Origin: Eubacteriales bacterium | GTDB lineage: Bacteria; Bacillota; Clostridia; Oscillospirales; CAG-382 | DNA: 64,000 nt | Direction of reading: 5' to 3' | Assembly (NCBI GenBank): GCA_045612545.1 | Contig: JAZKZH010000034.1 | Location: 1,556-65,555 of the forward strand | Shown here: positions 1 to 64,000 of the stretch, piece after piece | How the letters are laid out: every line of letters starts with the position of its first letter | Position numbering within the stretch: the first letter of the stretch is position 1 | Program-made: the position numbers and the translations under genes | The notes under the pieces: model-generated | Seen by the model: only the letters and a program-made list of their open reading frames with translations | What the model was told of the DNA's origin: nothing | Database searches by the model: none

Positions 1-954
1 TCCGCAAAGGAAGCCATCGATACCTTGCGCGCAGAGACCGGCGCCATCGACCAGGATCTGCCTCCCTTCGCCACCGCCGCAGACGGCAAGCTCGTGGGCA
101 CCGTTGAGGATGGCGACTCCCTGATCTTCTTCAACTTCCGCGGCGACCGTTCCATCGAGATCTCCAAGGCCTTTGAGGCAGGCGCAGACTTTGATAAGTT
201 TGACCGCGTTCGCGTTCCCGCAGTTCTCTTTGCAGGTATGCTGGAGTACGACGGCGATGCCCATATCCCCTCCCGCTATCTGGTTTCTCCCCCCGAGATC
301 ACCGGCACCATGGGTGAATTCCTGGTGAACAAGGGTATCAAGCAGCTGGCTATCTCCGAGACCCAGAAGTACGGCCACGTAACCTATTTCTGGAACGGCA
401 ACCGCTCCGGCAAGTTCTCCGAGGAGCTGGAGGAATACATTGAGATCCCCTCCGACGTGGTTCCCTTTGAGCAGAGACCCTGGATGAAGTGCGCCGAGAT
501 CACCGACGTGCTCATCGAAAAGCTGAAGTCCGGCGAATTTGACGTTCTCCGTGTGAACTTCCCCAACGGCGACATGGTTGGCCATACCGGCTCCTTTGCC
601 GCTACCAAGATCTCCATGGAGGCGCTTGATCTGTGTCTGGCGCGTATTCTGAAGGCTGTTGACGAGGTGCAGGGTGTTGCCATCATCACCGCTGACCACG
701 GTAACGCCGACGAGATGTACGAGATCAACAAGAAGACCGGCGAAGCAAAGCTGGGCGAGAACGGTGTTCCCAAGGCAAAGACCTCCCACACCCTCAACCC
801 CGTTCCCTGCTATATTTACGATAATTTCTATTCCGACAAATACGAGTGCATCGAGGGCAAGTACGGTCTTGCCAACGTAGCCGCTACCATGGTCACCATG
901 ATGGGCTACGATGCACCCGAGATCTGGGAAAAGAGCATGATCAAGATCAAGTAA
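1..954 (+). CDS. gpmI: 2,3-bisphosphoglycerate-independent phosphoglycerate mutase, C-terminal part (5' end lies outside the window)
   Basis: The frame is open from nt 1, so the ORF-track start at 25 is only an internal TTG. Motifs FFNFRGDRSIE, ADHGNADEM and SHTLNPVP are typical of iPGM. Confidence 0.85.
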   Translation, partial: SAKEAIDTLRAETGAIDQDLPPFATAADGKLVGTVEDGDSLIFFNFRGDRSIEISKAFEAGADFDKFDRVRVPAVLFAGMLEYDGDAHIPSRYLVSPPEITGTMGEFLVNKGIKQLAISETQKYGHVTYFWNGNRSGKFSEELEEYIEIPSDVVPFEQRPWMKCAEITDVLIEKLKSGEFDVLRVNFPNGDMVGHTGSFAATKISMEALDLCLARILKAVDEVQGVAIITADHGNADEMYEINKKTGEAKLGENGVPKAKTSHTLNPVPCYIYDNFYSDKYECIEGKYGLANVAATMVTMMGYDAPEIWEKSMIKIK

Positions 955-983
955 GTTTCCCTTTCTCCGAAAGGTTTGCAGCT

Positions 984-1736
984 ATGATTTTTAACCTTTT
1001 GTATTCCGATCTGCCCATGAACATCACCATCGGGCTGATGATCCTCCAGCTGATCTGCGTGGTTCTGGCGCTGACCATCCATGAGTTTGCCCACGGCTAC
1101 GCGGCATACAAGCTGGGGGATCCCACCGCAAGCATGCAGGGCAGATTGACCTTAAATCCCTTGGCACATATTGACCCCGTGGGCTTTTTGATGATGCTCT
1201 TTGTGGGCTTCGGCTGGGCAAAGCCGGTGCCGGTGAACATCCGCTTGATGAAGGACCCCAAGAAGGGGCTTGCCATCACCTCCATGGCAGGGCCGGGAAT
1301 CAACCTGTGCCTTGCTTTGGTGTGCGGCATCGCCGTGGGGGCATTGACCCAATTCGGGTACAATCCCATGATGCTGTTTTTTGAGCTGGGGCTCAGCGAC
1401 ACCGTTTCCCCCATGGCAGTGCTTTCCTATACCTTATATATGCTCATGCTGTTGAACGTGGGTCTCGCCCTGTTCAACCTGATCCCTCTGCCCCCCTTGG
1501 ACGGCTCCAACATTCTGGTGGCCTTCCTACCGAACAACACGGCGGCAAAGTATTTGCAGGTTCGTTATTACACCCGCTATATTTTCTTGGGGATCATGGT
1601 GATCTCCATGCTGGCGGATCGGATCACTCTGTTTGCCTATCTGGATTACTACCTGTGGTTGCCCTTTGAGTGGCTGCGTGAGACCCTCTGCAACGCCTTC
1701 ATCAATTTAGGACAGTTGATTTTTAGCTTTGTATAA
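984..1736 (+). CDS. site-2 protease family (peptidase M50) membrane metalloprotease
   Basis: HEFAHGY (HExxH), several hydrophobic segments and an LPPLDG motif. ATG 984 was chosen because the 846 start overlaps the end of gpmI. Confidence 0.8.
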   Translation: MIFNLLYSDLPMNITIGLMILQLICVVLALTIHEFAHGYAAYKLGDPTASMQGRLTLNPLAHIDPVGFLMMLFVGFGWAKPVPVNIRLMKDPKKGLAITSMAGPGINLCLALVCGIAVGALTQFGYNPMMLFFELGLSDTVSPMAVLSYTLYMLMLLNVGLALFNLIPLPPLDGSNILVAFLPNNTAAKYLQVRYYTRYIFLGIMVISMLADRITLFAYLDYYLWLPFEWLRETLCNAFINLGQLIFSFV

Positions 1737-1759
1737 ACCTCTGAAGGAGAAAAACGCCC

Positions 1760-2473
1760 ATGGCGGAAGTAAATCTGAAAATTGAACAGTACGAAGGCCC
1801 TTTGGATCTGCTTCTGGCGTTGATCTCCAAGCATAAGATCGATATTTTCGACATTCCCATCGCGGAGATCTGCGAGCAGTACAACGCCTATCTGGATTCC
1901 ATGCAGAAGCTGGATATGGAGGTGGCGGGTGAGTTTATCGTCATGGCGGCGGAGCTTATGCTCATCAAGAGCAAGATGCTTCTGCCCCGTCCCGAGGACA
2001 GCGAAGACCCCCGTAAGGTGCTGGTAGACGCCCTTTTGGAGCACCAAAGAGCAAAGCTGGCCGCAGATTACCTGAAAAAGCAGGCGGATATTTATTTCGA
2101 CCGCTTCACCAAGCCTGCGGAGGAGCAGACCGACCCCACCTACCACAGAGAACACGCCGTTTCCCTTTTGCAGGAGGCCTTTGACCGCATCACCCTGCGC
2201 TTGGAGGCGGAACGGGCTCAGAAGCAGGAGGTCAAGCTGTTCAAATCCCTGCAGGAGGAGCGGTTCTACACCGTGGAAGAAAAAATGGAGCTTCTCACGG
2301 ACACCCTGCGCAGGATCCCCCGCATCACCTTTGATTCTTTGTTTTTGGAAGTCCATTCACGGGGCGAGGTGGTGGCCATCTTCCTTTCCGTTTTGGAGGC
2401 TGTCCGCTTCGGCTTTGTGGACGTGTTCCGTGAAAACGAGGACACGCTGTGGCTGAGCCTTGTGAAGGAATGA
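1760..2473 (+). CDS. scpA: segregation and condensation protein A
   Basis: The N-terminus YEGPLDLLLALISKHKIDIFDIPIAEI is the ScpA kleisin signature. An RBS (gaaggaga) lies upstream. Confidence 0.9.
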   Translation: MAEVNLKIEQYEGPLDLLLALISKHKIDIFDIPIAEICEQYNAYLDSMQKLDMEVAGEFIVMAAELMLIKSKMLLPRPEDSEDPRKVLVDALLEHQRAKLAADYLKKQADIYFDRFTKPAEEQTDPTYHREHAVSLLQEAFDRITLRLEAERAQKQEVKLFKSLQEERFYTVEEKMELLTDTLRRIPRITFDSLFLEVHSRGEVVAIFLSVLEAVRFGFVDVFRENEDTLWLSLVKE

Positions 2474-2725
2474 AGCGGCTTCGCCAATGAAGTTGCGGCC
2501 AAAGGTCGCAAATGTTATGTTGTTTCGGGAAGGAAACGGCCTCGCGCTTTGATCCAAAGGTTCCGAAAACGGCAATGCCGTTTTTGACGTCGGCGAAGCA
2601 AACCTACGCATAAGCCGGAAGCATTGTGCCGACTTGGTAGCGTACTGCAGTTCCAAAAACGATTTATCGTTTTTGACGTCGGCATAGCAAAACTACGCTT
2701 AAATCAAAAGCATTGTGCCAACTTG
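2474..2725. repeat. intergenic repeat modules: one module-D copy plus two module-C copies
   Basis: 2474-2575 matches 36228-36345. The units at 2559-2639 and 2650-2730 share AAAACG..CGTTTTTGACGTCGGC....GCCGACTTGGT with copies near 5850, 16221, 31762, 51674, 51879 and 62121. Confidence 0.75.
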
Positions 2726-3073
2726 GTCACCCTGAGCGAAGCAGGCGTGGAATAATGTTGTACCTTAGGTTGCAATGAGAAAAGCCTGCGGAGTCGAAGT
2801 TTTGCTTTTTGAAATTGCCCATTGTCTTTGGATATGCAGTTCCTTTTACAGCAATTTCGAAAAGCAAAACCGCAAGGGGTCTCCTCAAAGTCTGATCTAC
2901 CCCTACATAGGCAAACTTACATCCTTTGTGATAAAACAGTTCTTTAGCCTCGGAAAAGTATATCAGACTCTCAGTAGATCCCGCCTATCGGCGGGTTTGC
3001 TCCATCCCTCGTCGCGTTGCGACGACTACTTCCGCAAAACTTCGACTCGCCCTTCGGGCTCCCTCAGGATGAC
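2726..3073. repeat. nested-palindrome composite element, copy E1 (348 bp)
   Basis: Termini are GTCACCCTGAG (2726) and CTCAGGATGAC (3063-3073). Inner pairs are GTCGAAGTTTTGC/GCAAAACTTCGAC and GCAAAAC/GTTTGC, with the core module at 2876-2982. An extra CTCAGGATGAC lies at 3121-3131. Confidence 0.8.
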
Positions 3074-3221
3074 ACGCAGACGCGGCCGCGTGCCACCGAC
3101 TTGCCCGCAGGGTTGGTATGCTCAGGATGACGGTTAGAGTGGGTTTTGGCTTATACACAGTTTTCTTTCGCCGACATTCCTAACTTCTCCAAACAACAAC
3201 GTAAAAGCGAGGTTGGATATT

Positions 3222-3518
3222 ATGGTCATTCACGAGTATTACGTTTACATCCTGACCAACAAGACCAATTCCGTTTTATACAGCGGTGTGACCAACAGCC
3301 TTTCCAATCGGTTGGCACAACACAAAGAAGGCTCTGCAACCCATTTTACCGCACGGTACAACACCCACAAATTGGTGTATTTTGAACCCTTTTCCGGAAT
3401 CGAAAACGCCATCTCCCGGGAAAAACAGCCCAAACGTTGGACCCGTGAGAAGAAAAACCTTTTAATCGAAGCAAAAAACCCAAATTGGGATGATCTGAGC
3501 AATCAGTTCCCCATTTGA
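3222..3518 (+). CDS. stand-alone GIY-YIG nuclease family protein (UPF0213/COG2827-like), copy 1
   Basis: YYVYILTNKTNSVLYSGVTN (GIY-YIG), ...RLAQHK... and REKQ.KRW motifs. 98 aa, with 79/98 residues identical to the copy at 6349-6645. Confidence 0.85.
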   Translation: MVIHEYYVYILTNKTNSVLYSGVTNSLSNRLAQHKEGSATHFTARYNTHKLVYFEPFSGIENAISREKQPKRWTREKKNLLIEAKNPNWDDLSNQFPI

Positions 3519-3538
3519 GTTTCCCGAAAGGATATCTT

Positions 3539-4141
3539 ATGTCTATTCCCAACGAAACAATCGCATCCTTGGAAGCGGTGCTGTTCGCCTGCGGCGGCCC
3601 GGTGGAGATCCAACGCTTGCAGGAGCTGCTTGCCCTTTCTCCGGAGGAATTGGAGGAGGCGGCAAATACCTTGCAGGCAGAGCTGGAGGACGTGAACCGG
3701 GGCATCTCCCTGATCCGCGTGGAATCCGCTTACCAGCTTTGTACCAAGCCCTTTGTGGCGGAGACTGTAAAGAAGGCTCTGGAGCTTCGCAAAGCGCCCC
3801 CTCTTTCCAAGGCCGCCTTGGAGGTGCTTGCCATCGTGGCATATCACCAGCCCGTTACCCGTTCTTTTATTGAAATGGTGCGTGGCGTGGACAGCTCCTC
3901 CATCGTCAGCTCCCTGTGTGACAAGGGGTTGATCGCAGAGCGTGGCTTTTTGGACGCCCCCGGAAGACCTGCTTTGTTCGGCACCACGGAAGCGTTCCTG
4001 CGTTGTTTTGGGCTGGAATCCATTCGCGACCTGCCGGAAGCCTCTCCCGTACCGGAGCAGTTGACCCTTCCTGTAGAGGAAATTCCCGCTGAGGAAGCTC
4101 CCGCGGAGGAAGCTTCCCAAGAAGAAGCGGCGGAAGCATGA
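3539..4141 (+). CDS. scpB: segregation and condensation protein B
   Basis: SLEAVLFACGGPV...LSKAALEVLAIVAYHQPVTRSFIEMVRGV is typical of ScpB. RBS gaaaggat lies before ATG 3539. The tail is acidic and EE/PA-rich. Confidence 0.9.
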   Translation: MSIPNETIASLEAVLFACGGPVEIQRLQELLALSPEELEEAANTLQAELEDVNRGISLIRVESAYQLCTKPFVAETVKKALELRKAPPLSKAALEVLAIVAYHQPVTRSFIEMVRGVDSSSIVSSLCDKGLIAERGFLDAPGRPALFGTTEAFLRCFGLESIRDLPEASPVPEQLTLPVEEIPAEEAPAEEASQEEAAEA

Positions 4142-4851
4142 TCGTACTGGAGATCATCGGTTGGGTTCTCCTTTCCCTTTTGGGACTGGTGCTGTTTCTC
4201 GTGGCCGTTCTTTGCTGTATCAAACTCTCCCTGCGGGTAGGGTATTGCGAATCCCTGCTGTTGGAGGTGGGCATTGGCCCGGTGACCTTGGATCTGGGTA
4301 GCTCTCTCTCCGCTGATGAGGAGGAAACGCAGGAAGCGACCGTCAAGAAGAAAAAAAAGAAGAAAAAGGCCCAAAAGGGAAAAGAAGAGGAAGAACCGGA
4401 AAAAGAACCGAAAAAACCGAAAAAATACACAGAAAAGCCTGCAATAACGGAAATTATCACCGCTTTCAAGGACTTGGCAGTGGGGATCCTGACCCGTTTT
4501 GCAAGGCATATCAAGTTAGAAGAGCTGCGGCTGAGAGTGCTGGCGGCCACCGGAGATGCGGCTACAACCGCCTTGGAATACGGCGGCTTCTGCACTGCAG
4601 CGGGTATGGTGCAAACAGCGGCGGAGGCTCTGCCCAGAACCAACCCGAAGAAGGTTGACATCCGTGTGGAATGCGATTTTCTGGCGGACAAGCCGGAGAT
4701 CGACGCGGAGCTGTGCGTTTCTATCCGCATCTGGCGGATCCTGTGGATGGCGCTGTTTGCCGCAAAGCCCTTGATGGAAGCCCTCTCTCTGCTGAAAGCG
4801 TATAAATACTTTAAAAACTTAGAAAAAAACTCTCTTAAGGAGGACGCATAA
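4138..4851 (+). CDS. DUF2953 (YtfI-like) membrane protein with a poly-Lys/Glu insert
   Basis: N-terminal TM segment, ATGA overlap with the scpB stop, and a position directly upstream of a ytfJ/gerW-type gene as in Bacillus ytfI-ytfJ. Contains a KKKKKKKKAQKGKEEEEPEKEPKKPKK low-complexity insert. Confidence 0.55.
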   Translation: MIVLEIIGWVLLSLLGLVLFLVAVLCCIKLSLRVGYCESLLLEVGIGPVTLDLGSSLSADEEETQEATVKKKKKKKKAQKGKEEEEPEKEPKKPKKYTEKPAITEIITAFKDLAVGILTRFARHIKLEELRLRVLAATGDAATTALEYGGFCTAAGMVQTAAEALPRTNPKKVDIRVECDFLADKPEIDAELCVSIRIWRILWMALFAAKPLMEALSLLKAYKYFKNLEKNSLKEDA

Positions 4852-4853
4852 AT

Positions 4854-5297
4854 ATGGAAACTCCCATGAAAAATCTTATTGACGAGGCCCTCAAGAATAT
4901 TCACTCCGTGGCGGATGTAAACACGGTGATCGGTGAGCCGGTTACCCTGCCCAACGGTGTAACGGTGGTTCCCTTCTCCAAGGTAAGCATCGGCTTCGCC
5001 GCCGGCGGTACCGACCGCAACCCCAAAACCACCGACAGACCTCTGTTTGCGGGAGGCAGCGGCGCAGGGGTTTCCGTAACGCCCCTTGGCTTTTTGGTCA
5101 TCGGCACTAACGGCAACGTAACCCTTTTGGATCTGAAGAACCCCGAATCCTATACCCCCAAGCAGAACACTGTGGAAAAGATCATAGACGGCGCAACCTG
5201 TCTGATAGATCGCGTGCCCGAGGTGATCACCAAGTGCAAGGATGCCTTTGGCGGCAAGGAAGAATCCAAAGAAACCAAGGAAACCGAGGAAAAGTAA
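4854..5297 (+). CDS. ytfJ: GerW/YtfJ family sporulation protein
   Basis: VIGEPVTLPNGVTVVPFSKVSIGFAAGG....GGSGAGVSVTPLGFLVI is the GerW family pattern. Confidence 0.8.
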   Translation: METPMKNLIDEALKNIHSVADVNTVIGEPVTLPNGVTVVPFSKVSIGFAAGGTDRNPKTTDRPLFAGGSGAGVSVTPLGFLVIGTNGNVTLLDLKNPESYTPKQNTVEKIIDGATCLIDRVPEVITKCKDAFGGKEESKETKETEEK

Positions 5298-5298
5298 T

Positions 5299-5841
5299 AT
5301 GGCATTGAAATGTATTGTTTTGGAAAATAACCCCGATAAGGAAGTGCGCCACGCCGCCGTTCTGGAAGCCGTACGGAAGTATTTCGGCTCCGACGAAGTC
5401 ATGGTCAACTACGGTGCGACGGGCAAGCCCTCCATCACCGGCGCAAAGAAGTATATCTCTGTCACCACCACCGGCGATAAGATGATCGTTGCTCTTTCCG
5501 ATTCCCCCGTAGGTCTGGACGGAGAGTATCTCCCCCGTTACAGCGAGGGCAAGACGGATTACGCCATTCTGGCGGACAGATTCTTCTCCGGCGAGGAATC
5601 CGAGTACGTCCATGCAGGCTCTACCGTGGCGGAGGAAAAGGATCGCTTTATGAAGATCTGGACCCGCAAGGAAGCTTACGTAAAATGCACCGGCAAGGGT
5701 GTGGCAGACTTCCCCGCCTTCTCCGTTCTCGAGGGAGATAAATTCCTCTCCAAGGTGGGCAATATTCCTCTGCGGAAGTTCTCCATCTCCTTTGAAGGAT
5801 CTGAAAACTACCTCTTCGCCATTGCGGGAGAGCTGAAGTGA
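5299..5841 (+). CDS. 4'-phosphopantetheinyl transferase superfamily protein (Sfp-type)
   Basis: GLDGEYL (metal-binding D.E) and WTRKEAYVKCTGKG motifs. ATG 5299 follows the ytfJ stop. Confidence 0.7.
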   Translation: MALKCIVLENNPDKEVRHAAVLEAVRKYFGSDEVMVNYGATGKPSITGAKKYISVTTTGDKMIVALSDSPVGLDGEYLPRYSEGKTDYAILADRFFSGEESEYVHAGSTVAEEKDRFMKIWTRKEAYVKCTGKGVADFPAFSVLEGDKFLSKVGNIPLRKFSISFEGSENYLFAIAGELK

Positions 5842-5977
5842 CATAAATGTCAATGCCGTTTTTGATGTCGGCGAGGCAAACCTACGCATAAGCCGGAAGC
5901 CGTCCGCCGACTTGGTCACCTCTGAGCAACCCAGCCCGTTGGGCTGGCTCGCGCGGAATAGAGCCGTTACGGCTTCT
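5842..5977. repeat. module-C copy plus a GTCACCTCTGAGC terminus-like piece and a hairpin
   Basis: 5850-5919 reads ..GCCGTTTTTGATGTCGGCGAGGCAAACCTACGCATAAGCCGGAAGC..GCCGACTTGGTCA, followed by the hairpin CCCAGCCCGTTGGGCTGG. Confidence 0.7.
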
Positions 5978-6292
5978 GTCATCCTGAGCGAACGCGAAGC
6001 GTGAGTCGAAGTTTTGCGGAAGTAGTCGTCGCAACGCGACGAAGGATGGAGCAAAACCAAGGGGTGCTTGCACCCCGAAGGGATCTCCTACGAATTTGAT
6101 CTACCCCTACACGGGTAAAGTTACATTTTTTCGGCAAGAAAAGGTACATCAGACTCTTATTAGATCCTCCCTCATCGCAAAGCGATTCGGGCCTCTCACT
6201 CGGACTCACGTCACTCGTTCGAGTTCGACTCGTCGGGGATTATCTACCGTGTCTCAATCGCAACGTATTACTCCCTCCTCCCTCAGAATGAC
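5978..6292. repeat. nested-palindrome composite element, copy E2 (315 bp, right arm degenerate)
   Basis: GTCATCCTGAG at 5978, core variant at 6080-6167, CTCAGAATGAC at 6282-6292. The left arm is nearly identical to the arms of E4 and E7a. Confidence 0.75.
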
Positions 6293-6348
6293 AGGTTGGG
6301 ATGAGTTACGTTGTCGCCCTACTACACTCATTTTTTGAAAGGGATTGT

Positions 6349-6645
6349 ATGGTCGTTCACGATTATTACGTTTACATACTGACCAACAAGACCAACAGCG
6401 TTTTATACATCGGTGTCACCAACAGCCTGTCCCACAGGCTGGCACAGCATAAAGAAAGCGGGGAAAATCACTTCTCCGCACGGTACAACACCCACAAATT
6501 GGTGTATTTTGAACCCTTTGCAGGGGTGGATAACGCCATCTCCCGAGAAAAGCAGTTAAAACGCTGGACACGGGAAAAGAAAAACCTTTTGATTCAATCC
6601 AAAAACCCAAATTGGGAGGATCTGGGCGGTCAGTTTCCGCTTTGA
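6349..6645 (+). CDS. stand-alone GIY-YIG nuclease family protein, copy 2
   Basis: Same length (98 aa) and motifs as 3222-3518. ATG 6349 lies 56 nt after the CTCAGAATGAC terminus. Confidence 0.85.
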   Translation: MVVHDYYVYILTNKTNSVLYIGVTNSLSHRLAQHKESGENHFSARYNTHKLVYFEPFAGVDNAISREKQLKRWTREKKNLLIQSKNPNWEDLGGQFPL

Positions 6646-6669
6646 TCTTTGTTCCCGAAAGGAAATTAC

Positions 6670-6972
6670 ATGATTACCACCAAACAAAGAGCGTATCTGC
6701 GCTCCATTGCCGCACAGCTTACCCCCATCATGCAGGTTGGCAAGAACGGCGTCACCGAAAACTTAGTAAAAACCCTTTCCGATTCCTTGGAAGCCCACGA
6801 GATCATCAAGCTCACCGTCCTGGAGGCTTGCCCCATGACCGCAAGAGAGGTGTCCGATGCCCTTTGCGTCGCCCTGTCCTGCGAGGCGGTGCAGACCATC
6901 GGCAGAAAGATCTCCCTGTACCGTCAGGCTTCCGAGAAGGAAAAGCGGAAGATCGTATTGCCCAGAGGCTAA
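6670..6972 (+). CDS. yhbY: YhbY/CRS1-type RNA-binding protein (ribosome assembly)
   Basis: TTKQRAYLRSIAAQLTPIMQVGKNGVTENL....HEIIKL is the YhbY (CRM domain) pattern. RBS gaaagga lies upstream. Confidence 0.8.
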   Translation: MITTKQRAYLRSIAAQLTPIMQVGKNGVTENLVKTLSDSLEAHEIIKLTVLEACPMTAREVSDALCVALSCEAVQTIGRKISLYRQASEKEKRKIVLPRG

Positions 6973-7013
6973 AATACCCGCCTCGGCGGGCTGCGAAAGG
7001 CATACAGACAACC

Positions 7014-7442
7014 ATGAAAATTTTGATCTTAAACGGCCCCAACATCAATATGCTGGGAATTCGCGAGCCGGAAATTTACGGCAAACAAAATTACAAAGCC
7101 CTGCTTTCCTTTATCGGAGAGGTCTGTGAGGGTCTGGGCGTGGAATACCAGTGCTACCAATCCAACCACGAGGGTGCCTTGGTAGACAAGATCCAGGAGG
7201 CTTGGGGAGTGTTTGACGCCATCGTGTTCAACCCCGCCGCCTATACCCACACCAGCGTGGCCATCCACGATGCTCTGTTGGCCGTGGCCATTCCCACCGC
7301 AGAGGTGCATTTGACGGATACCACCTCCCGGGAGGACTACCGCAAGGTGAATTTCATCACCCCCTGCTGTGAGAAAACCTTCCAAGGACACGGCTTTGAC
7401 AGCTACCGTATGGCAATCGAATATTTTGCCAAAAAGAGCTGA
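7014..7442 (+). CDS. aroQ: type II 3-dehydroquinate dehydratase
   Basis: ILILNGPNINMLGIREPEIYG....SNHEG..VD.I....FNPAAYTHTSVAI.DAL. The part of the ORF track upstream of 7014 overlaps yhbY and is not used. Confidence 0.9.
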   Translation: MKILILNGPNINMLGIREPEIYGKQNYKALLSFIGEVCEGLGVEYQCYQSNHEGALVDKIQEAWGVFDAIVFNPAAYTHTSVAIHDALLAVAIPTAEVHLTDTTSREDYRKVNFITPCCEKTFQGHGFDSYRMAIEYFAKKS

Positions 7443-7449
7443 AAATATC

Positions 7450-7479
7450 TTGACAAATCCCTTTGAGGTGTGTTATACT
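7450..7479 (+). promoter_or_regulatory. sigma-A-type promoter for tRNA-Ala
   Basis: TTGACA (7450-7455), 18-nt spacer, TATACT (7474-7479), about 12 nt before the tRNA 5' end. Confidence 0.6.
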
Positions 7480-7490
7480 ACACCTCGCAC

Positions 7491-7566
7491 GGGGCATTAG
7501 CGCAGTTGGGAGCGCACAACACTGGCAGTGTTGGGGTCAGGGGTTCAAGTCCCCTATGCTCCACCA
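7491..7566 (+). tRNA. tRNA-Ala (anticodon GGC), CCA encoded
   Basis: Hand-folded cloverleaf: acceptor stem GGGGCAT/ATGCTCC with the G3:U70 alanine identity pair, anticodon loop CTGGCAG, T-loop GGTTCAAGTCC, 76 nt. Confidence 0.9.
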
Positions 7567-7571
7567 GAAAA

Positions 7572-7597
7572 AAGCACTTCGAAAGAAGTGCTTTTTT
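7572..7597 (+). terminator. rho-independent terminator after tRNA-Ala
   Basis: AAGCACTTC-GAAA-GAAGTGCTT followed by TTTT. Confidence 0.8.
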
Positions 7598-7600
7598 CAA

Positions 7601-7774
7601 CTAAGTGTTCCGCTTGCGCGGAACGTTAAGTATCCTTCGGACGTGAAGTGAGGCTACGCCTCGTGAAGTGCGCTTCGCGCGATAAGATGCGGAACACTTA
7701 ACTTCTCTGCTCCGAAGGAGCAACTTCACTATGCCGTAAGGCATAACTTCACTGCGGCACAGCCGCAACTTCAC
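7601..7774. repeat. hairpin-linker array (GTGAAGT x2, then AACTTCACT x3, interleaved with short GC hairpins)
   Basis: GTGAAGT at 7643 and 7663; AACTTCACT at 7722, 7744 and 7766. Intervening hairpins: GGCTACGCC, GCGCTTCGCGC, GCTCCGAAGGAGC, ATGCCGTAAGGCAT, GCGGCACAGCCGC. GTTCCGC/GCGGAAC pairs at 7607-7624 and 7690. Confidence 0.7.
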
Positions 7775-7775
7775 T

Positions 7776-7804
7776 ATTGAAATATTTGCAAGTATGTGGT
7801 ATAA
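7776..7804 (+). promoter_or_regulatory. sigma-A-type promoter for the four-helix-bundle/GNAT pair
   Basis: TTGAAA (7776-7781), 17-nt spacer, TATAAT (7799-7804). Confidence 0.6.
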
Positions 7805-7829
7805 TGTTGGTGAAAGCGAGGTGCATATC

Positions 7830-8192
7830 ATGTCCGATTCAAAACTCCGCACACAATCCATGGATTTTGCAGTTCAAATCATAAATCTTGTTAAATCACT
7901 TAAAGAAAAACGGGAATCTATTATTTCTAATCAAATCGGCAGAAGCGGCACCTCTATTGGAGCAAACATTCGTGAAGCACAATATGCTCACGGTAAGGCG
8001 GATTTTATTGCCAAACTTCAAATAGCACTCAAGGAAGCAAATGAAACGGGATATTGGTTAGAGTTATTGTATAAAACAAACTACATTACCGAAAGCGAAT
8101 ACAAAGCGCTTGATTCCGCTTGCACGAGTATTAGAGTAATGCTTATATCTTCCATCAACACCGCTAAGGAGAACAGAAATAGCAATGCTTGA
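7830..8192 (+). CDS. four-helix-bundle protein (23S rRNA intervening-sequence protein / Avd-like family)
   Basis: IGRSGTSIGANIREAQYAHGKADFIAKLQIALKEANETGYWLELL is the family signature. RBS gaggtg lies 7 nt before the ATG. The gene is AT-rich. Confidence 0.8.
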   Translation: MSDSKLRTQSMDFAVQIINLVKSLKEKRESIISNQIGRSGTSIGANIREAQYAHGKADFIAKLQIALKEANETGYWLELLYKTNYITESEYKALDSACTSIRVMLISSINTAKENRNSNA

Positions 8193-8613
8193 AGAAGTAA
8201 TTATTCGCTTTGGCACAGAATTAGAAAAAGAAAAACTGTTAACTGATTATCCGAATATTCAGAATGTCATTGGTGATGGTGGATACTTTATAATAGCCGC
8301 AATTAAAGATACAGTTGTTGGTTATCTATGGGCTTTTAGGCGAAAAATTCCTGCACCTGTTGAGCAAAGTGAGATATTTATAAATATAATTGAGGTCATC
8401 CGCACGAATTTGCGGTGTCAGGGCATTGCATCCCAAATGCTGAATGTAATTATAAATACGGCCAAACAAGAAGATGTTTATCAAGTTCGCGCTTACTGCG
8501 ATATAAGGAACGTGCCATCTCATCGGCTTTGGATGAAAAATAAATTTTCGATTAGTCCGGTAAAAATGCCGGACGGTTCCATTGTAGGTTCTTTCGTCAC
8601 ATATATTTTATAA
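8185..8613 (+). CDS. GNAT family N-acetyltransferase
   Basis: The RCQGIASQMLNVIINTAKQ segment matches the acetyl-CoA binding motif A (R/Q-x-x-G-x-A/G). Overlaps the upstream gene by 8 nt. AT-rich. Confidence 0.65.
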   Translation: MLEEVIIRFGTELEKEKLLTDYPNIQNVIGDGGYFIIAAIKDTVVGYLWAFRRKIPAPVEQSEIFINIIEVIRTNLRCQGIASQMLNVIINTAKQEDVYQVRAYCDIRNVPSHRLWMKNKFSISPVKMPDGSIVGSFVTYIL

Positions 8614-8660
8614 AGCATAGTAAAGTTGCATCACACACCTTTTTACTGCTCTTTCACAAA

Positions 8661-8691
8661 AAAGGACTTTCTTCGGAAAGTCCTTTTTTTA
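8661..8691 (+). terminator. rho-independent terminator after the GNAT gene
   Basis: AGGACTTTC-TTCG-GAAAGTCCT followed by a T7 run. Confidence 0.8.
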
Positions 8692-8846
8692 TCCAAACCG
8701 CGTAGGGGTTCCCGTAGACTTGGTATATCATCGCCGCGCGAAGTGCGGTGCATATCACTTTCCGTCCCCCCTTGCATTTCTTCCTTTTTTGTGGTAAACT
8801 ACGAAATACAAACGAAAACAGATTGATTCAAACAAAGGAAAAAACG

Positions 8847-9383
8847 ATGAAAAAACAAACGTACATCCTTCTCGGGGTCGCAGCGTTGCTGTTGGTAATC
8901 GGTATTATCGTCACCGTCCTCTTTTGCGCAAAAAGCGATCAAACCACAGATGGTGTCATTGACACGGTGGAAGAGGCCGAAGCGATCTTAATCCCTGTGA
9001 TTTCGGAAACCTTTGCAGGATCCACCCTGCCGGGAGAAGAGCTTCCCGCCTTTTTGACAAAGCTGGAATCCCTGCAGACCTTCCAGGTGTTATCCTTGGA
9101 GCCGGAGAAAGAAGAAGTCGTGGTGGTCACCCTGTCCATCGGCGCCCCCGACCTTACGCAAGTAATTGAAGCCGTGGACAAGCAGGGTCAGCTTTCCCAA
9201 GACGAAATGAACTCCGCTATTGAAGAGGCCATCAAGAAAGCGCCTTTGCGGAAAGAAGAGGTAACGGTTACCTTCTACAAGCTGGAAGATGCCTGGTATC
9301 CTCAAATCACCGACACCTTTTTCAACGCTTGCTACGGCGGCGTGTTGGAGATCTATGAAGATTTGTTGGGAGGTGCAAACTGA
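8847..9383 (+). CDS. hypothetical membrane-anchored protein
   Basis: MKKQTYILLGVAALLLVIGIIVTVLF is an N-terminal anchor. RBS aaaggaaaaaa lies upstream. The stop overlaps the next ATG (TGATG). Confidence 0.6.
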   Translation: MKKQTYILLGVAALLLVIGIIVTVLFCAKSDQTTDGVIDTVEEAEAILIPVISETFAGSTLPGEELPAFLTKLESLQTFQVLSLEPEKEEVVVVTLSIGAPDLTQVIEAVDKQGQLSQDEMNSAIEEAIKKAPLRKEEVTVTFYKLEDAWYPQITDTFFNACYGGVLEIYEDLLGGAN

Positions 9384-11623
9384 TGGGCAAGAAAATCGTT
9401 GTATGGTTGCTCCTTTTTGCAACCTTGCTGAGCTGTTCCCCTGCGGTGATCGCGGAAAGCGGCTCTGCATATACCAAAAACAAGGTACAAGTTTGTTTTA
9501 ACGGGGCCACCTATACCAAGGAGGTTCTCAAAGCCACCGACGGTACCGTATACGTGCCCATTGATTGGTTGACTTTTTTCGGACTGATGTACTCAAAGGA
9601 GCACGAGGATTATTTTGAGTTTTACGATCCCGCCCACGAAAATCCGGTTCGATACACCAAAAGAGTCTTTATCAACAAGGACGGAACCTACGAGATCGGT
9701 TTTTACGCAGGAAAAAGTCTTTCCGATCTGGCGTTGGAGCCTCTCAAGTTATACATGCAATACTCCAATAACCTTTCTGCCGAAGCCTCAAGACAACTGC
9801 TGGAGTACGTCAAAAAGAAAGATCCTGCGTTTTACAAGGAATGCTCCGAACGTCTGGCCGGTGCTAAAAAAGGCTACTCCATCATGGTGGAAGGCAATTT
9901 CTCCAAAACCTTTTGGCAGGACGGCAAGTATTGGGTTCCCATGAGGGCATTTTTACCCCTTTTTGACGCCCACGTGGATATCAAGGACGGCAAGATACAG
10001 ATCATGTCCGTAACCGTTCCTATCTGGAAAGCCCTGACGAAGTGGGATCTCAGCGAGATCGTATTCCGCGCAGACGACGAGATGCTGGGGGAAGAGCTCC
10101 TCACTGCGGGTTATTACACGATCACCACTATTGTCGACAGACGTTACGATCGGATTGTCAGTTCCAAAAACGGAGCTGAAGCCGATTACCAAGAACTGTT
10201 CAAAGCATATTTGGTAGACAACAAAACCTATCTTTCCTCCTTCGATGGGGAAGGCCACCTACGGCAGGAGACCATGAAGGAGCTCTTCGGCTACTTCACC
10301 CAAATGGATTCCGCCCTTTCCTCCTACGAAACGTTGTATGACGTGGCGGAAGCTCTTGGACAAAGCGCAGAATTTCTTACGGAAAACTTTTTGCTGAAGG
10401 AAAGCGACGTAACCGGCGTTGTGGGAATGGCCCTGACCGCCGCCGACAAGGTGTTGAATTACGCTTTTATTTACGAAAACCAGGTAAAAGATCACCGAGA
10501 AATGCTGGGGACGATGTATGAATATTACGCTTCTCTGGGTGCCACCAAAACCGAAAGAGCAGAGCGTAAAAAGTACCCCTCTTACAAAGCGGCGCTGAAC
10601 GTTCAGGCTTTGTACGCTAAAAATGCCGATAGCATAATCGCCATCGTCCGACAGGGAATGGAGGATCTTACGTATGAATTGTTTTCTTCAGCCATGGAAG
10701 ATCTGGTCCCCAGCGCCATGAAGCCCGCAACCATTACCTTCGACGTGGTCACGGGAATTATGAAAACCTTCGGCAATTACGATAACGTGAAAAACGGTTC
10801 TCTTACCTTAAAGGCAGACACCGTATGCAAGGAATCCTACAATTGCTACGCCACAGCCCGTTCCATCATGCCCGCCAACGGAGATGAATTTGAACGGCTC
10901 AGGCTGCTTGCGTTGATGACGCTGGTATCCTCCCACCATGCTTTTACGACCTACAGATCTCTTTCCGAAAAGATCGATTCCATAGAAGAAATGCTGGTGG
11001 ATTTCTATATGGCGGCGGAAAGCACCCCCATGTACAGCGTGGAGTATATTTCGAAGACCTCCGTGGACCTGTATTGGAAGCAGCAGGATCTGAATTTGAT
11101 CGAAATCAAGCCCGTGGATTGGGAACAAAGCAAGGCAGAGATTCTGCGCATCGTCGGCACCATGGGTCCCTGTGAGGAGTTTTACTTTAAAGCGGAAGCC
11201 TTCCTGTATACCGATACGCAGCCGGAGTACGTTAAGCGGGAAGAAAATTACTATGATGAAGAGCTGGACAACACCTTCTACATATATTACTACAAAAAAT
11301 CCGACGTGTATTCATGGAGTAAAAGATATTTCGGAACGGTTTTCGACGATGAGCAGTATCACAAGAAATCCTGGTCTTATGAATTAGTTTTGGACGGAGA
11401 TTATCTGATCGTAGTGGAACTTGACATTGATCCCCGCGCTTTCCGCATAGCTAAATTTGTAAAAGAAGTTTCTTCCGATCCAAAGAAAGGTTTGTTCGTA
11501 TGGCATTGTCTGTATGGTTTTGAATATAACGATGGTGAGGACCTCATGGATATTCTCGTCACCGTGCAAAAAACCGACCAAGGCTATTCTCTTCGCAAAA
11601 TCGAACCCATGGACGAGACATAA
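9383..11623 (+). CDS. hypothetical secreted 746-aa protein (N-terminal segment resembles a copper-amine-oxidase-N/stalk-like domain)
   Basis: Signal peptide MGKKIVVWLLLFATLLSCSPAVIA. VCFNGATYTKEVLKATDGTVYVPIDWL weakly resembles the stalk domain. No other motif recognised. Confidence 0.6.
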   Translation: MGKKIVVWLLLFATLLSCSPAVIAESGSAYTKNKVQVCFNGATYTKEVLKATDGTVYVPIDWLTFFGLMYSKEHEDYFEFYDPAHENPVRYTKRVFINKDGTYEIGFYAGKSLSDLALEPLKLYMQYSNNLSAEASRQLLEYVKKKDPAFYKECSERLAGAKKGYSIMVEGNFSKTFWQDGKYWVPMRAFLPLFDAHVDIKDGKIQIMSVTVPIWKALTKWDLSEIVFRADDEMLGEELLTAGYYTITTIVDRRYDRIVSSKNGAEADYQELFKAYLVDNKTYLSSFDGEGHLRQETMKELFGYFTQMDSALSSYETLYDVAEALGQSAEFLTENFLLKESDVTGVVGMALTAADKVLNYAFIYENQVKDHREMLGTMYEYYASLGATKTERAERKKYPSYKAALNVQALYAKNADSIIAIVRQGMEDLTYELFSSAMEDLVPSAMKPATITFDVVTGIMKTFGNYDNVKNGSLTLKADTVCKESYNCYATARSIMPANGDEFERLRLLALMTLVSSHHAFTTYRSLSEKIDSIEEMLVDFYMAAESTPMYSVEYISKTSVDLYWKQQDLNLIEIKPVDWEQSKAEILRIVGTMGPCEEFYFKAEAFLYTDTQPEYVKREENYYDEELDNTFYIYYYKKSDVYSWSKRYFGTVFDDEQYHKKSWSYELVLDGDYLIVVELDIDPRAFRIAKFVKEVSSDPKKGLFVWHCLYGFEYNDGEDLMDILVTVQKTDQGYSLRKIEPMDET

Positions 11624-11662
11624 TGCAATTTTTCCTCAAAAAAAGACCTCGAAAGGGGTCTT

Positions 11663-12094
11663 TTATTTTGCCAAATTGATGATATTTTTCTTCTTTTTGA
11701 CAGCAAACTCCAAAGTTTTATACGCTCCTCCAAAGGAATTTATAACGTATGCAATGATAAGATCCGCCTGCAAAACCATCCATTGATTTCGCTTTGAAAT
11801 AGCGTACCGCGGAGGCACTGTCTCCAAAGGCGGGTAAAGAATCTCATTGTACAGCTTGCTCTCTTCCGATGAAGCATTCAAATACGGAGTAACGAAAACC
11901 AACTCTGCAAAAACGCCTTCTGCCATCAGTTTTCGGCAGGCTCTCATACACAAATGATCAAAATTTCCGTATCCGCCGCAATAAAAGGAAACCTTTTCAT
12001 TTGACGGAAGGCTTGCTTTTACTGTGTCTATCACTTTTTGAAAGATTTCTTCCCCGTAACAAAGTGACCCGTGTCCAACAAAGGTAATAATCAT
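11663..12094 (-). CDS. SLOG/DUF1273 (YpsA-like) Rossmann-fold protein
   Basis: IITFVGHG...YCGGYGNFDHLCMRAC...SKRNQWMVLQADLIIAY resembles the SLOG pattern (GHR..GGA.G.D..A...RN..mv..sd.li). The ATG at 12094 has GGAG 6 nt upstream. AT-rich. Confidence 0.45.
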   Translation of the reverse strand: MIITFVGHGSLCYGEEIFQKVIDTVKASLPSNEKVSFYCGGYGNFDHLCMRACRKLMAEGVFAELVFVTPYLNASSEESKLYNEILYPPLETVPPRYAISKRNQWMVLQADLIIAYVINSFGGAYKTLEFAVKKKKNIINLAK

Positions 12095-12108
12095 ATTCAT
12101 CTCCAAAA

Positions 12109-12217
12109 TCGTGGAATTCCGATATTTATAGTATCATACTTTTCTAAAACTGTCAATATCGTGGAACTCCACGAGAGAATCTTTTTAATATCGTCTATAA
12201 TTATCATGGAATTCCGA
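12109..12217. promoter_or_regulatory. three related 14-16 bp palindromic operator candidates in the SLOG/XRE divergent spacer
   Basis: TCGTGGAATTCCGA (12109-12122), TCGTGGAACTCCACGA (12159-12174, perfect 7+2+7 palindrome), TCATGGAATTCCGA (12204-12217). TATAAT at 12196-12201. Confidence 0.6.
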
Positions 12218-12236
12218 GAGAAGGAGCCATTGACCG

Positions 12237-12470
12237 ATGACGATGAACGAAGCGATCCTGAAACGGATCTACGAGCTTTGTAACGAAAAGAAGATCAATA
12301 TCTGTGACACCTGTCTGAAAGGCGGGATGTCTCCTTCCGCCATTTACGACCTGACGAAGGGACGTACCAAATGTCCTAAAGTTATTACCGTAAAAAGGTT
12401 TTGCGAAGGGGCGGGGATCACTCTGCGGGAATTCTTTGATAAACCTTATTTTGACGAAACGAACGACTAA
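12237..12470 (+). CDS. XRE-family helix-turn-helix transcriptional regulator (77 aa)
   Basis: The segment ..GMSPSAIYDLTKGRTKCPKVITVKRFCEGAGITLREFF is a Cro/C1-type HTH pattern. Confidence 0.7.
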   Translation: MTMNEAILKRIYELCNEKKINICDTCLKGGMSPSAIYDLTKGRTKCPKVITVKRFCEGAGITLREFFDKPYFDETND

Positions 12471-12472
12471 AA

Positions 12473-12497
12473 AAAGACCCGGACGGGTCTTTTTTGT
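12473..12497 (+). terminator. rho-independent terminator after the XRE gene
   Basis: AAGACCC-GGAC-GGGTCTT followed by TTTTTG. Confidence 0.8.
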
Positions 12498-12560
12498 TGG
12501 ATGGAAACCGTTACAAGGCGGGCGGATTCGTGAATCGCCCCTGCACTCTCGTAGCATAAC

Positions 12561-12582
12561 GGGACGCCGTGAACGTCGTCCC
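12561..12582. repeat. solitary REP-like hairpin
   Basis: GGGACGCCGTGAACGTCGTCCC belongs to the same family as the copies at 20681, 20809, 21421, 24288, 24400, 45473, 54951, 55101, 55390 and 55540. Confidence 0.7.
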
Positions 12583-12624
12583 GGAGCGAATCAAACAATT
12601 TTTCCTCGCCGTAACGGCTACATC

Positions 12625-12720
12625 AAAAAATTCTTTCCCTCCCGAAAACGGCAGTTTTCGGCAATACGGTTTCTTTGGGGGTGAAAGGGGGACTTTCTTT
12701 TTCTAAAGAAAGCCCCCCTT
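12625..12720. repeat. module G (CCGAAAACGRCAGTTTTCGG hairpin) plus a long terminator-like hairpin
   Basis: AAAAAATTCT..CCCGAAAACGGCAGTTTTCGGCAATA..GTTTCTTTGG recurs at 17943-17990. It is followed by GGGGGACTTTCTTT-TTC-TAAAGAAAGCCCCCC, downstream of convergent genes. Confidence 0.7.
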
Positions 12721-12733
12721 AACGTACCCATCC

Positions 12734-13609
12734 TTATATACTCTCCAAAAGTGCCTTCAAATCGTCCTTGGAGTACTTGTAAATGTTATCGCAGAACCGG
12801 CAGGTCATCTCCATGGTGTCCTCCTCGCCGTCGATCAGCTCCTGCAGCTGCTTTCTGCCTAAGGAGATCAGCGCGCGGTCGGTACGGTCACGGGAGCAAT
12901 CACAGCGATATCCGCAATCGATCTCGTCAAAAATATCAAAGGGAATGCCATCCAGATACCCTGCCAGAATGTCCTCGATGGAAGCCATCTGCAGCGCGGT
13001 GGTGATGGGAGGCATTTTCTTTGCGTTTTCCTCCAGCTTTGCCGCCACTTCCTCGTCAGCGAAGGGCAACAGCTGAACGATGATCCCTCCCGCCTCCTTG
13101 CAGGAATAATCGGTATCCACCAGCACGCCCAAGGCGCAAAGGGTGGGCACCTGCTCGGAGAAGGCGTAATAGTAAGCGATGTCCTCGGCAACCTCGCCGG
13201 TCTGAATCTCGCAGGTTCCCTGCCAAGGCTCCTTGCCGCCGGCGTCGCGGATCACGGTAAGGTAACCCTCACCGATGCATTTGCCCACGTCCAGCTTGCC
13301 GTCACGCTCCCGCAGGGGAAGATCGCAATCCGGGTTGCCGATCAGGCCTCTCACGTTGCCGTAGTAATCGGAGGAAGCCAAAACGGTACCCCCTTCTCCG
13401 TCTCCCTGAAAGCGCAGGGTAAGCGCATCTTCTTTCTCACCCATCATACTACCCATCAGGGAAGCGGCCAAAAGAACCCGTCCCAGAGCCGCAGAAGCGG
13501 TGGGTGCGGTGTTATGGATCTGTATGCCGCGGTCTACGATGTCTCTGCCCTCGATGATAAAGGCTCTGGCAGAGCCGTCCCGGGTCATTGCACGAATAAT
13601 TCTTGCCAT
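12734..13609 (-). CDS. hslO: Hsp33 family redox-regulated chaperone
   Basis: The C-terminal zinc centre CGYRCDCS....CRFCDNIY (CxC...CxxC) and overall length match Hsp33. Confidence 0.85.
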   Translation of the reverse strand: MARIIRAMTRDGSARAFIIEGRDIVDRGIQIHNTAPTASAALGRVLLAASLMGSMMGEKEDALTLRFQGDGEGGTVLASSDYYGNVRGLIGNPDCDLPLRERDGKLDVGKCIGEGYLTVIRDAGGKEPWQGTCEIQTGEVAEDIAYYYAFSEQVPTLCALGVLVDTDYSCKEAGGIIVQLLPFADEEVAAKLEENAKKMPPITTALQMASIEDILAGYLDGIPFDIFDEIDCGYRCDCSRDRTDRALISLGRKQLQELIDGEEDTMEMTCRFCDNIYKYSKDDLKALLESI

Positions 13610-13615
13610 AGTTTC

Positions 13616-14821
13616 TCAGTTCTCCTGTATCTTTGTGGCCTTCATCTCGCCCTTGGCCATCCGCAGAGTGAAGGCTTCCCCCACTGCCACGTCGGCAGGG
13701 GTGCGGAGAATGGTGCCATCCTCCCCAAGCGCCACGGAAAAGCCTCTTTCCAAAATTGCAAGGGGGTTCAAAGAGCCTAATTTCTCTGCCTGCAGACGGA
13801 ATTTTTGCTTCTTGCGGTCTGTTGCCACCACCAAGGCGCGGCCCAGACGCTCCTCCAGGGAAAGCAATTGCTGCTTTCGATCGTCAAAATAAGCCTGGGG
13901 GGATGCCAGCACCGGGCGGGAGGCCAAAAACTGCAGTCTTTGGGACAAAACGCCCACGCGGCTTTGCAGAGAATTCTTCATTTTTTCCTGTACGTTGCCG
14001 AATTTCCGCCCCAATTCCACCATGTCCGGCACCGCCAGCTCTGCCGCCGCAGAGGGAGTAGGAGCGCGGAGATCCGCCACAAAGTCGGAAATGGTGAAGT
14101 CTATCTCATGCCCCACGGCGGAGATGATGGGAGTTTTACAGGCGTAAATTTCCCTCGCCAACCCCTCGTCGTTGAAGCACCACAGATCCTCCATGGAGCC
14201 GCCGCCTCTGCCGATGATGATCACGTCGCAAAGGTTGTTATCATCCAAAAGATGCAAGGCGCGGATCAGCTCGGGAGGGGCGTTGGGTCCCTGCACCGTG
14301 GCAGGGGCGATCAACAGCTTTGCCGCAGGAAAACGGCGGCGGGTAACGTTGATCATATCCCGCAGTGCCGCACCGCCGGCGGCGGTAATGATACCCACAC
14401 GGAATGGTATCTTGGGTATTTTTTTCTTATGTGCAGGGGAAAAAAGCCCCTCTGCATCCAGCTTGCGCTTCAGTTGCTCGAAGGCGATGGCCAAGGCACC
14501 GATGCCGTCCGGCTCCATGGATTCGGCGTAAAGACGGTACTGACCGTCCCGCACGAACACGGAAACTCTGCCGGTGCAAACCACCTTCATCCCTGCCTCC
14601 GGCTGGAAATTCAGCTTGCCGATGCCGCCGAACATAGTGGCGGGGATGGTGGATTTTTCATCCTTCAGGGTGAAGTAAATATGGCCACTGGCGCCGTAAA
14701 CACGCACGTTGGAAAGCTCTCCCTTCACCGTTACGGCCGAAAGATAGGGAGCGCCCGCAAGGTAATCACGGATGTAGGTATTCAGTTGTTCAACCGTAAC
14801 GGCTCTGGTTACCTGCTCCAT
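13616..14821 (-). CDS. xseA: exodeoxyribonuclease VII large subunit
   Basis: N-terminal OB fold (VKGELSNVR..SGHIYFTLKD), GIITAAGGAALRD and IIIGRGGGSMEDLW motifs. Confidence 0.9.
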   Translation of the reverse strand: MEQVTRAVTVEQLNTYIRDYLAGAPYLSAVTVKGELSNVRVYGASGHIYFTLKDEKSTIPATMFGGIGKLNFQPEAGMKVVCTGRVSVFVRDGQYRLYAESMEPDGIGALAIAFEQLKRKLDAEGLFSPAHKKKIPKIPFRVGIITAAGGAALRDMINVTRRRFPAAKLLIAPATVQGPNAPPELIRALHLLDDNNLCDVIIIGRGGGSMEDLWCFNDEGLAREIYACKTPIISAVGHEIDFTISDFVADLRAPTPSAAAELAVPDMVELGRKFGNVQEKMKNSLQSRVGVLSQRLQFLASRPVLASPQAYFDDRKQQLLSLEERLGRALVVATDRKKQKFRLQAEKLGSLNPLAILERGFSVALGEDGTILRTPADVAVGEAFTLRMAKGEMKATKIQEN

Positions 14822-14838
14822 AAAAACCTCAAATATAC

Positions 14839-15246
14839 TTAGATCTTTCCTCTGTTCTGGATCACCTTTGCCAACACGCCGTTGATAAAGGAAACCGCCT
14901 TTTCGCTATCCAGAAGTCTTGCCAGCTCCAAGGCCTCGTTGACCGCGATCTCATCGGGGGTGGGCTGGGGCAGACAGCAAAGCTCTGCGGTGGCAAGGCG
15001 CAAAATGGCAAGGCTCACCTTGTTGATACGCTTGAAGCTCCAATTGTCGGACGCATCGGAAATTCTGGCGTCCACTTCCTCCAGATTGTCGATGACAGTT
15101 TCAAACAACATTCTGGCAAAGCCGCTGGTGGTTTCCCCTCTCTCCTCCACTGCGGTCTGCACGATGGTGTCAACGCTCAGCTCCGGCTGGCAGGCATATT
15201 CATAGAGGTAACAAACTGCTTTTTCTCTCGATTCCCGTCTGGTCAT
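14839..15246 (-). CDS. nusB: transcription antitermination factor NusB
   Basis: MTRRESREKAVCYLYE...ILRLATAEL....P..VAINEALELA.. is the NusB pattern. Confidence 0.85.
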   Translation of the reverse strand: MTRRESREKAVCYLYEYACQPELSVDTIVQTAVEERGETTSGFARMLFETVIDNLEEVDARISDASDNWSFKRINKVSLAILRLATAELCCLPQPTPDEIAVNEALELARLLDSEKAVSFINGVLAKVIQNRGKI

Positions 15247-15449
15247 ACCATAAGAATCCTTTCTGTTTTGTCAATCATAGTTCAGTATAGCATTGTTAAA
15301 GGAAAAAGTCAATGGGGAGAGAATCTACTTTTTTTCTTTTTGGAAAGAAAAAAAGTAGCGCAAAAAAAGAAAACCCGGTGCCAAAAACTGTCGTTTTTGG
15401 GAGGAAGAATATATTTTATAAGCAAAACCAAAAGATGAACGCCGACTTG

Positions 15450-15738
15450 GTCATCTCTGAGCATACCAACCCTGCGGGTTGGCGAGTCGAAATTTTCGTA
15501 GTGAGGCATGGCCGAACGGAGAAAATCAAGGGGTGCTTGCACCCCGAAGGGATCTCCTCAAAGTCTGATCTACCCCTACAAAGGCAAACTTACATCCTTT
15601 GTGATAAAACAGTTCTTTAGCCTCGGAAAAGTATATCAGACTCTCAGTAGATCCCGCCTGCGGCGCTTTTTGATGCTCAGCGCTACGCGCTTCGACTACA
15701 AAAAGTTCGACTCACGCTTCGCGTTCGCTCAGGATGAC
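15450..15738. repeat. nested-palindrome composite element, copy E3 (289 bp)
   Basis: GTCATCTCTGAG at 15450, core at 15549-15655, CTCAGGATGAC ending at 15738. Arm stems are ATTTTC/GAAAAT (left) and CTTTTTG/CAAAAAG (right). Confidence 0.8.
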
Positions 15739-15778
15739 ACGCAGACATAGCCGCATACCGCCGACTTGGTCATCCTGA

Positions 15779-16206
15779 GCGGAGCAGGCGTGGAATAATG
15801 TTGTACCTTAGGTTGCAATGAGAAAAGCCTGCGGAGTCGAAGTTTCCGCAGTTCAGGCGCAGCCGAACAGCGGAAACCAAGGGGTGCTTGCACCCCGAAG
15901 GGATCTCCTCAAAGTCTGATCTACCCCTACAAAGGCAAACTTACATCCTTTGTGATAAAACAGTTCTTTAGCCTCGGAAAGGTATATCAGACTCTCAGTA
16001 GATCCCGCCTGCGGCGGTTTTTGCCGCTCAGCGCCGCATTGCACCAACCCAAGAAAAACAGCTTGCCTGTTTTTCATGTCGGCGGTATACCGTTATCTAT
16101 GCACCATACGCAATGCGCCGACTTCGACTGCAAAAACTTCGACGTGCGCGGAGATGACTGTATTGCACAGCCGTAACGACTACGACCCGCGCGTGCTCAG
16201 GATGAC
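15779..16206. repeat. nested-palindrome composite element, copy E3b (428 bp, right arm carries an internal insertion)
   Basis: GTCATCCTGAG at 15779, core at 15900-16006, CTCAGGATGAC at 16196-16206. Arm stems are GTTTCCG/CGGAAAC and GTTTTTGC/GCAAAAAC. Confidence 0.8.
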
Positions 16207-16220
16207 ACGTAGCCGCTACG

Positions 16221-16370
16221 GTTCCAAAAACGACTTGTCGTTTTTGACGTCTGCGAAACAAAACTACGCATAAACCGAAGGATGACCAAGTCGGCACAAT
16301 GCTTTTGGTTTAAGCGTAGTTTTGCTATGCCGACGTCAAAAACAGCTAATGCTGTTTTTGTTGGATTTTG
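16221..16370. repeat. two module-C copies in head-to-head (inverted) arrangement
   Basis: GTTCCAAAAACGACTTGTCGTTTTTGACGTC...ACTACGCATAA...GACCAAGTCGGC...TTAAGCGTAGTTTTGCTATGCCGACGTCAAAAACAGCTAATGCTGTTTTTG. Confidence 0.7.
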
Positions 16371-16460
16371 TTCGATTCCGCGCGGCCAACCCGCAGGTGT
16401 GCTATGCCCTCCCCCCTCTAAAAAAATCCTTTCTCCACCAAAGAAAATTTCCCATTTCCC

Positions 16461-16489
16461 TTGATTTTTTTATTAATATATTATATAAT
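16461..16489 (+). promoter_or_regulatory. candidate dnaA promoter inside an AT-rich tract
   Basis: TTGATT (16461-16466), 17-nt spacer, TATAAT (16484-16489). The surrounding 16463-16515 is almost pure A/T. Confidence 0.5.
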
Positions 16490-16537
16490 ACTATATCTAA
16501 GCATCTAATTACGCCGTAGGTCGGAAGGAGTGTGTGC

Positions 16538-17863
16538 ATGGACCAGTTTGCAGAGCTGAAAAACATCATATTAGAGGAGCTGGGGAAGCAGTATGCCTCC
16601 ACCATCATCACCCTTTGGTTTGATAAAATGGAGATCACCGAGATCACCGATTCGGAGGTCACACTGTCCTTCCCCGCATCCCGCAAGCTGTTTGTGGAGG
16701 CCAATTACAGTGCCGTCCTCACCGAGACCTTTGCCTCTGTTTTGGGCGTTAAGGTGGACGTAAAGTTTATCTCCCCCGAAGAGGTCAAGGAGCAGGAAGC
16801 CCCCCAGCCGGAGCCCGAGAAGCAGAAGAACGCTTATCAGACCCGTTTCAATGCGGACTACACCTTTGAGACCTTCATCGTGGGCAAATCCAACCAGCTT
16901 GCCCATACCGCCGCCATGGCGGTGGCCAAGAACCCCTTCCATCTGAACAACCCGCTATACCTCTACGGCCCCTCCGGCTTGGGCAAGACCCATTTGCTCT
17001 ACGCCATTATGGCCAAGCTCCGTGAGGATCATCCCGAATATTCCATTCTCTACGTCACCGGCGAGGAATTCACCATCGATATGATCGAGTCCCTTGCCCA
17101 GCACAACCCCGCCGCTCTCCGCGAGAAGTACCGCAGTGTGGACGTGCTGTTGGTGGACGATATCCAGTTCATTTCCGGCAAGATCGGTGTGCAGGAGGAG
17201 TTCTTCCACACCTTCGAGACCTTGTTCCGCCAAAACAAGCAGCTGATCATCGCCTCCGACGTAGCGCCGGAACGGATCGACAACTTAGAAGACCGTCTCC
17301 GCGGCAGATTCTCCATGGGCTTGGTGGCAGACATTCAGCCCCCGGATCTGGAGCTTCGCACCGCTATCTTCCGCAGAAAAGCCCTGGATTTCGGCTTTGA
17401 CCTGGATTTCTCCGTGCTGAACTACCTGGCGGAGAACATCACCCGCAACATCCGTCAGATCGAGGGCGCTATCAAAAAGCTCCGCGCCCACTGCTTCCTG
17501 ACCGGTGATAAATGCACCGTGAAGATCGCAGAGCTGGTTCTGGGCGAGTTCTTAAAGACCAAGGCCTCCGCGGATACCATGTTCGAGAAGGTTCTGGAAT
17601 ACGCCTCCAAGAAGTACATGGTCTCCACCGAGGATATTCTGGGTAACAAGCGTACCGCCAACATCGTATCGGCAAGACACTTCGCCGTCTATATGGTGCG
17701 TAAGACCACTACTTACTCCCAGAAGCAGATCGCTGAGCTGTTTAAGCGCAAGGATCACACCACCATCATCAACTCCATCAACGTCATGGAGCAAAAGGTG
17801 GTCTCCGATCCCATCTTCGCCCGCGAAATGGCCCACACCATCGAGGAAATTTTGCAAGGGTAA
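16538..17863 (+). CDS. dnaA: chromosomal replication initiator protein DnaA
   Basis: Walker A (LYGPSGLGKTHL), LLVDDIQF, sensor regions and the C-terminal DNA-binding HTH (...ARHFAVYMVRK.T.YS...IAELF.RKDHTTI). ATG 16538 lies 7 nt after GGAGG; GTG 16532 is an alternative. Confidence 0.95.
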   Translation: MDQFAELKNIILEELGKQYASTIITLWFDKMEITEITDSEVTLSFPASRKLFVEANYSAVLTETFASVLGVKVDVKFISPEEVKEQEAPQPEPEKQKNAYQTRFNADYTFETFIVGKSNQLAHTAAMAVAKNPFHLNNPLYLYGPSGLGKTHLLYAIMAKLREDHPEYSILYVTGEEFTIDMIESLAQHNPAALREKYRSVDVLLVDDIQFISGKIGVQEEFFHTFETLFRQNKQLIIASDVAPERIDNLEDRLRGRFSMGLVADIQPPDLELRTAIFRRKALDFGFDLDFSVLNYLAENITRNIRQIEGAIKKLRAHCFLTGDKCTVKIAELVLGEFLKTKASADTMFEKVLEYASKKYMVSTEDILGNKRTANIVSARHFAVYMVRKTTTYSQKQIAELFKRKDHTTIINSINVMEQKVVSDPIFAREMAHTIEEILQG

Positions 17864-17942
17864 GTACGAAGAGGGCGCCGCCCTCTTAAACTCCCGCCAA
17901 AGGGGATGATCCCCTTTGGAATCCCGCACCTTAAAAAATATA

Positions 17943-18028
17943 AAAAATTCTCCCGAAAACGACAGTTTTCGGCAATAAAAGTTCTTTGGAGATTCTTAAG
18001 AACCTTTCTCGCAAGAAAGGTTCTTAAG
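17943..18028. repeat. module G copy plus a perfect 15-bp-stem hairpin downstream of dnaA
   Basis: CCCGAAAACGACAGTTTTCGGCAATAAAAGTTCTTTGG, then CTTAAGAACCTTTCT-CGCA-AGAAAGGTTCTTAAG (17995-18028). Confidence 0.75.
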
Positions 18029-18062
18029 TGTACCCCTTAAGCATCCCCCCCTTGTCGAATTC

Positions 18063-18133
18063 TGTGGACAACTTGTGGACAAATGTGCATAACCTATAGG
18101 GTTGTCCACGGGGGGCAAAGGCAGTTATCCACA
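18063..18133. promoter_or_regulatory. oriC DnaA-box cluster (dnaA-dnaN spacer)
   Basis: TGTGGACAA at 18063-18071 and 18074-18082 (= TTGTCCACA on the other strand), TTGTCCACG at 18102-18110, and a perfect TTATCCACA at 18125-18133. An A/T tract lies at 17933-17950 and (CTA)5 at 18191-18207. Confidence 0.8.
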
Positions 18134-18294
18134 GGGAAAATTCAATAACCACGGTACTTTTCCCCACTTTTCCACCAAAAACATCTGCATCTACTACTAC
18201 TACTACTTTCATGTACCTTAAAAGAAAGGGTAGGTGGTAGGGTACGCGTGCGCGCGTAAAAAACGATTACACATCCGAAAGGACGACGTTACTT

Positions 18295-19419
18295 ATGGCA
18301 ATTAAATTCTTATCTGACAAAAAGACACTTTTGAACCTGATCCAGCCCGCCCTGGCGGCGACCTCCGGCAAAAGCACCCTCCCCGCGCTGGAGGGCTTGC
18401 TGTTCCGTCTGGAGGACAACGTTCTGACGGTTTGCGGTTATGACCTGGAAAAGGGTGTGCGCACCAGAGGGGTAGTCATTCCCAAGGAAGAGGGCGCGGT
18501 GATCCTGAACGCTCAGAAGGTTTCCGCCATTATCAAGAATTTCCCGGATTGTGACATTTCCTTTGAGGCAGACGATAAGAACATGGTGCATATCACCGGT
18601 GGTATGAGTGACTTCACTGTCCACGGTCTTACCGCGGAGGCGTTCCCCAATATGCCCACCCTGGGCGGCGACAACGCCTTCTGCATCAGCCAGAGCTTGA
18701 TGAAGGAGATCATCGCCTCCACCTGCTTTGCGGTTTCTCAGGTGGACGCCCGTCCCATCCTGACAGGTGAGTTTTTCCATATCGAAAACCGTTCCATCAC
18801 CGCGGTGGCCTTGGATAACTATCGTCTGGCGCTCCGTGAGGAGAAGGAATGCATTTTTGACAACGAAAACGACTTCTCCTTTGTAGTACCCGGAAAATCG
18901 CTCTTAGAGCTTTCCAGACTGCTCAGAGATACCGACGATATGCTCCGCGTGGAGTTTACCGCCAAGTACGTTATCTTCAAGCTGGATGATATCGTGCTGT
19001 TCTCCCGCTTGCTGGAAGGAGAATTTTTGGATTACAAGCGTGCTATTCCCGCTCAGAACAAGATCTTTGTGACCTTGGACAGAAGAGCCTTTGAGGATTC
19101 CGTTTCCCGTGCTTCCCTTTTGGTGGATGAGAAGCTGAAGACCCCCCTGCGCTGCCGCTTTGAGGGGGATATCCTCCACGTTACCTGCTCTACCCAGTAC
19201 GGTAAGGTAAACGATCACCTGCGTATCGAAAAGCTGGGCGACGATCTGGAGATCGGATTTAACAACAGATATTTGTTGGATGCGCTCCGTGCCTGCAAGG
19301 ATGATACCCTGCAGATCTCTCTTTCCACGGCTTTTATGTCCATGGTGATCCAGCCCAAGAATCCCTCCGAGTCCGGCACCTATCTGTATCTGGTGCTGCC
19401 CGTGAAGCTGAAGGATTAA
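18295..19419 (+). CDS. dnaN: DNA polymerase III beta sliding clamp
   Basis: Length, position after dnaA, and pattern (MAIKFLSDKKTLLNLIQPA....STLPALEGLLF; ..NNRYLLDAL) match DnaN. Confidence 0.95.
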   Translation: MAIKFLSDKKTLLNLIQPALAATSGKSTLPALEGLLFRLEDNVLTVCGYDLEKGVRTRGVVIPKEEGAVILNAQKVSAIIKNFPDCDISFEADDKNMVHITGGMSDFTVHGLTAEAFPNMPTLGGDNAFCISQSLMKEIIASTCFAVSQVDARPILTGEFFHIENRSITAVALDNYRLALREEKECIFDNENDFSFVVPGKSLLELSRLLRDTDDMLRVEFTAKYVIFKLDDIVLFSRLLEGEFLDYKRAIPAQNKIFVTLDRRAFEDSVSRASLLVDEKLKTPLRCRFEGDILHVTCSTQYGKVNDHLRIEKLGDDLEIGFNNRYLLDALRACKDDTLQISLSTAFMSMVIQPKNPSESGTYLYLVLPVKLKD

Positions 19420-19564
19420 GAGAAACGATATTCCCCGGCAGGAGGATGATCCCCCTGCACCCCGCATCTTATGAGGGAAAAATATATATTTCTTCACAAT
19501 ACCGGGTTCGGGGACGGGTCCCCGATGGGGTGTGGGGCAACGCCCCACATAAAACAATTACTTT

Positions 19565-20662
19565 ATGAAGATTGAGAAGCTGTATTTATACAATTTCAAA
19601 AACGCCTCAGAAGAGACATTGACCTTTGCCCCGGGGGTAAACGTGATCTACGGGGAAAACGCTTCGGGGAAGACCAATCTTTTGGAGGCCTTATTTTACT
19701 TTGCTTCCGGGAAGTCCTTCCGCGGCGGCAAGGAACGGGAGCTGATCCGTCTTGGGGAGACCCGCGGTAAGGCGGAGATGGTTTTCTTTGCAGGCGGCTT
19801 GGAAAAGCGGATGTCCCTGGTGTTGGAAAAGGGTAAAAAGCGTGAGCTTTCCGTGGGCGGTATCAAGGTGCAAAGACTTTCCGAGTATTTGGGTCTGTTC
19901 CGCGCGGTGATCTTCACCCCGGATCATTTGGATCTGGTGAAGGGTGTTTCGGAAAACAGAAGAAGATTTTTGGATCTTGCCATTTGTCAATCCTTTCCCA
20001 GATACGCCGCGTCCCTGAACGAATACGGAAGGTTGCTTTTGCAGAAAAATGCCCTTTTGCGGGGAGATAACCCGGACAGAGGGCTTTTGGAGGTTTATCA
20101 CGAACGGATGGCCACCTTGTGCGGGACGATCACGCTGAACAGAGCGAAGTATCTTGCCAATCTGGAGTCTGCGGCAAAGGAATTTCAAAAAGAAATGTCC
20201 TCAGGGCTGGAGGATCTGAAGCTGAAGTACAAAAGCCAGGTTTTGCCCAAGGAAGAAGATACGGCGGAGACCCTGCGGGAACGGTATAAGGTGCTGTTTG
20301 CCCAAAAGGCAGAGGAAGAGATCCGCCGCGGCTTTGCGGTGTGCGGTGTCCAGAGAGATGATTTTGATCTGTATTTGAACGGATTGAATTGCAAGATGTT
20401 TGGTTCCCAAGGGCAACAGCGGTCTTGCGTGCTGTCCTTGAAGCTGGCGGAAGGAGAGCTTTCCAAGCGGTTGACCGGAGAATATCCCGTATTTTTGCTG
20501 GATGATATCCTTTCCGAGTTGGATATGGGCAGACGGGAGTATATTTTGGATAAGATCACCGGCAAGCAGGTGGTTCTCACCGGGTGTGAGACGGAGCTGT
20601 TTGACGGATACCACGGAAGTAATAAGATCTTCGTGGAAAAGGGTGTAGCGAGGAATGTGTGA
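19565..20662 (+). CDS. recF: DNA replication/repair protein RecF
   Basis: The Walker A motif (GENASGKTNLLEA), the signature motif FGSQGQQRS and the Walker B motif (PVFLLDDILSELD) are present. Confidence 0.95.
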   Translation: MKIEKLYLYNFKNASEETLTFAPGVNVIYGENASGKTNLLEALFYFASGKSFRGGKERELIRLGETRGKAEMVFFAGGLEKRMSLVLEKGKKRELSVGGIKVQRLSEYLGLFRAVIFTPDHLDLVKGVSENRRRFLDLAICQSFPRYAASLNEYGRLLLQKNALLRGDNPDRGLLEVYHERMATLCGTITLNRAKYLANLESAAKEFQKEMSSGLEDLKLKYKSQVLPKEEDTAETLRERYKVLFAQKAEEEIRRGFAVCGVQRDDFDLYLNGLNCKMFGSQGQQRSCVLSLKLAEGELSKRLTGEYPVFLLDDILSELDMGRREYILDKITGKQVVLTGCETELFDGYHGSNKIFVEKGVARNV

Positions 20663-20680
20663 GGAGAGTTCAACGCTTTC

Positions 20681-21445
20681 CGGGAGGTCGAGGCGCCCTC
20701 CCCTACAAACCCGAGCCTTGAAAAACAAAAAAATAAACCTTTTCTCCCGCATAGAAAAAAGTTCATTGCGTGAAAACACGGTTAGATTTTCATTTATACA
20801 TCCTGCGGTTTCGTAGGGGACGGCGCCCTCGACGTCCCGCAAAAATAAAAAGGTGGTCATTTTCTTGACTCTTCCAAAAAGAAAACCAATTCGTTTGAAG
20901 GAATTCAGCTACAGCAACGGCGGATCGTATTTTCTTACACTTTGTGTTCAGGACAGACAAAAGATTTTATCGAAGATAGAGCCGCTTTTTGAATGTAAGT
21001 TTGTTAATGAACTGCCGAGAGACGTTTATCCCTTTGATGGTGATGACAGATACCTACGGGTCATCCCTACGGAGATAGGAAAAATTACGGAGAAATATAT
21101 TTTATCCTCAGAAAAAATACAAGGTGTGATCATTGACGATTACGTGATTATGCCGGATCATGTTCATATTGTTGTTTCTATAACGGATGAGTCGGTTTTA
21201 AAACAAGAGGTAAAAAACGAAAAAATTCCAAAGATCGTTTCCGCATTGAAGCGTTTGATTCAAAAAGAGGTTGGCAGACCGATTTTTCAAAGAGCGTATT
21301 ACGACCACGTGATCCGTAATCACGAGGATTATGAAAATATTTTGGCCTATATTCATCAAAATCCGGCAAGATGGTATTTTCGTCGGTTGAATGGAAAAAT
21401 GAAAGTTGATTGAGATCGGGCGGGAGGTCGAGGAGCCCTCCACCT
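20681..21445 (+). mobile_element. RAYT locus: REP doublet + IS200-like Y1 transposase gene + REP
   Basis: REPs at 20681-20709, 20809-20840 (inverted, ends 12 nt before the ORF) and 21421-21445 (starts 8 nt after the stop). The gene body is AT-rich and the REPs are GC-rich. Confidence 0.75.
20853..21413 (+). CDS. REP-associated tyrosine transposase (IS200-like, HUH/Y1 family)
   Basis: KPIRLKEFSYSNGGSYFLTLCV, HUH motif MPDHVHIVV, and the catalytic-Tyr helix FQRAYYDHVIRNHEDYENILAYIHQNPARW. Confidence 0.8.
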   Translation: MVIFLTLPKRKPIRLKEFSYSNGGSYFLTLCVQDRQKILSKIEPLFECKFVNELPRDVYPFDGDDRYLRVIPTEIGKITEKYILSSEKIQGVIIDDYVIMPDHVHIVVSITDESVLKQEVKNEKIPKIVSALKRLIQKEVGRPIFQRAYYDHVIRNHEDYENILAYIHQNPARWYFRRLNGKMKVD

Positions 21446-21510
21446 GACGTATTCCCTATTTTTCGGAAAATCGTGGGATTTTTGCGGGATTTTCCGTGGA
21501 AAAAAACGGG

Positions 21511-21539
21511 ATGACAAATCAAAATGTTTTTTGTATACT
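21511..21539 (+). promoter_or_regulatory. candidate promoter for the small-ORF-remB-gyrB-gyrA unit
   Basis: ATGACA (21511-21516), 17-nt spacer, TATACT (21534-21539). Confidence 0.5.
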
Positions 21540-21580
21540 CATTTGCGTGAAGAAAAAATAACGCAAGGGAGGAAAAAAAC

Positions 21581-21850
21581 ATGACGAAGGTGACCCGTGT
21601 GGGAGAATTGGTGATCATTGAATATCTTACCGAGGAGCAGGAGGCTCTTTACAAGAGCGGGCTTACGGAACGGCAATTGGAAAAGCGCAAGCAGCTGGAG
21701 TACAAAAGGCGAGACGTATTCTCGGAGATCCGCAAGCAATACGGCAGAGTTTTGCGGGGGGAATTTGTTCCGGAGGATGATCCTCTGGCATTGGAATTTC
21801 AGAAAAGCCGTAATCAAAATTCTTTGAACGTTGTTTATCTTGGATTATAA
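21581..21850 (+). CDS. hypothetical 89-aa protein
   Basis: A strong RBS (gggaggaaaaaaac) precedes the ATG. The protein is charged and helical-looking. No family recognised. Confidence 0.45.
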   Translation: MTKVTRVGELVIIEYLTEEQEALYKSGLTERQLEKRKQLEYKRRDVFSEIRKQYGRVLRGEFVPEDDPLALEFQKSRNQNSLNVVYLGL

Positions 21851-21865
21851 AGTGAAAAAATTGCT

Positions 21866-22132
21866 ATGAAAATACCTTTTTTGCATTTGGAAGGCGGGGA
21901 GACCTTGATTGCCGAGGACGTGGTGGGCGTGTTTGATATGGACGTGGCCACCGTAGAGGAGGTAACCCGGGAATTCCTGACAGAAAAACAAAAACGAATG
22001 CAGGTGGTGAGCCTTGCTTCCGATCTGCCCCGCAGCATTGTTTTGGTGCGGGAGCCATACGGAGACAGAGTATATATCAGCGGGCTTTCCACAGAAACCA
22101 TTGCCAAACGTACACACGATCTGTCTGAATAG
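21866..22132 (+). CDS. remB: DUF370 protein (RemB/YaaB-like)
   Basis: Conserved position between recF and gyrB in Firmicutes. IVGVFDMD....SR.F... and RSIVLV....DRVYISGLS.ETIAKR resemble DUF370. Confidence 0.7.
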   Translation: MKIPFLHLEGGETLIAEDVVGVFDMDVATVEEVTREFLTEKQKRMQVVSLASDLPRSIVLVREPYGDRVYISGLSTETIAKRTHDLSE

Positions 22133-22141
22133 AAAGGATAG

Positions 22142-24094
<1,953 letters not shown>

Positions 24095-24287
24095 TAAGAG
24101 CTGCGCTCTCGTCGGAATATCTTAGCAGATATTCCTCCGGTTTTCGTGTCCCTTCCGCGGGACACGGCAAGCTATGTCAAAAGGAACCTCATTCACGCGC
24201 TTGCGCCTTCCCCCATTCCCCAAAGGGGAAGGTTAGCTCGCATTTCATCATTTTTACAGCATAGATCTGAAAAGACAAGCTTCGGTT

Positions 24288-24429
24288 CCGGGACGCCGAG
24301 GGCGTCGTCCCCTACGGTCATGGACGAGTAGGGAAAGCAGCCGTTACCGATGCAAAAACTTGTTGCGTATACCCTTGTTCGCACAAAACAAGGCGCGTAT
24401 TCGTAGGGGACGACGCCCACGGCGTCCCG
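24288..24429. repeat. REP doublet (two inverted REP hairpins about 80 nt apart) in the gyrB-gyrA spacer
   Basis: CCGGGACGCCGAGGGCGTCGTCCCCTACGG (24288-24317) and TTCGTAGGGGACGACGCCCACGGCGTCCCG (24400-24429). Confidence 0.8.
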
Positions 24430-24543
24430 TTTGCGTGGAATCTTGCAACGAATTTTCGCTGTACTCCGTGCGGGAACTTGGGTTCGATTCCAATTGATTA
24501 TTGATTTACAGCATAGATCTCATAAAGACAAGGAGAAATTCCA

Positions 24544-27057
24544 ATGGCTGAAAAAGAATACGATTACAGTGCCTTAGAGGTACAGCATATTAAGGATATC
24601 CGCATTGAGGATGAGATCAAAAATGCGTATATCGACTACGCCATGTCGGTTATCGTTTCCCGTGCGTTGCCGGACGTGCGTGACGGCTTGAAGCCGGTTC
24701 ACCGCCGTGTGCTTTACGCCATGCACGAGGATCATCTGACCTACGATAAGCCTCACCGTAAGTCCGCCACCACCGTTGGTGCCGTGCTGGGTAGCTATCA
24801 CCCCCACGGTGACTCTGCGGTTTATGACACCATGGTACGTATGGCGCAGGATTTCTCTTTGCGTTATCCCTTGGTGGACGGTCACGGTAACTTCGGTAAC
24901 ATCGACGGTGACCCCCCTGCGGCTTACCGTTATACCGAGGCAAGAATGGCCAAGATCGCCGGAGAAATGCTGGCGGATATCGAAAAAGACGTGGTGGATT
25001 TCGACCCCAACTTCGATAACACCAAGAAGGAACCCTCCGTACTTCCCTCCCGTTTCCCCAACCTGCTGGTGAACGGCTCTGTGGGTATTGCGGTAGGTAT
25101 GGCCACCAACGTGCCTCCTCACAATATGAAGGAGGTTTGCGAGGCTTGTAAGTACCTGCTGGACAACCCCGAATGCTCCATTCCCGAGCTTATGCAGTAC
25201 GTAAAGGGCCCCGACTTCCCCACCTATGGTACTATTTACGGCACCGCGGGCATTTATCAGGCCTATATGACCGGTAAAGGTCACATCAAGGTGCGTGCCA
25301 AGGCACACTTTGAGGAGAAAAAGGGCAGAACCTCTATCATCATTACCGAGCTTCCCTATCAGGTAAACCGTTCTCTGCTGTTGGAGAACATGGTAAACTT
25401 GGTAAAGCTGAAAAAGATCGAGGGTATCTCCGACATCCGTAACGAATCCGGCAGAAAGGGTATGCGCATCGTTGTTGAGGTCAAGAAGGATGCCAACCCC
25501 CAGATCGTTTTGAATTTGCTTTACAAATACACCCAGATGGAGGATACCTGCGCGGTGAATATGCTGGCGCTGGTGAAGGGCGAGCCCAAGATCCTCAATC
25601 TGAAGCAGGTGTTGCAGCATTATGTAAACCACAGAGAAGAGGTCATTCTCCGCAGAACCCGCTTTGAGCTGGCAAAGGCAGAGAAGGAAGCCCACATTCT
25701 GGAGGGTTACCTCGTAGCCATTGATAACATTGACGAGGTGGTGCAGATCATCCGTCATTCCGCAAGCATTCCCGATGCCAAGCAGAATCTGATGAACCGC
25801 TTCGGTCTTTCCGAGGCCCAGGCCCAGGCCATCGTGGATATGACCCTGGGTAAGCTCACCGGCTTGGAGAAGCAGAAGATCGAGGACAGATTGGCGGCCT
25901 TGATGGCGCTGATCGAGGACTTGAAGGACATTCTTGCCAACCCTGCCAGAGTGTTCGGCATCATCAAGGAGGATCTGGACGACGTTTCCGCCCGCTTTGG
26001 AGATGCAAGACGCACCGATATCGTGGAGGTGGAGAACGAGATCCTGATCGAGGACTTGATCGAGAAGCAGGATTGCGTGATCACCGTGACCAACGACGGC
26101 TACATCAAGCGTCTGCCCGCCGCAACCTACGCGGCACAGAGACGAGGCGGCAAGGGCATCACCGCCATGGGTACCAAGGAAGAGGACTTCGTGAAGAACG
26201 TGTTCGTCGCCTTCTCCCACGATACGCTTTTGTTGTTCTCCAACAAGGGCAGAATGTATACCAAGCGGTGCTTTGAGATTCCCGAGGCCTCCCGTACCGC
26301 GAAGGGAACCAATCTGGTGAACGTTCTGAACCTTTCCGAGGGCGAGATGATCACCGCAGGGCTTTCCATCAAGGAATTCACCGAGGATGAGTATCTGGTA
26401 TTCGTTACCCGCAAGGGCGTGATGAAGCGTGTCCAGCTTATCGAATACAAATCCCGCAGACAAAGCGGCTTGTTCGCCATCAATCTGGATGAGGACGATC
26501 TGCTGTTGGCTGTGCATAAGACCGGCGGCAAGGATCATATCCTCTGCGCTTCTCACAACGGCGCTACCATCCGTTTTGCGGAAACTGACGCCAGATGTAT
26601 GGGCAGACAGGCCCGCGGCGTAGGCGCTATGGAGCTGCGCGAGGGAGATTATCTGGTAGGTGCTTGTGTCATCCCCGGTGGCGAGGACAACGAGGAATTC
26701 AAGGTGATGACCCTCACCGAGGGCGGCTACGGCAAGCGCAGTGAGATCGCCACCTTCCCCCTGCAGAAGCGCTTTGGTATGGGTGTTCGCGGTCACGCGG
26801 TGAACGAAAAGACCGGGCTTCTCACCGGCATCGCTTTGGTAAAGGAAGAGGATGACTTGATGATGATCACCGATGGCGGTATGATCGTCCGTACCGCGGC
26901 TTCCGGCGTTCCGGTTTACGGCAGACCCACCGCAGGCGTTATCGTTATGCGTTTGGCAGAGGACGCCAAGCTGATCAGCTTTGACGTTGCCGCCAAGGAG
27001 GAGATCCCCGAGGCGGTTGCCGCAGAAAATGCTGAAGAAACTATCGTGGAGGAATAA
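24544..27057 (+). CDS. gyrA: DNA gyrase subunit A
   Basis: [24 protein letters not shown], active-site region [14 protein letters not shown]-type segment [10 protein letters not shown], and C-terminal beta-pinwheel repeats. Confidence 0.97.
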
Positions 27058-27059
27058 AC

Positions 27060-27395
27060 ATGGCATCCGAAAGAGAAAGAGCGAAAGAGGAATACCTGGT
27101 TCTGCGTGAGCAGAAGCTGAAGGTGGAAAAGAAGCACGGTTTGGTGAAAATGCTGGCGGACATTCTGTATATGCTTTCCGGCGGTGTGATCATCGGCGCG
27201 CTGATCTATATGTTCTCCGTTTGGACACAGATCGAGGGCGGCGACAGAGTGGTGCGTATCCTGCTGTTTGCGGCAGGCTTTGTTGCTGTGATTGCTTTGG
27301 CGGCTTTTGTTGGCCGCGCGGCGCTGAAAAAGCAGAAGGAGCTGCACGATCTGCAGGTGAAATTGGAGGATCTGGAAAACAAGTATCATCTGTAA
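27060..27395 (+). CDS. hypothetical small membrane protein (2 TM segments plus a coiled-coil tail)
   Basis: Starts 3 nt after the gyrA stop. Two hydrophobic segments (ILYMLSGGVIIGALIYMF; ILLFAAGFVAVIALAAFV). Confidence 0.55.
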   Translation: MASERERAKEEYLVLREQKLKVEKKHGLVKMLADILYMLSGGVIIGALIYMFSVWTQIEGGDRVVRILLFAAGFVAVIALAAFVGRAALKKQKELHDLQVKLEDLENKYHL

Positions 27396-27421
27396 AAGCA
27401 AAGAAAAAAGACCGTTCGGAA

Positions 27422-27466
27422 GGGACACCTACCATAAAGCAGGTAGGTGTCCCTTGGCATTTTTGT
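27422..27466 (+). terminator. rho-independent terminator of the gyrase operon
   Basis: GGGACACCTACC-ATAAAGCA-GGTAGGTGTCCC followed by TTGGCATTTTTGTT. Confidence 0.8.
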
Positions 27467-27655
27467 TGATTGGTTTGGATGCGAGGATGAATTGTAGTAA
27501 AATCAAAATCTAATTTTGGAGGATACTACAATGAAAAAGAACTTTGAATCCCTTTATGAAACCCTCGGAGAAACTTACCGCGAGGAAAATGGACACCTTA
27601 TAGCACAAGTCTGATGTACCCCTGCGTGGGGGAAGTTACATCTTTCTTCCCAACC

Positions 27656-27685
27656 AAAAAGAGACCGATCAAGGTCTCTTTTTCG
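27656..27685. terminator. bidirectional terminator hairpin
   Basis: AAAAAGAGACC-GATCA-AGGTCTCTTTTT lies between a plus-strand mini-ORF and the stop of the minus-strand lipoprotein gene. Confidence 0.7.
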
Positions 27686-27690
27686 TTTCC

Positions 27691-29656
27691 TTATGAAACC
27701 GTCTCCACGGTAAGCTTGACGGCGTTTTGGGAGGTAATGGGGTATTCTGCGGGGATCTCGATGAAGAACATCCACTGCCGTATATCGCAAGTCCCCTCTT
27801 CTCCCGGCCCGGGAACTCTGCGGTCCAGAATCACTTCCACAGTGCCGTCGGTGTGGATCACAACCTCCTTCAGCTTTAAGCTGTTGGAGCCGCTGGTTTC
27901 CATTCGATACACTGCAATGAGGGCGTTCTTTTCAAAAAAGTCTTCATCGTAAACATCCTCGATCTCAATGGGCAGTTCGTTGCCGTAGACCCCGTAATTG
28001 CCGCTTTTGGCGTACTTGTTAAAGAAGGACTGCTTCGCCCAAGGGGTGGCCAGAACGGTGACGTCCGCAGGGGGATTATCGTAATCCAAAAACACCTCCG
28101 CATTTTGATTCTCCGGGTTCAGAACCACCTTTTCGGTAGGCAAATAGGGGATATACCCGCCTTGGGTGCTCTCCTTGATCACGCTGTAACGGAGCTCTAC
28201 CCGCTTGATCTGCTCCCCGTAGGCTTTATCGATGATGTAGAAGTACAATTTTCCTGCCACAGGACCGTCGTACTGATAGCTGGCGCGGTAGCAAACGTCG
28301 AAATAAGCCGTGCCGTCGGAATATATATCGATTCCGCCGCTTCCCACGATCAAGCCCTGATCGGTGCCTTCGCCGTAGCCCCAGATCAAAGCCTTTTTCT
28401 CAAAGAACTCATCGTCGAACATATCCGCATAATCCGCCGTACGGCGAGCATACTCCTCCATCACGGCGATCAGCGACTGTCGATTGGTAACCACCGAAGC
28501 AAGAGGGCCGTCGCCCTCGTACAAAGGCAGATTCACCATCCCGTATCCTTGGCTAAAGGGTACATGGACAGGCACCTCCACCGAGGGAGGCGGCGGGCAG
28601 TCAACCTTTGTATAGAAGTGGCTGTAGCTTGCGGCAGGGTGATCTGCGGGGATCTCAAACAGGAAGACTTTTCCCCCTGCCGTGGGGTTGTCGGGATTCG
28701 GGTTGGGGCAGCTGAACAGCGCATTGACCTCTTTTTCGTTACTGATCAATCCCTCGAAGGTGACCTCTGCGGAGGCGTCCCACAGGTAGACGTACACGCC
28801 GATGAAGCAAGTTTTTTCAAAATCCACCTTCACAAAGGGATCCCAAACGGTATCCGGCAAATAGCCGTAGGGGCAATAGAGACCCATAAAGGAATTCATT
28901 TTTTTCTGGGAGTTCAGCAGTCTTGCCTCGCTTCCTTCAAAAGCCCCTGCCTCCTGAGAGTAGCAATAAACCGTGTATCCCTTCAGCTCCACGGGCGTTT
29001 CCGCTGTGACGGGAACGTCCCGAGAGATCTCCGCCAAAAGCACCCAGCCTGCCATGTCATCAGTTCCGAAGCCTGTGGAATACTCGTTAAAAGTCCATTC
29101 CAAAACGCCGTTTTTCAGCCAAACCGATTCCGTTCCCAGCCGATGCGACCCGCTTCCCACGGGGGTATAGGCGGCAAGGAGTCTGTGGTTCTCAAAATAC
29201 GCCGCGTCGTAGCGATCCTCCAGCTTAACTTCGCCGCCGTACAGGGCGAAAGAAGCGTACTTTTCAAAAAACGCCTGCTTTTCTTCCACGGTGCTGAGTA
29301 CCACCGCAAATCGGTCGTCTTCGTCATAGCGTACCTGCGCCGCTTGGGTGGGCGCATCGATCCAAAGGTCTGTTTCTTCCGGCTCTTCCGGTTCTTTGGG
29401 TTCTTCGGAGGTCTCACCCGGTTCTTCCGGCTCTGCGGGGGTCTCACCGGGCTCTTCGGAGGGTTCTTCGGAGGTGTCACCGGGCTCTTCGGAGGGTTCT
29501 GTGGGTTCTTCGGAAGAAGCCTCCTCCGAGGGCGCAGAGGAAGAATTCACGGCCTCCTCCTTGGATTTCCCCCTTGGATTCCTCCACGGGAAGGGCGGGC
29601 TGACAGGCGGTGAACAGCACCACAGCACACAAAAGCAAAACGAAGATCTTTTTCAT
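27691..29656 (-). pseudogene. multi-domain secreted lipoprotein gene, apparently frameshifted at a C5/G5 run (or phase-variable)
   Basis: A lipoprotein signal MKKIFVLLLCAVVLFTAC starts at 29656 but is in the -1 frame relative to the 645-codon ORF 27691-29628. The two frames would join if the C5 run at 29569-29573 were C4. Confidence 0.6.
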
Positions 29657-29707
29657 GGGGAAAGCTCCTTTCTTTTACAGATAATAAAGATACAGCATAA
29701 ACAGAAG

Positions 29708-30586
29708 CTACTCGGCCTCCTCCACGGTAAGCTTTACGGGATTTTCCGAGGTGATGGGATGCTCCACGGGAATCTCGATGAAGAACATCCACTGCCGAAT
29801 ATCGCAAGTCCCCTCTTCTCCCGGCCCGGGAACTCTGCGGTCCAGAATCACTTCCACAGTGCCGTCGGTGTGGATCACAACCTCCTTCAGCTTTAAGCTG
29901 TTGGAGCCGCTGTTTTCCTCCCGAAACACCGCCAGGAGAGAATTCTTCTCAAAGAACGCCTTGTCGTACCGCTCCTCGATTTCAAGAGGCCGAGGGTTGC
30001 CGTTTTGGTCATAATGGGGGCTTTGGGCGTACTTTGCAAAATAACTTTTCTTTGCCTGCAGAGAAGTCAGCACTGTCACGTCGGCGGGAGGCTCTCCCTT
30101 TTCAAATACCTTCGCATTTTGATTCTCCGGGTTCAGAACCACCTTTTCGGCGGGTACGTAGGGCGCGGGTGCTGCGCAGGGAGGGTCAGGCTCCTCCCCG
30201 GATTCATCTGTTTCCGGCCTTTCCCACTCCTCGGAATAGTCCGGCTCCTCGGAATAGACCGGCTCCTCGGAATAGTCCGGCTCCTCGGAATAGACCGGCT
30301 CTTCGGAATAGTCCGACTCCTCCTGTTCGGGCTGCCCTCCCGGCAGGGACACGGGCGGTTTGGAATCGCCTTGCAGGCTCTCCTCATCCCCCGCGATTTC
30401 CGATGAAGGCGGCAGGGAGGGTGACTCCGCAGGAGATGCCAACTGCCACACCCCGAAGCCCAAGGGCAGACAAATACACAAGAGCAGACACGCCGCCAAG
30501 GCGTGGTGGATATGCCGTTTGCGGGCGTTTCTTTTTGCCTCGCCGCGGCGTTTGATCTCACGGCTGATGGCAATATAATCTTTCAT
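29708..30586 (-). CDS. single-pass membrane protein, probable anti-sigma factor of the adjacent ECF sigma
   Basis: Starts 8 nt after the sigma gene stop. Short basic N-terminus, TM segment ALAACLLLCICLPLGFGVW, (YSEEP[VD])n linker. The C-terminal domain is paralogous to the lipoprotein domains. Confidence 0.45.
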   Translation of the reverse strand: MKDYIAISREIKRRGEAKRNARKRHIHHALAACLLLCICLPLGFGVWQLASPAESPSLPPSSEIAGDEESLQGDSKPPVSLPGGQPEQEESDYSEEPVYSEEPDYSEEPVYSEEPDYSEEWERPETDESGEEPDPPCAAPAPYVPAEKVVLNPENQNAKVFEKGEPPADVTVLTSLQAKKSYFAKYAQSPHYDQNGNPRPLEIEERYDKAFFEKNSLLAVFREENSGSNSLKLKEVVIHTDGTVEVILDRRVPGPGEEGTCDIRQWMFFIEIPVEHPITSENPVKLTVEEAE

Positions 30587-30593
30587 CAACTTG

Positions 30594-31154
30594 TCATTCC
30601 TTTCCCACCGCAAAAGAGGTGTCGTCACATTCCAGAATGGCGCGAAGCTGTTTCTTCCCCCGGTAAAGCAGGTTGTCCACCTGTTTTTTGGAAACCTTCA
30701 TCACACGGGCGATGTCTTCATAGGAAAGATCCTCAAAATACATAAGATACAAGGCCTCCGCCATATCAGAGGGCAGCTTTGCCATGGCGGCGTGGAGGGC
30801 TTTTTTCCGTTCGTTCACCAAAAGCTGTTCCTCCGGGGAGGGTTCTGCGCTTTCCAAGGGAAGCTCCTCGGGAGTCACGTCCGCTATGCGTCTGTGCTTC
30901 TTTAAGTAGTTCAGGGCGCGGGATTTTCCCACCATGAACAAATAGGTCTTTAAGGAAACACGGAAATCGTATCGTTTTTTGTAGGCCACCAGATCGGAAA
31001 ACACGTCCATGGCGATGTCCTCCGCGGCGTGGGGATCCTTCACGTAGCGGTAAAGAAACTGTACCAACGGGTCGTAAAGGGATATTACGATCTCGTCAAA
31101 GGCTTCTTCCTCACCATCCAGGTAGCGGCGGTAGCTACTTGCGCCGTTGTCCAT
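30594..31154 (-). CDS. RNA polymerase sigma-70 family (ECF-type) sigma factor
   Basis: Region 2 (FDEIVISLYDPLVQFLYRYVKDPHAAEDIAMDVF) and region 4 (ALYLMYFEDLSYEDIARVMKVSKKQVDNLLYRGKKQL). ATG 31154 is preceded by aggaagg. Confidence 0.8.
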   Translation of the reverse strand: MDNGASSYRRYLDGEEEAFDEIVISLYDPLVQFLYRYVKDPHAAEDIAMDVFSDLVAYKKRYDFRVSLKTYLFMVGKSRALNYLKKHRRIADVTPEELPLESAEPSPEEQLLVNERKKALHAAMAKLPSDMAEALYLMYFEDLSYEDIARVMKVSKKQVDNLLYRGKKQLRAILECDDTSFAVGKE

Positions 31155-31358
31155 GGTGTGATACCTTCCTTTCTGCTTGTTATACAATCGAAACGGGAAA
31201 ATTCCTCAGCGTTTTTTGATTTTTTTTGAAAAAAGGACCCTCGTGGGGATAAGGTCAGCCCCTACGGGGCGGATGAGGTTCCTATTGACAAAAACAGCAA
31301 GCTGTTTTTGGAACCTTGGGATCGAGGTAAGAGGCGGGGACGTTTCCAACGTCAGCGT

Positions 31359-31701
31359 GTCATTCTGAGGGAGCCCGAAGGGCGAGTCGAAGTTTTGCGG
31401 AGAAAACAAGGTGCATACAGCGGCATAAAAGCAGTTTGCTTTTTGATCTGCATCGGCCGCGATGCACCGTTCGGAGCAAAACCGCCGCAGGCGGGATCTA
31501 CTGAGAGTCTGATGTTCCTTACCAAAGGAAAAGAACTGTTTTATCACAAAGGATGTAAGTTTGCCTTTGTAGGGGTAGATCAAATTCGTAGGAGATCCCT
31601 TCGGGGTGCAAGCACCCCTTGGTTTTGCTCCATCCTTCGTCGCGTTGCTACGACTACTTCCGCAAAACTTCGACTCACGCTTCGCGTTCGCTCAGGATGA
31701 C
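31359..31701. repeat. nested-palindrome composite element, copy E4 (343 bp, core inverted)
   Basis: GTCATTCTGAG at 31359, GAGTCGAAGTTTTGCGGAG, GGAGCAAAACC, core at 31493-31599, GGTTTTGCTCC, TCCGCAAAACTTCGAC, CTCAGGATGAC ending at 31701. Confidence 0.85.
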
Positions 31702-31761
31702 AGAAGCCGTGGCAGTTCGATTCCGCGCTTGCCAACCCGCAGGGTTGGTATGCTCAGAGAT

Positions 31762-31910
31762 GACCAAGTCGGCGTATGGCTGTATACCGTTCATCACTGC
31801 ATACCGCCGACGTCAAAAACGACAAGTCGTTTTTGGAACTGCGGTGCGAAGACCAAGTCGGCGTATGGCTGCATACCACGCTTGACTGTGTACCGCCGAC
31901 GTCCCAAAAA
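31762..31910. repeat. two module-C copies (second truncated)
   Basis: GACCAAGTCGGCGTATGGCTG.ATACC...CCGCCGACGTCAAAAACGACAAGTCGTTTTTGG, then GACCAAGTCGGCGTATGGCTGCATACC...CCGCCGACGTCCC. Confidence 0.7.
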
Positions 31911-31958
31911 ACCACATAAGGCCCTTATACAAAGAGCCTTATGTCACACTTTTTCTTT

Positions 31959-33230
31959 TTAACAGCTCAGCATGATCTTCAAGATCTCTTTATCCGTTTC
32001 ACGCATACCCTCTCTTGCCAAAGCGGAAACGTTGCCGATGGTTTTTTCCACGCCCTTGGTGACCAAACCGTCCCCGCCGAAGAACTGGCGGCCGTTTTGG
32101 TACATATACATTCCCAACAGCCCCGCCTCCACGGAGGAAGCAATTTTTGCGGCGCAGGAAGCCTTTGCACCGTCGCAGACCACCCCGGAATTGATGGCGA
32201 TGGCGTTGACTACGGTATGAGCGATGGCTTTGAAGTCCCCGCCGTAGAGATAAGTCACGCCTGCCCCTGCCCCGCATCCTGCGGAAATGGCCCCGCAATA
32301 GGCGGAAAGACATCCGATGCCCGTCTTCAGATGGATGGTCACAAGGTTGGAGACCAGCAAAGCTCTGTACAGCGTGTCTTGGGAGACCTGCAGCTCCTTG
32401 GCGTACACGATCACCGGCAGAGAGGCGGTCAGCCCTTGGTTGCCGCTGCCGGAATTGATCACCACGGGCAGCTCACAGCCGCACATTCTGGCATCCGACC
32501 CTGCGGCGGCCCAGGCTTTGGCGCGGGTGTGGACGTTGTCCCCGTAGGTATCCAGAAGCACCTTGCCCACGGCGGCGCCGTATTTTCCCGTCAACCCCTC
32601 CATGGCGATGGCGGTGTTGCAGGCGATCTGGCGGGAAAGAATGGGACGAACCTCCTCCAGATCTGTTTCCTCCGCAAACCGTACAATGCCCTCCACGGTC
32701 ATAAAGCTACGGTCGGTACGCTCTGCCTGAGCAAAGGCCTCCTCCTGGGCAAACAGCTCCTTGCCGTCCATTTCGATGCGGGAGATCTTGGTGTGGTCGT
32801 CGGTGATCTCCACCTGCACGGTATGTCCCCCGCCGTAAGCTGTGACGATAATCTCAAACAGCTTGCCGGAATGGGATTGCAAAACGGTAATGGTATTCCG
32901 ATTCAGATAGGCGGCGATATCCGCTACCTGCTCGTCCGACACCCGGGAAAGCACCTCCAAGTGCCGCTTCTCGTCCCCTGCCACAAACCCTGCGGAGACG
33001 GCGGCGGCAATCCCCCGCAGTCCCCCTGTGTGGGGTACGATGACACTCTTGACGTTCTTGATGATGTTTCCGCTGACGGTGATCTCCGCCTTTTCGGGAA
33101 GACAGCCCAAGGTACACCGCGCCACTGCGGCGGCGTAGGCCAGAGAGATGGGCTCGGTACACCCCATGGCGGGGACAAGCTCCTCTCTGAGGATGGCGAT
33201 ATATTTTTGATTTTCGGTGAGATGCTCCAT
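31959..33230 (-). CDS. UPF0597 / L-cysteine desulfidase family protein (serine dehydratase alpha-like)
   Basis: LVPAMGCTEPISLAYAAAVA near the N-terminus and SGSGNQG mid-protein are family hallmarks. Confidence 0.7.
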   Translation of the reverse strand: MEHLTENQKYIAILREELVPAMGCTEPISLAYAAAVARCTLGCLPEKAEITVSGNIIKNVKSVIVPHTGGLRGIAAAVSAGFVAGDEKRHLEVLSRVSDEQVADIAAYLNRNTITVLQSHSGKLFEIIVTAYGGGHTVQVEITDDHTKISRIEMDGKELFAQEEAFAQAERTDRSFMTVEGIVRFAEETDLEEVRPILSRQIACNTAIAMEGLTGKYGAAVGKVLLDTYGDNVHTRAKAWAAAGSDARMCGCELPVVINSGSGNQGLTASLPVIVYAKELQVSQDTLYRALLVSNLVTIHLKTGIGCLSAYCGAISAGCGAGAGVTYLYGGDFKAIAHTVVNAIAINSGVVCDGAKASCAAKIASSVEAGLLGMYMYQNGRQFFGGDGLVTKGVEKTIGNVSALAREGMRETDKEILKIMLSC

Positions 33231-33381
33231 AACAAAACTCCGAGAGATGGGTTATTTTCTTCAGTATATCACGTTTTCCTTGAAAATGCAACAAAAAGAT
33301 CAAGCCTATCTCGGAAAAGGGGGAGAAACCGAAACAGACTTGATCTGAAAGGGGAAATGAAGATGTAATTGTTTGAATTGA

Positions 33382-33867
33382 TCAGATTCCCAAACGGGCA
33401 AGCACCTCTGCGGGAGAAATCCCCAACACCGCGGAAAACTCCTTGGAGATCTCGTCCTTCACCGCTTGTGAGAACCGTTCATCCATGGAACCGGGCTTCT
33501 TGCCGCAGCTCTTGGCGTTTTGCACTCTTTGCTGTAAGGATTTGTAAAGGCAAAGCATTTCTCTGGGATCGTGCCCCGCAAGAATACTGCGGTAACGGTC
33601 TGCCATGGCTTTGGAATTTCCGCTTCCGAAATTGCGGATGGGAATAGAGGGATATTCTGCAATGATCGCCTCCGCCTCATCGCAGGAGAGAAGCGCACGC
33701 ATAAAGACGGTACTGGAAACGGGGACGTAGGAGGTCAACCCGGAATCCAAGCGGATCACGTATACCCGGACAGGCTCTTCCGACAAGGCAGTTTCCCGCA
33801 GAACGATATCTTCAATGCGGCATACACCGTTTCCGCCGTATATGATCTGCTGTCCACACTGAAACAT
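33382..33867 (-). CDS. CarD/CdnL family transcriptional regulator
   Basis: MFQCGQQIIYGGNGVCRIEDIV....YVIR is the CarD_TRCF RNAP-interacting domain pattern; about 160 aa. Confidence 0.7.
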   Translation of the reverse strand: MFQCGQQIIYGGNGVCRIEDIVLRETALSEEPVRVYVIRLDSGLTSYVPVSSTVFMRALLSCDEAEAIIAEYPSIPIRNFGSGNSKAMADRYRSILAGHDPREMLCLYKSLQQRVQNAKSCGKKPGSMDERFSQAVKDEISKEFSAVLGISPAEVLARLGI

Positions 33868-34052
33868 GGTTTTTGTCCTTTCCTTACGGTGGTCGTGGGG
33901 GCAACCCTGTGTGCGGGATGGGTTTGTTTACAGTTCATCCCATAATTCGACAAAAAAACTTTACAATTAATTGTAGCATTTTTTTCCGCCCTTGTCAAGA
34001 ATTTTTTTCGAAAAAAACGAAAAAATCCTTGTATGATTAGATTTTTCCGCCC

Positions 34053-34081
34053 TTGACATCCTTGCTTACTCATAGTATAAT
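34053..34081 (+). promoter_or_regulatory. consensus sigma-A promoter
   Basis: TTGACA (34053-34058), 17-nt spacer, TATAAT (34076-34081). The -35 context TTTTCCGCCCTTG(A/T)CA is duplicated at 33984-34000. Confidence 0.65.
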
Positions 34082-34122
34082 AAATGAGAAGAATGGTTGG
34101 TATAAAGGAGTTGTTCATAAAA

Positions 34123-34518
34123 ATGAGTACGTTGCATTTTTTGGGGGCGTCCATCGACGACTTTAGCTTTCAAAAAAACATCAAGCAGGATACGGGTATG
34201 CGGCTGGAGGCCACGGTGAAGTTTGCGGTGCGCCACAATGCCGAGACCAAGCAGTTTGCGGGGGATGCCACCGTTACCGTGCAGGATGCAGGCCACGAAG
34301 GGCTGTTCCGTTTGAAATTTCACCACGTAGGGGTGTTTTCCTGCCCCGACGTGAACACGGAGGACGAGGAGGAAAAACGCCGTCTCCACATGGAGGCCGC
34401 AGGGATGCTGCAGCCCCTTTGGAACCAGACCATCACTCTGTTTTCCGCCATGGTGGGCATCCCGCCCATCAAGCTGCCTCCTTACCGCGTGGCAGATCCC
34501 AACATCCGCACCTCTTGA
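34123..34518 (+). CDS. hypothetical protein, possibly SecB-like chaperone fold
   Basis: Size and pattern (LHFLGASIDDFSFQKN...; ...MLQPLWNQTITLFSAMVGIPPIKLPPY) loosely parallel SecB (F.I.RIY.KD.SFE ... LFPYARE.I....G.P.L.L.P). Weak. Confidence 0.35.
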   Translation: MSTLHFLGASIDDFSFQKNIKQDTGMRLEATVKFAVRHNAETKQFAGDATVTVQDAGHEGLFRLKFHHVGVFSCPDVNTEDEEEKRRLHMEAAGMLQPLWNQTITLFSAMVGIPPIKLPPYRVADPNIRTS

Positions 34519-34604
34519 AACATTTTTTAATAAATCGCAAGAAATCTATTGACAATCACATGATTATGTGTTATACTGAACTCGTAAGGAAGGGAGAGTA
34601 GCCT

Positions 34605-35831
34605 ATGGAACCCATACGTATCGCCGTCATTGGAGGCGGTCCCGCAGGTTTGTTTGCCGCCATTTTCGGGGCGGAATACGGCGGAGATGTCACTTTGTTT
34701 GAACAAAATCCCTTCTGCGGCAAGAAATTGAATATTACCGGCAAGGGCAGGTGCAATATCACCAACCTTTGCGATATGGAGACGTTTTTGCAAAACGTTC
34801 CCGTGAATCCCAGATTTTTGTACCGCGCCCTTTCGGAGTTTTTGCCGGAGGATACGGTGGCGTTCTTTGAATCCCGCGGGCTTCCCACCAAGGTGGAGCG
34901 GGGCAGACGGGTATTCCCTGTCAGCGACAAGGCAAGGGACGTGACGGATTGTCTGGTCAACGCCGCCAAGGAGGCAGGCGTCCGCATCCAAAAGGGTTGC
35001 GTGAAGGAACTGCTGTTGGAGGATGGCGCGGTGAAGGGCATTGTCCTGGACCATGGGAAAAAGCTTGCCTTTGACCGTGTGATTCTGGCAACGGGGGGCG
35101 CTTCCTATCCCCTCACAGGCTCCACGGGAGACGGTTACCGCTTCGCCAAGCAGGCGGGGCATACCGTGATCGATCCCAAGCCCTCCTTGGTGCCGCTGGT
35201 TTCCCCCGATCCCTTCTGCAAGAAGTGTATGGGACTTTCCCTGAAAAACGTGGGGATCTCCTTCGTGAAGGACGGGAAGACCCTGTACGAGGAGCAGGGA
35301 GAGATGATGCTCACCCACTTCGGTGTGACAGGCCCGGTGATCCTTTCCGCTTCCGCCCACTTGGGGCATAAATATCCGGTGGAATTGCATTTGGATATGA
35401 AGCCCGCCTTGGATCACAAGACCTTGGAGAACCGCTTGCTCCGTGAGTTTGCCGCGGCAAGCAACAAGGATCTGAGCAATTGCATGGGAGCGTTGCTTCC
35501 CTCCTCCATGATCCCCCATTTTCTGGCAAAGGCGGGAATCGACGGCACGCTGAAGGTACATTCCGTTACGAAAGAAATCCGCAAAAAGCTTTGCGACAAC
35601 TTGAAGAACATCACCGTCACCATCACCGGCACACGACCCATTGAGGAAGCCATTGTTACCAGCGGCGGGGTGAAGGTCACCGAGATCGACCCCCGTTCTA
35701 TGGAGTCCAAGCTGGTCTCCGGGCTGTTCTTCGCGGGAGAGGTGCTGGACGTGGACGCCTACACCGGGGGCTATAACCTGCAGATCGCCTACGCCACGGG
35801 AAGATTGGCGGGAATCAGCTCGGTGCAATAA
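34605..35831 (+). CDS. NAD(P)/FAD-dependent oxidoreductase, HI0933/BaiN-like flavoprotein
   Basis: IAVIGGGPAGLFAA dinucleotide fold, KLNITGKGRCNITN, and C-terminal GLFFAGEVLDVDAYTGGYNLQ.A.ATG. Confidence 0.8.
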   Translation: MEPIRIAVIGGGPAGLFAAIFGAEYGGDVTLFEQNPFCGKKLNITGKGRCNITNLCDMETFLQNVPVNPRFLYRALSEFLPEDTVAFFESRGLPTKVERGRRVFPVSDKARDVTDCLVNAAKEAGVRIQKGCVKELLLEDGAVKGIVLDHGKKLAFDRVILATGGASYPLTGSTGDGYRFAKQAGHTVIDPKPSLVPLVSPDPFCKKCMGLSLKNVGISFVKDGKTLYEEQGEMMLTHFGVTGPVILSASAHLGHKYPVELHLDMKPALDHKTLENRLLREFAAASNKDLSNCMGALLPSSMIPHFLAKAGIDGTLKVHSVTKEIRKKLCDNLKNITVTITGTRPIEEAIVTSGGVKVTEIDPRSMESKLVSGLFFAGEVLDVDAYTGGYNLQIAYATGRLAGISSVQ

Positions 35832-35888
35832 AGTGGCAACTAAAGGTCGCAAATGTTAAGTTGTTTTGCGAGCGAACCTGCCTCAACC

Positions 35889-36187
35889 GTCATCCTGAGC
35901 AAGCCGCGAATGCGGCGCGTCGAAGTTTTGCGGAGAAAGCAAGGTGCTTTAGCACCGTTCGGAGCAAAACCGAAGCCTGCGATAGCGGGCTGAGGGATCT
36001 CCTACGAGTTTGATCTACCCCTACATGGATAAACTTACATCCTTTTTTGATGGAACAGTTCTTTACCCCCCCCAAAAAGGAACATCAGACTCTCAGTAGA
36101 TCCCGCCTGCGGCGCTTTTTGATGCTCAGCGCTACGCGCTTCGACTACAAAAAGTTCGACTCACGCTTCGCGTTCGCTCAGGATGAC
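35889..36187. repeat. nested-palindrome composite element, copy E5 (299 bp)
   Basis: GTCATCCTGAG at 35889, core at 35994-36104, right arm CTTTTTG/CAAAAAG identical to the right arm of E3, CTCAGGATGAC ending at 36187. Confidence 0.8.
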
Positions 36188-36227
36188 ACACAGACATGGC
36201 CGCATACCGCCGACAAGAACTGCTGTG

Positions 36228-36345
36228 CAAGGAAGTGGCTTCGCCAATGAAGTTGCGACCAAAGGTCGCAAATGTTCAGTTGTTTCGGGAACGAAACGGC
36301 CTTGCGCTTTGATCCAAAGGTTCCAAAAACGGCTATGGCCGTTTT
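36228..36345. repeat. module D copy
   Basis: GGAAGTGGCTTCGCCAATGAAGTTGCGACCAAAGGTCGCAAATGTT..GTTGTTTCGGGAACGAAACGGCCTTGCGCTTTGATCCAAAGGTTCCAAAAACGGC..GCCGTTTTTGG matches 2474-2590. A partial copy lies at 35832-35870. Confidence 0.75.
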
Positions 36346-36444
36346 TGGAACTGCTGGCAGTGAACAAGTCGCCTCGTCAGTACGTCTCCCTCATTTTTCA
36401 ACGAAAAAACAAAAACATACATACATTTCGAAAGGAAAAACACT

Positions 36445-37461
36445 ATGGTATTATTCGCAATCGGTTTGGTGGCAATTGTCGCCATGTTCATCTTTTTCGG
36501 CTTCTCCATGGAGAAGTATTCCGAATTCGGAAAGGTGAAGCAGAAGCCCGTTTGGAAAATGAACGGCAAGCAGTTTATCGCTTTGGCAGGTTTGATCATC
36601 GTGGGCCTTGCCTGCGTGACCTCCGTGCCTACCGGTCACACCGGCATCGTTACCACCTTCGGTAAGGTGGAGGACTACACCTTCGAGGCGGGCGTTCACT
36701 TCAAAATGCCTTGGCAGGACGTGGTCAAGCTGGACAACCGTAACCAGAAGGGTTCTCTCACCATGACCTGCTTCTCCAGCGATATTCAGGAGGTCAGCGT
36801 GGTCTACTCCGTGAACTATCAGATCGAAAAGACCAACGCCCAGGAGATCTACCGTTCCATCGGCGTTTCCTACTACGAAACCGTAATGATCCCCCGTATC
36901 CAGGAGGCTGTGAAGAGTGTTGTTGCTCAGTACACCGCCGATGAGCTGGTGGAAAACCGTAACGAGCTTTCCGTGAAGATCATGGGCATTCTCACCCAGG
37001 ATCTGGCGGCGTATAACATCGAAGTGCTTTCCACTGCCGTGGAGGATATGGACTTTACCGACGCCTTCACCAACGCAGTAGAGGCCAAGCAGGTTGCCGC
37101 TCAGAACAAGCTGCAGGCGGAGATCGCTCAGCAGCAGGCCATTATGGAGGCGGAAGCCGCCGCAGAGCGTAAGGTCATCGAGGCCCAGGCCCAGGCAGAG
37201 ACCGACAAGATCAAGGCCAACGCTGAGGCAGAGGTAAAGAAGATCGAGGCTGACGCCGCAGAATACGTGGGCGAAAAGGAAGCGGAGATCAACAAAATGC
37301 TGGCAGAATCCATGACCGCAGAGCTGTTGCAGTTCTACCTGCTGGAGGCTTGGGACGGTAAGCTTCCCGAAACCTTCGTGGGGGATGACGGCAACGTGAT
37401 GTCCATTCTGGATTTGGCTGCTCTTCTGCAGCAACAGCAGGAAGCTACTCCCGCTGAATAA
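36445..37461 (+). CDS. SPFH/band-7 (prohibitin-like) membrane protein
   Basis: N-terminal TM segment, then TGHTGIVTTFGKVED..F.AGVHFKMPW..V..LD.R and a long Ala/Glu/Gln coiled-coil tail. Confidence 0.8.
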   Translation: MVLFAIGLVAIVAMFIFFGFSMEKYSEFGKVKQKPVWKMNGKQFIALAGLIIVGLACVTSVPTGHTGIVTTFGKVEDYTFEAGVHFKMPWQDVVKLDNRNQKGSLTMTCFSSDIQEVSVVYSVNYQIEKTNAQEIYRSIGVSYYETVMIPRIQEAVKSVVAQYTADELVENRNELSVKIMGILTQDLAAYNIEVLSTAVEDMDFTDAFTNAVEAKQVAAQNKLQAEIAQQQAIMEAEAAAERKVIEAQAQAETDKIKANAEAEVKKIEADAAEYVGEKEAEINKMLAESMTAELLQFYLLEAWDGKLPETFVGDDGNVMSILDLAALLQQQQEATPAE

Positions 37462-37518
37462 AGAATAGCAACGAACAAGGGGGCTTCTCGTGAAAGAAGT
37501 CCCCTTGCTTTTTATTTT

Positions 37519-39750
37519 TTATAAAGCCTTTTCCAAAAGCTCTGCCGCTTGTTGCAGTACCCTTGCGGGGAGGTCTTTGCTGACCGTGGGGGTCAAAGGA
37601 CGTTCCTCAAAGGTGGCCACGTTTTCCTTGCAGAAGGCAAGCAGGGCTTCTTTGTCGTAGCTTCCTGCGGTGAGTTGTGACCCCAGATACTGCCATTCCG
37701 GCAGATACAGCTCCCACACGCACTCCGTGACCGCACTGCGGCAATACAGATTATCGCAATTCCGCTTTAAGGTGGGGGTGAAGGCAGGGTTCACCGGGGC
37801 GGTTTCGTTTAACCTCTGCAGGGTGTCAAACAAAGAATACTCTTGATTGGAGGCCAAAAAGTCTCCGTACAGGGCAAGGAGGGCAACCAGCTTTTCCACC
37901 GTAGCCTGCACCGCTTCTCCCCTGCTGTACTGTCTGCAAACCGTCAAGGTCAAGCCGTTGAGGTAGCGGGTGAGGATGGTGCGGGCGAGATCGTAAAGAT
38001 CACGGGTCTCCTGCCCGTCCTCCTGCCCTAACAGCAAGGCGATCTTGCGGAGACACCAAACGGCGTTTTGGCGGTGGGTCTCCAGGGGGAGTAAATAATC
38101 GTCGTAGCGGGGGTCGTCCTTGCGGAAATCCAGCTCCCACGCGGCGCGGCAGAAGATATCCGTCTCTGCCCAAGGGGTAACGGCTTCATACTTGCTCCAA
38201 GACATAAGTCCCGCCAAGGGAAGCACCTTTTCCCAAAGGGCAAGCATCTCTTCCCCGTGGGTGTAACGCTCCTTACAGAAGGCTTTCAACTGTTCTCCAA
38301 CAGGCAGTTCCGAGATCTCCCAAGCGTTTTTGGCGAAGAATTCCGTCATAAAGGGGTCGCCGTGGGAGCATTCCGGCCAGAACACCATTCCCTTGCAGAA
38401 GGGATCGTTTTTCGCCTTTTCCAAGCGCTCTGCCAGCATGGGGTAATCTCCCCGCAGCTCGTTTGACGGCTCGTAGGCATGGAAGATGCCGAAGATCCAG
38501 GGGAAGCTCCCCTCCACGCCCCAGGTGCGGAAGTTGCTCCCCCGCATGGAATCGGCGGTGTAATCCAAAAGAATCACCTGCTCCTTGTCCAGCTGGGCGA
38601 GGAGCTTTTTCACCTCCTCGGGGGTGTAGAACATCCACAGATCCCAGCTTGCCAAGAGAAGCTTTGAGCCCGGGTATTGCTCCCGCAATCTGCGGCAGAT
38701 GAGGCGGTAGGTCAGTAGCTTGAGGCGCAGATTTTCTTCTCGGTCATGGGAAAAAGCCCGTTCCGCCAGCCCGATGGTGTGGAACAGCCCCGTCTGACCG
38801 TATTCACGGACGTGTGTATCGGTGAGGCGGAAGTAGAGGTCTAAGTTTTCTTCTTTACGAATATCCCAAACCAACCCCGTCGCCTCGGCGTAGTTGGTGT
38901 CCTTCGGCTGGGAAAGCAGGGAGGGGCGCTTGTTCTCCAGGAAATCCACGGGGGTGCGGGAATACCAATGGGTCATGGTGCCGCAATCCTCGGGAAGCAA
39001 TAGGTCGCGGTCCTTGGCGTATTGCAAAATCTCCTTCCGCAAGTCCCCGCGGAAATGAAGATCCCAAAACAAGGTACGGTCGTTGAAGCCGTAGCCCGTA
39101 AAAGGAAGGCTTTCCTTGGGGGAGGGGTAGTCCACCGCCTCGGGGAAGGCTTTTTGGAACAGATCGTCCTGCCCGATGCGCAACATCAGCAGGTTTAGCC
39201 GCTTTTTCACCAGCCAATCGATCTCCTGCCGCCAATCCTCTATGCTCCAATGCTCCGCTTGGAAGCGGTGCAGCCCTCTGTGGGCGAAGTAGCGGGTGCC
39301 GCGGTAGAGGAACTTGGTGTTTTCCGTGAGGTGGATATTTTCCAAGGGCAGGGAATCTGCTTTGGGGAGCTTGTCCCCGTCCCAAAACCACTTGCAACCT
39401 AAGTATACTTCGAAATATCTGTACACGGCGTAGAGGGTGCTTCTTCCCCGCCCGCCCCACAAAAGCAAGGAGTTATGCCCTTTGAGGATGGTGGAATGGA
39501 TGGCGTACCCTTCCCCGCCGCAGGGCACGGGGAGAAGCTCCCTACATTCCCTTGCCAGCAGGTTGGCATCGTCCCCGCCGATGACCACCAACCGCAGGGA
39601 GGGGTGAGCAGGCAGGGCCTCGATGGCCGCTACGTCGGTGACAATGCCGGGGCGTTCCCCGGTGATTTTGTAGCACAGGGCGCAGAATTCCTCTGCGGCG
39701 ATGGTATACGCCTTGTGGGCGTTATGGGGGCGCACGATGAGAAGGCTCAT
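37519..39750 (-). CDS. alpha-N-acetylglucosaminidase-like glycoside hydrolase (GH89-like)
   Basis: EHWSIEDWRQEIDWLVKKRLNLLML parallels the NAGLU W.RWEREIDWMAL.GINL segment. Later blocks (LLLASWDLW...; FPWIFGIFHAYE) parallel the TIM-barrel region. No signal peptide seen. Confidence 0.55.
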   Translation of the reverse strand: MSLLIVRPHNAHKAYTIAAEEFCALCYKITGERPGIVTDVAAIEALPAHPSLRLVVIGGDDANLLARECRELLPVPCGGEGYAIHSTILKGHNSLLLWGGRGRSTLYAVYRYFEVYLGCKWFWDGDKLPKADSLPLENIHLTENTKFLYRGTRYFAHRGLHRFQAEHWSIEDWRQEIDWLVKKRLNLLMLRIGQDDLFQKAFPEAVDYPSPKESLPFTGYGFNDRTLFWDLHFRGDLRKEILQYAKDRDLLLPEDCGTMTHWYSRTPVDFLENKRPSLLSQPKDTNYAEATGLVWDIRKEENLDLYFRLTDTHVREYGQTGLFHTIGLAERAFSHDREENLRLKLLTYRLICRRLREQYPGSKLLLASWDLWMFYTPEEVKKLLAQLDKEQVILLDYTADSMRGSNFRTWGVEGSFPWIFGIFHAYEPSNELRGDYPMLAERLEKAKNDPFCKGMVFWPECSHGDPFMTEFFAKNAWEISELPVGEQLKAFCKERYTHGEEMLALWEKVLPLAGLMSWSKYEAVTPWAETDIFCRAAWELDFRKDDPRYDDYLLPLETHRQNAVWCLRKIALLLGQEDGQETRDLYDLARTILTRYLNGLTLTVCRQYSRGEAVQATVEKLVALLALYGDFLASNQEYSLFDTLQRLNETAPVNPAFTPTLKRNCDNLYCRSAVTECVWELYLPEWQYLGSQLTAGSYDKEALLAFCKENVATFEERPLTPTVSKDLPARVLQQAAELLEKAL

Positions 39751-39774
39751 AGGTTTTCCCCTTTCCGAATGGCT

Positions 39775-40776
39775 TTATAGAAGGGTGTCCAGCACGGTGG
39801 CTACGCGGGAGGCCAACAGCGTCTTGGTGGGCGGGTGGATCTGATCCTTTTCGCAGATGTCCGCGCAGGGAATGGCCGCGGTGTGGGGGACGGTCTCTCC
39901 AACACGCTTTTGGGCTTCCTGCACCAAGTGCCAGCCGTCGTCGTTGCGGGGGTCAAAATCCGCGATGACGATCACCGCTACGGGAAGATCGGGCTGACGA
40001 AAATCCTTCCGCAGGGTCTCGATGAACAAAGTCAGTTCCTTGTGGTAGATGGTACCCTCCGCCTCGGTGGTGTCGCTTTCCCCTTGGTACCATACCACGG
40101 CGGAAAGGGAGAAGGGGAAGATCTGGGTGAGGGCGTATTGGTACAGCACCCCGTCCCCGTTCCACTGGCCGTAAATGCCGTGGGTGTGGTCTACGTGGCG
40201 TTTATCCAAGGGCAGGGAGATGCCGTTTGCCGCCAAAATCCCCGCGGGGAGCCAGCTTTCGATGGCGGAAGCCCCTTGGTAAGCGGTGATGATGCCCACG
40301 GGAGTATCGTGACTGCGGGCGCGTTCCTTGCCGATGAGGTAGCCCAAGGCACTCCAATCCGCCAGATCGGATTTTTCCGCCGTTACCCAGCCGTCCTCGG
40401 GGGTGAAGCGGTCGGTTTTTTCGATGCGATGGGTGGAGAACATCCGCAGACGGGGCTCGGATTCATAAAGCTCCTGCGGTGTGTTGGACTCGTTGAGCTT
40501 AAACTGCATATTGGATTGCCCCGCCATCAAGTAGACCTCCCCCACGTATACGTCAGTGAGGGTGATGAGGGTGCCGTTCAGAGTGATCTCTGCGGTGTAA
40601 GGGCCGCCGTAAGGCATGGGAGGCAGTTCAGCCAGCCAAAAACCGCCTGCACTTTCCACAGTTTGAGTCTCCCCTGCGAAGGAGATCTCCGCCTTGCCTG
40701 CACCCTCGCCGTAAAAACGGATGGGCTGATTGGCGGCAAAAACCATGTGGGAATGGAAAATCGGGTTCAGTTTCAT
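39775..40776 (-). CDS. sialate O-acetylesterase-like (DUF303/SGNH) protein
   Basis: VGEVYLMAGQSNMQF (GQSNM motif) and VVWYQGESD. Start taken at MKLNPIF (40776). Confidence 0.7.
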   Translation of the reverse strand: MKLNPIFHSHMVFAANQPIRFYGEGAGKAEISFAGETQTVESAGGFWLAELPPMPYGGPYTAEITLNGTLITLTDVYVGEVYLMAGQSNMQFKLNESNTPQELYESEPRLRMFSTHRIEKTDRFTPEDGWVTAEKSDLADWSALGYLIGKERARSHDTPVGIITAYQGASAIESWLPAGILAANGISLPLDKRHVDHTHGIYGQWNGDGVLYQYALTQIFPFSLSAVVWYQGESDTTEAEGTIYHKELTLFIETLRKDFRQPDLPVAVIVIADFDPRNDDGWHLVQEAQKRVGETVPHTAAIPCADICEKDQIHPPTKTLLASRVATVLDTLL

Positions 40777-40921
40777 GGGGGTGTCCTGCCTTTTTCGTTT
40801 CGTTTTCTTTAGTGTAGCATAAAAGAACGGGATTTGCAAGAAAAAAATGAAGGTTTTGGAAGGAAGGTATGTTTTATGCCGGCTTTTGCTAAGGCGTATA
40901 CCAAACCCTCATCCCAGCCTG

Positions 40922-41100
40922 CCATCTCTGAGCATACATTTCAAAACGCAAGGCTTGGAAGGATGTAAGTTTACCCGTGAAGGGGTAGATCGGACTCATA
41001 GGAGACCCCTCAACCTGCAAGCAGGTCTCGGTTTCCTTCGCTCAGCTTCGCTTCGACTACGGAAACTTCGACTCGCGCGAGCGCGCTCGCTCAGGGTGAC
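40922..41100. repeat. truncated composite element, copy E6
   Basis: CATCTCTGAGC at 40922, half core (GGATGTAAGTTTACCCGTGAAGGGGTAGATCGGACTCATAGGAGACCCC), right arm GTTTCC/GGAAAC, CTCAGGGTGAC ending at 41100. Confidence 0.65.
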
Positions 41101-41153
41101 AATCGGGGTGGGTGCGGCAATTTCCTCAGTGCATTCACGTTAAACCCTCGGTC

Positions 41154-41472
41154 ACATCTCCATACTCACGTCTGCTTGCACTACACAGGTGTCCGGGGGT
41201 AACCGTAACGGACTCCCGGGTACTAACGCCCGGAAATTTGCACCATACCATGAAAAACGACATGAATCAAAACTGATCCATGTCGCTTTTGTAGGTCATG
41301 TCGTTTTTGGGGCGTGAGGAACCGATGGTAACATCTCCATACTCACGTCTGCTTGCACTACACTCAAAAAAACGACATGAATTGTTTCCAATCCATGTCG
41401 CTTTCTGTGCCATGTCGTTTTTTAGGTGTCCGGGGGTAACCGTAACGGACAGCTGAGTACTAATGCCCGGAC
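41154..41472. repeat. shuffled duplication X-Y-Z / X-Z-Y downstream of tpiA
   Basis: X at 41154-41186 = 41331-41363. Y at 41187-41235 resembles 41424-41472. Z at 41253-41308 resembles 41366-41423 (a long A5/T5-flanked hairpin AAAAACGACATGA...TCATGTCGTTTTT). Confidence 0.75.
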
Positions 41473-42249
41473 TTAAGCTTGGGCGGCAGAGATAATTGCG
41501 GAGAAGTCTGCTGCCTTGAGTGCGGCGCCGCCGATGAGGCCGCCGTCAACGTTGGTCTTGCCCAACAGCTCAGCAGCGTTCTTAGCGTTCATAGAACCGC
41601 CGTACTGGATGGTGGTAGCCTCTGCAACAGCCTCGCCGTACAGAGTAGCCAAGGTAGCGCGGATGTGAGCGCAAACCTCTTCTGCCTGGTCGGAGGTAGC
41701 GGTCTTGCCGGTACCGATTGCCCAAACGGGCTCGTAAGCGATGATGATGTTAGCCATCTGCTCTGCGGTGATGTCCAGCAGGTCGATCTTGGTCTGCATA
41801 GCGATGATCTCGGAGGTGATGCCCTGCTCACGCTGCTCCAACAGCTCGCCTACGCAGAGGATAACCTTCAGGCCTGCCTCCAGAGCAGCCTTAACGCGCT
41901 GGTTAACGGTGAGGTCGGTTTCGCCGAAGTACTGACGTCTCTCGGAGTGACCGATGATCACGTACTCAACGCCGCATGCTACCAGCATATCAGCGGAGAT
42001 CTCGCCGGTGTAAGCGCCGCTCTTTGCCCAGTGGCAGTTCTCAGCGCCGATCTTGATGAAGGAGCCTGCAGCTGCCTTAACAGCCGCATCGATATCAACG
42101 TAGGGAACGCAAGCGATTACTTCGCATCCGCTAACGTCCTTACCCTCGTTTGCCGCAAGGATCTCGCCGATGAGCTGAGTTGCCTCTGCGGGGGTCTTGT
42201 TCATTTTCCAGTTGCCGGCAATAACTGCCTTTCTGACTGCCTTATTCAT
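41473..42249 (-). CDS. tpiA: triosephosphate isomerase
   Basis: IAGNWKMNK, VIIGHSERR and AYEPVWAIGTG motifs. Confidence 0.97.
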   Translation of the reverse strand: MNKAVRKAVIAGNWKMNKTPAEATQLIGEILAANEGKDVSGCEVIACVPYVDIDAAVKAAAGSFIKIGAENCHWAKSGAYTGEISADMLVACGVEYVIIGHSERRQYFGETDLTVNQRVKAALEAGLKVILCVGELLEQREQGITSEIIAMQTKIDLLDITAEQMANIIIAYEPVWAIGTGKTATSDQAEEVCAHIRATLATLYGEAVAEATTIQYGGSMNAKNAAELLGKTNVDGGLIGGAALKAADFSAIISAAQA

Positions 42250-42472
42250 AATGATAATTCCTTTCTTTTTTCAAACGCGAAGCGTTTTACAATAAATTTG
42301 CGTCGCATGCCCGAATTCATTTCGGGCATAAAGACACCGATTTCGGTTTTTCGGGCGGGACGCACGAAAAATTCCGAGTTGCACGAGGAACCCCCTTTGG
42401 GGGCTCGCATTCCGCGGAAGGAATGCGGAAACCATGGGAAGTGCTTGACACTTCCCATGGAAAGCGAAGCTT

Positions 42473-43678
42473 TTATCTATCGGTCATTGCTGCGATGCCG
42501 GGCAGGTCGATGCCTTCCAGATATTCCAGAGAAGCGCCGCCGCCGGTGGAGATGTGGCTCATCTTGTCACCGAAGCCCAGGGTATTAACAGCTGCTGCAG
42601 AGTCGCCGCCGCCGATGATGGTGGTAGCCTCGGTCTCAGCCATAGCCTTAGCCACAGCGATGGTACCTGCCGCCAGAGTGGGGTTCTCGAACACGCCCAT
42701 GGGGCCGTTCCAAACCACGGTCTTTGCGCCCAGAACCTCGGAAGCGAACAGCTCGCGAGTCTTGGGGCCGATGTCCAGACCCATCATATCCTCGGGAATC
42801 TCGGTGGAATCAACGGTGATGGTCTCGATCTCAGCATCGATGGGGTTGGGGAAGGAAGCCGCGCAAACGGTATCCACGGGGAGCAACAGCTTCACGCCGT
42901 TCTCTTTTGCCTTTGCCAGCATATCGCGGCAGTAATCCAGCTTCTCGTTGTCAACCAAGGAGGTACCGATGGAGTAGCCCTGTGCCTTCAGGAAGGTGTA
43001 AGCCATACCGCCGCCGATGATCAGGGTGTCTGCCTTGGTGAGCAGGTTTGCGATAACGTTCAGCTTGTCTGCAACCTTTGCGCCGCCCAGAATGCAAACG
43101 AAGGGACGAACGGGGTTGTTGACAGCGTCGCCAAGGAACTTCACTTCCTTAGCCATCAGGTAGCCGTTTGCGGATTCCTTAACGAAGGAAGCAACGCCAA
43201 CGGTAGAGCAGTGTGCGCGGTGAGCGGCACCGAATGCGTCGTTAACGAACAGGTCTGCCAGGGAAGCCAGATCGCGGGAGAAGGCCTCCACGTTCTTGGT
43301 CTCCTCGGGGCGGTAACGGGTGTTCTGGAGAAGAACAACGTCGCCATCCTGCATAGCGGCAACTGCTGCCTTTGCGTTTTCGCCTACGACCTCGTCGTCA
43401 GCGGCAAACACAACGTTCTTGCCCAGCTTTTCGGAAAGGCGAACGGCAACGGGAGCCAAAGAGTATTCGGGCAGAGGATTGCCCTTGGGCTTGCCCATGT
43501 GGGAGCAAAGGATGACCTTTGCGTTCTGCTCCAGCAGATACTTGATGGTGGGCAGGGCTGCAACGATACGGGTCTCGTCGGTGATGACACCGTTCTTGAT
43601 CGGCACGTTGAAGTCACAGCGTACCAATACACGCTGACCGGTTACTTTGAGATCTTCTACGGTTTTCTTTGCGTTCAT
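42473..43678 (-). CDS. pgk: phosphoglycerate kinase
   Basis: [27 protein letters not shown] and [13 protein letters not shown] motifs. Start at MNAKK (43678) with GGAG upstream. Confidence 0.97.
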
Positions 43679-43802
43679 GATAAACTCCTCTGTATAAATG
43701 TTATTGTTTTCCAATGGTCATTTTACCACATTCATGGCGGTTCGTCAAGCGTTAGGCGCATGATTTTCACCCTTATGGGCAGGGATTTTTTGTGGATTCT
43801 TC

Positions 43803-45386
43803 CTATTCTTCCTCGGAGGGGGTCTCCGACTCTTCTTCAGAGGGGGGTTCCGATTCTTCCTCGGCGGAGGGTTCCGCAGATTCTCCGGATTCCTCGGTGG
43901 AGGTCTCCGGGAGTATATCCACTGCCGGATGGAGAGTTTCTTGCAGCTGCAGGGCATAGGCGGCCAAGGCATCCTTGCCCTCCTGGATCAGAGTGGGGAT
44001 GCGGGTGCTGTTATCCACCAGCATATAGCCGAACATATCGGTGCTCAGCGCGGTGATGGAAGGATCGCAACCGCCGAAGACGGTAGCAAAGTCGAAGTAT
44101 TGGGAATCCAAGATGATCTCCAGCATACAGGACTGATCGTTATCTGCGGAATACAGGGTGACGTAGGTTTCCTTTTCCGCTTGGCGGATCAGCAAGCCGC
44201 CGGTGGTACACAAAGCGGAAAGACCCAACCCGGTTTTGGAGGGGCTGTTCATCAGCTTGGGCGCGGAAAGCACGCGACCTTCCGTGGTGACGGGGCAGGT
44301 GTAGTCGGTGGCACCTCTCTCCTTGGGCATGGGAAGAATGCCGTAGGAGCGTTTGCTCTTGGCGTAAAGCTCCTTGAGATATTCCAACCGTTCGATGAGG
44401 AAGCCCAAACGGCCTGTCATAAAGGCAGCGTGGGCGGAGGTACCGTCCAAGGGATAGCGGGACTTGCTGCTATAGATCCCTCGCTGCATGGTAACAGCCC
44501 CCTGGAGGGTGATGGCATCGTAGGAGAAGGACAGCAGATTGTTTTCATCGAAGGAAAACAGAGGTTTTCCGCTACAGCTCCACAGCAGATAGGGCAACAG
44601 ATTCGTGTTGTCCGGGGAGGAATAACCGAATACGTCCTTTCCCAAGTCGTGGCTGGCGCTGTTCATCACCGTCTTTGCAACGGCCTGGCTGTATTCCAAA
44701 AAGGCTTCGTAGGTCCAAGATCCGCTTTGCACCAAGGATTCCGGGCGGGTCAGCTGTGTTTTTTGGATCAGCTCCCGATCGTAATACACCACGTAGGCTT
44801 CGTTGGCGCTTTGGGCAGTGGCGTCGGGGAGCGCGTACACTTCCTTGCCGTAGGACAAGGTTTTTGCGGCAACGGGATCGGCGCAGGCGGTGGAACTGTC
44901 GAAATACGGAAGCAGATCCAGATCCTGTAAAAGCCCTGCGGCGAAAAGGGTGGCGGTGGTTTTTGCGGAAAAGCACAGCAGATCTCCTGCGGCAATTCCG
45001 CTTTCCGCGGCGGCGGTGAGTGTTTCCAGAATCTCATCCTCCCGCACGGGAACCACGTTGATCTCCATTTGGTAGGCGGAGCGAAGCAGCTCATTGCGGC
45101 GTTGCAGGGCGTTCTGAATAGAGCCTGCGGTGGTTTCTTCACCGTAGAATACCTTTTCATTCGGGGTGAGGATGATGAAGGGCTGCCCGCTGATGGATTC
45201 CATTTCGCTGGTTTCCACGGAGGGAAGCTGGCTGAGGATCTCCTCGATGATCTGGGATTCCGTCTTGCCGGATTCCTCTTGGGAGACAGACTCCTCCGGG
45301 GTGGGCATCACCACGTTGGTGCAGGAGACGAGAAGTAGGATGGAAAGGAGAAGCAGGAGAAGCTTGGTGAGAAAGTTCTTGTGGGT
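43803..45386 (-). CDS. lipoprotein, possibly an ABC-transporter extracellular solute-binding protein, with an acidic Ser/Glu/Pro tail
   Basis: Signal plus lipobox LLLLLSILLLVSC. The size and mixed alpha/beta-looking sequence resemble family-1 SBPs. The C-terminus is PETSTEESGESAEPSAEEESEPPSEEESETPSEEE. Confidence 0.4.
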   Translation of the reverse strand, partial: THKNFLTKLLLLLLSILLLVSCTNVVMPTPEESVSQEESGKTESQIIEEILSQLPSVETSEMESISGQPFIILTPNEKVFYGEETTAGSIQNALQRRNELLRSAYQMEINVVPVREDEILETLTAAAESGIAAGDLLCFSAKTTATLFAAGLLQDLDLLPYFDSSTACADPVAAKTLSYGKEVYALPDATAQSANEAYVVYYDRELIQKTQLTRPESLVQSGSWTYEAFLEYSQAVAKTVMNSASHDLGKDVFGYSSPDNTNLLPYLLWSCSGKPLFSFDENNLLSFSYDAITLQGAVTMQRGIYSSKSRYPLDGTSAHAAFMTGRLGFLIERLEYLKELYAKSKRSYGILPMPKERGATDYTCPVTTEGRVLSAPKLMNSPSKTGLGLSALCTTGGLLIRQAEKETYVTLYSADNDQSCMLEIILDSQYFDFATVFGGCDPSITALSTDMFGYMLVDNSTRIPTLIQEGKDALAAYALQLQETLHPAVDILPETSTEESGESAEPSAEEESEPPSEEESETPSEEE

Positions 45387-45472
45387 CATAAGACAGTTCC
45401 TCGAAGTATAGTTTGATGAATTGAATGCGGCCAAAATATCACGGCAACGGCAGAAGCCGTTCTTTTCGGTTT

Positions 45473-45492
45473 CGGGACGCCTCGACCTCCCG
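45473..45492. repeat. solitary REP-like half element
   Basis: CGGGACGCCTCGACCTCCCG, the reverse complement of the CGGGAGGTCGAGGCG.CCC variant that flanks the RAYT gene. Confidence 0.6.
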
Positions 45493-45509
45493 TTTATGCT
45501 CTTTTGCGG

Positions 45510-46838
45510 TCAACCCTTTGCGAAGCGGTCGTGCAATGCCTTTACCTCTTGGGCGAAGGTGCGGATGGAATAGGCGTCGTAGGGAGAAATACCCACGCTG
45601 AAGGTGTCCCGCAGGGGGGCGGAAAGCTCCTCGGGGATGCCTTTTTTGCCCAAGAACGCACCCATAAAGGAGCCTACGGTGGCGCCGTTACAATCGGTGT
45701 CCAGCCCACATTCCACGGCGAAGGCAACCGCCTCCCGGAAATCGTGGTGATAACGGGTGATGGCGGCGATGCAGAAGGCGGCGTTGTTCAGGGTATGCAC
45801 CCAGTTGTAGGTCTTGCTGAAGGCCAACAGCTCCTGCATCAATTCCTTTCGGGAGAGGGAGCTTTTGGCAAGGTCTCTTGCCCACACTGCCGTCTCGTAA
45901 AAGCGGCTCTTCTTCGGCACCACCGCCAAGGCGGTGTCAAAGCAGGCGTCGGGGTCTTTTTCCGTGAAAGCGGCGGCGATCCACGCGGCGAAGAACATTT
46001 CGCCGTAGATGCCGTTCCCCGTATGGGAGAAATAAGCGTCGGTGTGAGCCATGCGGGAAGCAGTGAGGGGATCTCCCGCCGCCCCGTAGGCAAAGGCGTC
46101 ACAGCGGATCTGTGCGCCGATCCATTCTCTGTAGGGGTTGAGGTGGGTGTTGACCTCTGCTTTCCGCAATAAGTCCATTGCGCCCTCCGGCTTGTACCAG
46201 GGGGTGCATTGGTCAATGTTCAAAAAGTTCAAGTATGCTTGACTTTCTGCGGTGCAGACAAAGCGGAAGGGCAGCTTTTTCGACCAGTGATCCCCCACGT
46301 CCCAGGAATCAAAGGAAGCACCCTTTTCCTTCAGAAGCAGGTAATACAGCACGGTGAAACGGGTATCGTCGTCCAAGGGCATTCCGCAGATCTTTTCATC
46401 TGTGGCGGCACCCTCGTTGCGCCGCTGTCCGGAGACGGTGGGCACATAGGAACGGAGGGGGTACTTCCCTGCTTCCTTGTACCATTTTATAATGTCCTCG
46501 GATCTCCAGCCCTCCACGGGCTGACCCCAAGCGCAACCGATGCAACGCCCCAGCCATGCGCCGTGGAAATCGTCTTCGCCAATGTCATCGGGGGACTTTT
46601 GCAGAGTGGAAGCGTTGCTTTGGGCTTCGATCTCGTTCAGCTCCGAGGGTTCTTCGTAGGGGTAGTCCTCCCGCATGGGCAGTGCCTGCAGCTCTGCGTA
46701 AAGCGCCATGAGCTGTTCCTTGCTCTCGGCGGAAGCGATCTTCGCCCGATAGGCTTCTTTGTCGATGGCTCTGCCTTCCTCAAAAAGCTGATCCAGCTCC
46801 TCGGTGAGCAGGGTGGAAAGGGTATTGTATCCTGCCAT
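45510..46838 (-). CDS. ADP-ribosylglycohydrolase family protein (cytoplasmic)
   Basis: GAWLGRCIGCAWGQPVEGW and the C-terminal metal site CGLDTDCNGATVGSFMGAFLG. Confidence 0.75.
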   Translation of the reverse strand: MAGYNTLSTLLTEELDQLFEEGRAIDKEAYRAKIASAESKEQLMALYAELQALPMREDYPYEEPSELNEIEAQSNASTLQKSPDDIGEDDFHGAWLGRCIGCAWGQPVEGWRSEDIIKWYKEAGKYPLRSYVPTVSGQRRNEGAATDEKICGMPLDDDTRFTVLYYLLLKEKGASFDSWDVGDHWSKKLPFRFVCTAESQAYLNFLNIDQCTPWYKPEGAMDLLRKAEVNTHLNPYREWIGAQIRCDAFAYGAAGDPLTASRMAHTDAYFSHTGNGIYGEMFFAAWIAAAFTEKDPDACFDTALAVVPKKSRFYETAVWARDLAKSSLSRKELMQELLAFSKTYNWVHTLNNAAFCIAAITRYHHDFREAVAFAVECGLDTDCNGATVGSFMGAFLGKKGIPEELSAPLRDTFSVGISPYDAYSIRTFAQEVKALHDRFAKG

Positions 46839-46849
46839 AAATAGTCTCC

Positions 46850-48817
46850 TTAATTGGCTTCCGCGCCCATGACGGCCAGCTCGGAGACGGAGATAAAGCC
46901 TGCGTCTCCGCCTGCGATGCCGATGAGGCGAATGCCATCGCAGGTGATTTCTTCAAAAGTAAAGGTGTATACCTCGAACTGAGAGCCAAACACACTCTGG
47001 CTGTTGCCGACCGGGTAAGCGGGAGACGCCGTTGCCTCCACGTCCACCCAAGCACCGTCTTTGAAAGCTTGCAGCTTTAAGGTTCCGTTTGCGAACCAGC
47101 CGCCGTTCACGAAGTGCATTCCCTCGGTGAAAACGATGGTATCGACCTTGCAGGAGGTCTTGAACAGATAGCCTACGTATTCCTCATGGGCGCCGAAATA
47201 GCCGCAGTAGGTGTCGTATTGGTCGGTGTTACCGCCGCCGGTCTTTCCGTCGTTGATCACGTAGATGTCCTTGCTTCCCGAGCCGGTGGGCAGGGAATCA
47301 CTGCAAATGGGGAGCATTACGGGGGCTAAATTGCGGTAGGAGCCTGCGTCGGGGTCGGAGACCGCCGTGGCGTCGGTTATCTTGACCGTTTGGGTCTTGG
47401 TTACAGTATTGCCAAGCACGTCGGAAACGGTACAGGTAATGGTGTAAGTTCCGTTTTTGGAATAGCGGTAGCCCGCCACGTTATCCTTGGCCACAAAGCC
47501 GTCCCCAAAGTCGATGAGGGTGGAGCCAATGCCCGGCACGGAGTAAGCGGAAAGGCTGAGGGTGACTCTGTCCTTCTCTGCGGAGGCGGAGAAGGTCACC
47601 TCGGGGGCTTCCGGCCATTGCTCTGTCGCCACGGGGGTGGTGGGAGCGGTTACCATCTCCCAGCCCTCTTCGGCCCAAGTCAGGCGGGCTTTACAGAGGG
47701 AGAGGGTGGTGTTCACTGCATTTTGCAGGGTATAGTTGGTGTAGGAGAATTTTGCGGTGGTTTTGTCCAGCCCTTTTTTGTATTTTGCGGGAATGCGGTC
47801 AAAGCCCAGCATGGTGCCCAGCACGCCCCCTACCGTGGAGGGGTTGCAGTCGCTGTCCTGCCCGCAACGCATGGCGATGGTCATGGATTTTTCAAAATCC
47901 CCTTCCCCGTAGAGAAGGCCCATCAGCACGTAGGCAGAGTTGATCTTGGCGTCGATGTTTGCCCCGTGGGGATAGTAGCTGACGCATCTGTCGTCGTTCC
48001 CCCATTTGTCCTGAACGGCCTGCCAGGTTTCTTCCCAGGGAAGGCCTTTTTTGTAGCCGTCAAGAACCTCGCTCATCACGGTTTTGTATTCCGTATCCTG
48101 AGGAACGGCCTGCAAAGCCATTTCCACGGCGGTATAGATATCGTCTGTGATGAAGGCCGCCGCCGTCAACGCGGAAACGAACACGCCGCCGTACACACCG
48201 TCGCCGTAACAGATCATATGCCCTATTTCAAAGGAACGGTTTGCCGCCGCCATGGGGTCGCCTCCGTAGATAAGCCCCAGGAAGTCTGCTTCGATCTGCC
48301 AGTCGATATCGTCGCAATGAAGGTTGTTGTCGTAATGCCCGCAAAGGGCGGGAGCGATCCCCTTTTGCAGATTTTCCCGTGCTTGCTTGTTGGCGTGGTC
48401 TAAGCTGTATTCGCTTTTGGCAAAGGCTTCCCCCAAAAGCTCCAGGCTTGCGTTCAGACCGTTGGTCTCCATGACCTCCAAAAAGGTCATTTCCACGTAC
48501 AGATCGTCCTGCCAAAAGGCGTCGTTTACGTTCAAGGAGGCAAAGTCGATGATATCCTTTTCGGGCATTATGGTGCCCCAGTATTGGAACTCCGACTTTG
48601 CGCCATACACAACCCCTGCCATTTGGCCCGCCCAGCCGCCAAGGATCTTATCCTGTATCTGCTCCTCGGTGAAGGAGTAGGTCACAGGCTCCTCGGGAAG
48701 GGAGCTTTCTGCCGAGACCCCCTCGGAGGGGGTGGATTCTGCGGGTGCGGGGACTCCCCCACAGCCTGCAAGCAAAAGACAGATCACCAGCGAAAGAAGG
48801 GTGAGTATTTTTTTCAT
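46850..48817 (-). CDS. secreted lipoprotein: ADP-ribosylglycohydrolase-fold domain + PKD-like domain + C-terminal carbohydrate-binding-like domain
   Basis: Lipobox LLLAGCGG. ARH motifs GGWAGQMAGVVYG and CGQDSDCNPSTVGGVLGTMLG. PKD-like IDFGDG....YRYSKNGTYTITCTVSD. The last 180 aa or so look like a beta-sandwich. Confidence 0.65.
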   Translation of the reverse strand: MKKILTLLSLVICLLLAGCGGVPAPAESTPSEGVSAESSLPEEPVTYSFTEEQIQDKILGGWAGQMAGVVYGAKSEFQYWGTIMPEKDIIDFASLNVNDAFWQDDLYVEMTFLEVMETNGLNASLELLGEAFAKSEYSLDHANKQARENLQKGIAPALCGHYDNNLHCDDIDWQIEADFLGLIYGGDPMAAANRSFEIGHMICYGDGVYGGVFVSALTAAAFITDDIYTAVEMALQAVPQDTEYKTVMSEVLDGYKKGLPWEETWQAVQDKWGNDDRCVSYYPHGANIDAKINSAYVLMGLLYGEGDFEKSMTIAMRCGQDSDCNPSTVGGVLGTMLGFDRIPAKYKKGLDKTTAKFSYTNYTLQNAVNTTLSLCKARLTWAEEGWEMVTAPTTPVATEQWPEAPEVTFSASAEKDRVTLSLSAYSVPGIGSTLIDFGDGFVAKDNVAGYRYSKNGTYTITCTVSDVLGNTVTKTQTVKITDATAVSDPDAGSYRNLAPVMLPICSDSLPTGSGSKDIYVINDGKTGGGNTDQYDTYCGYFGAHEEYVGYLFKTSCKVDTIVFTEGMHFVNGGWFANGTLKLQAFKDGAWVDVEATASPAYPVGNSQSVFGSQFEVYTFTFEEITCDGIRLIGIAGGDAGFISVSELAVMGAEAN

Positions 48818-48832
48818 AAACAGTCTCCTTTT

Positions 48833-49108
48833 TTACGGTTGAAGTTGGTTTTTCCATTTTAACAAGTCCCGCAGGGCCACAAGTCCGTCTCGCTTGCCGA
48901 TGTTGTAAACGCGGCGGATATTTTCCGGGTTCTTTTCCGGCCTGCCGATGCTCAGAGCTTCCCGCGGACGGATGACAAAGGCGTGTCCCTTTTTCTCCTC
49001 CTCACCGATCAAGGCCATGGTTTGGTTGTACCGCTTGTGACAGCCGGCTCGGAGACGGAGAGAAAGCCCGTGTCTCCGCCTGCGGCGCAAAATTTTAACA
49101 ACGGCCAC
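48833..49108 (-). pseudogene. orphan duplicate of the 3' end of the patatin gene fused to a 50-nt duplicate of the 3' end of the ARH lipoprotein gene
   Basis: 48895-49041 matches 49766-49912 (roughly 90 %). 49039-49088 matches 46871-46920 (44/50). The ORF has no N-terminal catalytic domain. Confidence 0.7.
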
Positions 49109-49131
49109 TCCAAACTGTCATGATCGGAATC

Positions 49132-49713
49132 TCATTCGGTAATCGTAAGCAATTCTCCGAATTCCATTAAAACCAGGTCGCAGACCTCTTTCATTTGGGG
49201 AATATCGTCCTTGCTGATCTCATCGTATATGCCCATGACGGCAAAACCGTCTTCTTTTGCCATACGGCAGAACTTTGCCCGATCCTCCACCACAATGCAT
49301 TCTGCGGGGGAAAGGCCGAACCGTTCTGCGGCGGCGTGGTAGATTCTTGTGGATTGGTGCTTGGACACCCCCACGTCGTCACTGCCAAGGTAAAAATCAA
49401 TGAATGCTTCCAGCCCCAGTCGATCCAGCAGACCCTTGGAAAGCTCCTTTGGGGTATCGCTGGCGATGCAGACGGAGATCCCGTGGTCGCGGAGGAGCTT
49501 CAAAAACTCCATGGCGTTTTTCTTGGGGAGGATGGCTTTCTCATATTGCCGGCGGATGTATTCCCGCTTACCCTCCCATCCGCCTTTAAAGGTCTCTGCA
49601 GGAACGATCCAATGGGACATGGAGTCCATCAGAGTGCCGTCCATATCGAAGAGAAAGGCTTTTTTGCCCTTCAGGAATTCATATTTTGAGTCGAAAAGTC
49701 GGTATAGCTTCAT
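49132..49713 (-). CDS. HAD-superfamily hydrolase
   Basis: Motif I FLFDMDGTLMDS. Start ATG 49713 overlaps the patatin stop (ATGA). The ORF-track extension upstream of 49713 overlaps the patatin gene and is not used. Confidence 0.75.
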   Translation of the reverse strand: MKLYRLFDSKYEFLKGKKAFLFDMDGTLMDSMSHWIVPAETFKGGWEGKREYIRRQYEKAILPKKNAMEFLKLLRDHGISVCIASDTPKELSKGLLDRLGLEAFIDFYLGSDDVGVSKHQSTRIYHAAAERFGLSPAECIVVEDRAKFCRMAKEDGFAVMGIYDEISKDDIPQMKEVCDLVLMEFGELLTITE

Positions 49714-50555
49714 GTGACTTCTCTCCATTTCAACATTGTCTCCAACGCTTCTTCCCCATCGGCTCTGCCGATGTTGTAAACGCGGCGGATGTTTTCCGGG
49801 TTCTTTTCCAGCCTGCCGATGATCAGAGCTTCCCGTGGACGGATGACAAAGGCGTTTCCCTTTTTCTCCTCCTCCCCGATCAAGGCCATGGTTTGGTTGT
49901 ACCGCTTGTGACGGTCGGCAAGGGCTTTTGCAAGGCACGGATATTTGCGGTAGAAAAGCTTTGCCAAGAGGGGATGCTCTTTTTTTCGCACATAGCTTGC
50001 GGGATGGGTGAGGATCAGCACGTTGCGGGCGTATCCCATACCCATAAAGGCCTCCAAGGGGATGCTGTCGGTACAGCCCCCGTCCAAATAATGTTCCCCG
50101 CTGATCTCCACGGGCTTGGAAAGATATGGTAAGGATGCGGAGGCGCGGAGCATATCGATCTGTTCCTTCATATCCGTGATGCGCAAGTATTCCGCTTCCC
50201 CGGTGTTTACGTTGGTTGCGGTGACGTAAAAAGGGGTCTCATTTGCCAAAAAGGCGGCGTGGTCGTATATATCCAGCTTATCCGGCAGCTCGTGGTAGCA
50301 AAAATCCACTCCCACCACGTTCCCCGTGGTGAAAAAGCTTTTCATGCCCATAAATCGTGGGTCTTTGCAGTATTTTTCGTAGTAGCGGATGCTTCTCCCC
50401 TTTTGCCCCGAAAGATAGGAACAGCCGTGGATCGCCCCTGCGGACACGCCGATCACCCCGTCAAAGGTCACCCCGTGTTCCATAAACACGTCCAATACCC
50501 CGGCGGTGTAAATGCCCCGCATTCCCCCGCCTTCCAAAATCAAGCCTGTTTTCAT
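49710..50555 (-). CDS. patatin-like phospholipase
   Basis: ILEGGGMRGIYTAGVLD (oxyanion GGG.RG) and GVSAGAIHG (G.S.G nucleophile). Confidence 0.85.
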   Translation of the reverse strand: MKTGLILEGGGMRGIYTAGVLDVFMEHGVTFDGVIGVSAGAIHGCSYLSGQKGRSIRYYEKYCKDPRFMGMKSFFTTGNVVGVDFCYHELPDKLDIYDHAAFLANETPFYVTATNVNTGEAEYLRITDMKEQIDMLRASASLPYLSKPVEISGEHYLDGGCTDSIPLEAFMGMGYARNVLILTHPASYVRKKEHPLLAKLFYRKYPCLAKALADRHKRYNQTMALIGEEEKKGNAFVIRPREALIIGRLEKNPENIRRVYNIGRADGEEALETMLKWREVT

Positions 50556-50560
50556 GTGTT

Positions 50561-51262
50561 TTACTTCCCACACGCCTTTATAAAATCCTCAAACAATAAA
50601 TGGTTGTTTTCATCCGTCCCTGCAAGTCTCTCCGGGTGCCATTGGTAGGCGCGGAGATACCCCTTCCCCGGGGCGTACACCGCCTCGATGACGCCGTCGT
50701 CGGAAAGCGCCATTACCTCCAGCCCTGCCGCCAGATCCTTGACGGCTTGGTGGTGAAAGCTGTTGGCGGTCATTTCCTCTGCCCCGATCAGGGTATGTAA
50801 GGGGGTGTTTTCCATGATCTTTACCCCGTGGGAGGGGGAGAACTTGGGCTCTTTTTGTCTGTGGAACAGCTTTACCGGGTATTCCGTGGGGAGATCCTGG
50901 TACAGCGTGCCACCCATGGCAACGTTCAAGATCTGAATGCCGCGGCAGATGGCAAGAATGGGCTTCCCTGCTTTGTAGGCGGAGGCAAAAACGGCCAGCT
51001 CCAGCTCGTCCCGCATCACGTCGGGAGTGCCGCAGGTCTCTTTCATTTCCTCCCCGTAGCGGTTGGGGTGAACGTCTCCCCCGCCGGTGAACACAAAGCC
51101 GTCGCAAAGGGAAACGAACCGTTCGACGGTTTTCTTTTCTTGGGTATAGGGCAGCAGTACGGGGGTGCCACCCGCGTTTTCGATGGATCTTAAGTATGCA
51201 GTCTGGACGATGGTGCTCTTTTCAGCATCCACCTCGCCAAGCATGCCGATGATAGGTGTCAT
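50561..51262 (-). CDS. class-I glutamine amidotransferase-like / gamma-glutamyl-GABA hydrolase family (peptidase C26)
   Basis: PILAICRGIQILNVAMGGTLYQD (nucleophile Cys) and SFHHQAV. Confidence 0.8.
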   Translation of the reverse strand: MTPIIGMLGEVDAEKSTIVQTAYLRSIENAGGTPVLLPYTQEKKTVERFVSLCDGFVFTGGGDVHPNRYGEEMKETCGTPDVMRDELELAVFASAYKAGKPILAICRGIQILNVAMGGTLYQDLPTEYPVKLFHRQKEPKFSPSHGVKIMENTPLHTLIGAEEMTANSFHHQAVKDLAAGLEVMALSDDGVIEAVYAPGKGYLRAYQWHPERLAGTDENNHLLFEDFIKACGK

Positions 51263-51322
51263 AAGGGGGGTTGTCCTTTCGGTGGGATATGCGTAGCGTT
51301 TTCATCCTTCTCGCTTCAGGAC

Positions 51323-51676
51323 GTCATCCTTGAGCTCAGGTTTGCAAGCAAACCGTCGAAGTTTTGCGGAAGTAGTCGTCGCAACGCGACGAGGGATGGA
51401 GCAAAACCGCCGCAGGCGGGATCTCATAAGAGTCTGATGTTCCTTTCTGTAACGAGAGAACTGTTTTATCACAAAGGATGTAAGTTTACTTTTCAAGGGG
51501 TAGATCAGACTTTGAGGAGACCCCTTGCGGTTTTGCTTTTTAGAAATTGCTGTGGAAGACAGAACCACTTCCAAGATTTCGGGGCAATTTCAAAAAGCAA
51601 AACTTCGACTCCGCAGGCTTTTCTCATTGCAACCTAAGGTACAACATTATTCCGCGCCTGCTTCGCTCAGGGTGAC
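51323..51676. repeat. nested-palindrome composite element, copy E7a (354 bp, core inverted; mirror image of E1)
   Basis: GTCATCCTTGAG at 51323, core at 51418-51524, the same TTGCAACCTAAGGTACAACATTATTCC insert as E1/E3b, CTCAGGGTGAC ending at 51676. Confidence 0.8.
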
Positions 51677-51755
51677 CAAGTCGGCGTTCAGCCTTTGGCT
51701 TATGCGTAGGTTTGCCTCGCCGACGTCAAAAACAGCTAAGGCTGTTTTTGTTGGG
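51674..51755. repeat. module-C copy
   Basis: GACCAAGTCGGCGTTCAGCCTTTGGCTTATGCGTAGGTTTGCCTCGCCGACGTCAAAAACAGCTAAGGCTGTTTTTG. Confidence 0.7.
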
Positions 51756-51878
51756 TTTTGTTCCATCCCGCGCGACCAACCCGCAGGGTTGGTATGCGTA
51801 GGATGTCATCTTTATGTGGGGTTGGATGTTTATGTAACTTTGTTACGTAACTTTGTAAGGAATAAAGCCTTCCTCATC

Positions 51879-51955
51879 CCAAGTCGGCGCAGGGCTTTTG
51901 TCTTATGCGTAGTTTTGTTTCGCCGACGTCAAAAACGGCAAGCCGTTTTTGGAAC
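51879..51955. repeat. module-C copy
   Basis: CCAAGTCGGCGCAGGGCTTTTGTCTTATGCGTAGTTTTGTTTCGCCGACGTCAAAAACGGCAAGCCGTTTTTGG. Confidence 0.7.
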
Positions 51956-51969
51956 TGTAACGGCTACGT

Positions 51970-52286
51970 GTCATCCTGAGCACGCGCGGGTCGTAGTAGA
52001 TGTGGCTACGCATTACAGTCATCTCCGCGCACGTCGAAGTTTTGCGTAGGTGAGCGTAGCGAACGAAGCAAAACCGCCGCAGGGGGGATCTACTGAGAGT
52101 CTGATATACCTTTTTGGGGGGTAAAGAACTGTTTTATCACAAAAAATGTAAGTTTACCTATGTAGGGGTAGATCAAATTCGTAGGAGATCCCTTCGGGGT
52201 GCAAGCACCCCTTGATTTTCTCCGTTCGGCCATGCCTCGACTACGAAAATTTCGACGGCTTGCTTGCAAGCCTACTCAGAGATGAC
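51970..52286. repeat. nested-palindrome composite element, copy E7b (317 bp, core inverted)
   Basis: GTCATCCTGAG at 51970, core at 52085-52192, right arm ATTTTC/GAAAAT (same variant as the left arm of E3), CTCAGAGATGAC ending at 52286. Confidence 0.8.
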
Positions 52287-52420
52287 AGTGTAATGGTTAC
52301 GGTTGCGGTATGCATAGCGTATGATGAGGTTCCTCTTGCCTGCTTGGCGGCGCCGCGCATTCGAGCGTTGCCCCTTTAGGTAGGGAGTCTACTAATGTGT
52401 TTGATATGTTAGGGTATTAC

Positions 52421-52858
52421 CTATTCATCTTCTGAATCGTAGATATACATATCAATGTCTATCTCAGTCCTTGTTTCGTGACAAAAATCAATGACGTCGA
52501 GCGATGGGGCAAGGCACGGATTGATATCATTCACATAAATCGAGGGGACAATTTCCAGAAAGAAAGAAACATCATATGTTTGCCTTATTTGATTAAGCAA
52601 AGGGATTTTATCTTGCAATGGTGCAATTGTTTTCCTCATCTGGTTTTCTACTTCAACATCGTATTCTTCGCATCTTCCGATTTCCCAAAGAGCGAAATCA
52701 TACTTTGTGCCATTACGTCGTAAATCTCCAATTTTCCAAGTCTTTTCAGGCGTAAGGCTCAACAAAGCAGAAACATCGTCGGGATTAAAATTACCAACTA
52801 TCTTAAAATAGGTATAGCAATTATTTCGTGTGTTCATAGAGTCCTCCGTCGAATTCAA
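52421..52858 (-). CDS. DUF4279-like hypothetical protein
   Basis: YFKIVGNFNPDDVSALLSLTPEKTWKIGD......FALWEIG resembles the DUF4279 N-terminal pattern. The gene is clearly AT-rich relative to its neighbours. Confidence 0.45.
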   Translation of the reverse strand: MNSTEDSMNTRNNCYTYFKIVGNFNPDDVSALLSLTPEKTWKIGDLRRNGTKYDFALWEIGRCEEYDVEVENQMRKTIAPLQDKIPLLNQIRQTYDVSFFLEIVPSIYVNDINPCLAPSLDVIDFCHETRTEIDIDMYIYDSEDE

Positions 52859-52867
52859 GCTTGCCGG

Positions 52868-54064
52868 TCAATTCTTTTTTGTTTGCAAATCCTTGGTATG
52901 AACTGAAATGCGGACATAATCGTCGGCTTTTTCCCTACTCAAACAAACAACACTTTCCACATGGTTCGTATGGGGGAACATATCCACGGGCTGAATTTTC
53001 TTTACTCGATACCCGCCCTTGGAGAGGACGAAGAGATCTCTCGCCAAGGTTTCCGGGTTGCAGGAGACGTACACCACCCGCTTGGGGGCGAGGGCAAGGA
53101 GGGATTGCAAAAACTGCTTACTGCACCCGGCTCTGGGCGGGTCGGTAATGACCACGTCCACCTTTTCGCGGTGCTTGGCGGCTTCCTCCAGGAACTGTCC
53201 TGCATCGCGGCAGACAAAGCCTGCATTGTCGATATGGTTGCGGGAGGCGTTGGCCAAGGCATCCTCCACCGCCTGGGGGTTGGATTCCACCCCGATGACC
53301 TCCCTTGCGCTGTCTGCTAAGGTCAGCCCGATGGTGCCGGTGCCGCAATAGGCATCGATCACACGCTCTTTTCCCGTTAAGGCGGCGAATTCCTTCACCT
53401 TGCCGTACAAGATCTCCGTCTGCAGGGGGTTCACCTGATAGAAGGAGGCGGGGCTGATACAGAACTCCAGTCCGCAGAGGTAATCGGTAATGTACCCTTT
53501 TCCGAAGAGGATCTCGCTTTTTTGCCCTAAAAACACTGCCGTTTCCGTGGGATTCACGTTCCACACCAGAGTGGTGATCTCGGGGTGGGCGGCAAGAAGC
53601 CGTTCCGCAAAGTCCTTCTTTTGGGGAAATTTGTCGGATTTTGTCACGATCACTGCCATCACTTCCCCGCTGGTGCCGGAGCGGCGGAGCAGAAGAGTTC
53701 GCAGGTTGCCTTTGCCTGTGTCAAGGTCGTAGAGCTGAATGCCCAGCAGGGCGGCCAGCTTCAGAGCAGTGGAAGCGATCTTCCCCGCCGAGGCATCCTC
53801 CAAAAGACAATCCTCAATGGGAAGCACACGCTCCGTGGCGGATTGGTACAGCCCCTGCACGCCCTTTCCCCTTTGAAAGGAGAAGGCGCGGGTGGCCTTG
53901 TTGCGGTAGCGGTAAGGGGTCTCCATGCCGATGATCTCCTCCACGTGGCAGAGCTTCCCCACCAAGCGGATCACCTTGACCTGCTTGTGGGAGAGCTGTT
54001 GCTCGTAGGAAAGATTCTGCAGCTGACAGCCGCCGCATTTTTTTGCGTAAGGACAGTTGGACAT
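52868..54064 (-). CDS. RumA/TrmA-family RNA (uracil-5-)-methyltransferase without a TRAM domain
   Basis: Fe-S cysteine cluster CPYAKKCGGCQLQ, SAM motif VIDAYCGTGTIGL, and catalytic region RVVYVSCNPETLARD. Confidence 0.8.
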   Translation of the reverse strand: MSNCPYAKKCGGCQLQNLSYEQQLSHKQVKVIRLVGKLCHVEEIIGMETPYRYRNKATRAFSFQRGKGVQGLYQSATERVLPIEDCLLEDASAGKIASTALKLAALLGIQLYDLDTGKGNLRTLLLRRSGTSGEVMAVIVTKSDKFPQKKDFAERLLAAHPEITTLVWNVNPTETAVFLGQKSEILFGKGYITDYLCGLEFCISPASFYQVNPLQTEILYGKVKEFAALTGKERVIDAYCGTGTIGLTLADSAREVIGVESNPQAVEDALANASRNHIDNAGFVCRDAGQFLEEAAKHREKVDVVITDPPRAGCSKQFLQSLLALAPKRVVYVSCNPETLARDLFVLSKGGYRVKKIQPVDMFPHTNHVESVVCLSREKADDYVRISVHTKDLQTKKN

Positions 54065-54078
54065 AGATGCACCTCGCT

Positions 54079-54921
54079 TTATACCGTATATGTAGAATAA
54101 TTAAGCAATTTCTCAAAATAAGTGTAGGGGACGTGTTCCTTCCCCAGGGGAATATCCGGCTTCCGCGAGCCGTGGAAGTCGCTCCCGCCGGAGGGGAGCA
54201 GGTTGTACTTTTCGCAAATTGGGCGCACAAACTCCGCTTCTTCCTTGCTGTGTGCAGGGTGAAGCACCTCAACGGCCGCAAGACCGGCTTCCACAGCCAA
54301 GGGCAAGAATTCCTTCAGCTCTTCCCTGCTCAGATCCAGCAAGGGGTGCGCCAGCACGGGCACAGCACCAATGGACTTTAAAAAGGCGATGGCCTCCAAC
54401 GAAGGAATTCTTTTCACGGGAACGTAGTAGGGGCTTTCCTTGGCCAGCAGGGTGGCAAAGGCCTCTTTCACCGAGGAAACGTAGCCCTTTTCCGTCAGCT
54501 TTGCACCGATATGGGAGCGGTTGAACCTGCCCTTGGGGGTGAGACTTGCCACCTCTTCGAAGGTGATGTCATACCCGTCCTTTTGCAGGCGGGAAATCAG
54601 CTCGCGGTTGCTTTCCGCTTTCTTGTTTAGCAGTGCTTCCGTGTAGGCTTGTACCTCGGAGAGCCTTTCCTCAGGCAGGAACAGCCCCACAATGTGAAGC
54701 TCTGTTTCCCCGTAGTCGGTGGATAACTCCACCCCGGGGACGGTGCGGACAGAGCTTGTCTTCCCTGCTTGCAAAAAGGCGGGAAGTCCCTCTGCGGTGT
54801 TATGATCGCAGAGAGCAACGGCGGAAAGGCCGATACGCTCCGCTTCTTTTATGATCTCTTCGGGAGTGAAGGTTCCGTCGGAGAAAATTGAATGGGTGTG
54901 AAGATCACAGTAGGTTGACAT
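54079..54921 (-). CDS. PHP-domain metal-dependent phosphoesterase (TrpH/YciV-like)
   Basis: The N-terminus YCDLHTHSIFSDG is present, along with later His/Asp ligands (CDHNT, VLAHP, GGSDFHG). Confidence 0.8.
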   Translation of the reverse strand: MSTYCDLHTHSIFSDGTFTPEEIIKEAERIGLSAVALCDHNTAEGLPAFLQAGKTSSVRTVPGVELSTDYGETELHIVGLFLPEERLSEVQAYTEALLNKKAESNRELISRLQKDGYDITFEEVASLTPKGRFNRSHIGAKLTEKGYVSSVKEAFATLLAKESPYYVPVKRIPSLEAIAFLKSIGAVPVLAHPLLDLSREELKEFLPLAVEAGLAAVEVLHPAHSKEEAEFVRPICEKYNLLPSGGSDFHGSRKPDIPLGKEHVPYTYFEKLLNYSTYTV

Positions 54922-55236
54922 AATTCGTTTTTGTTGAGTGTGGATTTTTTGGGCCGCCGTGGACGTCGGCCCCTACGGACCCGAAATGGGGACGGCAGAA
55001 AGTACGGCATTTTCTCCCGCAAGCATTACGGTGAGAAAACGATTTGCGCCCATCTGATTACGTGGGAACACGGTACGATTTTGTGGACGATCTATGCGTA
55101 TTCGTAGGGGACGACGTCCACGGCGTCCCGCTTGAAAATCTAAGTATACTTAGGCTTTTTGTGAAAAATGCTCAAAATCCTCTGCCCGGCGGATCTTTAA
55201 TGCGGCAAGCAATTGTTTCGCGCGGACTCGTTTCAC

Positions 55237-55315
55237 GTGAAACATTTTCACGTGAAACGTTTTCACAGTGAAACATTTTCACAGTGAAACGTTTTCACAG
55301 TGAAACATTTTCTGC
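55237..55315. repeat. array 1: five tandem copies of GTGAAACRTTTTCAC(A)
   Basis: Copies start at 55237, 55252, 55268, 55284 and 55300. Position 8 alternates A,G,A,G,A. The array is preceded by the perfect palindrome GTTTCACGTGAAAC. Confidence 0.9.
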
Positions 55316-55676
55316 GTGATATAAACTCGGCGACGATCCTTGGACCACCCGTTTTTATTGCTCTTACTTCTTCGTTAAGTGGATTTTACGGGCCGCCGTG
55401 GGCGTCGGCCCCTACGGACCCGAAATGGGATTGTGGGAACCACGGCATTTTCTCCCGCAAGCATTACGGCGAGAAAACCGATTTGCGCCCATCTGATTAC
55501 GTGGGAACACGGTGCGATTTTGTGGACGCTATATGCGTATTCGTAGGGGACGACGTCCACGGCGGCCCGCTTGAAAATCTAAGTATACTTAAGCTTTTTT
55601 GTGAAAAATGCTCAAAATCCTCTGCCCCGCGGATCTTTAATGCGGCAAGCAATTGTTTCGCGCGGACTTGTTTCAC

Positions 55677-55752
55677 GTGAAACATTTTCACGTGAAACAT
55701 TTTCACAGTGAAACATTTTCACAGTGAAACATTTTCTTGTGAAACATTTTCG
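55677..55752. repeat. array 2: five tandem copies of GTGAAACATTTTCAC(A)
   Basis: Copies start at 55677, 55692, 55708, 55724 and 55739. The array is preceded by GTTTCACGTGAAAC. Confidence 0.9.
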
Positions 55753-55770
55753 TTTGGCTTGAGAAAATAT

Positions 55771-56020
55771 GAACCTCATCCGTCGCTCGACAAGTCTCGC
55801 GCCACCTTCCCCAAAGGGGAAGGCTAGGCTCCCTTCGGGAGCGGGCAATGGTTTGCTATAATTCATCGCCGAGACTTAAGGCACGAACGATTGAAATCAT
55901 TTGTGCGCACGCCATCGGCGTGCCTCGCCTTCCCCACCCGGGGAAGGGGGACCACAACGAGACGGAATGTGCGGCGTCTGTTCGCTTGGTTCTCTCTCGT
56001 AGTGGTGGATGAGGTTCCTA
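55771..56020. repeat. inverted GAACCTCATCC repeats enclosing GC hairpins (module F pair)
   Basis: GAACCTCATCC at 55771 and GGATGAGGTTC near 56010. Internal hairpins: CCTTCCCCAAAGGGGAAGG, GGCTCCCTTCGGGAGC, GCACGCCATCGGCGTGC, CCTTCCCCACCCGGGGAAGG. Related copies lie at 24183-24240, 31269-31288 and 52321-52340. Confidence 0.65.
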
Positions 56021-56070
56021 TCAAAAAAATTGAATTTTGTCCTACCTCAATCGCCTGTTTTCGTTGGATT

Positions 56071-57420
56071 TTACTTCTTCGTCAGACACACAACGGTTTC
56101 CACGTGCCCTGTTCTCGGGAACATATTATAGGGGGTTGCTTCCCCTATTTCGTAAGTATAGCTCAGTTTTTCACAATTTGCTGCTAAGGTTGCGGGGTTG
56201 CAGGAGATATAAACAATGCGTTTTGGGGCGATCTCCAGCAAGGTTTCGATGACCTCGTCGGAAAGGCCTTTTCTGGGTGGGTCAACCACAATTACATCGG
56301 GGTCGCCGAAGGCCTTTTTGCAGGCATCTACCCCCAAAGAAGCATCTCCGCAGACGAAAAGGGTGTCCTCTTCCCTTCTGCCGCCCAATTTTGCGTTGAT
56401 TTTGGCGTTTTCAATGGCTTCGGGAACGATTTCCACACCGCAAAGCTTTTGATTTTCCTTTACCATGGAAAGCCCGATGGTGCCGGCACCGCAGTATAGA
56501 TCCAGAAGAACGCCGTTTTCCGGAAGATCTGCCAGCTCAGCGGCTTTTTGATACAATGCCTCGGTGCATTCCGGGTTGACCTGATAAAACGCTGTTGGCG
56601 AGATCTGGAAGATTTTACCGCAGAGAGTATCTTGCAAAACCGATTCTCCTGCTAAATGCAGGGTTTCTTCGCCAAAAATCACGTTGTCACCCTTGGGATT
56701 TACGTTCAGTGCCACACCAACGACCTGAGGAAAGGTTTCTATCAGCTCTTCTGCCAATGCTTTTGCTTTGGAAAACGCCTTGGAGGCGGTGAAGCACACG
56801 AAAAACTCGCCTTTGCGGTTCTTACGCATGGCGATATGGCGGAGAATGCCCTTGCCGTTCTGCTCGTTCCACACGGGAATATGATGTTTCTCGGATTGTT
56901 TCACGTGAAACATTGCGATCTCTGAAAACTGATCCTCCTGCAGAGGGCATTTCTCATGCTCAACAATAGAATGGGTGTGTCGAGCATAGTATCCAAAGGT
57001 AGTATTTCCGTCCTTGTTGCGCCCAAGGGGGTAAACGACCTTATTGCGGTAATTTTCCATGGAAAAGGATACCGTATCCGCCACGGCAACGTCCAAGTGC
57101 CCGATTCTCTTGAAAGCGTTTTCCACTGTTTGCTTTTTGATCTGCAATTCTGCGGCAGGGGAGAGATGGCGGTAGACACAACCGCCGCATCGGTGGTAAA
57201 CGGGGCAATCCGCCTCTATACGCAGGGAAGAAGTGGAGACAAGCTCCTCCAGCCGCCCAACATAGTAATTCTTTGCGCATTTGATGATTTTTACAGTGGC
57301 AACGTCCCCGGGCGCTGTGAGAGGAACGAATACCACCTCGCCGGTTTCGGCACGTCCAACGCCGTTGCCATCGGGGTTGATATCGGTGATGGATAGAGTA
57401 ATGAGGTCATTTTTGTTCAT
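56071..57420 (-). CDS. rlmD: 23S rRNA (uracil-5-)-methyltransferase RlmD/RumA type (TRAM + Fe-S + SAM MTase)
   Basis: TRAM domain (ITDINPDGNGVGR...VFVPLTAPGDVATVKI), Cys cluster C...CGGC, LLDLYCGAGTIGL and RIVYISCNPATLA. Confidence 0.85.
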   Translation of the reverse strand: MNKNDLITLSITDINPDGNGVGRAETGEVVFVPLTAPGDVATVKIIKCAKNYYVGRLEELVSTSSLRIEADCPVYHRCGGCVYRHLSPAAELQIKKQTVENAFKRIGHLDVAVADTVSFSMENYRNKVVYPLGRNKDGNTTFGYYARHTHSIVEHEKCPLQEDQFSEIAMFHVKQSEKHHIPVWNEQNGKGILRHIAMRKNRKGEFFVCFTASKAFSKAKALAEELIETFPQVVGVALNVNPKGDNVIFGEETLHLAGESVLQDTLCGKIFQISPTAFYQVNPECTEALYQKAAELADLPENGVLLDLYCGAGTIGLSMVKENQKLCGVEIVPEAIENAKINAKLGGRREEDTLFVCGDASLGVDACKKAFGDPDVIVVDPPRKGLSDEVIETLLEIAPKRIVYISCNPATLAANCEKLSYTYEIGEATPYNMFPRTGHVETVVCLTKK

Positions 57421-58513
57421 TGGCGGGTTCCTCTTGGGTTACGATGGTTTCCGCAGCTTCTTCAGAGGGGAGAACATCTGTTTGGTTCGGGGATTCCTCC
57501 TCATTTCCTGCGGCAGGGGAGGGGATGGGTTCTTGATCGTCAAAAACAATGTCTCTTTTGCGCAGGCGGTAGTAGTCTGCCTGCTTGGTCAGTGCCTCCA
57601 AAAGAGGGGTCAGCAAGCCGCAGCAAAGCACGGCGTACAGCACACCGTCCATGCCCAGATAGTAGCGGAATAGGAAGGTCGCCACCGCCGCCAAAATACC
57701 GAAGAGCAGCTTGCCGCCCTTGGTTCTGGGGGTGATGGAAAGATCGTTCAGGGTGAGAGTCGCGCCCAGGGCTACACCGCCGCAAAGGAGATACATATAG
57801 CCGTATTCCACCATTTCCGTCTCCGCAGGGGAGAAGGCCATGGCAAGGGTTAACAGCGTGAGCAGGTAAGCGGTGGTGATATGCCATGTGGCCACCTTGC
57901 GGTAAAGCAGCCAGCCAAGGCCGAACAGCAGGCAGGCGATACCCACGGCACCCATGGCACCGGAGGCAAAGCCGTAGAATTGGGCAAAGGCACCATCCCC
58001 GTACATGGTGCCTCCCATAAGCACGTCAAAAGGGGTCTTCACTTGATAAGCGGAGACCAATTCGGGGTTTATTACCCATTCGAATGGGGAAAAGTAGGCA
58101 AATGGCTTGGTAAAGCGTGTCATTTCATATGGGTACATAAGTCCTAACGCCGCCGCCGCCAAAGCGGAGGGACATAGGATTCTGTGGCCGAACCACACGT
58201 ATAGCGCCCTTGCCACCGCTATGAAGCCGGAGGCGATCATAGGGTAGTAGAGAGGCACGGTGACGGGGAACCAAAGAGCTGCCAGCACACCGGTGAGGAA
58301 GGCAAAGGGGGAGCAGGATTCGCTCCAGCTTCTGCGCAGGATCAGCTTTTGAATGAGGAAATCCAGCACAAAGGAGCAACCGCCGCAGATCCCCGCCAGC
58401 ACAGCAGCGCGGCCGCCGTACAGAAACACTGCCCAAGCGGTGACGGGAAGCATGGCGATGAACAGATCAAACGCTAAGGCGTTTTTTGTTTTGGGAGAGG
58501 AAACGAACTTCAT
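57407..58513 (-). CDS. RnfD/NqrB-family membrane protein
   Basis: MKFVSSPKTKN... (compare the SSPH N-terminus of RnfD) and about 9 hydrophobic segments. The Glu/Pro-rich C-terminal tail overlaps the rlmD start by 14 nt. The ORF-track N-terminal extension is not used. Confidence 0.6.
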   Translation of the reverse strand: MKFVSSPKTKNALAFDLFIAMLPVTAWAVFLYGGRAAVLAGICGGCSFVLDFLIQKLILRRSWSESCSPFAFLTGVLAALWFPVTVPLYYPMIASGFIAVARALYVWFGHRILCPSALAAAALGLMYPYEMTRFTKPFAYFSPFEWVINPELVSAYQVKTPFDVLMGGTMYGDGAFAQFYGFASGAMGAVGIACLLFGLGWLLYRKVATWHITTAYLLTLLTLAMAFSPAETEMVEYGYMYLLCGGVALGATLTLNDLSITPRTKGGKLLFGILAAVATFLFRYYLGMDGVLYAVLCCGLLTPLLEALTKQADYYRLRKRDIVFDDQEPIPSPAAGNEEESPNQTDVLPSEEAAETIVTQEEPANEQK

Positions 58514-58535
58514 AAGAACAAATCCTTTCTGCCCG

Positions 58536-59774
58536 TTACTTGAGATTTTTGTGCCGCGCGATCTTCTCCCGCAGGGGAATGGCGGCAGGGCAGACGTATT
58601 CACAGCATCCGCAGCCGATGCAAACGGCGGCGAGGCGCTTTGCGGAAAGATAGCTTCTCTGGGTGAGGCTCTTGTAGGGCATAAGGCGCATGGGACAGCT
58701 TTCCGCACACCGTCCGCAGGAAATGCAGTGGGTGGAACCAACGTCCAAAGGCATGGAGGCAAATACTGCCTCGGCCTTGCCGTGGATAGCGCCCTCTGCC
58801 TGAGGGCCGCCCAAGGGAGAATTGACCATGGTGCGGTAAGCGCCGCCCTTGAATTCCGCCGCCTCCAACACCGTTTTCCAGGGGGTGCCTATGGGTAGGT
58901 CGATGACAGCATTTTTGCCGAAGCCCTCGCCGCAGGCGGTTACCGTGCGGGTGAGCTGGGGGAGGCCCGTGAGAAGGGAAACATACAGCTGTGCCAGGGT
59001 CTGTCCCTTTACAAACAGCACTCCTTCGGATTCGGCGGTGGTATCTTTTTTCAGATGGCGGACGTAAAGCGCCTCGTAGAGGGTTTCGTCCCGCATGGGG
59101 TATTTCACTTGAAATTCCGCCTGTACCAGCAGGGCGGGATCGTTGATCATGGTGGTGAAGGCTTCCTTCACCTTGGCTTTTTCCTTGTCAATGATCAAAA
59201 TGGTCTTGGAAGCTCCCAGCAGGTGCATCAAAACCTTGGCGCCGCCCAGAATTTCTCCCGGATGGCGGAGGGCGCTGCGGTATTCCGTAAAGGACCAGCC
59301 GGAATCATCGGTGGTATCCACCACCACACGGCGGATCTTGCCCACCAAGGGGGTGAGTCTGCGCCACAGCCAGTCACCGCTCCAAAGATCGTGGATGCCC
59401 AGGGTCTTGATAGAGCTTAAAAGCTCCTCCGAGGTCAGCTCCTCCAACCGTTTGCTTTCCGGCTCGCGGGCGGGGACGGGGGAGAGGTCTGCATCCTTTT
59501 TGTTGCGCTCCACGGAAAGGTAGTGCAAGCCGTTTTTTTCGAACACGCCGGTGACCACGCCGGGGATGGAGCTGTAAATGGGGGTGCCGTCGGCCAGCAG
59601 AGCCACTCTGCCACCCACGGGGATCTCCTCGTTTTCGCACACCGTGATGGTATATGCCTCCTCTGCGTCTCCCAAGGGCAACATGACCTGAGAAACGTTC
59701 TTCAGAATAAGGCTGTTTTTCAAAGCGTCGGTTCGAACGGGGAGGGAAACACCGCCCGTGAATGTCAAGACCAT
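58536..59774 (-). CDS. RnfC-like protein with two 4Fe-4S ferredoxin motifs
   Basis: The N-terminus FTGGVSLP resembles the RnfC barrel-sandwich domain. C-terminal CISCGRCAESCP and CIGCGCCEYVCP. The nucleotide-binding region looks degenerate (VVVDTTDDSGWSFTEYR where RnfC has GAECEPY). Confidence 0.6.
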   Translation of the reverse strand: MVLTFTGGVSLPVRTDALKNSLILKNVSQVMLPLGDAEEAYTITVCENEEIPVGGRVALLADGTPIYSSIPGVVTGVFEKNGLHYLSVERNKKDADLSPVPAREPESKRLEELTSEELLSSIKTLGIHDLWSGDWLWRRLTPLVGKIRRVVVDTTDDSGWSFTEYRSALRHPGEILGGAKVLMHLLGASKTILIIDKEKAKVKEAFTTMINDPALLVQAEFQVKYPMRDETLYEALYVRHLKKDTTAESEGVLFVKGQTLAQLYVSLLTGLPQLTRTVTACGEGFGKNAVIDLPIGTPWKTVLEAAEFKGGAYRTMVNSPLGGPQAEGAIHGKAEAVFASMPLDVGSTHCISCGRCAESCPMRLMPYKSLTQRSYLSAKRLAAVCIGCGCCEYVCPAAIPLREKIARHKNLK

Positions 59775-59880
59775 AAGCTCCTCCGAAAATACATACATGA
59801 ATTCATTATGATTATACCACAAAACGGAAAGATTTCAATAAGAAAATGTAAATAAAACCTTGTTCTGCAGGGGAAAACAC

Positions 59881-59909
59881 TTGCAAAAGGGTGAAAAATG
59901 TTTTATAAT
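59881..59909 (+). promoter_or_regulatory. sigma-A-type promoter
   Basis: TTGCAA (59881-59886), 17-nt spacer, TATAAT (59904-59909). This argues that the ORF start at 59898 is not used. Confidence 0.6.
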
Positions 59910-59951
59910 GTAAAATTGACGGGGTATCCCCCTGAAGAAGGAAGGGTTGTT

Positions 59952-60497
59952 ATGGACGAAAAAGCCATCCGCACACAAGCAAAAATCTTTATTTTATATA
60001 TTTTGGGCAACGTGGAGGAGCCGGTGGAGTTCACCGTGCTCAACGACATGATCCAGCAGGACGGGCTGGTGACCTATTTTGACTTTGCCGCTGCCTTCTC
60101 GGATTTGGTACTGCAAGAGCAGATCGCTGCCGTGGGCGAGGGTGAGGACGGGGAGGTTCTTTATACCGTGACCAAAGAGGGGCGGGACGTTCTGGATATG
60201 TACGGTCACGAGCTTCCCGCCGACGTACGGGACAGAGTGCTTCGCCACGCTCAGAGGGTGCTGGTTTCCAAGCGCCGCGGGGTGAAGTATCACAGCACCG
60301 TTGCCCCCACGGGGACGGGCTGGACGGTGACCTGCACCATCAGTGATCGGAACAAGACCTTGTTTTCCACCTCCGTGTACGCCGCTACCCATGAGTATGC
60401 GGAAAAGCTGCGGGAGACCTTTGAGGATCGTTCGGATATTATCTACCGCGGGGTAATGACCCTGTTCTCCGGGGACGTGAATTTTATTTTTGAATAA
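59952..60497 (+). CDS. DUF4364-like protein (PadR-like winged-helix N-terminus)
   Basis: AKIFILYILGNVEEPVEFTVLNDMIQQDGLVTYFDFAAAFSDLV resembles the Clostridial DUF4364 family. Assignment is from memory only. Confidence 0.4.
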   Translation: MDEKAIRTQAKIFILYILGNVEEPVEFTVLNDMIQQDGLVTYFDFAAAFSDLVLQEQIAAVGEGEDGEVLYTVTKEGRDVLDMYGHELPADVRDRVLRHAQRVLVSKRRGVKYHSTVAPTGTGWTVTCTISDRNKTLFSTSVYAATHEYAEKLRETFEDRSDIIYRGVMTLFSGDVNFIFE

Positions 60498-60590
60498 TCA
60501 AGTCGGTGCGTAGCTATGTTTGAAGGATTGCTTTATGAATCAAAACAGCTACGTTTACATCCTCTTTAACGATTTACAGGAGCCGTACGT

Positions 60591-61226
60591 ATGACACCTT
60601 ACGAAAGAATGCAAGAGGTTCTTGCCCGCTTGGAGGCGTATTACCCCGATTCTGCCTGCGCTTTGGAGGCGAAGGGGGATCCTTTCCGCCTTTTGGTGAT
60701 GGCGATCCTTTCTGCGCAATGCACGGATGCACGGGTGAATCTGGTTTCCGTGGGATTGTTTGAACGCTTTCCCACAGCCGCCGCCATGGCGGAGGGGGAG
60801 GTATGCGAGATCGAGGAGCTGATCCGCTCCTGCGGGCTGTACCGCAGTAAGGCGAAGAACCTTTCTTTGTGCGCAAAACGGCTGTGCGAGGTGTACGGCG
60901 GGGAAGTGCCTTCTGCCATGGAGGATCTCCTCACCCTGCCCGGGGTGGGCAGAAAGGTAGCTAACCTGATCCGCGGGGACGTTTTTGGGCTGGGAGGCAT
61001 TGTGGCAGACACCCATTGTATCCGCATCACCAACCTGTTGGGCTTTTGCAACACCGACGATCCCAAAAAGGTGGAGTTCACCCTTGATCCCTTGGTACCT
61101 AAGGAAAAGCAAAGCGATTTCTGCCACCGCTTGGTGCAGTACGGAAGAGATATTTGCATCGCCCGCCGCCCGCAATGCGGGGAATGCGTTTTGAAGGATA
61201 TTTGCAACTACGGAGAGACTATATGA
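60591..61226 (+). CDS. nth: endonuclease III
   Basis: The helix-hairpin-helix motif LPGVGRKVANLI and the C-terminal Fe-S cluster CIARRPQCGECVLKDIC are present. Confidence 0.9.
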   Translation: MTPYERMQEVLARLEAYYPDSACALEAKGDPFRLLVMAILSAQCTDARVNLVSVGLFERFPTAAAMAEGEVCEIEELIRSCGLYRSKAKNLSLCAKRLCEVYGGEVPSAMEDLLTLPGVGRKVANLIRGDVFGLGGIVADTHCIRITNLLGFCNTDDPKKVEFTLDPLVPKEKQSDFCHRLVQYGRDICIARRPQCGECVLKDICNYGETI

Positions 61227-62002
61227 TCGATACCAACATCCCACAACTGCAACGCTTGCTGTCCTCCACCCGCCGCGCGGTGGATGATTACGGCATGATC
61301 GCCGAGGGTGACCGCATTGCCGTGGGTATTTCCGGCGGAAAGGACAGCATGGCCTTGCTTGCCGCCTTGGCGGGACTGCAAAGGTTTTATCCAAAAAAGT
61401 TTGAGATCGTTCCCATCCACCTGCAGATGGGCTTCCCCGGCGGGGATGACAGCAACATCCGTGCGCTTTGCGAGGCGTTAAATCTGCCCCTGGTGGCGGT
61501 GAAAACCGATATTTACCAGGTGGTTTTTGAGATCCGCAAGGAAAAAAGCCCCTGCTCCCTTTGCGCCAACCTGCGGAGAGGGATTCTTTACAGCACTGCC
61601 AAGGAGCACGGTTGCCGTAAGATCGCCCTGGGGCATCATTTCGACGATGCGGTGGAGACCTTGCTGATGAATTTGTTCATCGAGGGGAACTTGGGGTGCT
61701 TTTCTCCCGTGACCTATCTCGACCGTATGGACGTGACCATGATCCGCCCCCTGCTGTACGCCAAGGAGAAGGAGCTGAAGTCCTTTGTCACCGCGGCGGG
61801 AATCACCTGCTCTCCCAAGTATTGCCCCGCGGACGGCAATACCAAGCGTGAGGAATGGAAGCAATTCCTGGCGGAGCTGGAGCGGAAGGATCCCGGTGTG
61901 AAGGACCGTGTCTTCGGCGCCATTGAGCGGGCGGAGCTGGATGGATTTTCCGTGCATAAACGAGGAAGAAAGCATGGCGGCGAGGATACCGCCACGCAGT
62001 GA
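61223..62002 (+). CDS. PP-loop ATPase, tRNA 2-thiocytidine synthetase (TtcA)-like
   Basis: IAVGISGGKDSMALL (SGGKDS PP-loop) and CSLCANLRRG. ATGA overlap with the nth stop. Confidence 0.75.
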   Translation: MIDTNIPQLQRLLSSTRRAVDDYGMIAEGDRIAVGISGGKDSMALLAALAGLQRFYPKKFEIVPIHLQMGFPGGDDSNIRALCEALNLPLVAVKTDIYQVVFEIRKEKSPCSLCANLRRGILYSTAKEHGCRKIALGHHFDDAVETLLMNLFIEGNLGCFSPVTYLDRMDVTMIRPLLYAKEKELKSFVTAAGITCSPKYCPADGNTKREEWKQFLAELERKDPGVKDRVFGAIERAELDGFSVHKRGRKHGGEDTATQ

Positions 62003-62120
62003 TATCCGCTTTGCGGATGAAAAAGTTGAAAAGGCAGAGAGACGGAAAAACCGTGATTCTCTGCCTTTTTTTGTGTGTGGGATCGATCCGCTTCCCACTC
62101 TTTGTATCCAAAGCACTGCA

Positions 62121-62197
62121 GTTCCGAAAACAGCTTTGCTGTTTTTGATGTCGGCGAAACGATGCTACGCATGACATAAAGCCCTGCGCCGACTTAA
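62121..62197. repeat. module-C copy whose end overlaps a stop codon
   Basis: GTTCCGAAAACAGCTTTGCTGTTTTTGATGTCGGCGAAACGATGCTACGCATGACATAAAGCCCTGCGCCGACTTAATC. The TTA (TAA on the minus strand) at 62194-62196 is the stop of the next gene. Confidence 0.65.
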
Positions 62198-64000
62198 TCC
62201 TCCAGCAATTCCTCCGCGGTCTTGCAAAGCTCCTCTGCCGCCTCCCAGCCGGTGGCCTCGGCGATGAGGGTGTAACCGCCTGCTCCTCTGGGGAACAAGG
62301 TGATGCAGCCGGTTTTGCGGTAGATCCTGGCGGGGTAGCCGCCATCTCTGCACAGGGAGGCGATCACCTCCGCGCGGCGGTCGGCCTGCTCCGTATCAGA
62401 GGGGGGCGGAAGCTCCTTTTTCAGCACCGAAAAGGAGGGAAGTCCTGCCAGAACCTCGTCGGCGGGTTTCCTTTGTCTTACACAGACGGCGGCGGTGAGC
62501 AGGCAGAGAAGCACCCCATCGTGAACGTAAGGCGTGTCTCCCGCGCGGTGTCTGGCAGGGGAGCGGGAATCGTTGTAGAACACCACCTCCTTGCCCATGT
62601 TCTGCAAATATTCTTCCACCACCTTGGGGGTGCGGCGAGGAAGATGAACCACGGAATCGACGCTTTCCGAGGCGCAAATTGCCACCATGTGCCAATAGGA
62701 CATGGGCTTGCCCCCTGCGGTGACCATGCAGGCACGCCTGCCGTCGGGGGAGACGGTGTAGCAATCCATGCCTGTTTCCTCGCCGTAGAAGACCTCCGCC
62801 CCCAAGGCGAGGGCGTTGGAGCCCAAGAATTCTCCGCCGTCATCCCGCCTGGAAACGGAAAGCTTCACCCCCGCAAGGGAGCCGGCCTTGTCCTGCAAAT
62901 ATTTGCAGTAACGGCAAAGCACCATGTCCTCCCCTTGGGGAGTGATCGGGGGCAAGGGGGTAACGCAGGCGGCAAAGGAACGGTTTTTCAAGCGGGATTC
63001 GATCCCTCTTTGTGCCTCTCCGGAAAGGGGAAGCCCGTCCTTGTCGCAAAAGCGGAAGCTCACCTGCCCAAGGCTTTCCCGCACCTCCACGGAGACGGCA
63101 AGCTCCAGCCCAAAGCTCTCCACCGCAAAGGGCATGATCCCGGGGAAGCCTTTTCCAAGACGGTAGGCCTTGCCGCCGCTTTCCCGCACCCCCATTGCCA
63201 GCAGATCACCGTACAATTCTCCCGCTCCGGTGGGGGAATGGAGGATCCCCACGGAGGTGGAGGCTTCCGGAGAAATCAACGCTCTGCCCAGCTCCACGCA
63301 GAAGCTTCCGTCCAGCGTAGCGCGCTCTCCCGCAATTCCTTCCTCGTCAAACAGCCGCTTTTCCACCCTGCCAAAGGCAAAACGCCCCTCTTTTCCCCCG
63401 TTGGTAATGCGCATACCGCCCTTGATACGGGTGTTTTGGGGGAGGATCGTTCCCTTTTCCAGCAGGGTATTCGCCCCTAAAATACAGCCGGAGGGCACCA
63501 CACAATCTTCCTCGATCACAACGCCGGAGCAGAGAATGCTGTTTTCCACCTTTGCATTTTTTCCCACGGTGACACGGTTATGCAGGATGCTGCCGGTGAC
63601 TTTGGCGGTGGGGTGCAGATCACATTCCTCCCCTGCCACCGTCTCCCCGCCGGAGAAGGTCATGTTACAGCGGTAATAGGCCTCCGGCTTGCCCACGTCA
63701 AACCAAAAGCCCTTCATCACCTCTCCGTGGAGAGGGATGCCCTTTTCCAGCAGAAGAGGGAAGAGATCCTTGCCGAAATCATATTGCACTCCCTCGGGGA
63801 TATACTCCAACAAGGATTTGTCCAGAATATAGATCCCCGTGGAAATGAGATCGGAGAAGGTATCCCGCCAGGTGGGCTTTTCCAAAAAGCCCCGAATCCT
63901 TCCCCCTGTCAGGGAAACGATGCCGAATTCCCCGGGGGTGCGGGTGCGGGTGAGAAGCAAGGTGGCCTTCCGCCCCTCCTTTTTGTGGGTCTCCAGAGCG
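62194..64000 (-). CDS. sugar-phosphate nucleotidyltransferase fused to a phosphohexomutase-like domain (5' end outside the window)
   Basis: The frame stays open to nt 64000. FGIVSL..GRI.GF.EKP and left-handed beta-helix hexapeptide repeats are followed by a phosphomannomutase/phosphoglucomutase-like C-terminal half. Confidence 0.65.
   Translation of the reverse strand, partial: ALETHKKEGRKATLLLTRTRTPGEFGIVSLTGGRIRGFLEKPTWRDTFSDLISTGIYILDKSLLEYIPEGVQYDFGKDLFPLLLEKGIPLHGEVMKGFWFDVGKPEAYYRCNMTFSGGETVAGEECDLHPTAKVTGSILHNRVTVGKNAKVENSILCSGVVIEEDCVVPSGCILGANTLLEKGTILPQNTRIKGGMRITNGGKEGRFAFGRVEKRLFDEEGIAGERATLDGSFCVELGRALISPEASTSVGILHSPTGAGELYGDLLAMGVRESGGKAYRLGKGFPGIMPFAVESFGLELAVSVEVRESLGQVSFRFCDKDGLPLSGEAQRGIESRLKNRSFAACVTPLPPITPQGEDMVLCRYCKYLQDKAGSLAGVKLSVSRRDDGGEFLGSNALALGAEVFYGEETGMDCYTVSPDGRRACMVTAGGKPMSYWHMVAICASESVDSVVHLPRRTPKVVEEYLQNMGKEVVFYNDSRSPARHRAGDTPYVHDGVLLCLLTAAVCVRQRKPADEVLAGLPSFSVLKKELPPPSDTEQADRRAEVIASLCRDGGYPARIYRKTGCITLFPRGAGGYTLIAEATGWEAAEELCKTAEELLED

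Follow-up and report, generated by a model that had tools for sequence, protein, structure and literature searches.

The Ssn family of nucleases (cd10448) was described by Chenal et al. (Nat Commun 2025; PMC11893778), whose SsnA of Neisseria meningitidis is a protein of 94 aa with a single GIY-YIG domain. SsnA binds NTS solely as single-stranded DNA (ssDNA) and cuts it a few nt to the 5' side; cutting depends on the GTC, binding on the C that follows the palindrome, and the enzyme acts neither on the opposite strand nor on duplex DNA or RNA (PMC11893778). The enzyme reduces transformation by repeat-bearing DNA, and an SRM lies near 71% of Ssn homologs, on both sides in 42% (PMC11893778). According to the same paper most Ssn homologs occur in Gram-negatives, and it offers the IS-like arrangement NTS-ssnA-NTS and the comparison with REP/RAYT as hypotheses only (PMC11893778). 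The other system close to the locus described here is the CGTC-tagged REP superfamily of Di Nocera et al. (BMC Genomics 2013; PMC3733652), which includes dRS3 of Neisseria and RPE-4/6 of Rickettsia. Its members carry a CGTC or TGTC tag, have a stem starting with AT and form head-to-head dimers, and the superfamily "apparently lacks a dedicated transposase" (PMC3733652).

We analyzed a stretch of 64,000 nucleotides (the window), in which two GIY-YIG genes lie beside composite palindromic repeats. In an earlier note on this DNA, gene plus repeat had been taken as a candidate new mobile system of which no described family was known; such a family is on record as the Ssn/SRM system (PMC11893778), and the window therefore adds a Clostridia member with an unusually elaborate repeat to a known system rather than revealing a novel type of mobile element. 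The window ORFs are very likely Ssn-family ssDNA endonucleases, with the GTCATCCTGAG-ended palindromes as this lineage's version of the SRM. What is new is the host, a presumed spore-forming member of the Clostridia, the repeat variant, which falls outside the published SRM pattern, and an apparent exchange of the ORF between paralogs.

Two single-domain GIY-YIG genes and their surroundings

Paralog 1 (3222..3518, + strand) is located between scpA (1760-2473) and scpB (3539-4141; ScpB PF04079), and paralog 2 (6349..6645, + strand) directly 5' of yhbY (6670-6972; YhbY PF01985), in a window with a G+C content of 52.8% that also holds a YtfJ sporulation gene and aroQ. Both encode a 98-aa nuclease consisting of one GIY-YIG domain, and the coordinates and the 79/98 identical residues given for them earlier hold; at the nucleotide level 245/297 bases are identical, both ORFs are intact, and the codon differences comprise 22 synonymous and 19 non-synonymous ones. 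Pfam GIY-YIG PF01541 matches both proteins (E 3e-16 for paralog 1, 3e-17 for paralog 2) and spans residues 6-78 of the 98 aa, with no other domain or extension found in the Pfam search. NCBIfam gave sub-threshold matches only, including the group I intron endonuclease model TIGR01453, whose E of 2e-4 is far below the cut-off. A tblastn search of the whole window found no third ssn copy, and an exact-protein look-up found no contig with the same sequence as paralog 1.

The similarity to SsnA was evaluated by alignment. Paralog 2 shares 46% identity with N. gonorrhoeae SsnA over 85 aa (BLASTP, E 1e-25), and the window protein matched the N. gonorrhoeae chromosome in tblastn with an E of 5e-16 in a 7.3-Gb database; by the criterion for SsnA homology of the Ssn paper (E < 1e-10), the window protein is a homolog. 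Y9, Y20 and E67 of paralog 2 align with Y6, Y17 and E64 of SsnA, the residues essential for cutting, and the Y, Y, R, H, E and N residues were invariant in an alignment of 21 homologs. The AlphaFold model of paralog 2 (pLDDT 83.6) adopts the GIY-YIG fold, and its best PDB matches were UPF0213 BH0048, Slx1 and the N-terminal domain of UvrC, with no Ssn-family protein among them. The UPF0213/YhbQ/Slx1-type proteins (PDB 1ZG2, 1YWL, 4XLG) are the nearest solved structures by sequence (E 3e-8) as well as by fold, but at ~25-30% identity to the window protein they belong to other subfamilies. Slx1 has additional domains and cuts branched duplex DNA, and to our knowledge no repeat association has been reported for proteins of the UPF0213/YhbQ/Slx1 type.

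The paralogous stretch is essentially the ORF alone, extending from −7 to about +20 nt. As described before, the ORFs end 20 and 24 nt before the start of scpB and yhbY, and these short tails (3519..3538, + strand, TTTCCCGAAAGGATATCTT, after paralog 1; 6646..6669, + strand, TCTTTGTTCCCGAAAGGAAATTAC, after paralog 2) bear the ribosome-binding sites of scpB and yhbY, respectively, supplied in both cases by the common segment TTCCCGAAAGGA. The ssn genes are probably co-transcribed with scpB and yhbY. On the other side of paralog 2, the 56-nt leader from the repeat terminus to the ATG (6293..6348, + strand) contains an AAGGG ribosome-binding site, and its first ~33 nt move with the repeat in a related contig (the duplicated unit of L084). 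The leaders of the two genes are barely related from terminus to ATG, contrary to the earlier impression of a related sequence just past the terminus. Among the matches listed, the nearest public relatives of the window are Clostridia/Oscillospiraceae metagenome bins.

Architecture of the composite repeats

Nine composite copies were delimited in the window, two linked to ssn and seven without an ORF; the latter number is the same as that counted previously, one of the seven being a half copy. The motif GTCATYCTGAG (≤1 mismatch) occurs 15 times in the window as compared with 1.8 expected, i.e. ~8-fold more, and 0/100 shuffles reached 15. Upstream of paralog 2, the composite repeat at 5978..6292 is a 315-nt doublet, whose left arm is composed of GTCATCCTGAGC-[hairpin]-GTCGAAG-TTTTGC..GCAAAA-[hairpin]-GGGATC and whose terminus CTCAGAATGAC (6282-6292) lies 56 nt 5' of the ATG at 6349. 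Upstream of paralog 1, the composite repeat at 2726..3073 is a doublet in which two expanded SRM-type hairpin repeats, inverted relative to each other, enclose a conserved core; it begins with GTCACCCTGAG at 2726, ends with CTCAGGATGAC at 3063-3073, and has modules in common with other copies (D1/D10/I8/I14/I19). It is followed by an extra repeat fragment (3074..3131) that ends in a second CTCAGGATGAC at 3121-3131, 90 nt 5' of the ATG at 3222. The distances of 90 and 56 nt confirm that a CTCAGRATGAC terminus precedes each ORF by 56-90 nt; the one adjoining paralog 1 is indeed present, but it is part of the extra fragment, not the end of the main copy. At both ssn loci core and gene point the same way (direct repeats D5/D10), as had been remarked before, although with n = 2 this agreement carries no weight.

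The copies without an ORF differ from one another mainly at their ends and in their modules. The left terminus of 15449..15738 is degenerate (GGTCATCTCTGAGC), and so is the right terminus of 51970..52285 (CTCAGAGATGA); 15769..16206 (438 nt) has an additional module in the right arm, and 51323..51676 has a 1-nt insertion in the left terminus. In 31359..31701 the core is inverted relative to the ssn-linked copies, and this copy shows an inverted match to 5898-6131 (I1, 90% over 234 nt). The best palindrome of all copies is 35889..36187, and the half copy at 40917..41100 comprises half of the core and one arm with the end CTCAGGGTGAC (D13, I25). Terminal inverted repeats of 11 nt (GTCATCCTGAG / CTCAGGATGAC) are found in six full copies, and 8-12 nt outside the tag are semi-conserved among the window copies. 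Copies have exchanged modules with one another, and the tags adjoin further repeat modules, so that the clusters are mosaics.

The anatomy of an arm can be written as GTC-ATCCT-GAGC-[variable hairpin]-GTCGAAG-TTTTGC-GGA-[variable hairpin]-GGA-GCAAAA-CC-[variable hairpin]-GGGAT-C, in which the small hairpins vary between copies by compensatory changes (ACGC/GCGT, GCCGC/GCGGC, GCCC/GGGC), and the core conserved between facing arms as GATCTACCCCTAC...AAACTTACAT...CATCAGACTCT...AGATCC. The window arm is a basic SRM of the form GTC-ATCCT-GAGC-[hairpin]-GTCGAAGGAT-C, enlarged by nested variable hairpins and paired into a REPIN-like doublet of ~300 nt; the expanded loop gives ~110 nt per arm. As ssDNA, the complete doublet forms a single long branched hairpin in which its two termini pair (−62.7 kcal/mol, z −5.4, for 35889-36187; −51.1 kcal/mol, z −2.1, for 5978-6292), and a single arm is closed by a stem of only ATCC/GGAT plus T·G across a branched loop of ~95 nt. 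The doublet core is rare, with 7 stretches in public metagenomes, mostly in one assembly of close relatives.

We then compared this architecture with the published repeats. The degenerate SRM pattern of the Ssn paper gave 0 matches in the window and 1/82 in the related loci, whereas the same pattern gave 8 and 4 matches on the Neisseria and Azospirillum controls (L085 and L087), respectively. The clade around the window protein has an SRM variant of its own, with the same GTC-ATCCT-GAGC-[hairpin]-GTCGAAGGAT-C plan, in which the closing stem is short and bases of the internal loop are conserved; its simple form is GTCATCCTGAGC-hairpin-GTCGAAGGATC. Since the published pattern misses the large GTCATCCTGAGC...GAAGGATC class, which goes along with Ssn homologs in many phyla, the system has been under-counted. 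In addition, the window repeats belong in the CGTC-tagged REP superfamily, with which they share the (C/T)GTC tag, the stem starting with AT, the short tail and the mostly head-to-head dimers. They differ from it in that its stems are 8-9 bp and its loops 4-5 nt, whereas the window repeats have a closing stem of 4-5 bp and a branched insert of ~95 nt.

Association of gene and repeat across phyla

In order to evaluate how generally the gene and the repeat occur together, one genome per species was scanned with the homolog alignment, by which at least 80 loci with 82 genes were retrieved. The loci listed are distributed over Clostridia, Bacteroidota, Proteobacteria, Patescibacteria, Actinobacteria, Chloroflexota and others, the homologous proteins sharing 48-63% identity with the window protein among the matches listed, and in loci of unrelated phyla an exact GTCAYYCTGAG was found within tens of nt of the gene. 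Hairpins were scored by a generic rule (GTC, a stem of ≥5 bp beginning at A, then C); a strict scanner with a 6-bp stem had overlooked the main repeat class and was replaced by the 5-bp stem plus C.

A tagged hairpin was present within 150 nt of the gene in 67/82 of the homologs listed, and the hairpin density near the gene was 6.8/kb versus 0.25/kb elsewhere in these loci, a 27-fold difference. With the hairpin lying wholly inside the flank, 62/82 were positive, as compared with a mean of 2.1 (max 7) in 200 shuffles. The stem covaries between genomes (ATCCT/AGGAT, ATCCC/GGGAT, ATTCC/GGAAT, ATTGC/GCAAT). The cross-phylum enrichment rejects chance co-location, and the GTCAT-tagged palindromes truly form a functional pair with the GIY-YIG gene; to this extent the interpretation given earlier was right. 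Regarding the layout among the 82 genes, a forward hairpin upstream was observed in 45, a reverse hairpin downstream in 43 and both in 33, the last being the commonest, IS-like arrangement. A reverse hairpin upstream was found in 26/82, a minority layout that is also that of the window, where both ssn genes have the repeat on the upstream side only and in reverse orientation.

In 47/67 loci the flanking 12-mer tag did not recur in the remainder of the retrieved locus (median about 14 kb), indicating that the hairpins belong primarily to the gene's own unit and have been amplified in some genomes only. The homologs of N. gonorrhoeae, A. lipoferum and S. meliloti are flanked by their own genomes' CGTC-type REPs, and it is precisely the hosts of the CGTC-tagged REPs that have homologs of the window protein. 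The Ssn gene is the partner that was missed for these REPs by Di Nocera et al. 2013. A scanner for 5-bp stems with long loops did not detect the window's own repeats, owing to the T·G in the closing stem, so that the substrate in the window may be the whole doublet or the tag region only.

The assignment of the window genes to the Ssn/SRM system thus combines several likenesses: a single-domain GIY-YIG protein of 94-98 aa with 46% identity and the Y/Y/E catalytic residues kept; a GTC tag and a palindrome starting with AT, followed by C; and repeats that adjoin the gene and recur in many further copies, often as inverted intergenic pairs. The differences are the spore-forming Clostridia as host, a repeat outside the published SRM pattern, a loop with nested hairpins that brings each arm to ~110 nt, ~300-nt doublets with a conserved core, and a one-sided, reverse repeat at two paralogs 3 kb apart. 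The system is hereby extended into spore-forming gut Clostridia, and the expanded doublet-forming repeats are candidate enzyme/site pairs for ssDNA tools.

By homology to the characterized Neisseria and Wolbachia enzymes, a repeat exposed as ssDNA at replication forks, during recombination or in incoming DNA would fold into its hairpin, the nuclease would bind the stem and the C after it, and hydrolysis would take place on that strand a few nt 5' of the GTC tag, leaving its complement as well as duplex DNA and RNA uncut. The window enzymes would, by analogy, act likewise on the window repeats. The likely effect would be the cutting of SRM-bearing single strands, by which recombination at or around the repeats would be modulated, and cutting may also cause the repeats and the ssn ORF itself to spread or become homogenized.

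Mobility and other explanations

Compatible with membership of the Ssn system is the idea that repeat and ssn form an active mobile unit, a minimal IS-/REPtron-like element whose nuclease would move itself as well as the ORF-less doublets, its MITE/REPIN-like derivatives; we regard this as possible but doubtful. The IS-like layout in 33/82 homologs listed speaks for it, and so do the 47/67 loci in which the tag has no other copy. In Azospirillum lipoferum 4B, a doublet-ssn-doublet block of ~560 nt separates sufB from sufC; A. ramasamyi, B510 and A. brasilense, whose flanks are 91-97% identical, lack this block and have no SRM at their empty sites, and the position of paralog 1 between scpA and scpB parallels this insertion. 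The Azospirillum insertion has no clean boundaries, however, and no target-site duplication was found at any of the nine window copies when flanking direct repeats were looked for. The window repeats resemble MITEs and IS elements in their terminal inverted repeats, but differ in having neither target-site duplication nor transposase fold, the only enzyme being a hydrolytic nuclease. A GIY-YIG enzyme cannot transpose DNA alone, since it hydrolyzes without a covalent intermediate and cannot join DNA, and we know of no strand-transfer activity of the characterized Ssn enzyme.

The relatives of the window contribute evidence on both sides. In favor of mobility, there are two ssn paralogs within 3 kb, and in one related contig (L083) the ORF has been exchanged between loci, its flanks being 98.6% like locus 2 and its ORF 92.6% like paralog 1. 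The yhbY-linked ORF of L083/L084 follows paralog 1 at roughly 40/52 informative sites and reverts near the 3' end, which makes it an ORF-sized conversion tract between the paralogous loci. Arms have been swapped as well: between the orthologous copies in the related metagenome contig L096 and at 35889-36187 of the window, left arm and core are 205/217 identical (94.5%) and the flanking genes 78-88%, and the right arm in L096 is a different module. Against recent mobility, the yhbY-linked gene is found at an unchanged position in relatives whose proteins are 80-95% identical, and repeat copies are found in the same intergenic regions of relatives with 78-93% nucleotide identity; in one orthologous repeat copy, conservation (88.8%) falls short of that of the adjacent coding sequence (93%). 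No excision or insertion event was observed in these comparisons. An autonomous mobile unit with MITE derivatives is therefore unproven, and the repeats look less like an active transposon than like REPIN-like populations that have long been resident and still recombine.

RAYTs are IS200/IS605-like HUH tyrosine transposases. The REPIN-RAYT systems and the locus described here have in common a tagged hairpin, inverted doublets, mosaic clusters and a small nuclease gene between its own repeats, as well as a presumed action on single-stranded hairpins and a long persistence in the lineage; they differ in the enzyme, which is unrelated in fold and chemistry, HUH-Y1 with a covalent intermediate there and a GIY-YIG hydrolase here, and in the tag, GTAG there and GTC here. 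Nicking of ssDNA hairpins by Ssn might copy or homogenize the repeats and the ssn ORF via repair or gene conversion, a proposal that we consider improbable enough to be called speculative. If it were true, hairpin nicking would constitute a second REPtron-like system, independent of RAYT and built on a hydrolytic nuclease, and a separate, expanded class of SRM, overlooked by current search patterns, would be present in Clostridia and many other phyla. The exchange of the paralog ORF, the arm swapping and the presence/absence in Azospirillum provide test material on the propagation of repeats by Ssn.

A classical free-standing homing endonuclease would cut the duplex of ssn-less alleles and be copied by double-strand-break repair, with the repeats as landing pads. 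GIY-YIG is a fold of homing endonucleases, TIGR01453 matches weakly, and the conversion tract between the paralogous loci is the size of an ORF. On the other hand, the window protein has no DNA-binding extension, unlike I-TevI and the Seg proteins, its nearest characterized relative does not cut duplex DNA (PMC11893778), and the gene is fixed 5' of yhbY in relatives, so that homing appears most improbable. Equally hard to sustain is the explanation of the repeats as RNA elements (terminators, attenuators or small RNAs) whose permissive intergenic space the GIY-YIG genes merely share: the repeats are intergenic and contain variable hairpins with compensatory changes between conserved segments, but no Rfam family relevant to them was matched at gathering thresholds or at E up to 5, the copies lie in both orientations relative to the neighbouring genes, terminator and promoter scans stayed at chance level, SsnA binds no RNA (PMC11893778), and a shared permissive space cannot account for the 27-fold enrichment near ssn genes across phyla.

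A further contig (L091/L098), in which scpA is joined directly to the repeat-ssn2-yhbY segment, was set aside from the comparisons, as this junction may be either a repeat-mediated deletion or an assembly chimera; its two halves show 99.5% and 90.5% identity.

ssn-linked units and junctions in related sequences

In L084, a related contig with a yhbY-linked ssn gene, positions 1-440 hold a unit made of the doublet and the 33 nt past its terminus, which is found twice in tandem upstream of ssn; therefore, the repeated unit can extend past the GTCAT tag, even though this tandem arrangement, seen in one related contig, may be an assembly artefact. At the Sinorhizobium meliloti ssn locus (pSymB record, L086), a residual 3' end from a further ssn copy lies together with its downstream hairpin at 2230-2320, upstream of the ssn homolog, and this sequence indicates a second ssn copy, tandem or decayed.

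A 2.9-kb metagenome contig (L091/L098, JAEIGA010227135.1) has scpA fused straight onto repeat-ssn2-yhbY-aroQ, leaving out ssn1, scpB and three further genes relative to the window. The two parts of the contig correspond to window 1201-2543 and 6054-7566, with identities of 99.5% and 90.5%. The junction is either the product of a repeat-mediated deletion or rearrangement, or else an assembly chimera across the repeat.

A variable segment and duplicated protein genes

A segment of about 4 kb (7581-11639), which starts directly after a tRNA gene (7491-7563) and includes genes for a 23S rRNA-intervening-sequence protein (7794-8192) and a GNAT acetyltransferase (8185-8613), is missing from the otherwise syntenic relative L082. 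The adjoining stretch 11639-12582 is 97.7% identical to L082 compared with about 85% for the remainder, suggesting a recent exchange of this stretch.

The minus-strand stretches 48833-49108 and 49710-50573 comprise a gene for a patatin-like phospholipase that carries DUF6363 at its C terminus and, 0.9 kb from it, a truncated second copy of the DUF6363 part. The DUF6363 part forms a direct repeat of 154 nt with 95% identity (48895-49048 and 49766-49919), and the pair is a partial gene duplication flanking an unannotated 164-aa ORF. Two neighbouring minus-strand ORFs of 645 and 306 aa, neither of which matched any Pfam family, contain in-frame 18- and 21-nt tandem repeats (29399-29515, 30204-30340). 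Since they have in common a 300-nt stretch with 83% identity (27703-28002 and 29720-30019), they are paralogous repeat-rich proteins.

Other repeat families in the window

A second repeat module, in which an AAAACGG..CCGTTTTT hairpin is followed by GACGTCGGCG...GCCGACTTGGTC, occurs in at least five copies, with both orientations represented (2560-2727, 5838-5916, 16220-16346, 51676-51940 and 62121-62172), and frequently adjoins the GTCA tag of SRM-type repeats to form BIME-like mosaics. A unit of about 190 nt (GGTCACATCTCCATACTCACGTCTGCTTGCACTACAC...GGTGTCCGGGGGTAACCGTAACGGAC), present twice at 41140-41472, adjoins the half SRM doublet and has no relation to the SRM repeats.

A palindromic unit of 16 nt, GTGAAACGTTTTCACA, resembling a cre/LacI-type operator, is repeated in tandem at 55252-55335 and 55692-55743; both arrays fall inside a duplicated segment of about 260 nt (55036-55296 and 55475-55736, 95-97% identity). 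A 39-nt hairpin repeat family, GCGTATTCGTAGGGGACGACGCCCACGGCGTCCCG, has four copies in the window (20805-20843, 24395-24433, 55096-55134 and 55535-55573) and one in the related genome L082 (2289-2359).

Follow-up and report, generated by a model that had tools for sequence, protein, structure and literature searches.

The composite elements at 15450-16206 and their split outer halves

The window, that is, the whole 64-kb stretch of DNA analysed, contains several copies of a composite intergenic repeat, two of which, E3 and E3b, form the repeat block at positions 15450-16206, located between outward-facing nusB and dnaA promoter matches. The element E3 opens on the + strand with the left outer half of a split motif, GTCATCTCTGAG (15450-15461), whose GTC serves as 5' flank and whose ATC.C makes up the 5' strand of the outer stem (stem I), and which covaries with the inner half GGGATCTCC. 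It is followed by hairpin 1 (hp1, CCAACCC-TGC-GGGTTGG, 15466-15482), by the conserved junction block GAGTCGAA (15484-15491), by the left arm (15492-15526), where ATTTTC (15492-15497) pairs with GAAAAT (15521-15526), by hairpin 3 (hp3, GGGGTGC-TT-GCACCCC, 15530-15545), and by the left inner half GGGATCTCC (15549-15557), in which GGAT provides the 3' strand of stem I before the C, all on the + strand. The asymmetric centre (15558-15646, + strand) holds the invariant GATCTACCCCT..AAACTTACAT and a candidate hairpin without covariation. The - strand carries the right inner half (15647-15655), which reads GGGATCTAC on that strand, then the right arm (15666-15705) with the interior GTAGTCGAAGCGC-GTA-GCGCTGAGCAT and the basal stem CTTTTTG (15666-15672)/CAAAAAG (15699-15705), and the right junction TTCGACTC with hp1 (ACGC-TTC-GCGT) and the outer half CTCAGGATGAC at 15728-15738 (15706-15738 together). 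In E3b, the left outer half GTCATCCTGAG (15769-15779), the left arm (15842-15877) and the left inner half GGGATCTCC (15900-15908) are on the + strand; the basal stem of this arm, GTTTCCGC/GCGGAAAC, is GTTTCCG(C) at 15842-15849 paired with (G)CGGAAAC at 15870-15877, and as ssDNA the arm is predicted to fold into a hairpin with an energy of -14.4 kcal/mol and a z-score of -6.1. The right arm of E3b (16017-16137, - strand) is closed by GTTTTTGC (16017-16024) and GCAAAAAC (16130-16137), separated by 105 nt, with a further nested hairpin module in its apical part; it is followed by the right junction TTCGAC and the outer half CTCAGGATGAC at 16196-16206 (16138-16206 together, - strand).

Each composite consists of two mirror-image halves that read alike on opposite strands. 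On its own strand, a half-unit has the order GTC-AYCC-TGAG-(hairpin 1)-GAGTCGAA-(arm)-C-(hairpin 3)-GGRT-C-TC, and the 32 distinct half-units are 88-106 nt long, their modules recombining freely with all hairpins intact. When the three hairpins were deleted by eye, the half-unit came close to the canonical 30-nt motif TGTCATCCCGAGCGAAGTCGAGGGATCTC, which occurs beside homologues of the GIY-YIG genes of the window. It belongs to the Ssn-related motifs (SRMs), the ssDNA hairpin sites bound and cut by the Ssn nucleases, which are small GIY-YIG proteins of a single domain (PMC11893778). Therefore, the GTCGAA/TTCGAC block would be the 3' strand of the inner stem, GAGTCGAA being the counterpart of AAGTCGAG in canonical SRMs, and the arm reads like an insertion between the 3' strands of the inner and outer stems. 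An arm-less version, which would show the arms as insertions, was sought in these genomes and none was found.

The split outer halves covary. In the left halves, the variable position of the outer GTCA[C/T]CC and that of the inner GG[G/A]TCTC combine as C-G in 44 cases, T-A in 24, T.G in 4 and C.A in one (Fisher p = 4e-14), and in the right halves as T-A in 60 and T.G in one. The concordance persists across shared hairpin-1 and arm contexts, with the stem halves 80-250 nt apart; if the pairing ran from one half to the other instead, these bases would end up as a C.A mismatch and as a G.T wobble. The C-G/T-A switch may represent one or few events, with two lineages as carriers. GTC-AYCC...GGRT-C is found in every half-unit with a covarying base pair, but the proposed stem of 4-5 bp was absent from the nearest-neighbour folding of the half-elements, by which the arms and side hairpins were recovered. 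Folding of the whole element favours cross-half pairing, and the sole result of RNAalifold on the conserved centre was a long imperfect helix between the halves, with fixed mismatches in 48 of the 71 copies. The reading of the conserved centre as a structured RNA was rejected, the candidate hairpin around AAACTTACAT being without compensation.

Covariation and locality of the arm stems

The preliminary description had listed six different stem pairs in the arms, each keeping its complementarity, and direct reading of the window locates them all within +/-1 nt, the start of CTTTTTG having been given one nucleotide off. The pair GTTTTGC/GCAAAAC is found in E1, E2, E4, E5-left, E7a and E7b-right, and GTTTCC/GGAAAC is sited at 41031-41066. 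The recurrence of the E3 right arm as the E5 right arm (36115-36154) was borne out, as was that of the E3 left arm in E7b (52215-52250), with a single inserted interior base of difference; the accompanying caveat that the arms move as units was well founded too, and the independent compensatory events are few, about 6-8 base-pair switches.

The arm set comprised 140 arms parsed from the window and five related gut MAGs (six genomes), the copies outside the window being those at 71 loci of the five MAGs in one contig scan, and the stems were counted on end-anchored extracts because the MAFFT alignment of whole half-units was structurally inconsistent in T-runs. At least eight self-complementary stem classes exist among the 140 arms, which are 35-126 nt long and some of which share an interior between two different basal stems. 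In the window, 17 arms were parsed, and every one of them pairs where the flanking anchors had set the positions, with no choice made for complementarity. Among the 25 distinct stems, 88% of the cells are paired versus 72.6 +/- 1.9% in shuffles (0/500), and the covariation score is 0.401 versus 0.147 (0/500), with a maximum of 0.188 when the partners were slid; both sides have changed in five of the eight pairs. A G.T wobble intermediate, GTTTCTGC/GCGGAAAC, bridges the classes GTTTCCGC/GCGGAAAC and GTTTCTG/CAGAAAC, and a clear non-complementary chimera, of the single-crossover kind, was found once in the 140 arms. The pairing is local and not cross-arm: the two arms of one element have different stems in 29 of the 53 complete elements, and pairing holds within the arm in 192/203 and 197/203 cases (95-97%) versus 139/203 and 138/203 (68%) across the arms. 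For the long arm type, compared over 46 copies, the minor-allele count averages 1.3 in the columns of the stem and 3.85 in the unpaired ones, a difference of about threefold. The number of classes, the wobble intermediate, the near absence of chimeras, the local pairing and the low polymorphism of the stems support the earlier proposal that hairpin formation is under constraint.

Complementarity might also result from the origin and copying of the arms alone, if palindromic units are inherited whole and shuffled at the junctions and their mismatches are fixed by templated correction or gene conversion. This explanation, which we hold to be unlikely, agrees with the recurrence of identical arms across elements and genomes, the free recombination of modules at the junctions and the small number of independent compensatory events needed; conversion of the interior alone could also yield the arms in which one interior is joined to two basal stems. 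However, internal mismatches and bulges as well as tandem G.A pairs are conserved and have not been turned into perfect palindromes, the inter-half helix keeps its fixed mismatches in 48/71 copies, an intermediate with a wobble pair exists between stem classes, and stems are about three times less polymorphic than interiors of the same copies. Moreover, outer halves at distances of 100-250 nt are matched across differing modules, which short-range templated repair does not explain. Selection and templated palindrome correction cannot be fully separated, the present data distinguishing them only in part.

GIY-YIG genes, Ssn-related motifs and a proposed single-stranded fold

Two copies of the element adjoin genes of GIY-YIG proteins, both on the + strand and each encoding 98 aa: gene 1 (3222-3518) follows the end of E1 after about 100 nt, and gene 2 (6349-6645), whose product is 81% identical to that of gene 1, follows CTCAGAATGAC of E2 after about 55 nt. 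In both products the Pfam GIY-YIG domain spans residues 6-78 (E = 3e-16 and 3e-17), and they are single-domain proteins in the size range of Ssn nucleases (~94-100 aa); the search against NCBIfam returned no specific model, and the sole PDB relative was 1ZG2, a UPF0213 protein of 107 aa (E = 5e-4). The arrangement of gene and element is syntenic in L027, L028, L039 and L042; only two or three adjacencies are independent, and the others are syntenic copies. SRM-type hairpins cluster around the homologues: the GTC-stem-loop-stem-C motif has a density of 5.8 per kb up to 200 nt away from 80 metagenomic homologues (66/80 loci), versus 0.35 per kb further off, and shuffled sequences have 0.13 per kb. 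NTS-like motifs flank homologues that are 50-60% identical, and some of these motifs are near-identical to the Neisseria NTS, e.g. TGTCATTCCCGCGTAGGCGGGAATCTCC. The published SRM pattern, HGTCWY N0-2 YYVSBRH N0-5 WNVSBRG N0-2 RNCYNB, matches the NTS controls and 19 sites in 11 of the 80 homologue loci, and has no match in the 64-kb window.

The known properties of SsnA bear on these features. The enzyme is active on ssDNA only, the identity of the loop in its sites is dispensable, and it still cleaves split half-sites and sites with an extended loop (PMC11893778). Binding depends most on the C that follows the palindrome, and cutting on the 3 nt that precede it (PMC11893778); both features are found in the half-units, as GTC...GGAT-C. 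The likeness to the Ssn/NTS/SRM system (Chenal et al. 2025, PMC11893778) extends to hairpin repeats beside a small single-domain GIY-YIG gene, to a repeat that starts with GTCAT and ends with GGAT-C-TC and has many intergenic copies, to gene homologues carrying canonical motifs, some nearly identical to the Neisseria NTS, and to the tolerance of split sites and loop extensions, which fits the expanded motif. Unlike there, the motif of ~30 nt would here have grown to 90-250 nt through three internal hairpins, all obligatory and the arms among them, two units meet head to head with a conserved centre of 90 nt between them, the published pattern fails, and the host is a lineage of uncultured gut Clostridia. 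The repeats are most likely an elaborate variant of the Ssn system described in 2025.

A candidate for the "some factor" that the preliminary description had supposed to recognise the hairpins is an Ssn-type GIY-YIG ssDNA nuclease, with DNA favoured over RNA as an inferred step. The stems probably close hairpins within the ssDNA recognition motif of such a nuclease, two copies of the element being gene-adjacent, a reading for which we see about as much in favour as against. Each arm would be a self-folding hairpin module within an expanded SRM, and the half-unit, when single-stranded, would form a four-way junction (cloverleaf), whose outer stem AYCC/GGRT, with the GTC and C flanks, would form only when the inserted DNA closes on itself. 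The arm stems may well, with even chances, serve to fold the inserted DNA away, whereby the split motif could still assemble in ssDNA; it is proposed that the basal 6-8 bp are complementary, and sequence, interior and length free, because the outer stem needs a self-closed insert. The fold would thus be one of ssDNA and not of RNA, the local nuclease would recognise the expanded motif, and this recognition would presumably be the selective force. As a broader and more tentative possibility, the half-element might be a natural ssDNA cloverleaf of ~95 nt, with three variable hairpins and a closing stem of 4-5 bp, kept by compensatory evolution and read by the small GIY-YIG nuclease, the arms being tolerated or useful expansions and the nuclease breaks driving the shuffling of modules. 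Such a cloverleaf would be a DNA counterpart of structured RNAs with expansion segments.

If the proposal is true, Ssn sites can grow into large multi-hairpin ssDNA structures while retaining the short flanks and the closing stem, as a natural counterpart of the in vitro cutting of split sites and loop extensions, and chromosomal ssDNA structures become trackable through covariation, like RNAs. The search pattern for Ssn sites, which at present misses this lineage completely, would be widened, and arms with disrupted and restored stems would form a defined substrate set for this family of nucleases, which is of interest to biotechnology. Should the proposal be false, the arms are ordinary hairpin repeats inherited as units.

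Alternative readings and related repeat systems

The elements might instead be transcribed, the arms being RNA helices that stabilise or terminate transcripts or belong to a mobile small RNA, with selection acting on RNA folding. Repeat modules occur in contigs of four metatranscriptome runs, which are without strand information and may contain DNA; the depth at the unique flanks of the elements was zero. On the strand read, mismatches compatible with G.U are more frequent than A.C ones. The arm borders have GC hairpins with T-runs behind them, which resemble weak terminators, and of the copies in a tandem gene context, 12 share the orientation of the genes and 4 are opposed to it. However, convergent-gene and divergent-gene gaps hold 14 copies each, and the orientation bias hinted at by the nine window copies is largely gone with the 44 informative ones (14/14/12/4). 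The mirror-image halves read alike on opposite strands with the same constraints in both, arm types are present in both orientations, the candidate hairpin of the conserved centre lacks compensation, and the repeat block at this locus sits between promoter matches that face outward. No Rfam family gave a meaningful match in 15250-16530 even at E <= 10, and at gathering thresholds a tRNA elsewhere was the only match in the whole window. The loops of the arms, mostly GNA triloops closed by C-G (e.g. GCGAAGC) beside tandem G.A pairs, also argue against RNA; GCGAAGC is an especially stable DNA mini-hairpin. Selection on an RNA fold is, on balance, somewhat less probable still than inheritance with templated correction.

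The ssDNA fold could, with low probability, be read by another enzyme, the arms, many of which show GTAG and then a GC-rich hairpin, being REP-like sites for the RAYT-like transposase encoded at 20853-21413. This ORF matches the NCBIfam model REP_Tyr_transpos (E = 1.7e-19, 70 bits) and Pfam Y1_Tnp, and GTAGTCGAGG followed by a stem is present in about half of the short arm types; moreover, REP, BIME and REPIN sequences are likewise short, GC-rich, imperfect palindromes in many intergenic copies and mosaics, some with a GTAG foot, and are presumed to be recognised in the form of ssDNA hairpins. However, the RAYT gene is bracketed by a different REP of its own, GTAGGGGACG..CGTCCC, which recurs at 24306, 24403, 54124, 55104 and 55543 and never appears in the arms, GTAG is missing from many arm types (CAGT, CGGA, CTTT), no element copy flanks the gene, and a RAYT homologue was found at none of the 71 element-bearing loci. 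Unlike REP/BIME units, the arms are never free-standing but sit without exception in the interval from GTCGAA to the inner junction, and the neighbouring gene encodes a GIY-YIG and not a HUH-Y1 protein.

Least probable of all is that the heptamers are double-stranded terminal inverted repeats of small nested MITEs read as duplex, hairpin-free, by a transposase, to which the overall palindromic and intergenic character of the composite, the many copies at contig ends, where the element breaks assemblies, and its opposite orientations at one orthologous locus of two genomes would be suited, but at least eight end sequences, 1-3 bases apart and each always with its own complement, coexist in the same genomes, which would not be expected of a protein that recognises one fixed duplex sequence at the two ends. 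Nor were target-site duplications, arm-less sites or, among the few ORFs screened, a DDE-type transposase beside the copies seen. Inverted ends are a feature that the composite does have. The orthologous intergenic regions of relatives all carry elements, with differing modules or orientation, and clean empty sites were not found there. In viral contigs, the element core had no matches, and the 20 matches to the arm pattern were all chance, non-hairpin ones.

Two further groups of known systems can be compared; the literature search for the outer repeat itself returned only chance primer matches. Integron attC sites are folded as ssDNA, their structure and not their sequence being conserved, with short boxes flanking a self-pairing centre of variable length, and the arms would be alike in being an ssDNA-folded site of conserved structure and variable sequence. 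Unlike attC, the present elements come with no integrase, no cassette array and no R/L boxes, a single junction gives rise to several hairpins, and GTTTTGC/GCAAAAC does not match GTTRRRY/RYYYAAC. The neisserial intergenic mosaic elements (NIMEs), which are bounded by dRS3, and the Correia, BOX and ERIC-type MITEs are likewise modular intergenic hairpin mosaics with module-wise recombination; they differ from the present elements in sequence, host and the fixed module order inside the half-units, and target duplications or evidence of transposition were not seen here. The dRS3 sequence overlaps the NTS (PMC11893778), and the NIMEs are therefore linked to Ssn.

Arm copies and their basal stems

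The copies compared were those in the window and in related MAGs, whose contigs are often broken inside the repeats. A scan of species-representative genomes with the pattern of the core, the conserved centre between the two halves of the composite intergenic elements, returned 71 loci. Five MAGs account for 70 of them (two of Eubacteriales, two of Clostridia, the latter from sheep rectum and buffalo caecum, and one of Oscillospiraceae), and the remaining one is an archaeal chance match. In the flanking genes, these MAGs share 76-92% identity with the window, and most DNA runs in which the window is present come from gut metagenomes, bovine or other. From 87 extracted core copies, 140 arms (77 left, 63 right), i.e., the hairpin modules beside TTCGAC/GTCGAA, were parsed, with the ends set by the flanking anchors alone (TCGAA on one side, the core junction on the other) and never by complementarity; the parsing left out the subfamily of element E2 and the related locus L021, in which CTTCCGT/ACGGAAG or ACTCG/CGAGT adjoins TTCGAC.

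The complementary heptamer pairs closing the arms, which the preliminary description had listed as differing between copies, were all found, each within 1 nt of its reported position. In element E3, they are ATTTTC (15492-15497) with GAAAAT (15521-15526) in the left arm and CTTTTTG (15666-15672) with CAAAAAG (15699-15705) in the right one; in E3b, GTTTCCGC (15842-15849) with GCGGAAAC (15870-15877) and GTTTTTGC (16017-16024) with GCAAAAAC (16130-16137), respectively. The recurrence of whole arms also held: the left arm of E3 has a near-identical counterpart at 52215-52250, with one extra interior base, and the right arm is equal to that at 36115-36154. The stem GTTTTGC/GCAAAAC closes 93 arms perfectly, or about 105 with single-mismatch variants included, followed by GTTTCCGC/GCGGAAAC (9 arms), GTTTTTGC/GCAAAAAC (8), CTTTTTG/CAAAAAG (7), ATTTTC/GAAAAT (4), GTTTCTG/CAGAAAC (2), and GTTTCC/GGAAAC and CTTTTTGC/GCAAAAAG (1 each). 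A single mismatch occurs in about a dozen arms, and in L040 a single crossover between two arm types has left a chimeric arm in which a base fails to match (GTTTCCGC ... GAGAAAAT).

Covariation and mode of change

In an end-anchored alignment of the 25 distinct stems, 88.0% of the cells are paired vs 72.6 +/- 1.9 in shuffles, and the covariation score is 0.401 vs 0.147 (0/500 shuffles in both cases), falling to at most 0.188 when the partner is slid by 1-3 columns. Both sides change in 5 of 8 pairs; T-A is invariant at stem positions 3-4, and position 2 is nearly invariant (23/25). Since a left arm and a right arm belong to a single module family in inverted orientation, the left 5' block could also pair with the right 3' block. 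The two arms carry different stems in 29 of 53 complete elements, and in these 29 the within-arm pairing reaches 192/203 and 197/203 vs 139/203 and 138/203 across the arms; the pairing is thus local.

Arms of the short type (35-40 nt) are homologous to one another and comprise the basal stem, a conserved (G/C)(T/C)AGTCGARG, a C-G pair with tandem G.A, an apical stem varying with compensation (GCGC/GCGC, GTGC/GCAC, GGC/GCC) and, mostly, a GNA triloop. The T.G wobble stem GTTTCTGC/GCGGAAAC is the intermediate expected between GTTTCCGC/GCGGAAAC and GTTTCTG/CAGAAAC. In the long arm type (46 copies), the 20-bp stem is almost invariant and the interior highly polymorphic, with a mean minor-allele count of 1.3 per paired vs 3.85 per unpaired column. 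As had been cautioned, the arms also spread as units, with identical arms recurring and whole modules exchanged, and one and the same interior was seen on two distinct basal stems, as could arise by conversion of that interior. Therefore, only about 6-8 independent base-pair switches are estimated. Templated correction of palindromes may have contributed to the arm complementarity as well.

The half-unit as a proposed expanded nuclease motif

Two single-domain GIY-YIG ORFs of 98 aa, at 3222-3518 and 6349-6645 and 81% identical, lie directly downstream of element ends, and this arrangement is kept in four related MAG loci. The published hairpin repeat motif (SRM) of the small GIY-YIG ssDNA nuclease Ssn (PMC11893778) has 0 matches in the window. 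Among 80 metagenome-contig loci collected with the second GIY-YIG protein (homologues at 47-60% identity), the strict SRM pattern occurs at 19 sites in 11 loci, most of them abutting the gene and one nearly identical to the Neisseria NTS. A generalised motif, in which GTC precedes a 5-nt stem with A as its first base, 4-70 nt of loop, the complementary stem and C, has a density of 5.8 per kb at up to 200 nt from the gene (66/80 loci) vs 0.35 farther off and 0.13 in shuffles; one of its common versions adjoining the homologues is TGTCATCCCGAGCGAAGTCGAGGGATCTC.

The half-unit of the composite element, read on its own strand (88-106 nt, 32 distinct versions), has the layout GTCAYCC-TGAG-[hairpin 1]-GAGTCGAA-[arm]-C-[hairpin 3]-GGRTCTC, with the three hairpins in many combinations and every hairpin always intact. 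With the three hairpins deleted by eye, it becomes TGTCATCC-TGAGCGAA-GTCGAAG-GGGATCTC, nearly the same as TGTCATCCCGAGCGAAGTCGAGGGATCTC. On this reading, GTCGAA/TTCGAC would be the 3' strand of the inner stem of the motif, and the arm an insertion between the inner-stem and outer-stem 3' strands. A fold of the half-unit like that of the canonical motif would require pairing between the AYCC that follows GTC and the GGRT that precedes CTC, 80-250 nt apart. The variable pair of this outer stem is C-G in 44 left halves, T-A in 24, T.G in 4 and C.A in 1 (Fisher p = 4e-14), and T-A in 60 right halves and T.G in 1; identical hairpin-1 or arm types are found with both C-G and T-A, matched in every case. 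The common element type has C-G in its left half and T-A in its right, and pairing of the halves with each other would leave the outermost helix with a C.A mismatch and the inner one with the G.T wobble present in 48/71 copies, so that the half-unit is the self-consistent entity for the outer stem, as for the arms. The C-G/T-A switch may trace to very few events. Because of its weakness, the proposed closing stem is not predicted by energy folding, and in silico folding of the whole element favours cross-half pairing.

Folded as single-stranded DNA, the half-unit would be a four-way junction, with the 5' strand continuous through the outer and inner stems and the arm and hairpin 3 branching off the 3' strand; the basal stem of the arm would have to close for the halves of the motif, with the GTC and C flanking them, to meet. 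SsnA is active on ssDNA alone, neither on duplex DNA nor on RNA, cuts one strand only, depends most critically on the C after the palindrome for binding and on the three bases preceding it for cutting, is indifferent to loop identity, and still cuts split half-sites and loop extensions (Chenal et al., PMC11893778). These properties are compatible with an expanded motif, the local enzymes being its putative readers.

It seems unlikely that the elements act through transcripts in which the arm hairpins are RNA helices: the repeat modules are present in metatranscriptome contigs, which are strandless and may include DNA, and weak terminator-like features exist, whereas the link to a nuclease, the mirror symmetry with each half constrained on its own strand, the use of both orientations by arm types, the GNA triloops with tandem G.A pairs, the lack of an Rfam match, a centre without covariation, the copies between convergent, divergent and tandem genes alike, and the outward-facing promoter matches of nusB and dnaA on either side of the window block argue for DNA. 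The excess of G.T over A.C among the mismatches fits either.

Enlarged motifs, with 55-75 nt between GTCAT and GGATCT, were also seen at some distant GIY-YIG homologues on metagenome contigs (L101, L102, L131), one starting GTCATCCTGAGGGAGCCCTTCGAC; loop expansion may therefore recur in this family. A RAYT-like gene at 20853-21413 (region 20681-21445), which scores 70 bits with NCBIfam REP_Tyr_transpos against a cut-off of 80, has GTAG-footed REPs (GTAGGGGACG..CGTCCC) on both sides. These REPs are found again at 24306, 24403, 54124, 55104 and 55543, and gene and REPs form a second hairpin-repeat system, distinct from the arms.

The repeat block and neighbouring elements

The region 15450-16206 lies in a non-coding block of 1.1 kb composed wholly of repeat modules, which separates a gene of the NusB family (Pfam; 14839-15246 on the minus strand) from a putative dnaA ORF (16532-17863, read from position and N-terminal sequence). 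The best-conserved piece of the family, GATCTACCCCT-N8-AAANTTACAT, has 9 copies in the window vs 0 expected. Element copies are intergenic in every case; half-units also occur alone, at 40963 in the window and in the orthologous L059.

The repeat block fills the nusB-dnaA spacer (15420-16410) beside a dnaA-dnaN-recF cluster, named from gene order and size, and the same place carries elements or contig breaks in L042, L028, L043 and L061; several species thus have repeats at, or adjacent to, their presumed replication origin. At the orthologous locus 31330-31860 vs L004:1-460, the whole element is oppositely oriented relative to the flanking gene and the outer modules also differ; inversion between the mirror halves or independent turnover could account for this. 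Another palindromic element of ~330 nt, with ends GGAACCTCATCC...GGATGAGGTTCC (L022:4790-5170, L061 on the minus strand, L040, L030), substitutes for the right part of the core immediately after AAACTTACAT(YY)CTT in these 4 loci, the outcome being a recurrent composite of the left half-unit and the other element.

Another module family stands beside the composites at 2555-2727, 5833-5916, 16215-16343, 31770-31900, 51676-51939 and 62116-62172; in it, a terminator-like hairpin, AAAAACGnnnnCGTTTTT, precedes GACGTCGGCG ... CGCCGACTTGGTC, and inverted pairs are frequent. Short-period tandem repeats at 29399-29515 and 30204-30340 (18 nt, and 12-30 nt), apparently coding on the minus strand, are probably protein repeats. 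A self-complementary 16-bp unit (GTGAAACGTTTTCACA) forms arrays at 55252-55335 and 55692-55743, inside two tandem units of 439-440 bp.

Follow-up and report, generated by a model that had tools for sequence, protein, structure and literature searches.

The window analysed here, a 64,000-nt stretch of DNA from an Eubacteriales bacterium (GCA_045612545.1, JAZKZH010000034.1:1556-65555), raises the question of whether a gene lying between recF and gyrB and the hairpins surrounding it form a REP/RAYT system, i.e., a REP-associated tyrosine transposase together with the repeats on which it acts. Our answer is that the locus is quite probably a REPtron: a class-2 Y1 HUH endonuclease/transposase gene accompanied by its cognate GTAG-footed REPs. 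The gene order is dnaA, dnaN, recF, the RAYT cassette, an 89-aa ORF (orf89), a RemA/RemB-like ORF (remB), gyrB and gyrA (Table 1). The RAYT ORF lies inside the 918-nt gap between recF and orf89, where the cassette reads, from left to right, as a REPIN (20681-20839), the RAYT gene and a decayed REP.

Table 1. Coordinates of the cassette, its neighbours and the other REP-type elements of the 64-kb window.
Feature	Position	Strand	Remarks
Partial REP hairpin	12561-12583	+	GGGACGCCGTGAACGTCGTCCC, without GTAG/CTAC foot; intergenic
dnaA	16532-17863		
dnaN	18295-19419		
recF	19565-20662		
REP	20681-20706	-	GTAGGGGAGGGCGCCTCGACCTCCC on the minus strand, hairpin-CTAC on the plus strand; left arm of the REPIN upstream of the RAYT
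REPIN spacer	20707-20812	.	Blocks TTTTCTCCCGCA and CGTG.AAACACGGT..GATTTT common to other doublets (alignment)
REP	20813-20839	+	GTAGGGGACGGCGCCCTCGACGTCCC(G), 26-nt core 20813-20838; right arm of the same REPIN
RAYT / TnpA-REP gene	20865-21413	+	182 aa, likely TTG start; alternative GTG at 20853
Degenerate REP	21421-21445	+	CGGGAGGTCGAGGAGCCCTCC, then ACCTGAC where a CTAC foot is expected; right end of the cassette
89-aa ORF (orf89)	21581-21850		Next gene after the RAYT
RemA/RemB-like ORF (remB)	21866-22132		Pfam RemA-like 19.7 bits, under its cut-off
gyrB	22151-24094		
REPIN, short spacer	24289-24429	.	gyrB-gyrA intergenic
gyrA	24544-27057		
Partial or chimeric REP hairpin	45473-45492	+	CGGGACGCCTCGACCTCCCG, footless; intergenic
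REPIN	54951-55129	.	Inverted doublet; intergenic
REPIN	55390-55568	.	Copy of the 54951 REPIN within a ~440-nt tandem duplication

The original prediction, made from the sequence of the window, held that the cassette had been inserted into a recF-remB-gyrB backbone, and this is borne out by two relatives that were found via their RecF proteins (81% identical in L138 and 66% in L139). The order in L138 is recF, a 153-nt spacer, a 91-aa ORF, a 75-aa ORF, gyrB, a GIY-YIG ORF and gyrA, and that in L139 is recF, a 94-aa ORF, gyrB and gyrA; the RAYT cassette is absent from the recF-gyrB spot in both. Because recF, the small ORF and gyrB follow one another there without it, positions 20681-21445 are, on this comparative evidence, an inserted cassette between recF and orf89. 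From about 21460 on, the window spacer aligns with that of L138, so the insert matches the coordinates first proposed for it and the downstream promoter-like site is intact. This site (ATGACA-17-TATACT, 21511-21539) falls in the L138-alignable spacer and precedes orf89-remB-gyrB, with the insert sitting upstream of it. In a promoter scan of the locus, the RAYT gene itself showed no clear promoter, and its transcription by read-through from recF is possible. The orf89 product is 63% identical to the 91-aa ORF of L138 and is therefore regarded as a conserved backbone gene; its identification as DUF6809, a family seen near two RAYT homologs, was rejected, as no HMM matched and the alignment was a forced one. 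The 17 kb surrounding recF in L138 and in L139 contain no strict REP.

Both of the motifs originally noticed in the ORF, an HUH motif (in PDHVHIVV) and a segment reading FQRAYYDHVIRN...YIHQNP, are present in the translation, where the HUH pair corresponds to H99/H101 and the catalytic Tyr to Y162 in YIHQNP. Profile searches of the kind proposed at the outset scored the protein at 29.9 bits with Pfam Y1_Tnp (cut-off 23 bits) and at 70.2 bits (E 1.7e-19) with NCBIfam REP_Tyr_transpos (NF047646). The curated equivalog cut-off of the latter model is 80 bits, and the shortfall was counted against the REPtron reading. As a single sequence, the RAYT finds its best solved-structure match in E. coli TnpA-REP bound to REP (4ER8), and a 58-sequence family profile scored 4ER8 (E 1.2e-14, 57.6 bits) above ISDra2 TnpA (5e-6, 29.6 bits). 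Additionally, an AlphaFold2 model of the protein (pLDDT 88.6, pTM 0.83) has 4er8_A as its top Foldseek match, and the IS200/IS605 transposases all rank lower. None of H99, H101, Q142, R151, Y162 and N166 varies among 58 homologs, and WQPRFWEHAIRN, the segment of the E. coli enzyme that contacts GTAG, aligns with FQRAYYDHVIRN, with Q95, H101 and R104 kept. Collectively, sequence and model support the view that the ORF encodes an intact HUH/Y1 RAYT rather than an IS200/IS605 TnpA.

The extent of the gene had been given as 20853-21413, of which the ORF and its stop codon are real, but the start is better placed at TTG 20865 than at GTG 20853. TTG 20865 is the likely start because AAGGTGG lies upstream of it at an 8-nt spacing, and because the TTG and this ribosome-binding site are kept in an 84% identical ortholog (L001) from which GTG 20853 is absent. 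The database gene call likewise gives a protein of 182 aa. The gene was also correctly described as AT-rich: its GC and GC3 are both 37%, versus a GC3 of 63-78% in dnaA, dnaN, recF, gyrB and gyrA, and the L001 ortholog is just as AT-rich. Taken together, this composition and the absence of the cassette from the two relatives suggest that the gene arrived at the site, or in the lineage, fairly recently; at this position it has the look of a newcomer rather than of an old resident inherited vertically. The pairing of an AT-rich gene with GC-rich REPs was likewise reckoned among the observations that speak against a REPtron.

The 26-nt REP can be written as GTAG + GGGNNG-N-CG-loop-CG-N-CNNCCC and folds into a hairpin of 6 bp, a conserved purine-purine mismatch, 2 bp and a loop of 3-4 nt, with a free energy of -8.5 to -10.3 kcal/mol. 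The window contains seven zero-mismatch matches to the pattern GTAGGGGNNGNCGNCCNCGNCNNCCC, where 100 shuffles that preserved dinucleotides averaged 0.02, and a detector based independently on stem pairing recovered seven REPs where 0.01 were expected. The tally over the 64 kb comes to seven strict and four degenerate or variant copies, all of them intergenic, with compensatory variation in the stems (GGGACG/CGTCCC, GGGCCG/CGGCCC and GGGAGG/CCTCCC). A GTAG immediately 5' of the hairpin, which had been claimed for every full copy, is found in 8/8. The third REP reported at 20681 is likewise real, forms an inverted doublet with that at 20813 and has a sequence that recurs in L001 right after the RAYT ortholog. 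Among the other hairpins originally listed, those at 24288/24400, 54951/55101 and 55390/55540 are full REPs in inverted doublets, whereas those at 12561 and 45473 are partial and carry no GTAG foot. No Rfam family matched the REP or the REPIN. A second repeat family containing GTAGGGG was considered as REP-like and rejected, as it gave no convincing consensus fold.

The two inverted REPs said to flank the gene both exist, but their description needs amending. The upstream copy ends 14 nt, not 12, before GTG 20853 (26 nt before TTG 20865), and the downstream copy begins 7 nt past the stop codon and is degenerate, with the foot CCACCTGAC instead of CCCCTAC. This downstream REP folds poorly (z -0.17), and the loss of its foot was set down as a point against the REPtron reading. 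The corresponding downstream REP of L001 retains its foot and hairpin (CGGGAGGTCGAGGCGCCCTCCCCTAC), and at the edge of that contig the upstream end can be read as ...GTCCCG.

The eight full REPs of the window make up four inverted doublets with their GTAG feet pointing inward (20681/20813, 24289/24403, 54951/55104 and 55390/55543), and these doublets are REPINs as Bertels and Rainey use the term. Folding was carried out for two of the four, each of which forms a single long hairpin: 20676-20845 at -37.4 kcal/mol (z -5.4) and 54945-55135 at -47.6 kcal/mol (z -5.1).

Looking beyond the window, we found 92 database relatives of the RAYT, the few named ones coming nearly all from Clostridia, Clostridiales or Oscillospiraceae MAGs; names of this kind support a gut-type Clostridia bacterium as host. 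A look-up of the exact RAYT protein of the window gave no public contig. Close orthologs sought in metagenomes amounted to a single 54% relative, on a contig of 1.2 kb, apart from distant ones. The REP pattern occurs in at least 120 contig stretches of a species-representative genome collection; among the matches listed, nearly all are from Oscillospirales (Acutalibacteraceae, Oscillospiraceae and Ruminococcaceae), including the cultured Gemmiger formicilis ATCC 27749 and Ruminococcus flavefaciens ATCC 19208. The listed loci hold at least 203 strict REPs, with the lineage-specific stems GGGACG (at least 51), GGGGCG (at least 31), GGGCCG (at least 30), GGGTCG (at least 22) and GGGCGG (at least 20), and among the matches listed the REPs are homogeneous within an assembly and different between assemblies. 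Four distant RAYT homologs (L122, L126, L127 and L029) have no conserved neighbourhood: L122 follows an ACT-domain gene, L126 is found with HTH/YlmH, L127 with GFO_IDH/DUF6809, and L029 between parE/gyrB-like and parC/gyrA-like genes. Some genomes carry several RAYT paralogs (L026).

Many of the homologs carry their cognate REPs in frame inside the RAYT gene, at two fixed sites. The first lies past the first strand, after ...CILSxI, where the peptide VGDGALDVP is encoded by GTAGGGGACGGCGCCCTCGACGTCCC, a REP identical to that at 20813 of the window (e.g., in L127); the second lies past the HUH strand, where GTSRAPSPT is encoded by the inverted copy. Other lineages show VGADALGGP/GGPPRASAPT or VGGGALDAP/GTSGAPSPT at these sites, and some have several tandem inserts. 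In-frame REPs were verified in the DNA of L029, L005, L127, L126, L037 and L093, and assembly CABPZP01 has, dispersed on one contig (L025), a REP with exactly the sequence of the one embedded in the RAYT gene of a second contig (L037). This identity, together with the lineage-specific in-frame REPs of many homologs, argues that gene and REPs are cognate. In-gene REPs are absent from the clade of the window protein (P0001-P0009). At site 1 the window gene reads EPLFECKFVNELPRDVYPFDGDDRYLRV, and its DNA (21052-21080) holds two foot-like CCTACGG relics, which may represent a decayed REP insert; at site 2, in the beta3/alphaC loop, it reads ESVLKQEVKNEK with no REP, and the loop is short and modelled with low confidence. 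That the window gene has no in-frame REPs was also noted as counting against a REPtron.

Since the gene is bracketed by inverted GTAG hairpins and further copies of these REPs are scattered through intergenic sequence, the REPs are most likely acted on by the RAYT, and on homology and anatomy the locus would represent a complete REP/RAYT system. How such a system might work is suggested by analogy with E. coli TnpA-REP (4ER8), whose mechanism was reportedly described by Ton-Hoang in 2012. A monomeric enzyme would bind the folded REP hairpin in single-stranded DNA, e.g., at a replication fork, the 5' GTAG foot would be read by the conserved FQ..YDH..R segment, and the DNA could then be cleaved and rejoined via Y162 with an HUH-bound metal. 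REP or REPIN units would be moved or copied in trans in this way, with the gene itself staying at low copy. The gene may have carried its REPs on arrival, or may have acquired them at the site.

The reading that fares best after the REPtron, though we hold it unlikely, is that the RAYT is a passenger or a decaying relic, whose REPs are kept by another RAYT or by host functions (termination, mRNA stability or gyrase binding) and adjoin it merely through REP clustering. The existence of RAYT paralogs elsewhere, the degenerate REP downstream, the difference in base composition between gene and REPs, and the loss in the window clade of in-frame REPs that its homologs possess are all points in its favour. 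However, comparison with the L001 ortholog (84% aa identity) gives a dS of 0.66, a dN of 0.074 and a dN/dS of 0.11, and this low ratio argues that the protein is maintained by purifying selection. All catalytic and GTAG-contact positions are intact as well, and the L001 ortholog keeps the same REP arrangement, which again speaks against a passenger.

A further possibility, which we consider improbable, is that the in-gene REP pair found in a broad lineage of gut Oscillospirales RAYTs is itself functional, and that in the AT-rich window clade these REPs have moved to the flanks. In the in-gene pair, a GTAG-hairpin precedes the HUH-coding segment and a hairpin-CTAC follows it, a geometry shared with the flanks of the window gene. 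In one version the in-gene pair would act as a master from which the dispersed REPs are seeded; in another it would be a self-targeting switch, with the enzyme cutting or excising its own HUH-coding segment.

Far less credible is an ordinary IS200/IS605 insertion sequence (as IS608 or ISDra2), i.e., a self-moving TnpA with the hairpins as its ends. The protein does belong to the Y1_Tnp superfamily, has the HUH/Y1 fold and presumably shares the single-strand cleavage chemistry of these elements, and the cassette is inserted at a spot where related genomes lack it and has a composition foreign to its neighbourhood. Nevertheless, the NCBIfam IS200 model reaches only 18.3 bits, against a cut-off of 55 bits and against the 70 bits of the REP_Tyr_transpos model. 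HUH combined with Y---NP is the class-2 signature, as opposed to the Y---Q of IS200 (PMC6006769, Table 1), and the window protein has Y---NP along with a monomer-type C-terminal helix. There is no tnpB beside the gene, whose neighbours are recF and the conserved orf89, and no second RAYT copy in the 64-kb window; the flanking hairpins are inverted rather than co-oriented, and the same hairpins are found at four or more further loci that lack the gene. The original preference for a RAYT over an IS200/IS605 element is upheld by these differences and by the 4ER8 matches in profile and fold. It is about as hard to credit that the hairpins have nothing to do with the transposase and are simply intrinsic terminators or palindromes with a regulatory role, for although they are intergenic and several lie just past convergent or co-directional gene ends, those at 20681, 20813 and 21421 are not called terminator-like and have no T run after them, the GTAG foot is invariant outside the stem, the inverted doublets share a common spacer, RAYT genes from other genomes carry an identical in-frame 26-mer, and the pattern recurs in the 120 or more, mostly Oscillospirales (among the matches listed), contig stretches described above.

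With the REPtron reading preferred, the locus can be compared with described systems. TnpA-Y1 subclass 2.4 (Quentin et al., 2018), which is equated with Group 4 of Bertels et al. (2017), is hosted by Cyanobacteria, Bacteroidetes and scattered phyla; its canonical long REPs have three G-C pairs at the bottom of the stem, and in-frame REPs in the beta3/alphaC loop are termed unique to it (PMC6006769). The window system appears closest to this subclass, judging by REP type, Y motif, the C-terminus of the protein and the loop position of the in-frame REPs in homologs. The two share a GTAG directly at a stem with three basal G-C pairs (GTAGGGGCAGATTCCATATCTGCCC there, GTAGGGGACGACGCCCACGGCGTCCC here), the REPtron layout, a protein with no C-terminal extension past the Y helix and a YIxxNP motif; many homologs of the window gene, though not that gene itself, also carry in-frame REPs in the loop after the HUH strand. 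They differ in host, which here is Oscillospirales (Clostridia) and not Cyanobacteria or Bacteroidetes, and in REP placement, in that the REPs of the window gene flank it and the homologs add a second in-frame site before HUH. The subclass consensus is NH[IFV]H / WQ / YIxNNP, and the window protein has DHVH / FQ / YIHQNP; its homologs have mostly NHIH, WQ or FQ, and YIxxNP. The DHVH and FQ of the window protein, in place of NH[IFV]H and WQ, were entered as a further observation against the REPtron reading.

E. coli K-12 TnpA-REP, also called RayT (YafM; subclass 2.2, Group 2), whose structure is 4ER8, is the best profile and structural match and resembles the window protein in combining HUH with Y---NP and in the retained Q, H and R of the GTAG-contact segment. 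The E. coli REP/BIME REPtron is similarly built, with GTAG-footed REPs that contain a stem mismatch and lie in inverted pairs around the gene. Unlike TnpA-REP, to which it is ~18% identical and whose NCBIfam equivalog cut-off it misses, the window protein has, in the model, an extra beta-hairpin between beta1 and alphaA (residues ~36-68), a D in place of E100 and F/Y in place of W94/W99, and it has no C-terminal subclass 2.2 domain. The REPIN-RAYT systems of Pseudomonas fluorescens SBW25 (Bertels and Rainey, 2011; PMC3116915) likewise have REPs mainly in inverted doublets that form one long hairpin, a REPIN abutting the RAYT gene and hairpin variants that differ between host lineages. Unlike in SBW25, the spacer in the window is long (~85-125 nt) with conserved blocks, and the gene looks recently inserted.

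To our knowledge, REPIN-RAYT systems have been studied almost exclusively in Gammaproteobacteria. The original prediction took most described REP/RAYT systems to be proteobacterial, but the novelty of a clostridial one is smaller than this implied: the closest described type, subclass 2.4, is non-proteobacterial (PMC6006769), and Group 1 RAYTs are "also found in the Clostridia", with abundant REP/REPIN populations tied only to Groups 2 and 3 (Bertels et al., 2017; PMC5581495). GTAG REPs and intragenic REPs have been catalogued without a Firmicutes or Clostridia entry (Di Nocera et al., 2013), and the supplementary tables of Quentin et al. (PMC6006769) list neither a Clostridia entry nor any of the stems described above. 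In the literature searched there was no dedicated RAYT/REP study in Clostridia, Oscillospiraceae, Ruminococcaceae or Faecalibacterium, and for Clostridia it mentions the occurrence of some RAYT groups but no REP/REPIN population. The element type and its in-frame REPs are already known, and what is new is the host group, i.e., a taxonomic extension.

GTAG-REP/RAYT systems of the subclass 2.4 type appear to be common in gut and rumen Clostridia, judging from the REP-bearing stretches and the window locus, and the cultured Gemmiger formicilis and Ruminococcus flavefaciens strains offer tractable organisms. They could be used to ask whether REP mobilisation by RAYTs extends beyond Proteobacteria, why a transposase gene tolerates REPs within it and in what way these repeats disrupt metagenome assemblies of the taxa concerned. 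In annotation terms, the result accounts for a 0.8-kb foreign insert in the dnaA-dnaN-recF-gyrB-gyrA region.

In many Clostridia homologs of the REP-associated tyrosine transposase (RAYT), cognate REPs lie in frame within the RAYT gene itself, where they occupy two fixed loops of the protein and encode, for example, VGDGALDVP and GTSRAPSPT. Within a gene, the two copies are mutually inverted, with the HUH-coding segment between them, and some homologous proteins (P0044, P0054 and P0038) carry several REP-coded inserts in tandem. REP insertion after the HUH strand is a trait already described for subclass 2.4 (PMC6006769); no description of the in-gene site ahead of the HUH motif was found in the RAYT/REP literature searched. 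Additionally, one Acutalibacteraceae MAG (L026) harbors three divergent RAYT paralogs inside 8 kb, one of them fragmented, and therefore RAYT copy number in the group is not always one.

The recF-gyrB-gyrA string also shows variable spots. In L137, a contig of a relative whose RecF is 90% identical, other GC-rich palindromes (CCGGGTCCGGGGGTGGGCCCCCGG and AAGGGGCGGCGCCCCTT) are located directly 3' of recF, and the contig stops at these palindromes. The 3' flank of recF looks like a hot spot of palindromic elements. The gyrB-gyrA spacer is a second variable spot of this conserved gene string: in the window, where it spans 24095-24543, it holds a REPIN; it contains a GIY-YIG ORF (11831-12121) in the 81% relative (L138), and measures only 30 nt in the relative on L139. 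The 89-aa ORF between recF and the remB-like gene lacks a Pfam match but is conserved: its counterpart in L138 is a 91-aa ORF (63% identical), and L139 has a 94-aa ORF in this place. The recF-gyrB string of this group thus appears to include it as a gene without a name.

At 54940-55740 of the window, within a 1.1-kb intergenic region, a unit of about 440 nt is duplicated in tandem. In both units a REPIN comes first and then an array in which a 16-nt near-palindrome (GTGAAACGTTTTCACA / GTGAAACATTTTCACA) occurs 3-5 times; these arrays look like repeated operator sites. A second family, of mosaic intergenic repeats, is more abundant than the REP family, with around 10 copies of a unit of about 130-450 nt in both orientations, including two tandem copies directly upstream of dnaA. 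Its core contains ...GGATGTAAGTTTGCCTTTGTAGGGGTAGATCAGACTTTGAGGAGATCCCTTCGGGGTGCAAGCACCCC..., and its terminal hairpin shows compensatory changes; the family has no match in Rfam, and a search for a consensus fold gave none that was convincing.

Further ORFs of the window have 37-40% GC, versus 53% for the window, and may likewise be of foreign origin. Short-period coding repeats are present within two long ORFs of the minus strand (27691-29628 and 29708-30628), whose products look like repetitive proteins, probably of surface or linker type.

Coordinates of RAYT homologs, repeats and ORFs
Feature	Contig	Positions	Remark
RAYT paralogs	L026	760-1334, 3264-3743, 5394-5714	
RAYT with in-frame REPs	L029	1620-2170	
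RAYT with in-frame REPs	L005	4144-4653	minus strand
RAYT with in-frame REPs	L127	5769-6281	
RAYT with in-frame REPs	L126	10001-10522	
RAYT with in-frame REPs	L037, L093		
GC-rich palindromes after recF	L137	6748-6896	
89-aa ORF	window	21581-21850	between recF and remB-like gene
Second repeat family	window	2469-3100, 5840-6170, 15500-16410, 27613, 31470-31790	
Second repeat family, continued	window	35960-36350, 40960-41020, 51350-52260, 62120-62170	
Low-GC ORFs	window	7794-8613, 11663-12106, 52421-52858	
Coding repeat	window	30204-30340	18-nt units
Coding repeat	window	29399-29515	mixed 12-30 nt spacing

Follow-up and report, generated by a model that had tools for sequence, protein, structure and literature searches.

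A composite palindromic repeat recurs nine times in a 64,000-nt stretch of DNA (contig JAZKZH010000034.1; here called the window) from an uncultured Eubacteriales bacterium of a gut Clostridia lineage, raising the question of what kind of element it is and which enzyme, if any, it depends on. Judged from the sequence, the best reading is that the repeat represents an elaborate variant of a repeat-nuclease pairing known since 2025. The evidence for this comes from the organization of the units, the motif at their ends, the GIY-YIG genes beside them, and their distribution in related genomes.

Nine copies of a modular intergenic repeat

A 29-nt core signature, AGGGGTAGATCNNANTNNNAGGAGANCCC, has exactly nine matches in the window (2876, 6080, 15549, 15900, and 35994 on the minus strand and 31571, 40981, 51496, and 52164 on the plus strand) and none in 100 dinucleotide-preserving shuffles of it. 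Unit boundaries were set from the terminal inverted repeats. The copies, the short units near them, and two neighboring genes are as follows.

2726 to 3073, minus strand: E1, complete unit of 348 bp, core 2874 to 2986, terminal repeats GTCACCCTGAG / CTCAGGATGAC (core HMM full-length match of 123 bits; alignment A1)
3121 to 3131, minus strand: lone copy of the end motif, CTCAGGATGAC, from a short hairpin unit; GIY-YIG gene 1 follows 90 nt downstream (motif scan)
3222 to 3518, plus strand: predicted GIY-YIG nuclease gene 1, Ssn-like, single-domain, 98 aa, ATG at 3222, beside E1 (80% amino acid identity to gene 2)
5915 to 5977, plus strand: short single unit, end motif GTCACCTCTGAG and then a hairpin, abutting E2 (motif scan)
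5978 to 6292, minus strand: E2, complete unit of 315 bp, core 6078 to 6172 with a short internal deletion (alignment, core HMM)
6349 to 6645, plus strand: predicted GIY-YIG nuclease gene 2, Ssn-like, single-domain, 98 aa, 56 nt from the E2 end (Pfam PF01541)
15450 to 15738, minus strand: E3a, 289 bp, in the nusB-dnaA intergenic region, core 15547 to 15659 (alignment, core HMM)
15769 to 16206, minus strand: E3b, 438 bp, 30 nt from E3a, core 15898 to 16010 (alignment, core HMM)
31359 to 31701, plus strand: E4, 343 bp, core 31489 to 31601 (alignment, core HMM, folding)
31702 to 31766, minus strand: short single unit, reverse complement GTCATCTCTGAGCATACCAACCCTGCGGGTTGGCAAGCGCGGAATCGAAC, directly abutting E4 (motif scan)
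35889 to 36187, minus strand: E5, 299 bp, core 35993 to 36108 (alignment, core HMM)
About 40921 to 41100, plus strand: E6, right half only (half core 40959 to 41010, right arm, end motif)
51323 to 51676, plus strand: E7, 354 bp, variant left end GTCATCCTTGAG, core 51414 to 51526 (alignment, core HMM)
51970 to 52286, plus strand: E8, 317 bp, core 52081 to 52194 (alignment, core HMM)

Together the nine copies cover about 4.5% of the window. Copies occur in both orientations and all are intergenic, as the preliminary description of this DNA had reported, with neighboring genes that have Pfam support; the ORFs overlapping the copies are mechanical only. All nine align in the same block order, every block quoted for E4 (31359 to 31701) is found as written, and the fourth unit begins at 15769, where the earlier description gave 15779. 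The modular, nested-palindromic, high-copy, and intergenic character of the composite stands, but it is not a fixed unit and is better seen as one common arrangement of interchangeable modules, within a larger module set that includes half units and a second type of center. Some copies are clustered or in tandem (E3a/E3b and E7/E8), the unit flanks are other repeat modules, and the palindrome often runs past the ends given above. A possible weak remnant of the repeat lies at 27606 to 27647.

Folding and strand asymmetry

E4 folds with a minimum free energy of −169.9 kcal/mol as RNA (z, −12.0) and −87.1 kcal/mol as ssDNA (z, −10.8), its nested inverted repeats pairing as described earlier. The best fold is a long imperfect rod with side hairpins, one of the forms that had been proposed, and the two halves folded separately as ssDNA reach just −30.3 and −17.3 kcal/mol compared to the value for the whole. 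The side hairpins were said to vary in sequence yet to stay hairpins, and this is borne out by the first slot after the terminal repeat, where the 123 parsed ends carry 75 different sequences; the 40 commonest were folded, and almost every one gives a hairpin. Compensatory differences separate some variants (ACGC/GCGT versus ACAC/GTGT, and GCGCGG/CCGCGC versus GTGCGG/CCGCAC), and the commonest have GAA triloops on the GTCAT strand, such as GCGAAGC, a very stable type of DNA mini-hairpin.

The two strands differ in stability. Of 64 units, 57 give the better fold on the core-sense strand, with a mean difference of −9.9 kcal/mol, and G.T pairs outnumber A.C pairs (567 versus 348), although these counts are not independent, as the copies are related to one another. 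Eight of the nine window copies have the core-sense strand on the lagging-strand template, with the origin inferred from a DnaA-box cluster (18063 to 18133) and the GC-skew minimum. Other genomes show a weak bias of unit orientation relative to GC skew (34 versus 20), and orientation relative to neighboring genes is also weakly biased, at only 70:30.

The end motif and the conserved center

Each unit has two inverted ends of the form GTCAYYCTGAG, then a variable hairpin, and then GTCGAAG. GTCAYYCTGAG followed by a hairpin is present at 123 of 128 unit ends, and the extended end, with GTCGAAG, occurs 15 times in the window. The sequences of the repeat were originally not recognized, but the ends have the NTS/SRM architecture associated with Ssn-family GIY-YIG genes (PMC11893778), and predicted GIY-YIG genes lie beside E1 and E2. 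Binding of SsnA to NTS/SRM hairpins is limited to ssDNA, and the enzyme cuts immediately upstream of them (Chenal et al., Nat Commun 2025, PMC11893778), on one strand only and with no action on dsDNA or RNA; the Ssn motif-gene-motif layout is IS-like, and dRS3 is part of NTS (PMC11893778). Clostridia, Bacillota, and Firmicutes are not mentioned in that paper (PMC11893778).

Judged by the standard set in the preliminary description, the claim of novelty is reduced but not removed; the published SRM pattern (HGTCWYN(0-2)YYVSBRHN(0-5)WNVSBRGN(0-2)RNCYNB) finds none of the copies, with no match in the window (0.58 expected by chance) and any match in only 2 of 90 element loci. An SRM is a single hairpin of 20 to 50 nt, whereas the units here are composites of 180 to 541 bp, in which AGGATC, which makes up the 3′ half in the canonical short hairpin, has been shifted by inserted modules amounting to about 100 nt; nuclease recognition may therefore differ. 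Short single units adjoin composites at 3121 to 3131, 5915 to 5977, and 31702 to 31766.

The center is an asymmetric segment of 113 nt, well conserved across species and bracketed by outward-facing terminator-like hairpins (GGGGTGCAAGCACCCC plus TTGGTTTT and, on the other strand, CCGCCTGCGGCGG plus TTTTGC). Several readings of it were discarded. As a remnant of a GIY-YIG gene or untranslated region, its only recurrent match is the terminal ∼17 nt, with E above 0.3, and comparison with GIY-YIG gene regions gave two marginal short matches (18 to 20 nt; E, 0.34). The segment TTTATCACA resembles a DnaA box, but the CACA positions vary among copies, and the actual DnaA-box cluster is that at 18063 to 18133. 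IHF-site and promoter readings were dropped, with no promoter-like site predicted, as was flip/flop inversion of the arm variants, since left and right variants are not mutual reverse complements.

GIY-YIG genes beside the repeats

Both predicted GIY-YIG proteins, at 98 aa, have the single-domain form of the Ssn family (typically about 94 aa, without an added DNA-binding domain), and both genes abut a unit end, genes 2 and 1 standing 56 and 90 nt, respectively, from a CTCAGRATGAC end, with the same geometry in related metagenome-assembled genomes (MAGs). Gene 1 is inserted between scpA and scpB, its stop codon overlapping the scpB start; the PF01541 match of gene 2 spans residues 22 to 94 of a 114-aa ORF (E, 4.4e-17). 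Invariant residues in alignment A5 include what we take to be the catalytic GIY, YIG, Arg, His, Glu, and Asn positions. NCBIfam has no specific model for the two proteins, and their sole PDB relative is the UPF0213 protein 1zg2 at an E value of 5e-4, so that they are not close UPF0213 members. Literature searches on GIY-YIG with MITE, REP, or YhbQ found nothing, and one for the 11-mer end returned unrelated papers only.

Homologues of the gene 2 protein number more than 7,900 at an E value of ≤1e-10, and those at 57 to 64% identity, in other Clostridia/Ruminococcaceae, adjoin 90- to 112-bp palindromes bounded by GTCATYCTGAG and CTCAGGATGAC. We surveyed the neighborhoods of 80 metagenomic homologues (48 to 62% identity), among which 15 loci together contain 54 exact 11-mer ends, compared to about 0.45 expected, almost all of them less than 400 nt from the gene. 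The density of GTCATYC is raised 7.7-fold in the 250 nt around the gene, where 49 of the 80 loci have at least one occurrence; 21 loci have the IS-like layout of motif, gene, and inverted motif, and 7 have canonical NTS-like hairpins matching the published SRM pattern. One locus (L168) carries CGTCATTCCCGCGCAGGCGGGAATCCGC on both sides of its GIY-YIG gene. The extended end adjoins GIY-YIG homologues in 13 loci from at least five lineages, and that at L127, GTCATCCTGAGCGAGGCCGAAGGCCGAGTCGAAGGATC, is comparable to the E4 end, GTCATTCTGAGGGAGCCCGAAGGGCGAGTCGAAGTTTTGC. No genes other than GIY-YIG genes, and these in other lineages, are bounded by the same ends; in the window, just two of the nine copies abut one. 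A relationship of the window proteins to Ssn is suggested through homologues flanked by canonical motifs.

Distribution in related genomes and signs of mobility

The same element is present in at least six gut Clostridia/Oscillospiraceae MAGs, with 138 core hits and 64 complete units of 283 to 541 bp; the invariance of the core signature across these genomes is due in part to the search pattern that found the loci. Most orthologous intergenic sites in species at 75 to 92% gene identity already carry an element, and orthologous sites in other species have it with swapped modules, inverted, or as halves, as at the E5 site in L052, where a right half only is fused to another module. Some genomes have the block comprising E2 and its gene, whereas the orthologous site in L054 lacks it. 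Many of the related contigs terminate within a unit.

No target-site duplication was seen in the flanks of the 64 units, and none of the end-motif pairs in 657 kb of element-rich sequence delimits a unit longer than 700 bp. Pairing end motifs up to 4 kb apart in search of an autonomous copy gave a sole long pair (1,103 bp), which held two units, and all-against-all blastp in the 657 kb, looking for a multi-copy ORF or transposase near units, yielded orthologue clusters only. An Rfam search, proposed in the preliminary description, returned only a tRNA for the whole window at gathering thresholds and nothing relevant for E4 at an E value of ≤10 (best E, 3.3 to 4.3, far below threshold). Neither the core pattern nor E4 is matched in viral contigs, plasmids, or phages.

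A proposed partnership with Ssn-type nucleases

We consider it fairly probable that the repeat family is a lineage-specific partner of the small Ssn-type GIY-YIG nucleases encoded beside E1 and E2, composed of non-autonomous ssDNA-hairpin units with inverted Ssn-related ends. Each unit would consist of two inverted Ssn-related hairpin motifs bracketing interchangeable palindromic arms and the asymmetric 113-nt center, and the logic of the pairing would be that of REP/REPIN with a RAYT gene, or of NTS/dRS3-bounded mosaics with ssnA in Neisseria. The unit probably acts as ssDNA hairpins, most likely exposed at replication forks or in DNA uptake or transfer, with a single-stranded unit expected to snap into the long rod with side hairpins. 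The nuclease would recognize the GTCAT-plus-hairpin end and nick just outside it on the same strand, leaving one cleavable end per strand because the unit ends are inverted. The non-autonomous copies could then persist and spread through the nuclease together with frequent recombination or gene conversion between copies, which would generate the module mosaic; it is plausible that cutting of these ends by these GIY-YIG proteins either drives the spread or limits recombination. The nuclease model leaves the conserved center, which may have a role of its own, unaccounted for.

A rather unlikely extension is that the composites are true non-autonomous transposons of a putative class, in which a GIY-YIG ssDNA nuclease of ∼95 aa, together with host repair or replication, would excise and insert hairpin-ended ssDNA, and the center would be functional cargo required by host or element, such as a protein-binding site or a small RNA.

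Other explanations do without the nuclease. The unit or its 113-nt center might be a structured non-coding RNA (a multicopy small RNA, or a cis-acting terminator, insulator, or mRNA stabilizer), with the DNA palindrome secondary, which would fit the very strong folding (z, −12 and −10), the greater stability of one strand in 57 of 64 units with its excess of G.U-compatible pairs, the one-sided core-stem changes that are all GC<->GU, the terminator-like hairpins facing outward around the center, and the conservation of the center across species. However, none of the 23 consensus pairs of the core stem is compensatory (RNAalifold, 76 copies), and although the strand asymmetry remains, the RNA reading, which was to be judged by covariation, loses its chief support. 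Moreover, both strands fold, DNA hairpins likewise tolerate G.T better than any other mismatch, Rfam gives no match to the unit even at an E value of ≤10, and no promoter-like site is present inside E4. Orientation relative to genes is just 70:30, and the better-folding strand is mostly antisense (36 versus 15, and 15 versus 5 where the context is tandem); the units also have the copy number, terminal inverted repeats, half forms, and exchange of modules that are typical of DNA repeats, and we regard an RNA as improbable. An ordinary MITE, meaning an internally deleted DDE-type insertion sequence moved in trans by a transposase from another part of the genome and only incidentally close to GIY-YIG genes, is quite improbable. 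The units have the terminal inverted repeats (at least 11 nt) and small size (180 to 540 bp) of a MITE, are intergenic and of high copy number, and differ in presence between species, but they lack both a target-site duplication, their flanks being recurring repeat modules, and a transposase-bearing partner, with neither a unit above 700 bp nor a multi-copy ORF present in 657 kb. The center is conserved as well as the ends, and in unrelated lineages the end motif accompanies GIY-YIG genes far more often than chance would allow.

The window does code for an IS200-like Y1 (RAYT-type) transposase at 20853 to 21413 (Y1_Tnp, PF01797; E, 6.9e-7), with an HVH motif and a YYDH stretch. Such enzymes act on ssDNA hairpins, and the core contains GTAGGGG, also the start of the REP-like repeat GTAGGGGACG..., so mobilization of the units in the REP/REPIN manner has to be weighed. 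We find it very improbable, because the hairpins on either side of the gene are distinct REP-like ones, GGGAGGTCGAGGNGCCCTCC and GTAGGGGACGGCGCCCTCGACGTCCC, and not composite ends, and because the gene is missing from all 90 element-bearing loci of related genomes; the orthologous recF-gyrB site in L077 holds a half unit in place of the gene, and the GTAG of the core is in its apical region, not 5′ of the hairpin. Little credence is due, too, to a history with no dedicated enzyme, in which old structural intergenic palindromes (terminators or protein-binding sites) are inherited vertically and homogenized by gene conversion. It agrees with the presence of an element at most orthologous intergenic sites at 75 to 92% gene identity, with module shuffling indicative of recombination, and with the frequent terminator-like hairpins in and around units, but it leaves unexplained why the end motif is linked to GIY-YIG genes across phyla, why the E2-plus-gene block is present or absent, and why units are nearly identical in species whose neutral intergenic DNA should have diverged.

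Significance

Ssn nucleases were described only in 2025, mostly in Gram-negative bacteria and with short hairpin partners. If the partnership with Ssn-type nucleases is correct, gut Clostridia have genes related to Ssn that are tied to a divergent motif missed by the published pattern, and current surveys therefore probably undercount such systems. An Ssn-type motif would also be able to bound large nested modular palindromes, here amounting to about 4.5% of the window. The family lends itself naturally to testing whether Ssn-type nucleases spread repeats, as RAYTs do REPINs, or only police ssDNA, and its enzymes and their paired sites may supply new ssDNA-cutting specificities. On the practical side, the repeats break metagenome assemblies. 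Were the transposon reading true, the composites would be the first MITE-like derivatives of Ssn elements and the carrier of an undescribed functional module.

Comparison with known systems

As in Ssn/NTS systems, a small single-domain GIY-YIG gene adjoins the repeats, the ends have an oriented 5′ GTCAT flank followed by a variable hairpin, the repeats are intergenic and of high copy number, and homologues of the window proteins have canonical NTS-like hairpins and the motif-gene-inverted-motif layout. In contrast to the 20- to 50-nt SRM hairpin, the units described here are 180 to 540 bp, with two inverted ends split by arm modules and the 113-nt center, and the host belongs to a Gram-positive-type gut Clostridia lineage in which the nuclease activity is predicted. 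Neisseria intergenic mosaic elements (NIMEs) are 50- to 150-bp RS units flanked by 20-bp dRS3 inverted repeats; they are likewise clustered or tandem mosaics of interchangeable intergenic modules bounded by a nuclease-associated hairpin motif, but their sequences are unrelated except for the GTCAT flank, and in the window the whole unit forms a deeply nested palindrome that has a conserved center.

REP, BIME, and REPIN repeats share with this family the hairpins that would act as ssDNA, the inverted doublets that form long hairpins, the mosaic arrays, the contrast between one or a few repeat-flanked enzyme genes and hundreds of non-autonomous copies, and long persistence at orthologous sites. 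They differ in that the enzyme here would be of the GIY-YIG type and not an HUH tyrosine transposase, and the end is GTCAT, not GTAG; we note that a separate RAYT-plus-REP system coexists in the window (the Y1 gene at 20853 to 21413). The mosaic BOX or Correia-type elements to which the repeat was initially compared are a fair analogy, and like Correia, ERIC, BOX, RUP, and other bacterial MITE-like elements it is short and intergenic, has terminal inverted repeats, occurs in modular or insertion variants, and may affect transcription. Correia elements duplicate TA, whereas the units here have no target-site duplication, no sequence similarity to such repeats, and a far more elaborate organization, with at least five nested palindromic layers and variable hairpin slots.

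Copies, Boundaries, and Fold of the Repeat

The composite repeat reported in the preliminary description is confirmed. Every sequence block quoted there for unit E4 is found as given, and the common block order is borne out by an alignment of nine copies, which repeat finding recovers in both orientations, as described. For a 29-nt signature of the conserved center, AGGGGTAGATCNNANTNNNAGGAGANCCC, the window has exactly nine matches and 100 shuffles have none. With boundaries defined by the terminal inverted repeats GTCAYYCTGAG and CTCAGRRTGAC, the nine units cover 4.5% of the window (∼2.9 kb).

Units of the repeat in the window (boundaries from terminal inverted repeats; E6 is a half)
2726-3073, unit E1
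5978-6292, unit E2
15450-15738, unit E3a
15769-16206, unit E3b
31359-31701, unit E4
35889-36187, unit E5
about 40921-41100, unit E6, right half only
51323-51676, unit E7
51970-52286, unit E8

All units sit between Pfam-supported genes, in keeping with the intergenic placement claimed earlier, in tandem and divergent regions in the window and also in convergent ones in related genomes. A weak partial match to the center (27606-27647; 21 bits; AGTCTGATGTACCCCTGCGTGGGGGAAGTTACATC) may be a tenth, degenerate remnant.

E4 folds as a single long imperfect rod with side hairpins, at -169.9 kcal/mol (z -12.0) for the + strand and -154.5 kcal/mol (z -10.3) for the - strand with RNA parameters, and at -87.1 kcal/mol (z -10.8) with DNA parameters. 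Of the two folds originally offered, the rod stands and the multi-armed cruciform is less favored, because the halves of E4 folded separately are weak (-30.3 and -17.3 kcal/mol).

The window is a bacterial chromosomal replication-origin region, with annotated genes that include nusB, dnaA (16532-17863), dnaN, recF, gyrB, gyrA, scpA/scpB, tpiA, and pgk. Cumulative GC skew reaches its minimum near 17 kb, and a DnaA-box cluster at 18063-18133 in the dnaA-dnaN spacer (17863-18295) has one perfect box and three boxes with a single mismatch. The 1.3 kb upstream of dnaA (15246-16532) contains no DnaA box and is occupied by two units and other repeats; related metagenome-assembled genomes (MAGs) likewise have units upstream of dnaA.

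Distribution and Mosaic Structure

The center signature is present in 90 stretches of a species-representative genome set, many of them at contig ends and all in gut MAGs labeled Eubacteriales, Clostridia, or Oscillospiraceae, from human-type samples, sheep, yak, and water buffalo; it has no match in viral contigs, plasmids, or phages. Related genomes carrying the element have coding DNA 75 to 92% identical to that of the window and are largely syntenic with it. A profile search of 657 kb gave 138 non-overlapping center hits, 87 of them full length, and 64 complete units of 283 to 541 bp were delimited, with none longer than 700 bp. Because the signature served to pick the loci, its invariance across genomes is in part a product of that choice; this does not apply to the remainder of the center, which is at least 90% conserved. 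There is no open reading frame (ORF) inside any unit and no multicopy ORF near the units.

Units are flanked by recurring modules that end in ACGTCAGCGT or GGCTACGT or begin with CAAGTCGGCG or AAACGGACACAGCGGC at the unit edge, and in some copies these extend the palindrome outward. In other species, a unit is usually present at the orthologous intergenic site as well, sometimes with different modules filling its slots, sometimes inverted, and sometimes shortened to a half. In four different contexts, right-half-only units have the same sharp inner boundary, at AAGGATGTAAG, and a second center type has only the left arm in common with the main units. The family is a mosaic system whose copies exchange often, and is neither a simple transposon nor a fixed unit.

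GIY-YIG Genes and the Repeat Ends

Ssn proteins are single-domain GIY-YIG proteins (∼94 aa, cd10448) whose genes are flanked by hairpin repeats, termed NTS in Neisseria (CGTCATTCCCGCGMAVGCGGGAATCYRG) and SRM generally (Chenal et al. 2025, PMC11893778). Two ORFs adjoining E1 and E2 are 80% identical to each other and start 56 to 90 nt past a CTCAGRATGAC end.

3222-3518, 98 aa, predicted single-domain GIY-YIG nuclease
6349-6645, 98 aa, predicted single-domain GIY-YIG nuclease

Their sole relative of solved structure is a UPF0213 protein (E 5e-4). E1, the gene at 3222-3518, and other repeat modules take up ∼1 kb between scpA and scpB, genes that normally lie side by side. The block of E2 and its gene is missing at the orthologous site of L054, a locus from another genome, and is present in other related genomes.

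The family has >7900 homologues at E ≤ 1e-10, and those of 57 to 64% identity in other Clostridia/Ruminococcaceae adjoin 90- to 112-bp palindromes with ends GTCATYCTGAG and CTCAGGATGAC. Among 80 metagenomic homologues (48 to 62% identity; soils, sediments, waters, and guts), exact 11-mer ends number 54 in 15 loci, versus ∼0.45 expected, nearly all <400 nt from the gene. The density of GTCATYC within 250 nt of the gene is 7.7 times that elsewhere, with at least one in 49 of the 80 loci, and in 21 the gene lies between an upstream motif and a downstream inverted one. A longer end (GTCAYYCTGAG, hairpin, GTCGAAG) is common to the window (15 sites) and to GIY-YIG flanks in at least five lineages. 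Hairpins of the published SRM pattern, near-identical in form to NTS, occur in 7 of the 80 loci, which suggests that the window proteins belong with those showing the hairpin association that Chenal et al. take as their criterion (PMC11893778). At L168, one of these homologue loci, CGTCATTCCCGCGCAGGCGGGAATCCGC stands on each side of the GIY-YIG gene. In L097-L099 (metagenome/MAG JAGANJ01, another Clostridia lineage), two tandem Ssn-like GIY-YIG genes with overlapping stop and start codons (locus positions 1747-2276) are preceded by three copies of a ∼70-nt direct repeat and followed by several GTCATTCTGAG units.

Relatives have a canonical short form, GTC-ATCCT-GAG[hairpin]GTCGA-AGGAT-CTC. Window units retain GTCATYCTGAG-[hairpin]-GTCGAAG at the left end, followed by an arm module, TTTTGCGG...[variable hairpin]...GGAGCAAAACC-[GCCGCAGGCGG], and only then by GGGATCT, the start of the center. 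The right half mirrors the left, and the terminal GTCATCCTGAG pairs with the distant CTCAGGATGAC, not with a nearby AGGAT. Ends, arm, and mirrored right half thus point to two interrupted Ssn-type motifs arranged as an inverted doublet, with an asymmetric center of ∼100 nt between them; no similarity was found between the center and GIY-YIG gene regions.

Other Repeats and Genes

Other features of the window
20853-21413 (+), IS200-like Y1 (RAYT-type) transposase gene (PF01797, E 6.9e-7; HVH and YYDH motifs)
20680-20705, 20812-20840, 21421-21445, the Y1 gene's own REP-like hairpins GGGAGGTCGAGGNGCCCTCC and GTAGGGGACGGCGCCCTCGACGTCCC
20697, 20813, 24306, 24403, 54124, 55104, 55543, separate REP-like family GTAGGGGACGNCG...CGNCGTCCC, a GTAG tetranucleotide then a hairpin
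2560-2638, 2649-2727, 5838-5916, 16220-16346, 51676-51736, 51879-51939, 62121-62172, AAAAACGGCnnnGCCGTTTTT terminator-like hairpin module
16220-16360, two AAAAACGGCnnnGCCGTTTTT-module copies face to face around a mere unit-end remnant, AGGATGAC
55036-55335 and 55475-55743, duplicated 260- to 300-bp segment, 95 to 97% identical, 440 bp apart
27691-29628 (-) and 29708-30628 (-), adjacent paralogous ORFs sharing a 300-nt stretch (83% identical)
30204-30340 and 29399-29515, in-frame tandem repeats of these ORFs (18 and 21 nt)
30594-31187, ECF-type sigma factor gene adjoining the ORF pair
41100-41470, upstream of tpiA, further intergenic repeats (GTAACATCTCCATACTCACGTCTGCTTGCACTACAC twice, GGTGTCCGGGGGTAACCGTAACGGAC twice) and two hairpins AAAAACGACATGA...TCATGTCGTTTTT
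48895-49048 and 49766-49919, 154-nt direct repeat, 95% identical, 871 bp apart, bracketing a HAD-family hydrolase ORF region
7794-8192 (+), 23S rRNA-intervening-sequence protein family gene (PF05635), right after tRNA-Ala (7491-7566)

The Y1 gene lies between recF and gyrB in a setting of low GC (45%) and high GC skew; at the orthologous site, related MAGs lack it and have half a unit of the main repeat. The GTAG family (26 copies in 657 kb) is presumably its partner. In the terminator-like hairpin module, AAAAACGGCnnnGCCGTTTTT is followed by GACGTCGGCG...ACGCATAAGCC...GCCGACTTG, and the module usually adjoins a unit's GTCAYC end. The duplicated segments occupy a long spacer from a PHP-domain gene to a TRAM/tRNA-methyltransferase gene, and both end in a 16-nt palindrome array, GTGAAACRTTTTCACA (4 to 5 and 2 to 3 units), possibly an operator or iteron array. 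The paralogous ORFs have no Pfam match, and PF05635 paralogues occur in three element-bearing loci.

Strand Asymmetry and Alternative Explanations

The better-folding strand is the E4 + sense in 57 of 64 units (mean -9.9 kcal/mol; Wilcoxon p 1e-9) and is mostly antisense to neighboring genes (36 versus 15; 15 versus 5 in tandem contexts), and palindrome self-alignment gives 567 G.T versus 348 A.C pairs (273 versus 177 in contexts found in at most two units), all counts from mutually related copies and so not independent. In the window, this strand is on the inferred lagging-strand template in eight of nine copies; in other genomes, the bias by a GC-skew proxy is just 34 versus 20. Such asymmetry is consistent with selection acting on a single-stranded form, and does not tell RNA from single-stranded DNA (ssDNA).

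A structured RNA would accommodate this asymmetry and the terminator-like hairpins that bracket the center, pointing outward on both strands, but is unlikely given the mostly antisense placement and the lack of covariation in the center. A covariation check of the kind proposed in the preliminary description gave no compensatory change in 23 pairs of the consensus stem (76 distinct copies), where variation is GC<->GU throughout. The side hairpins do differ yet stay hairpins, as stated there: the first slot has 75 sequences in 123 ends, varying with compensation (e.g., ACGC/GCGT versus ACAC/GTGT). No promoter-like site is predicted inside E4. That the units are ordinary DDE-type MITEs is a poor prospect, as they have neither target-site duplications nor a partner transposase, and we give equally little credence to passive structural palindromes homogenized by gene conversion, which would leave the cross-phylum gene linkage unexplained. 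Mobilization by the IS200-like Y1 transposase (20853-21413) is highly improbable, since that gene is flanked by REP-like sequences of its own and does not occur in related loci rich in the element.

We favor a partnership of repeat and nuclease of the REPIN/RAYT kind, and infer an enzyme-site relation in this lineage. The unit in ssDNA would fold into the rod, and its GTCAT-plus-hairpin end would be the site recognized by the neighboring GIY-YIG nucleases. These would nick the DNA immediately beyond that end, and each strand would offer a single cleavable end. Copies would be non-autonomous, their mosaic structure arising by copy-to-copy recombination, and cutting could either spread the repeats in the RAYT/REPIN manner or, in line with the proposal for Neisseria, restrict ssDNA that is incoming or exposed.

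Relation to Known Systems

SsnA binds its hairpin as ssDNA only, cuts just upstream on one strand, does not act on double-stranded DNA or RNA, and modulates natural transformation; the authors of that study consider NTS-ssnA-NTS insertion-sequence-like and liken the system to RAYT/REP/BIME (PMC11893778). The composite may work in a manner like that of REPIN/BIME or NIME elements. The repeat is real and lies outside every Rfam family, a search having found none for it. It differs from the Ssn/SRM system as published in that the SRM pattern, scanned over the window, gives 0 matches and detects no composite copy, and it is best filed as an elaborate, lineage-specific, new form of this recently described repeat-nuclease system.
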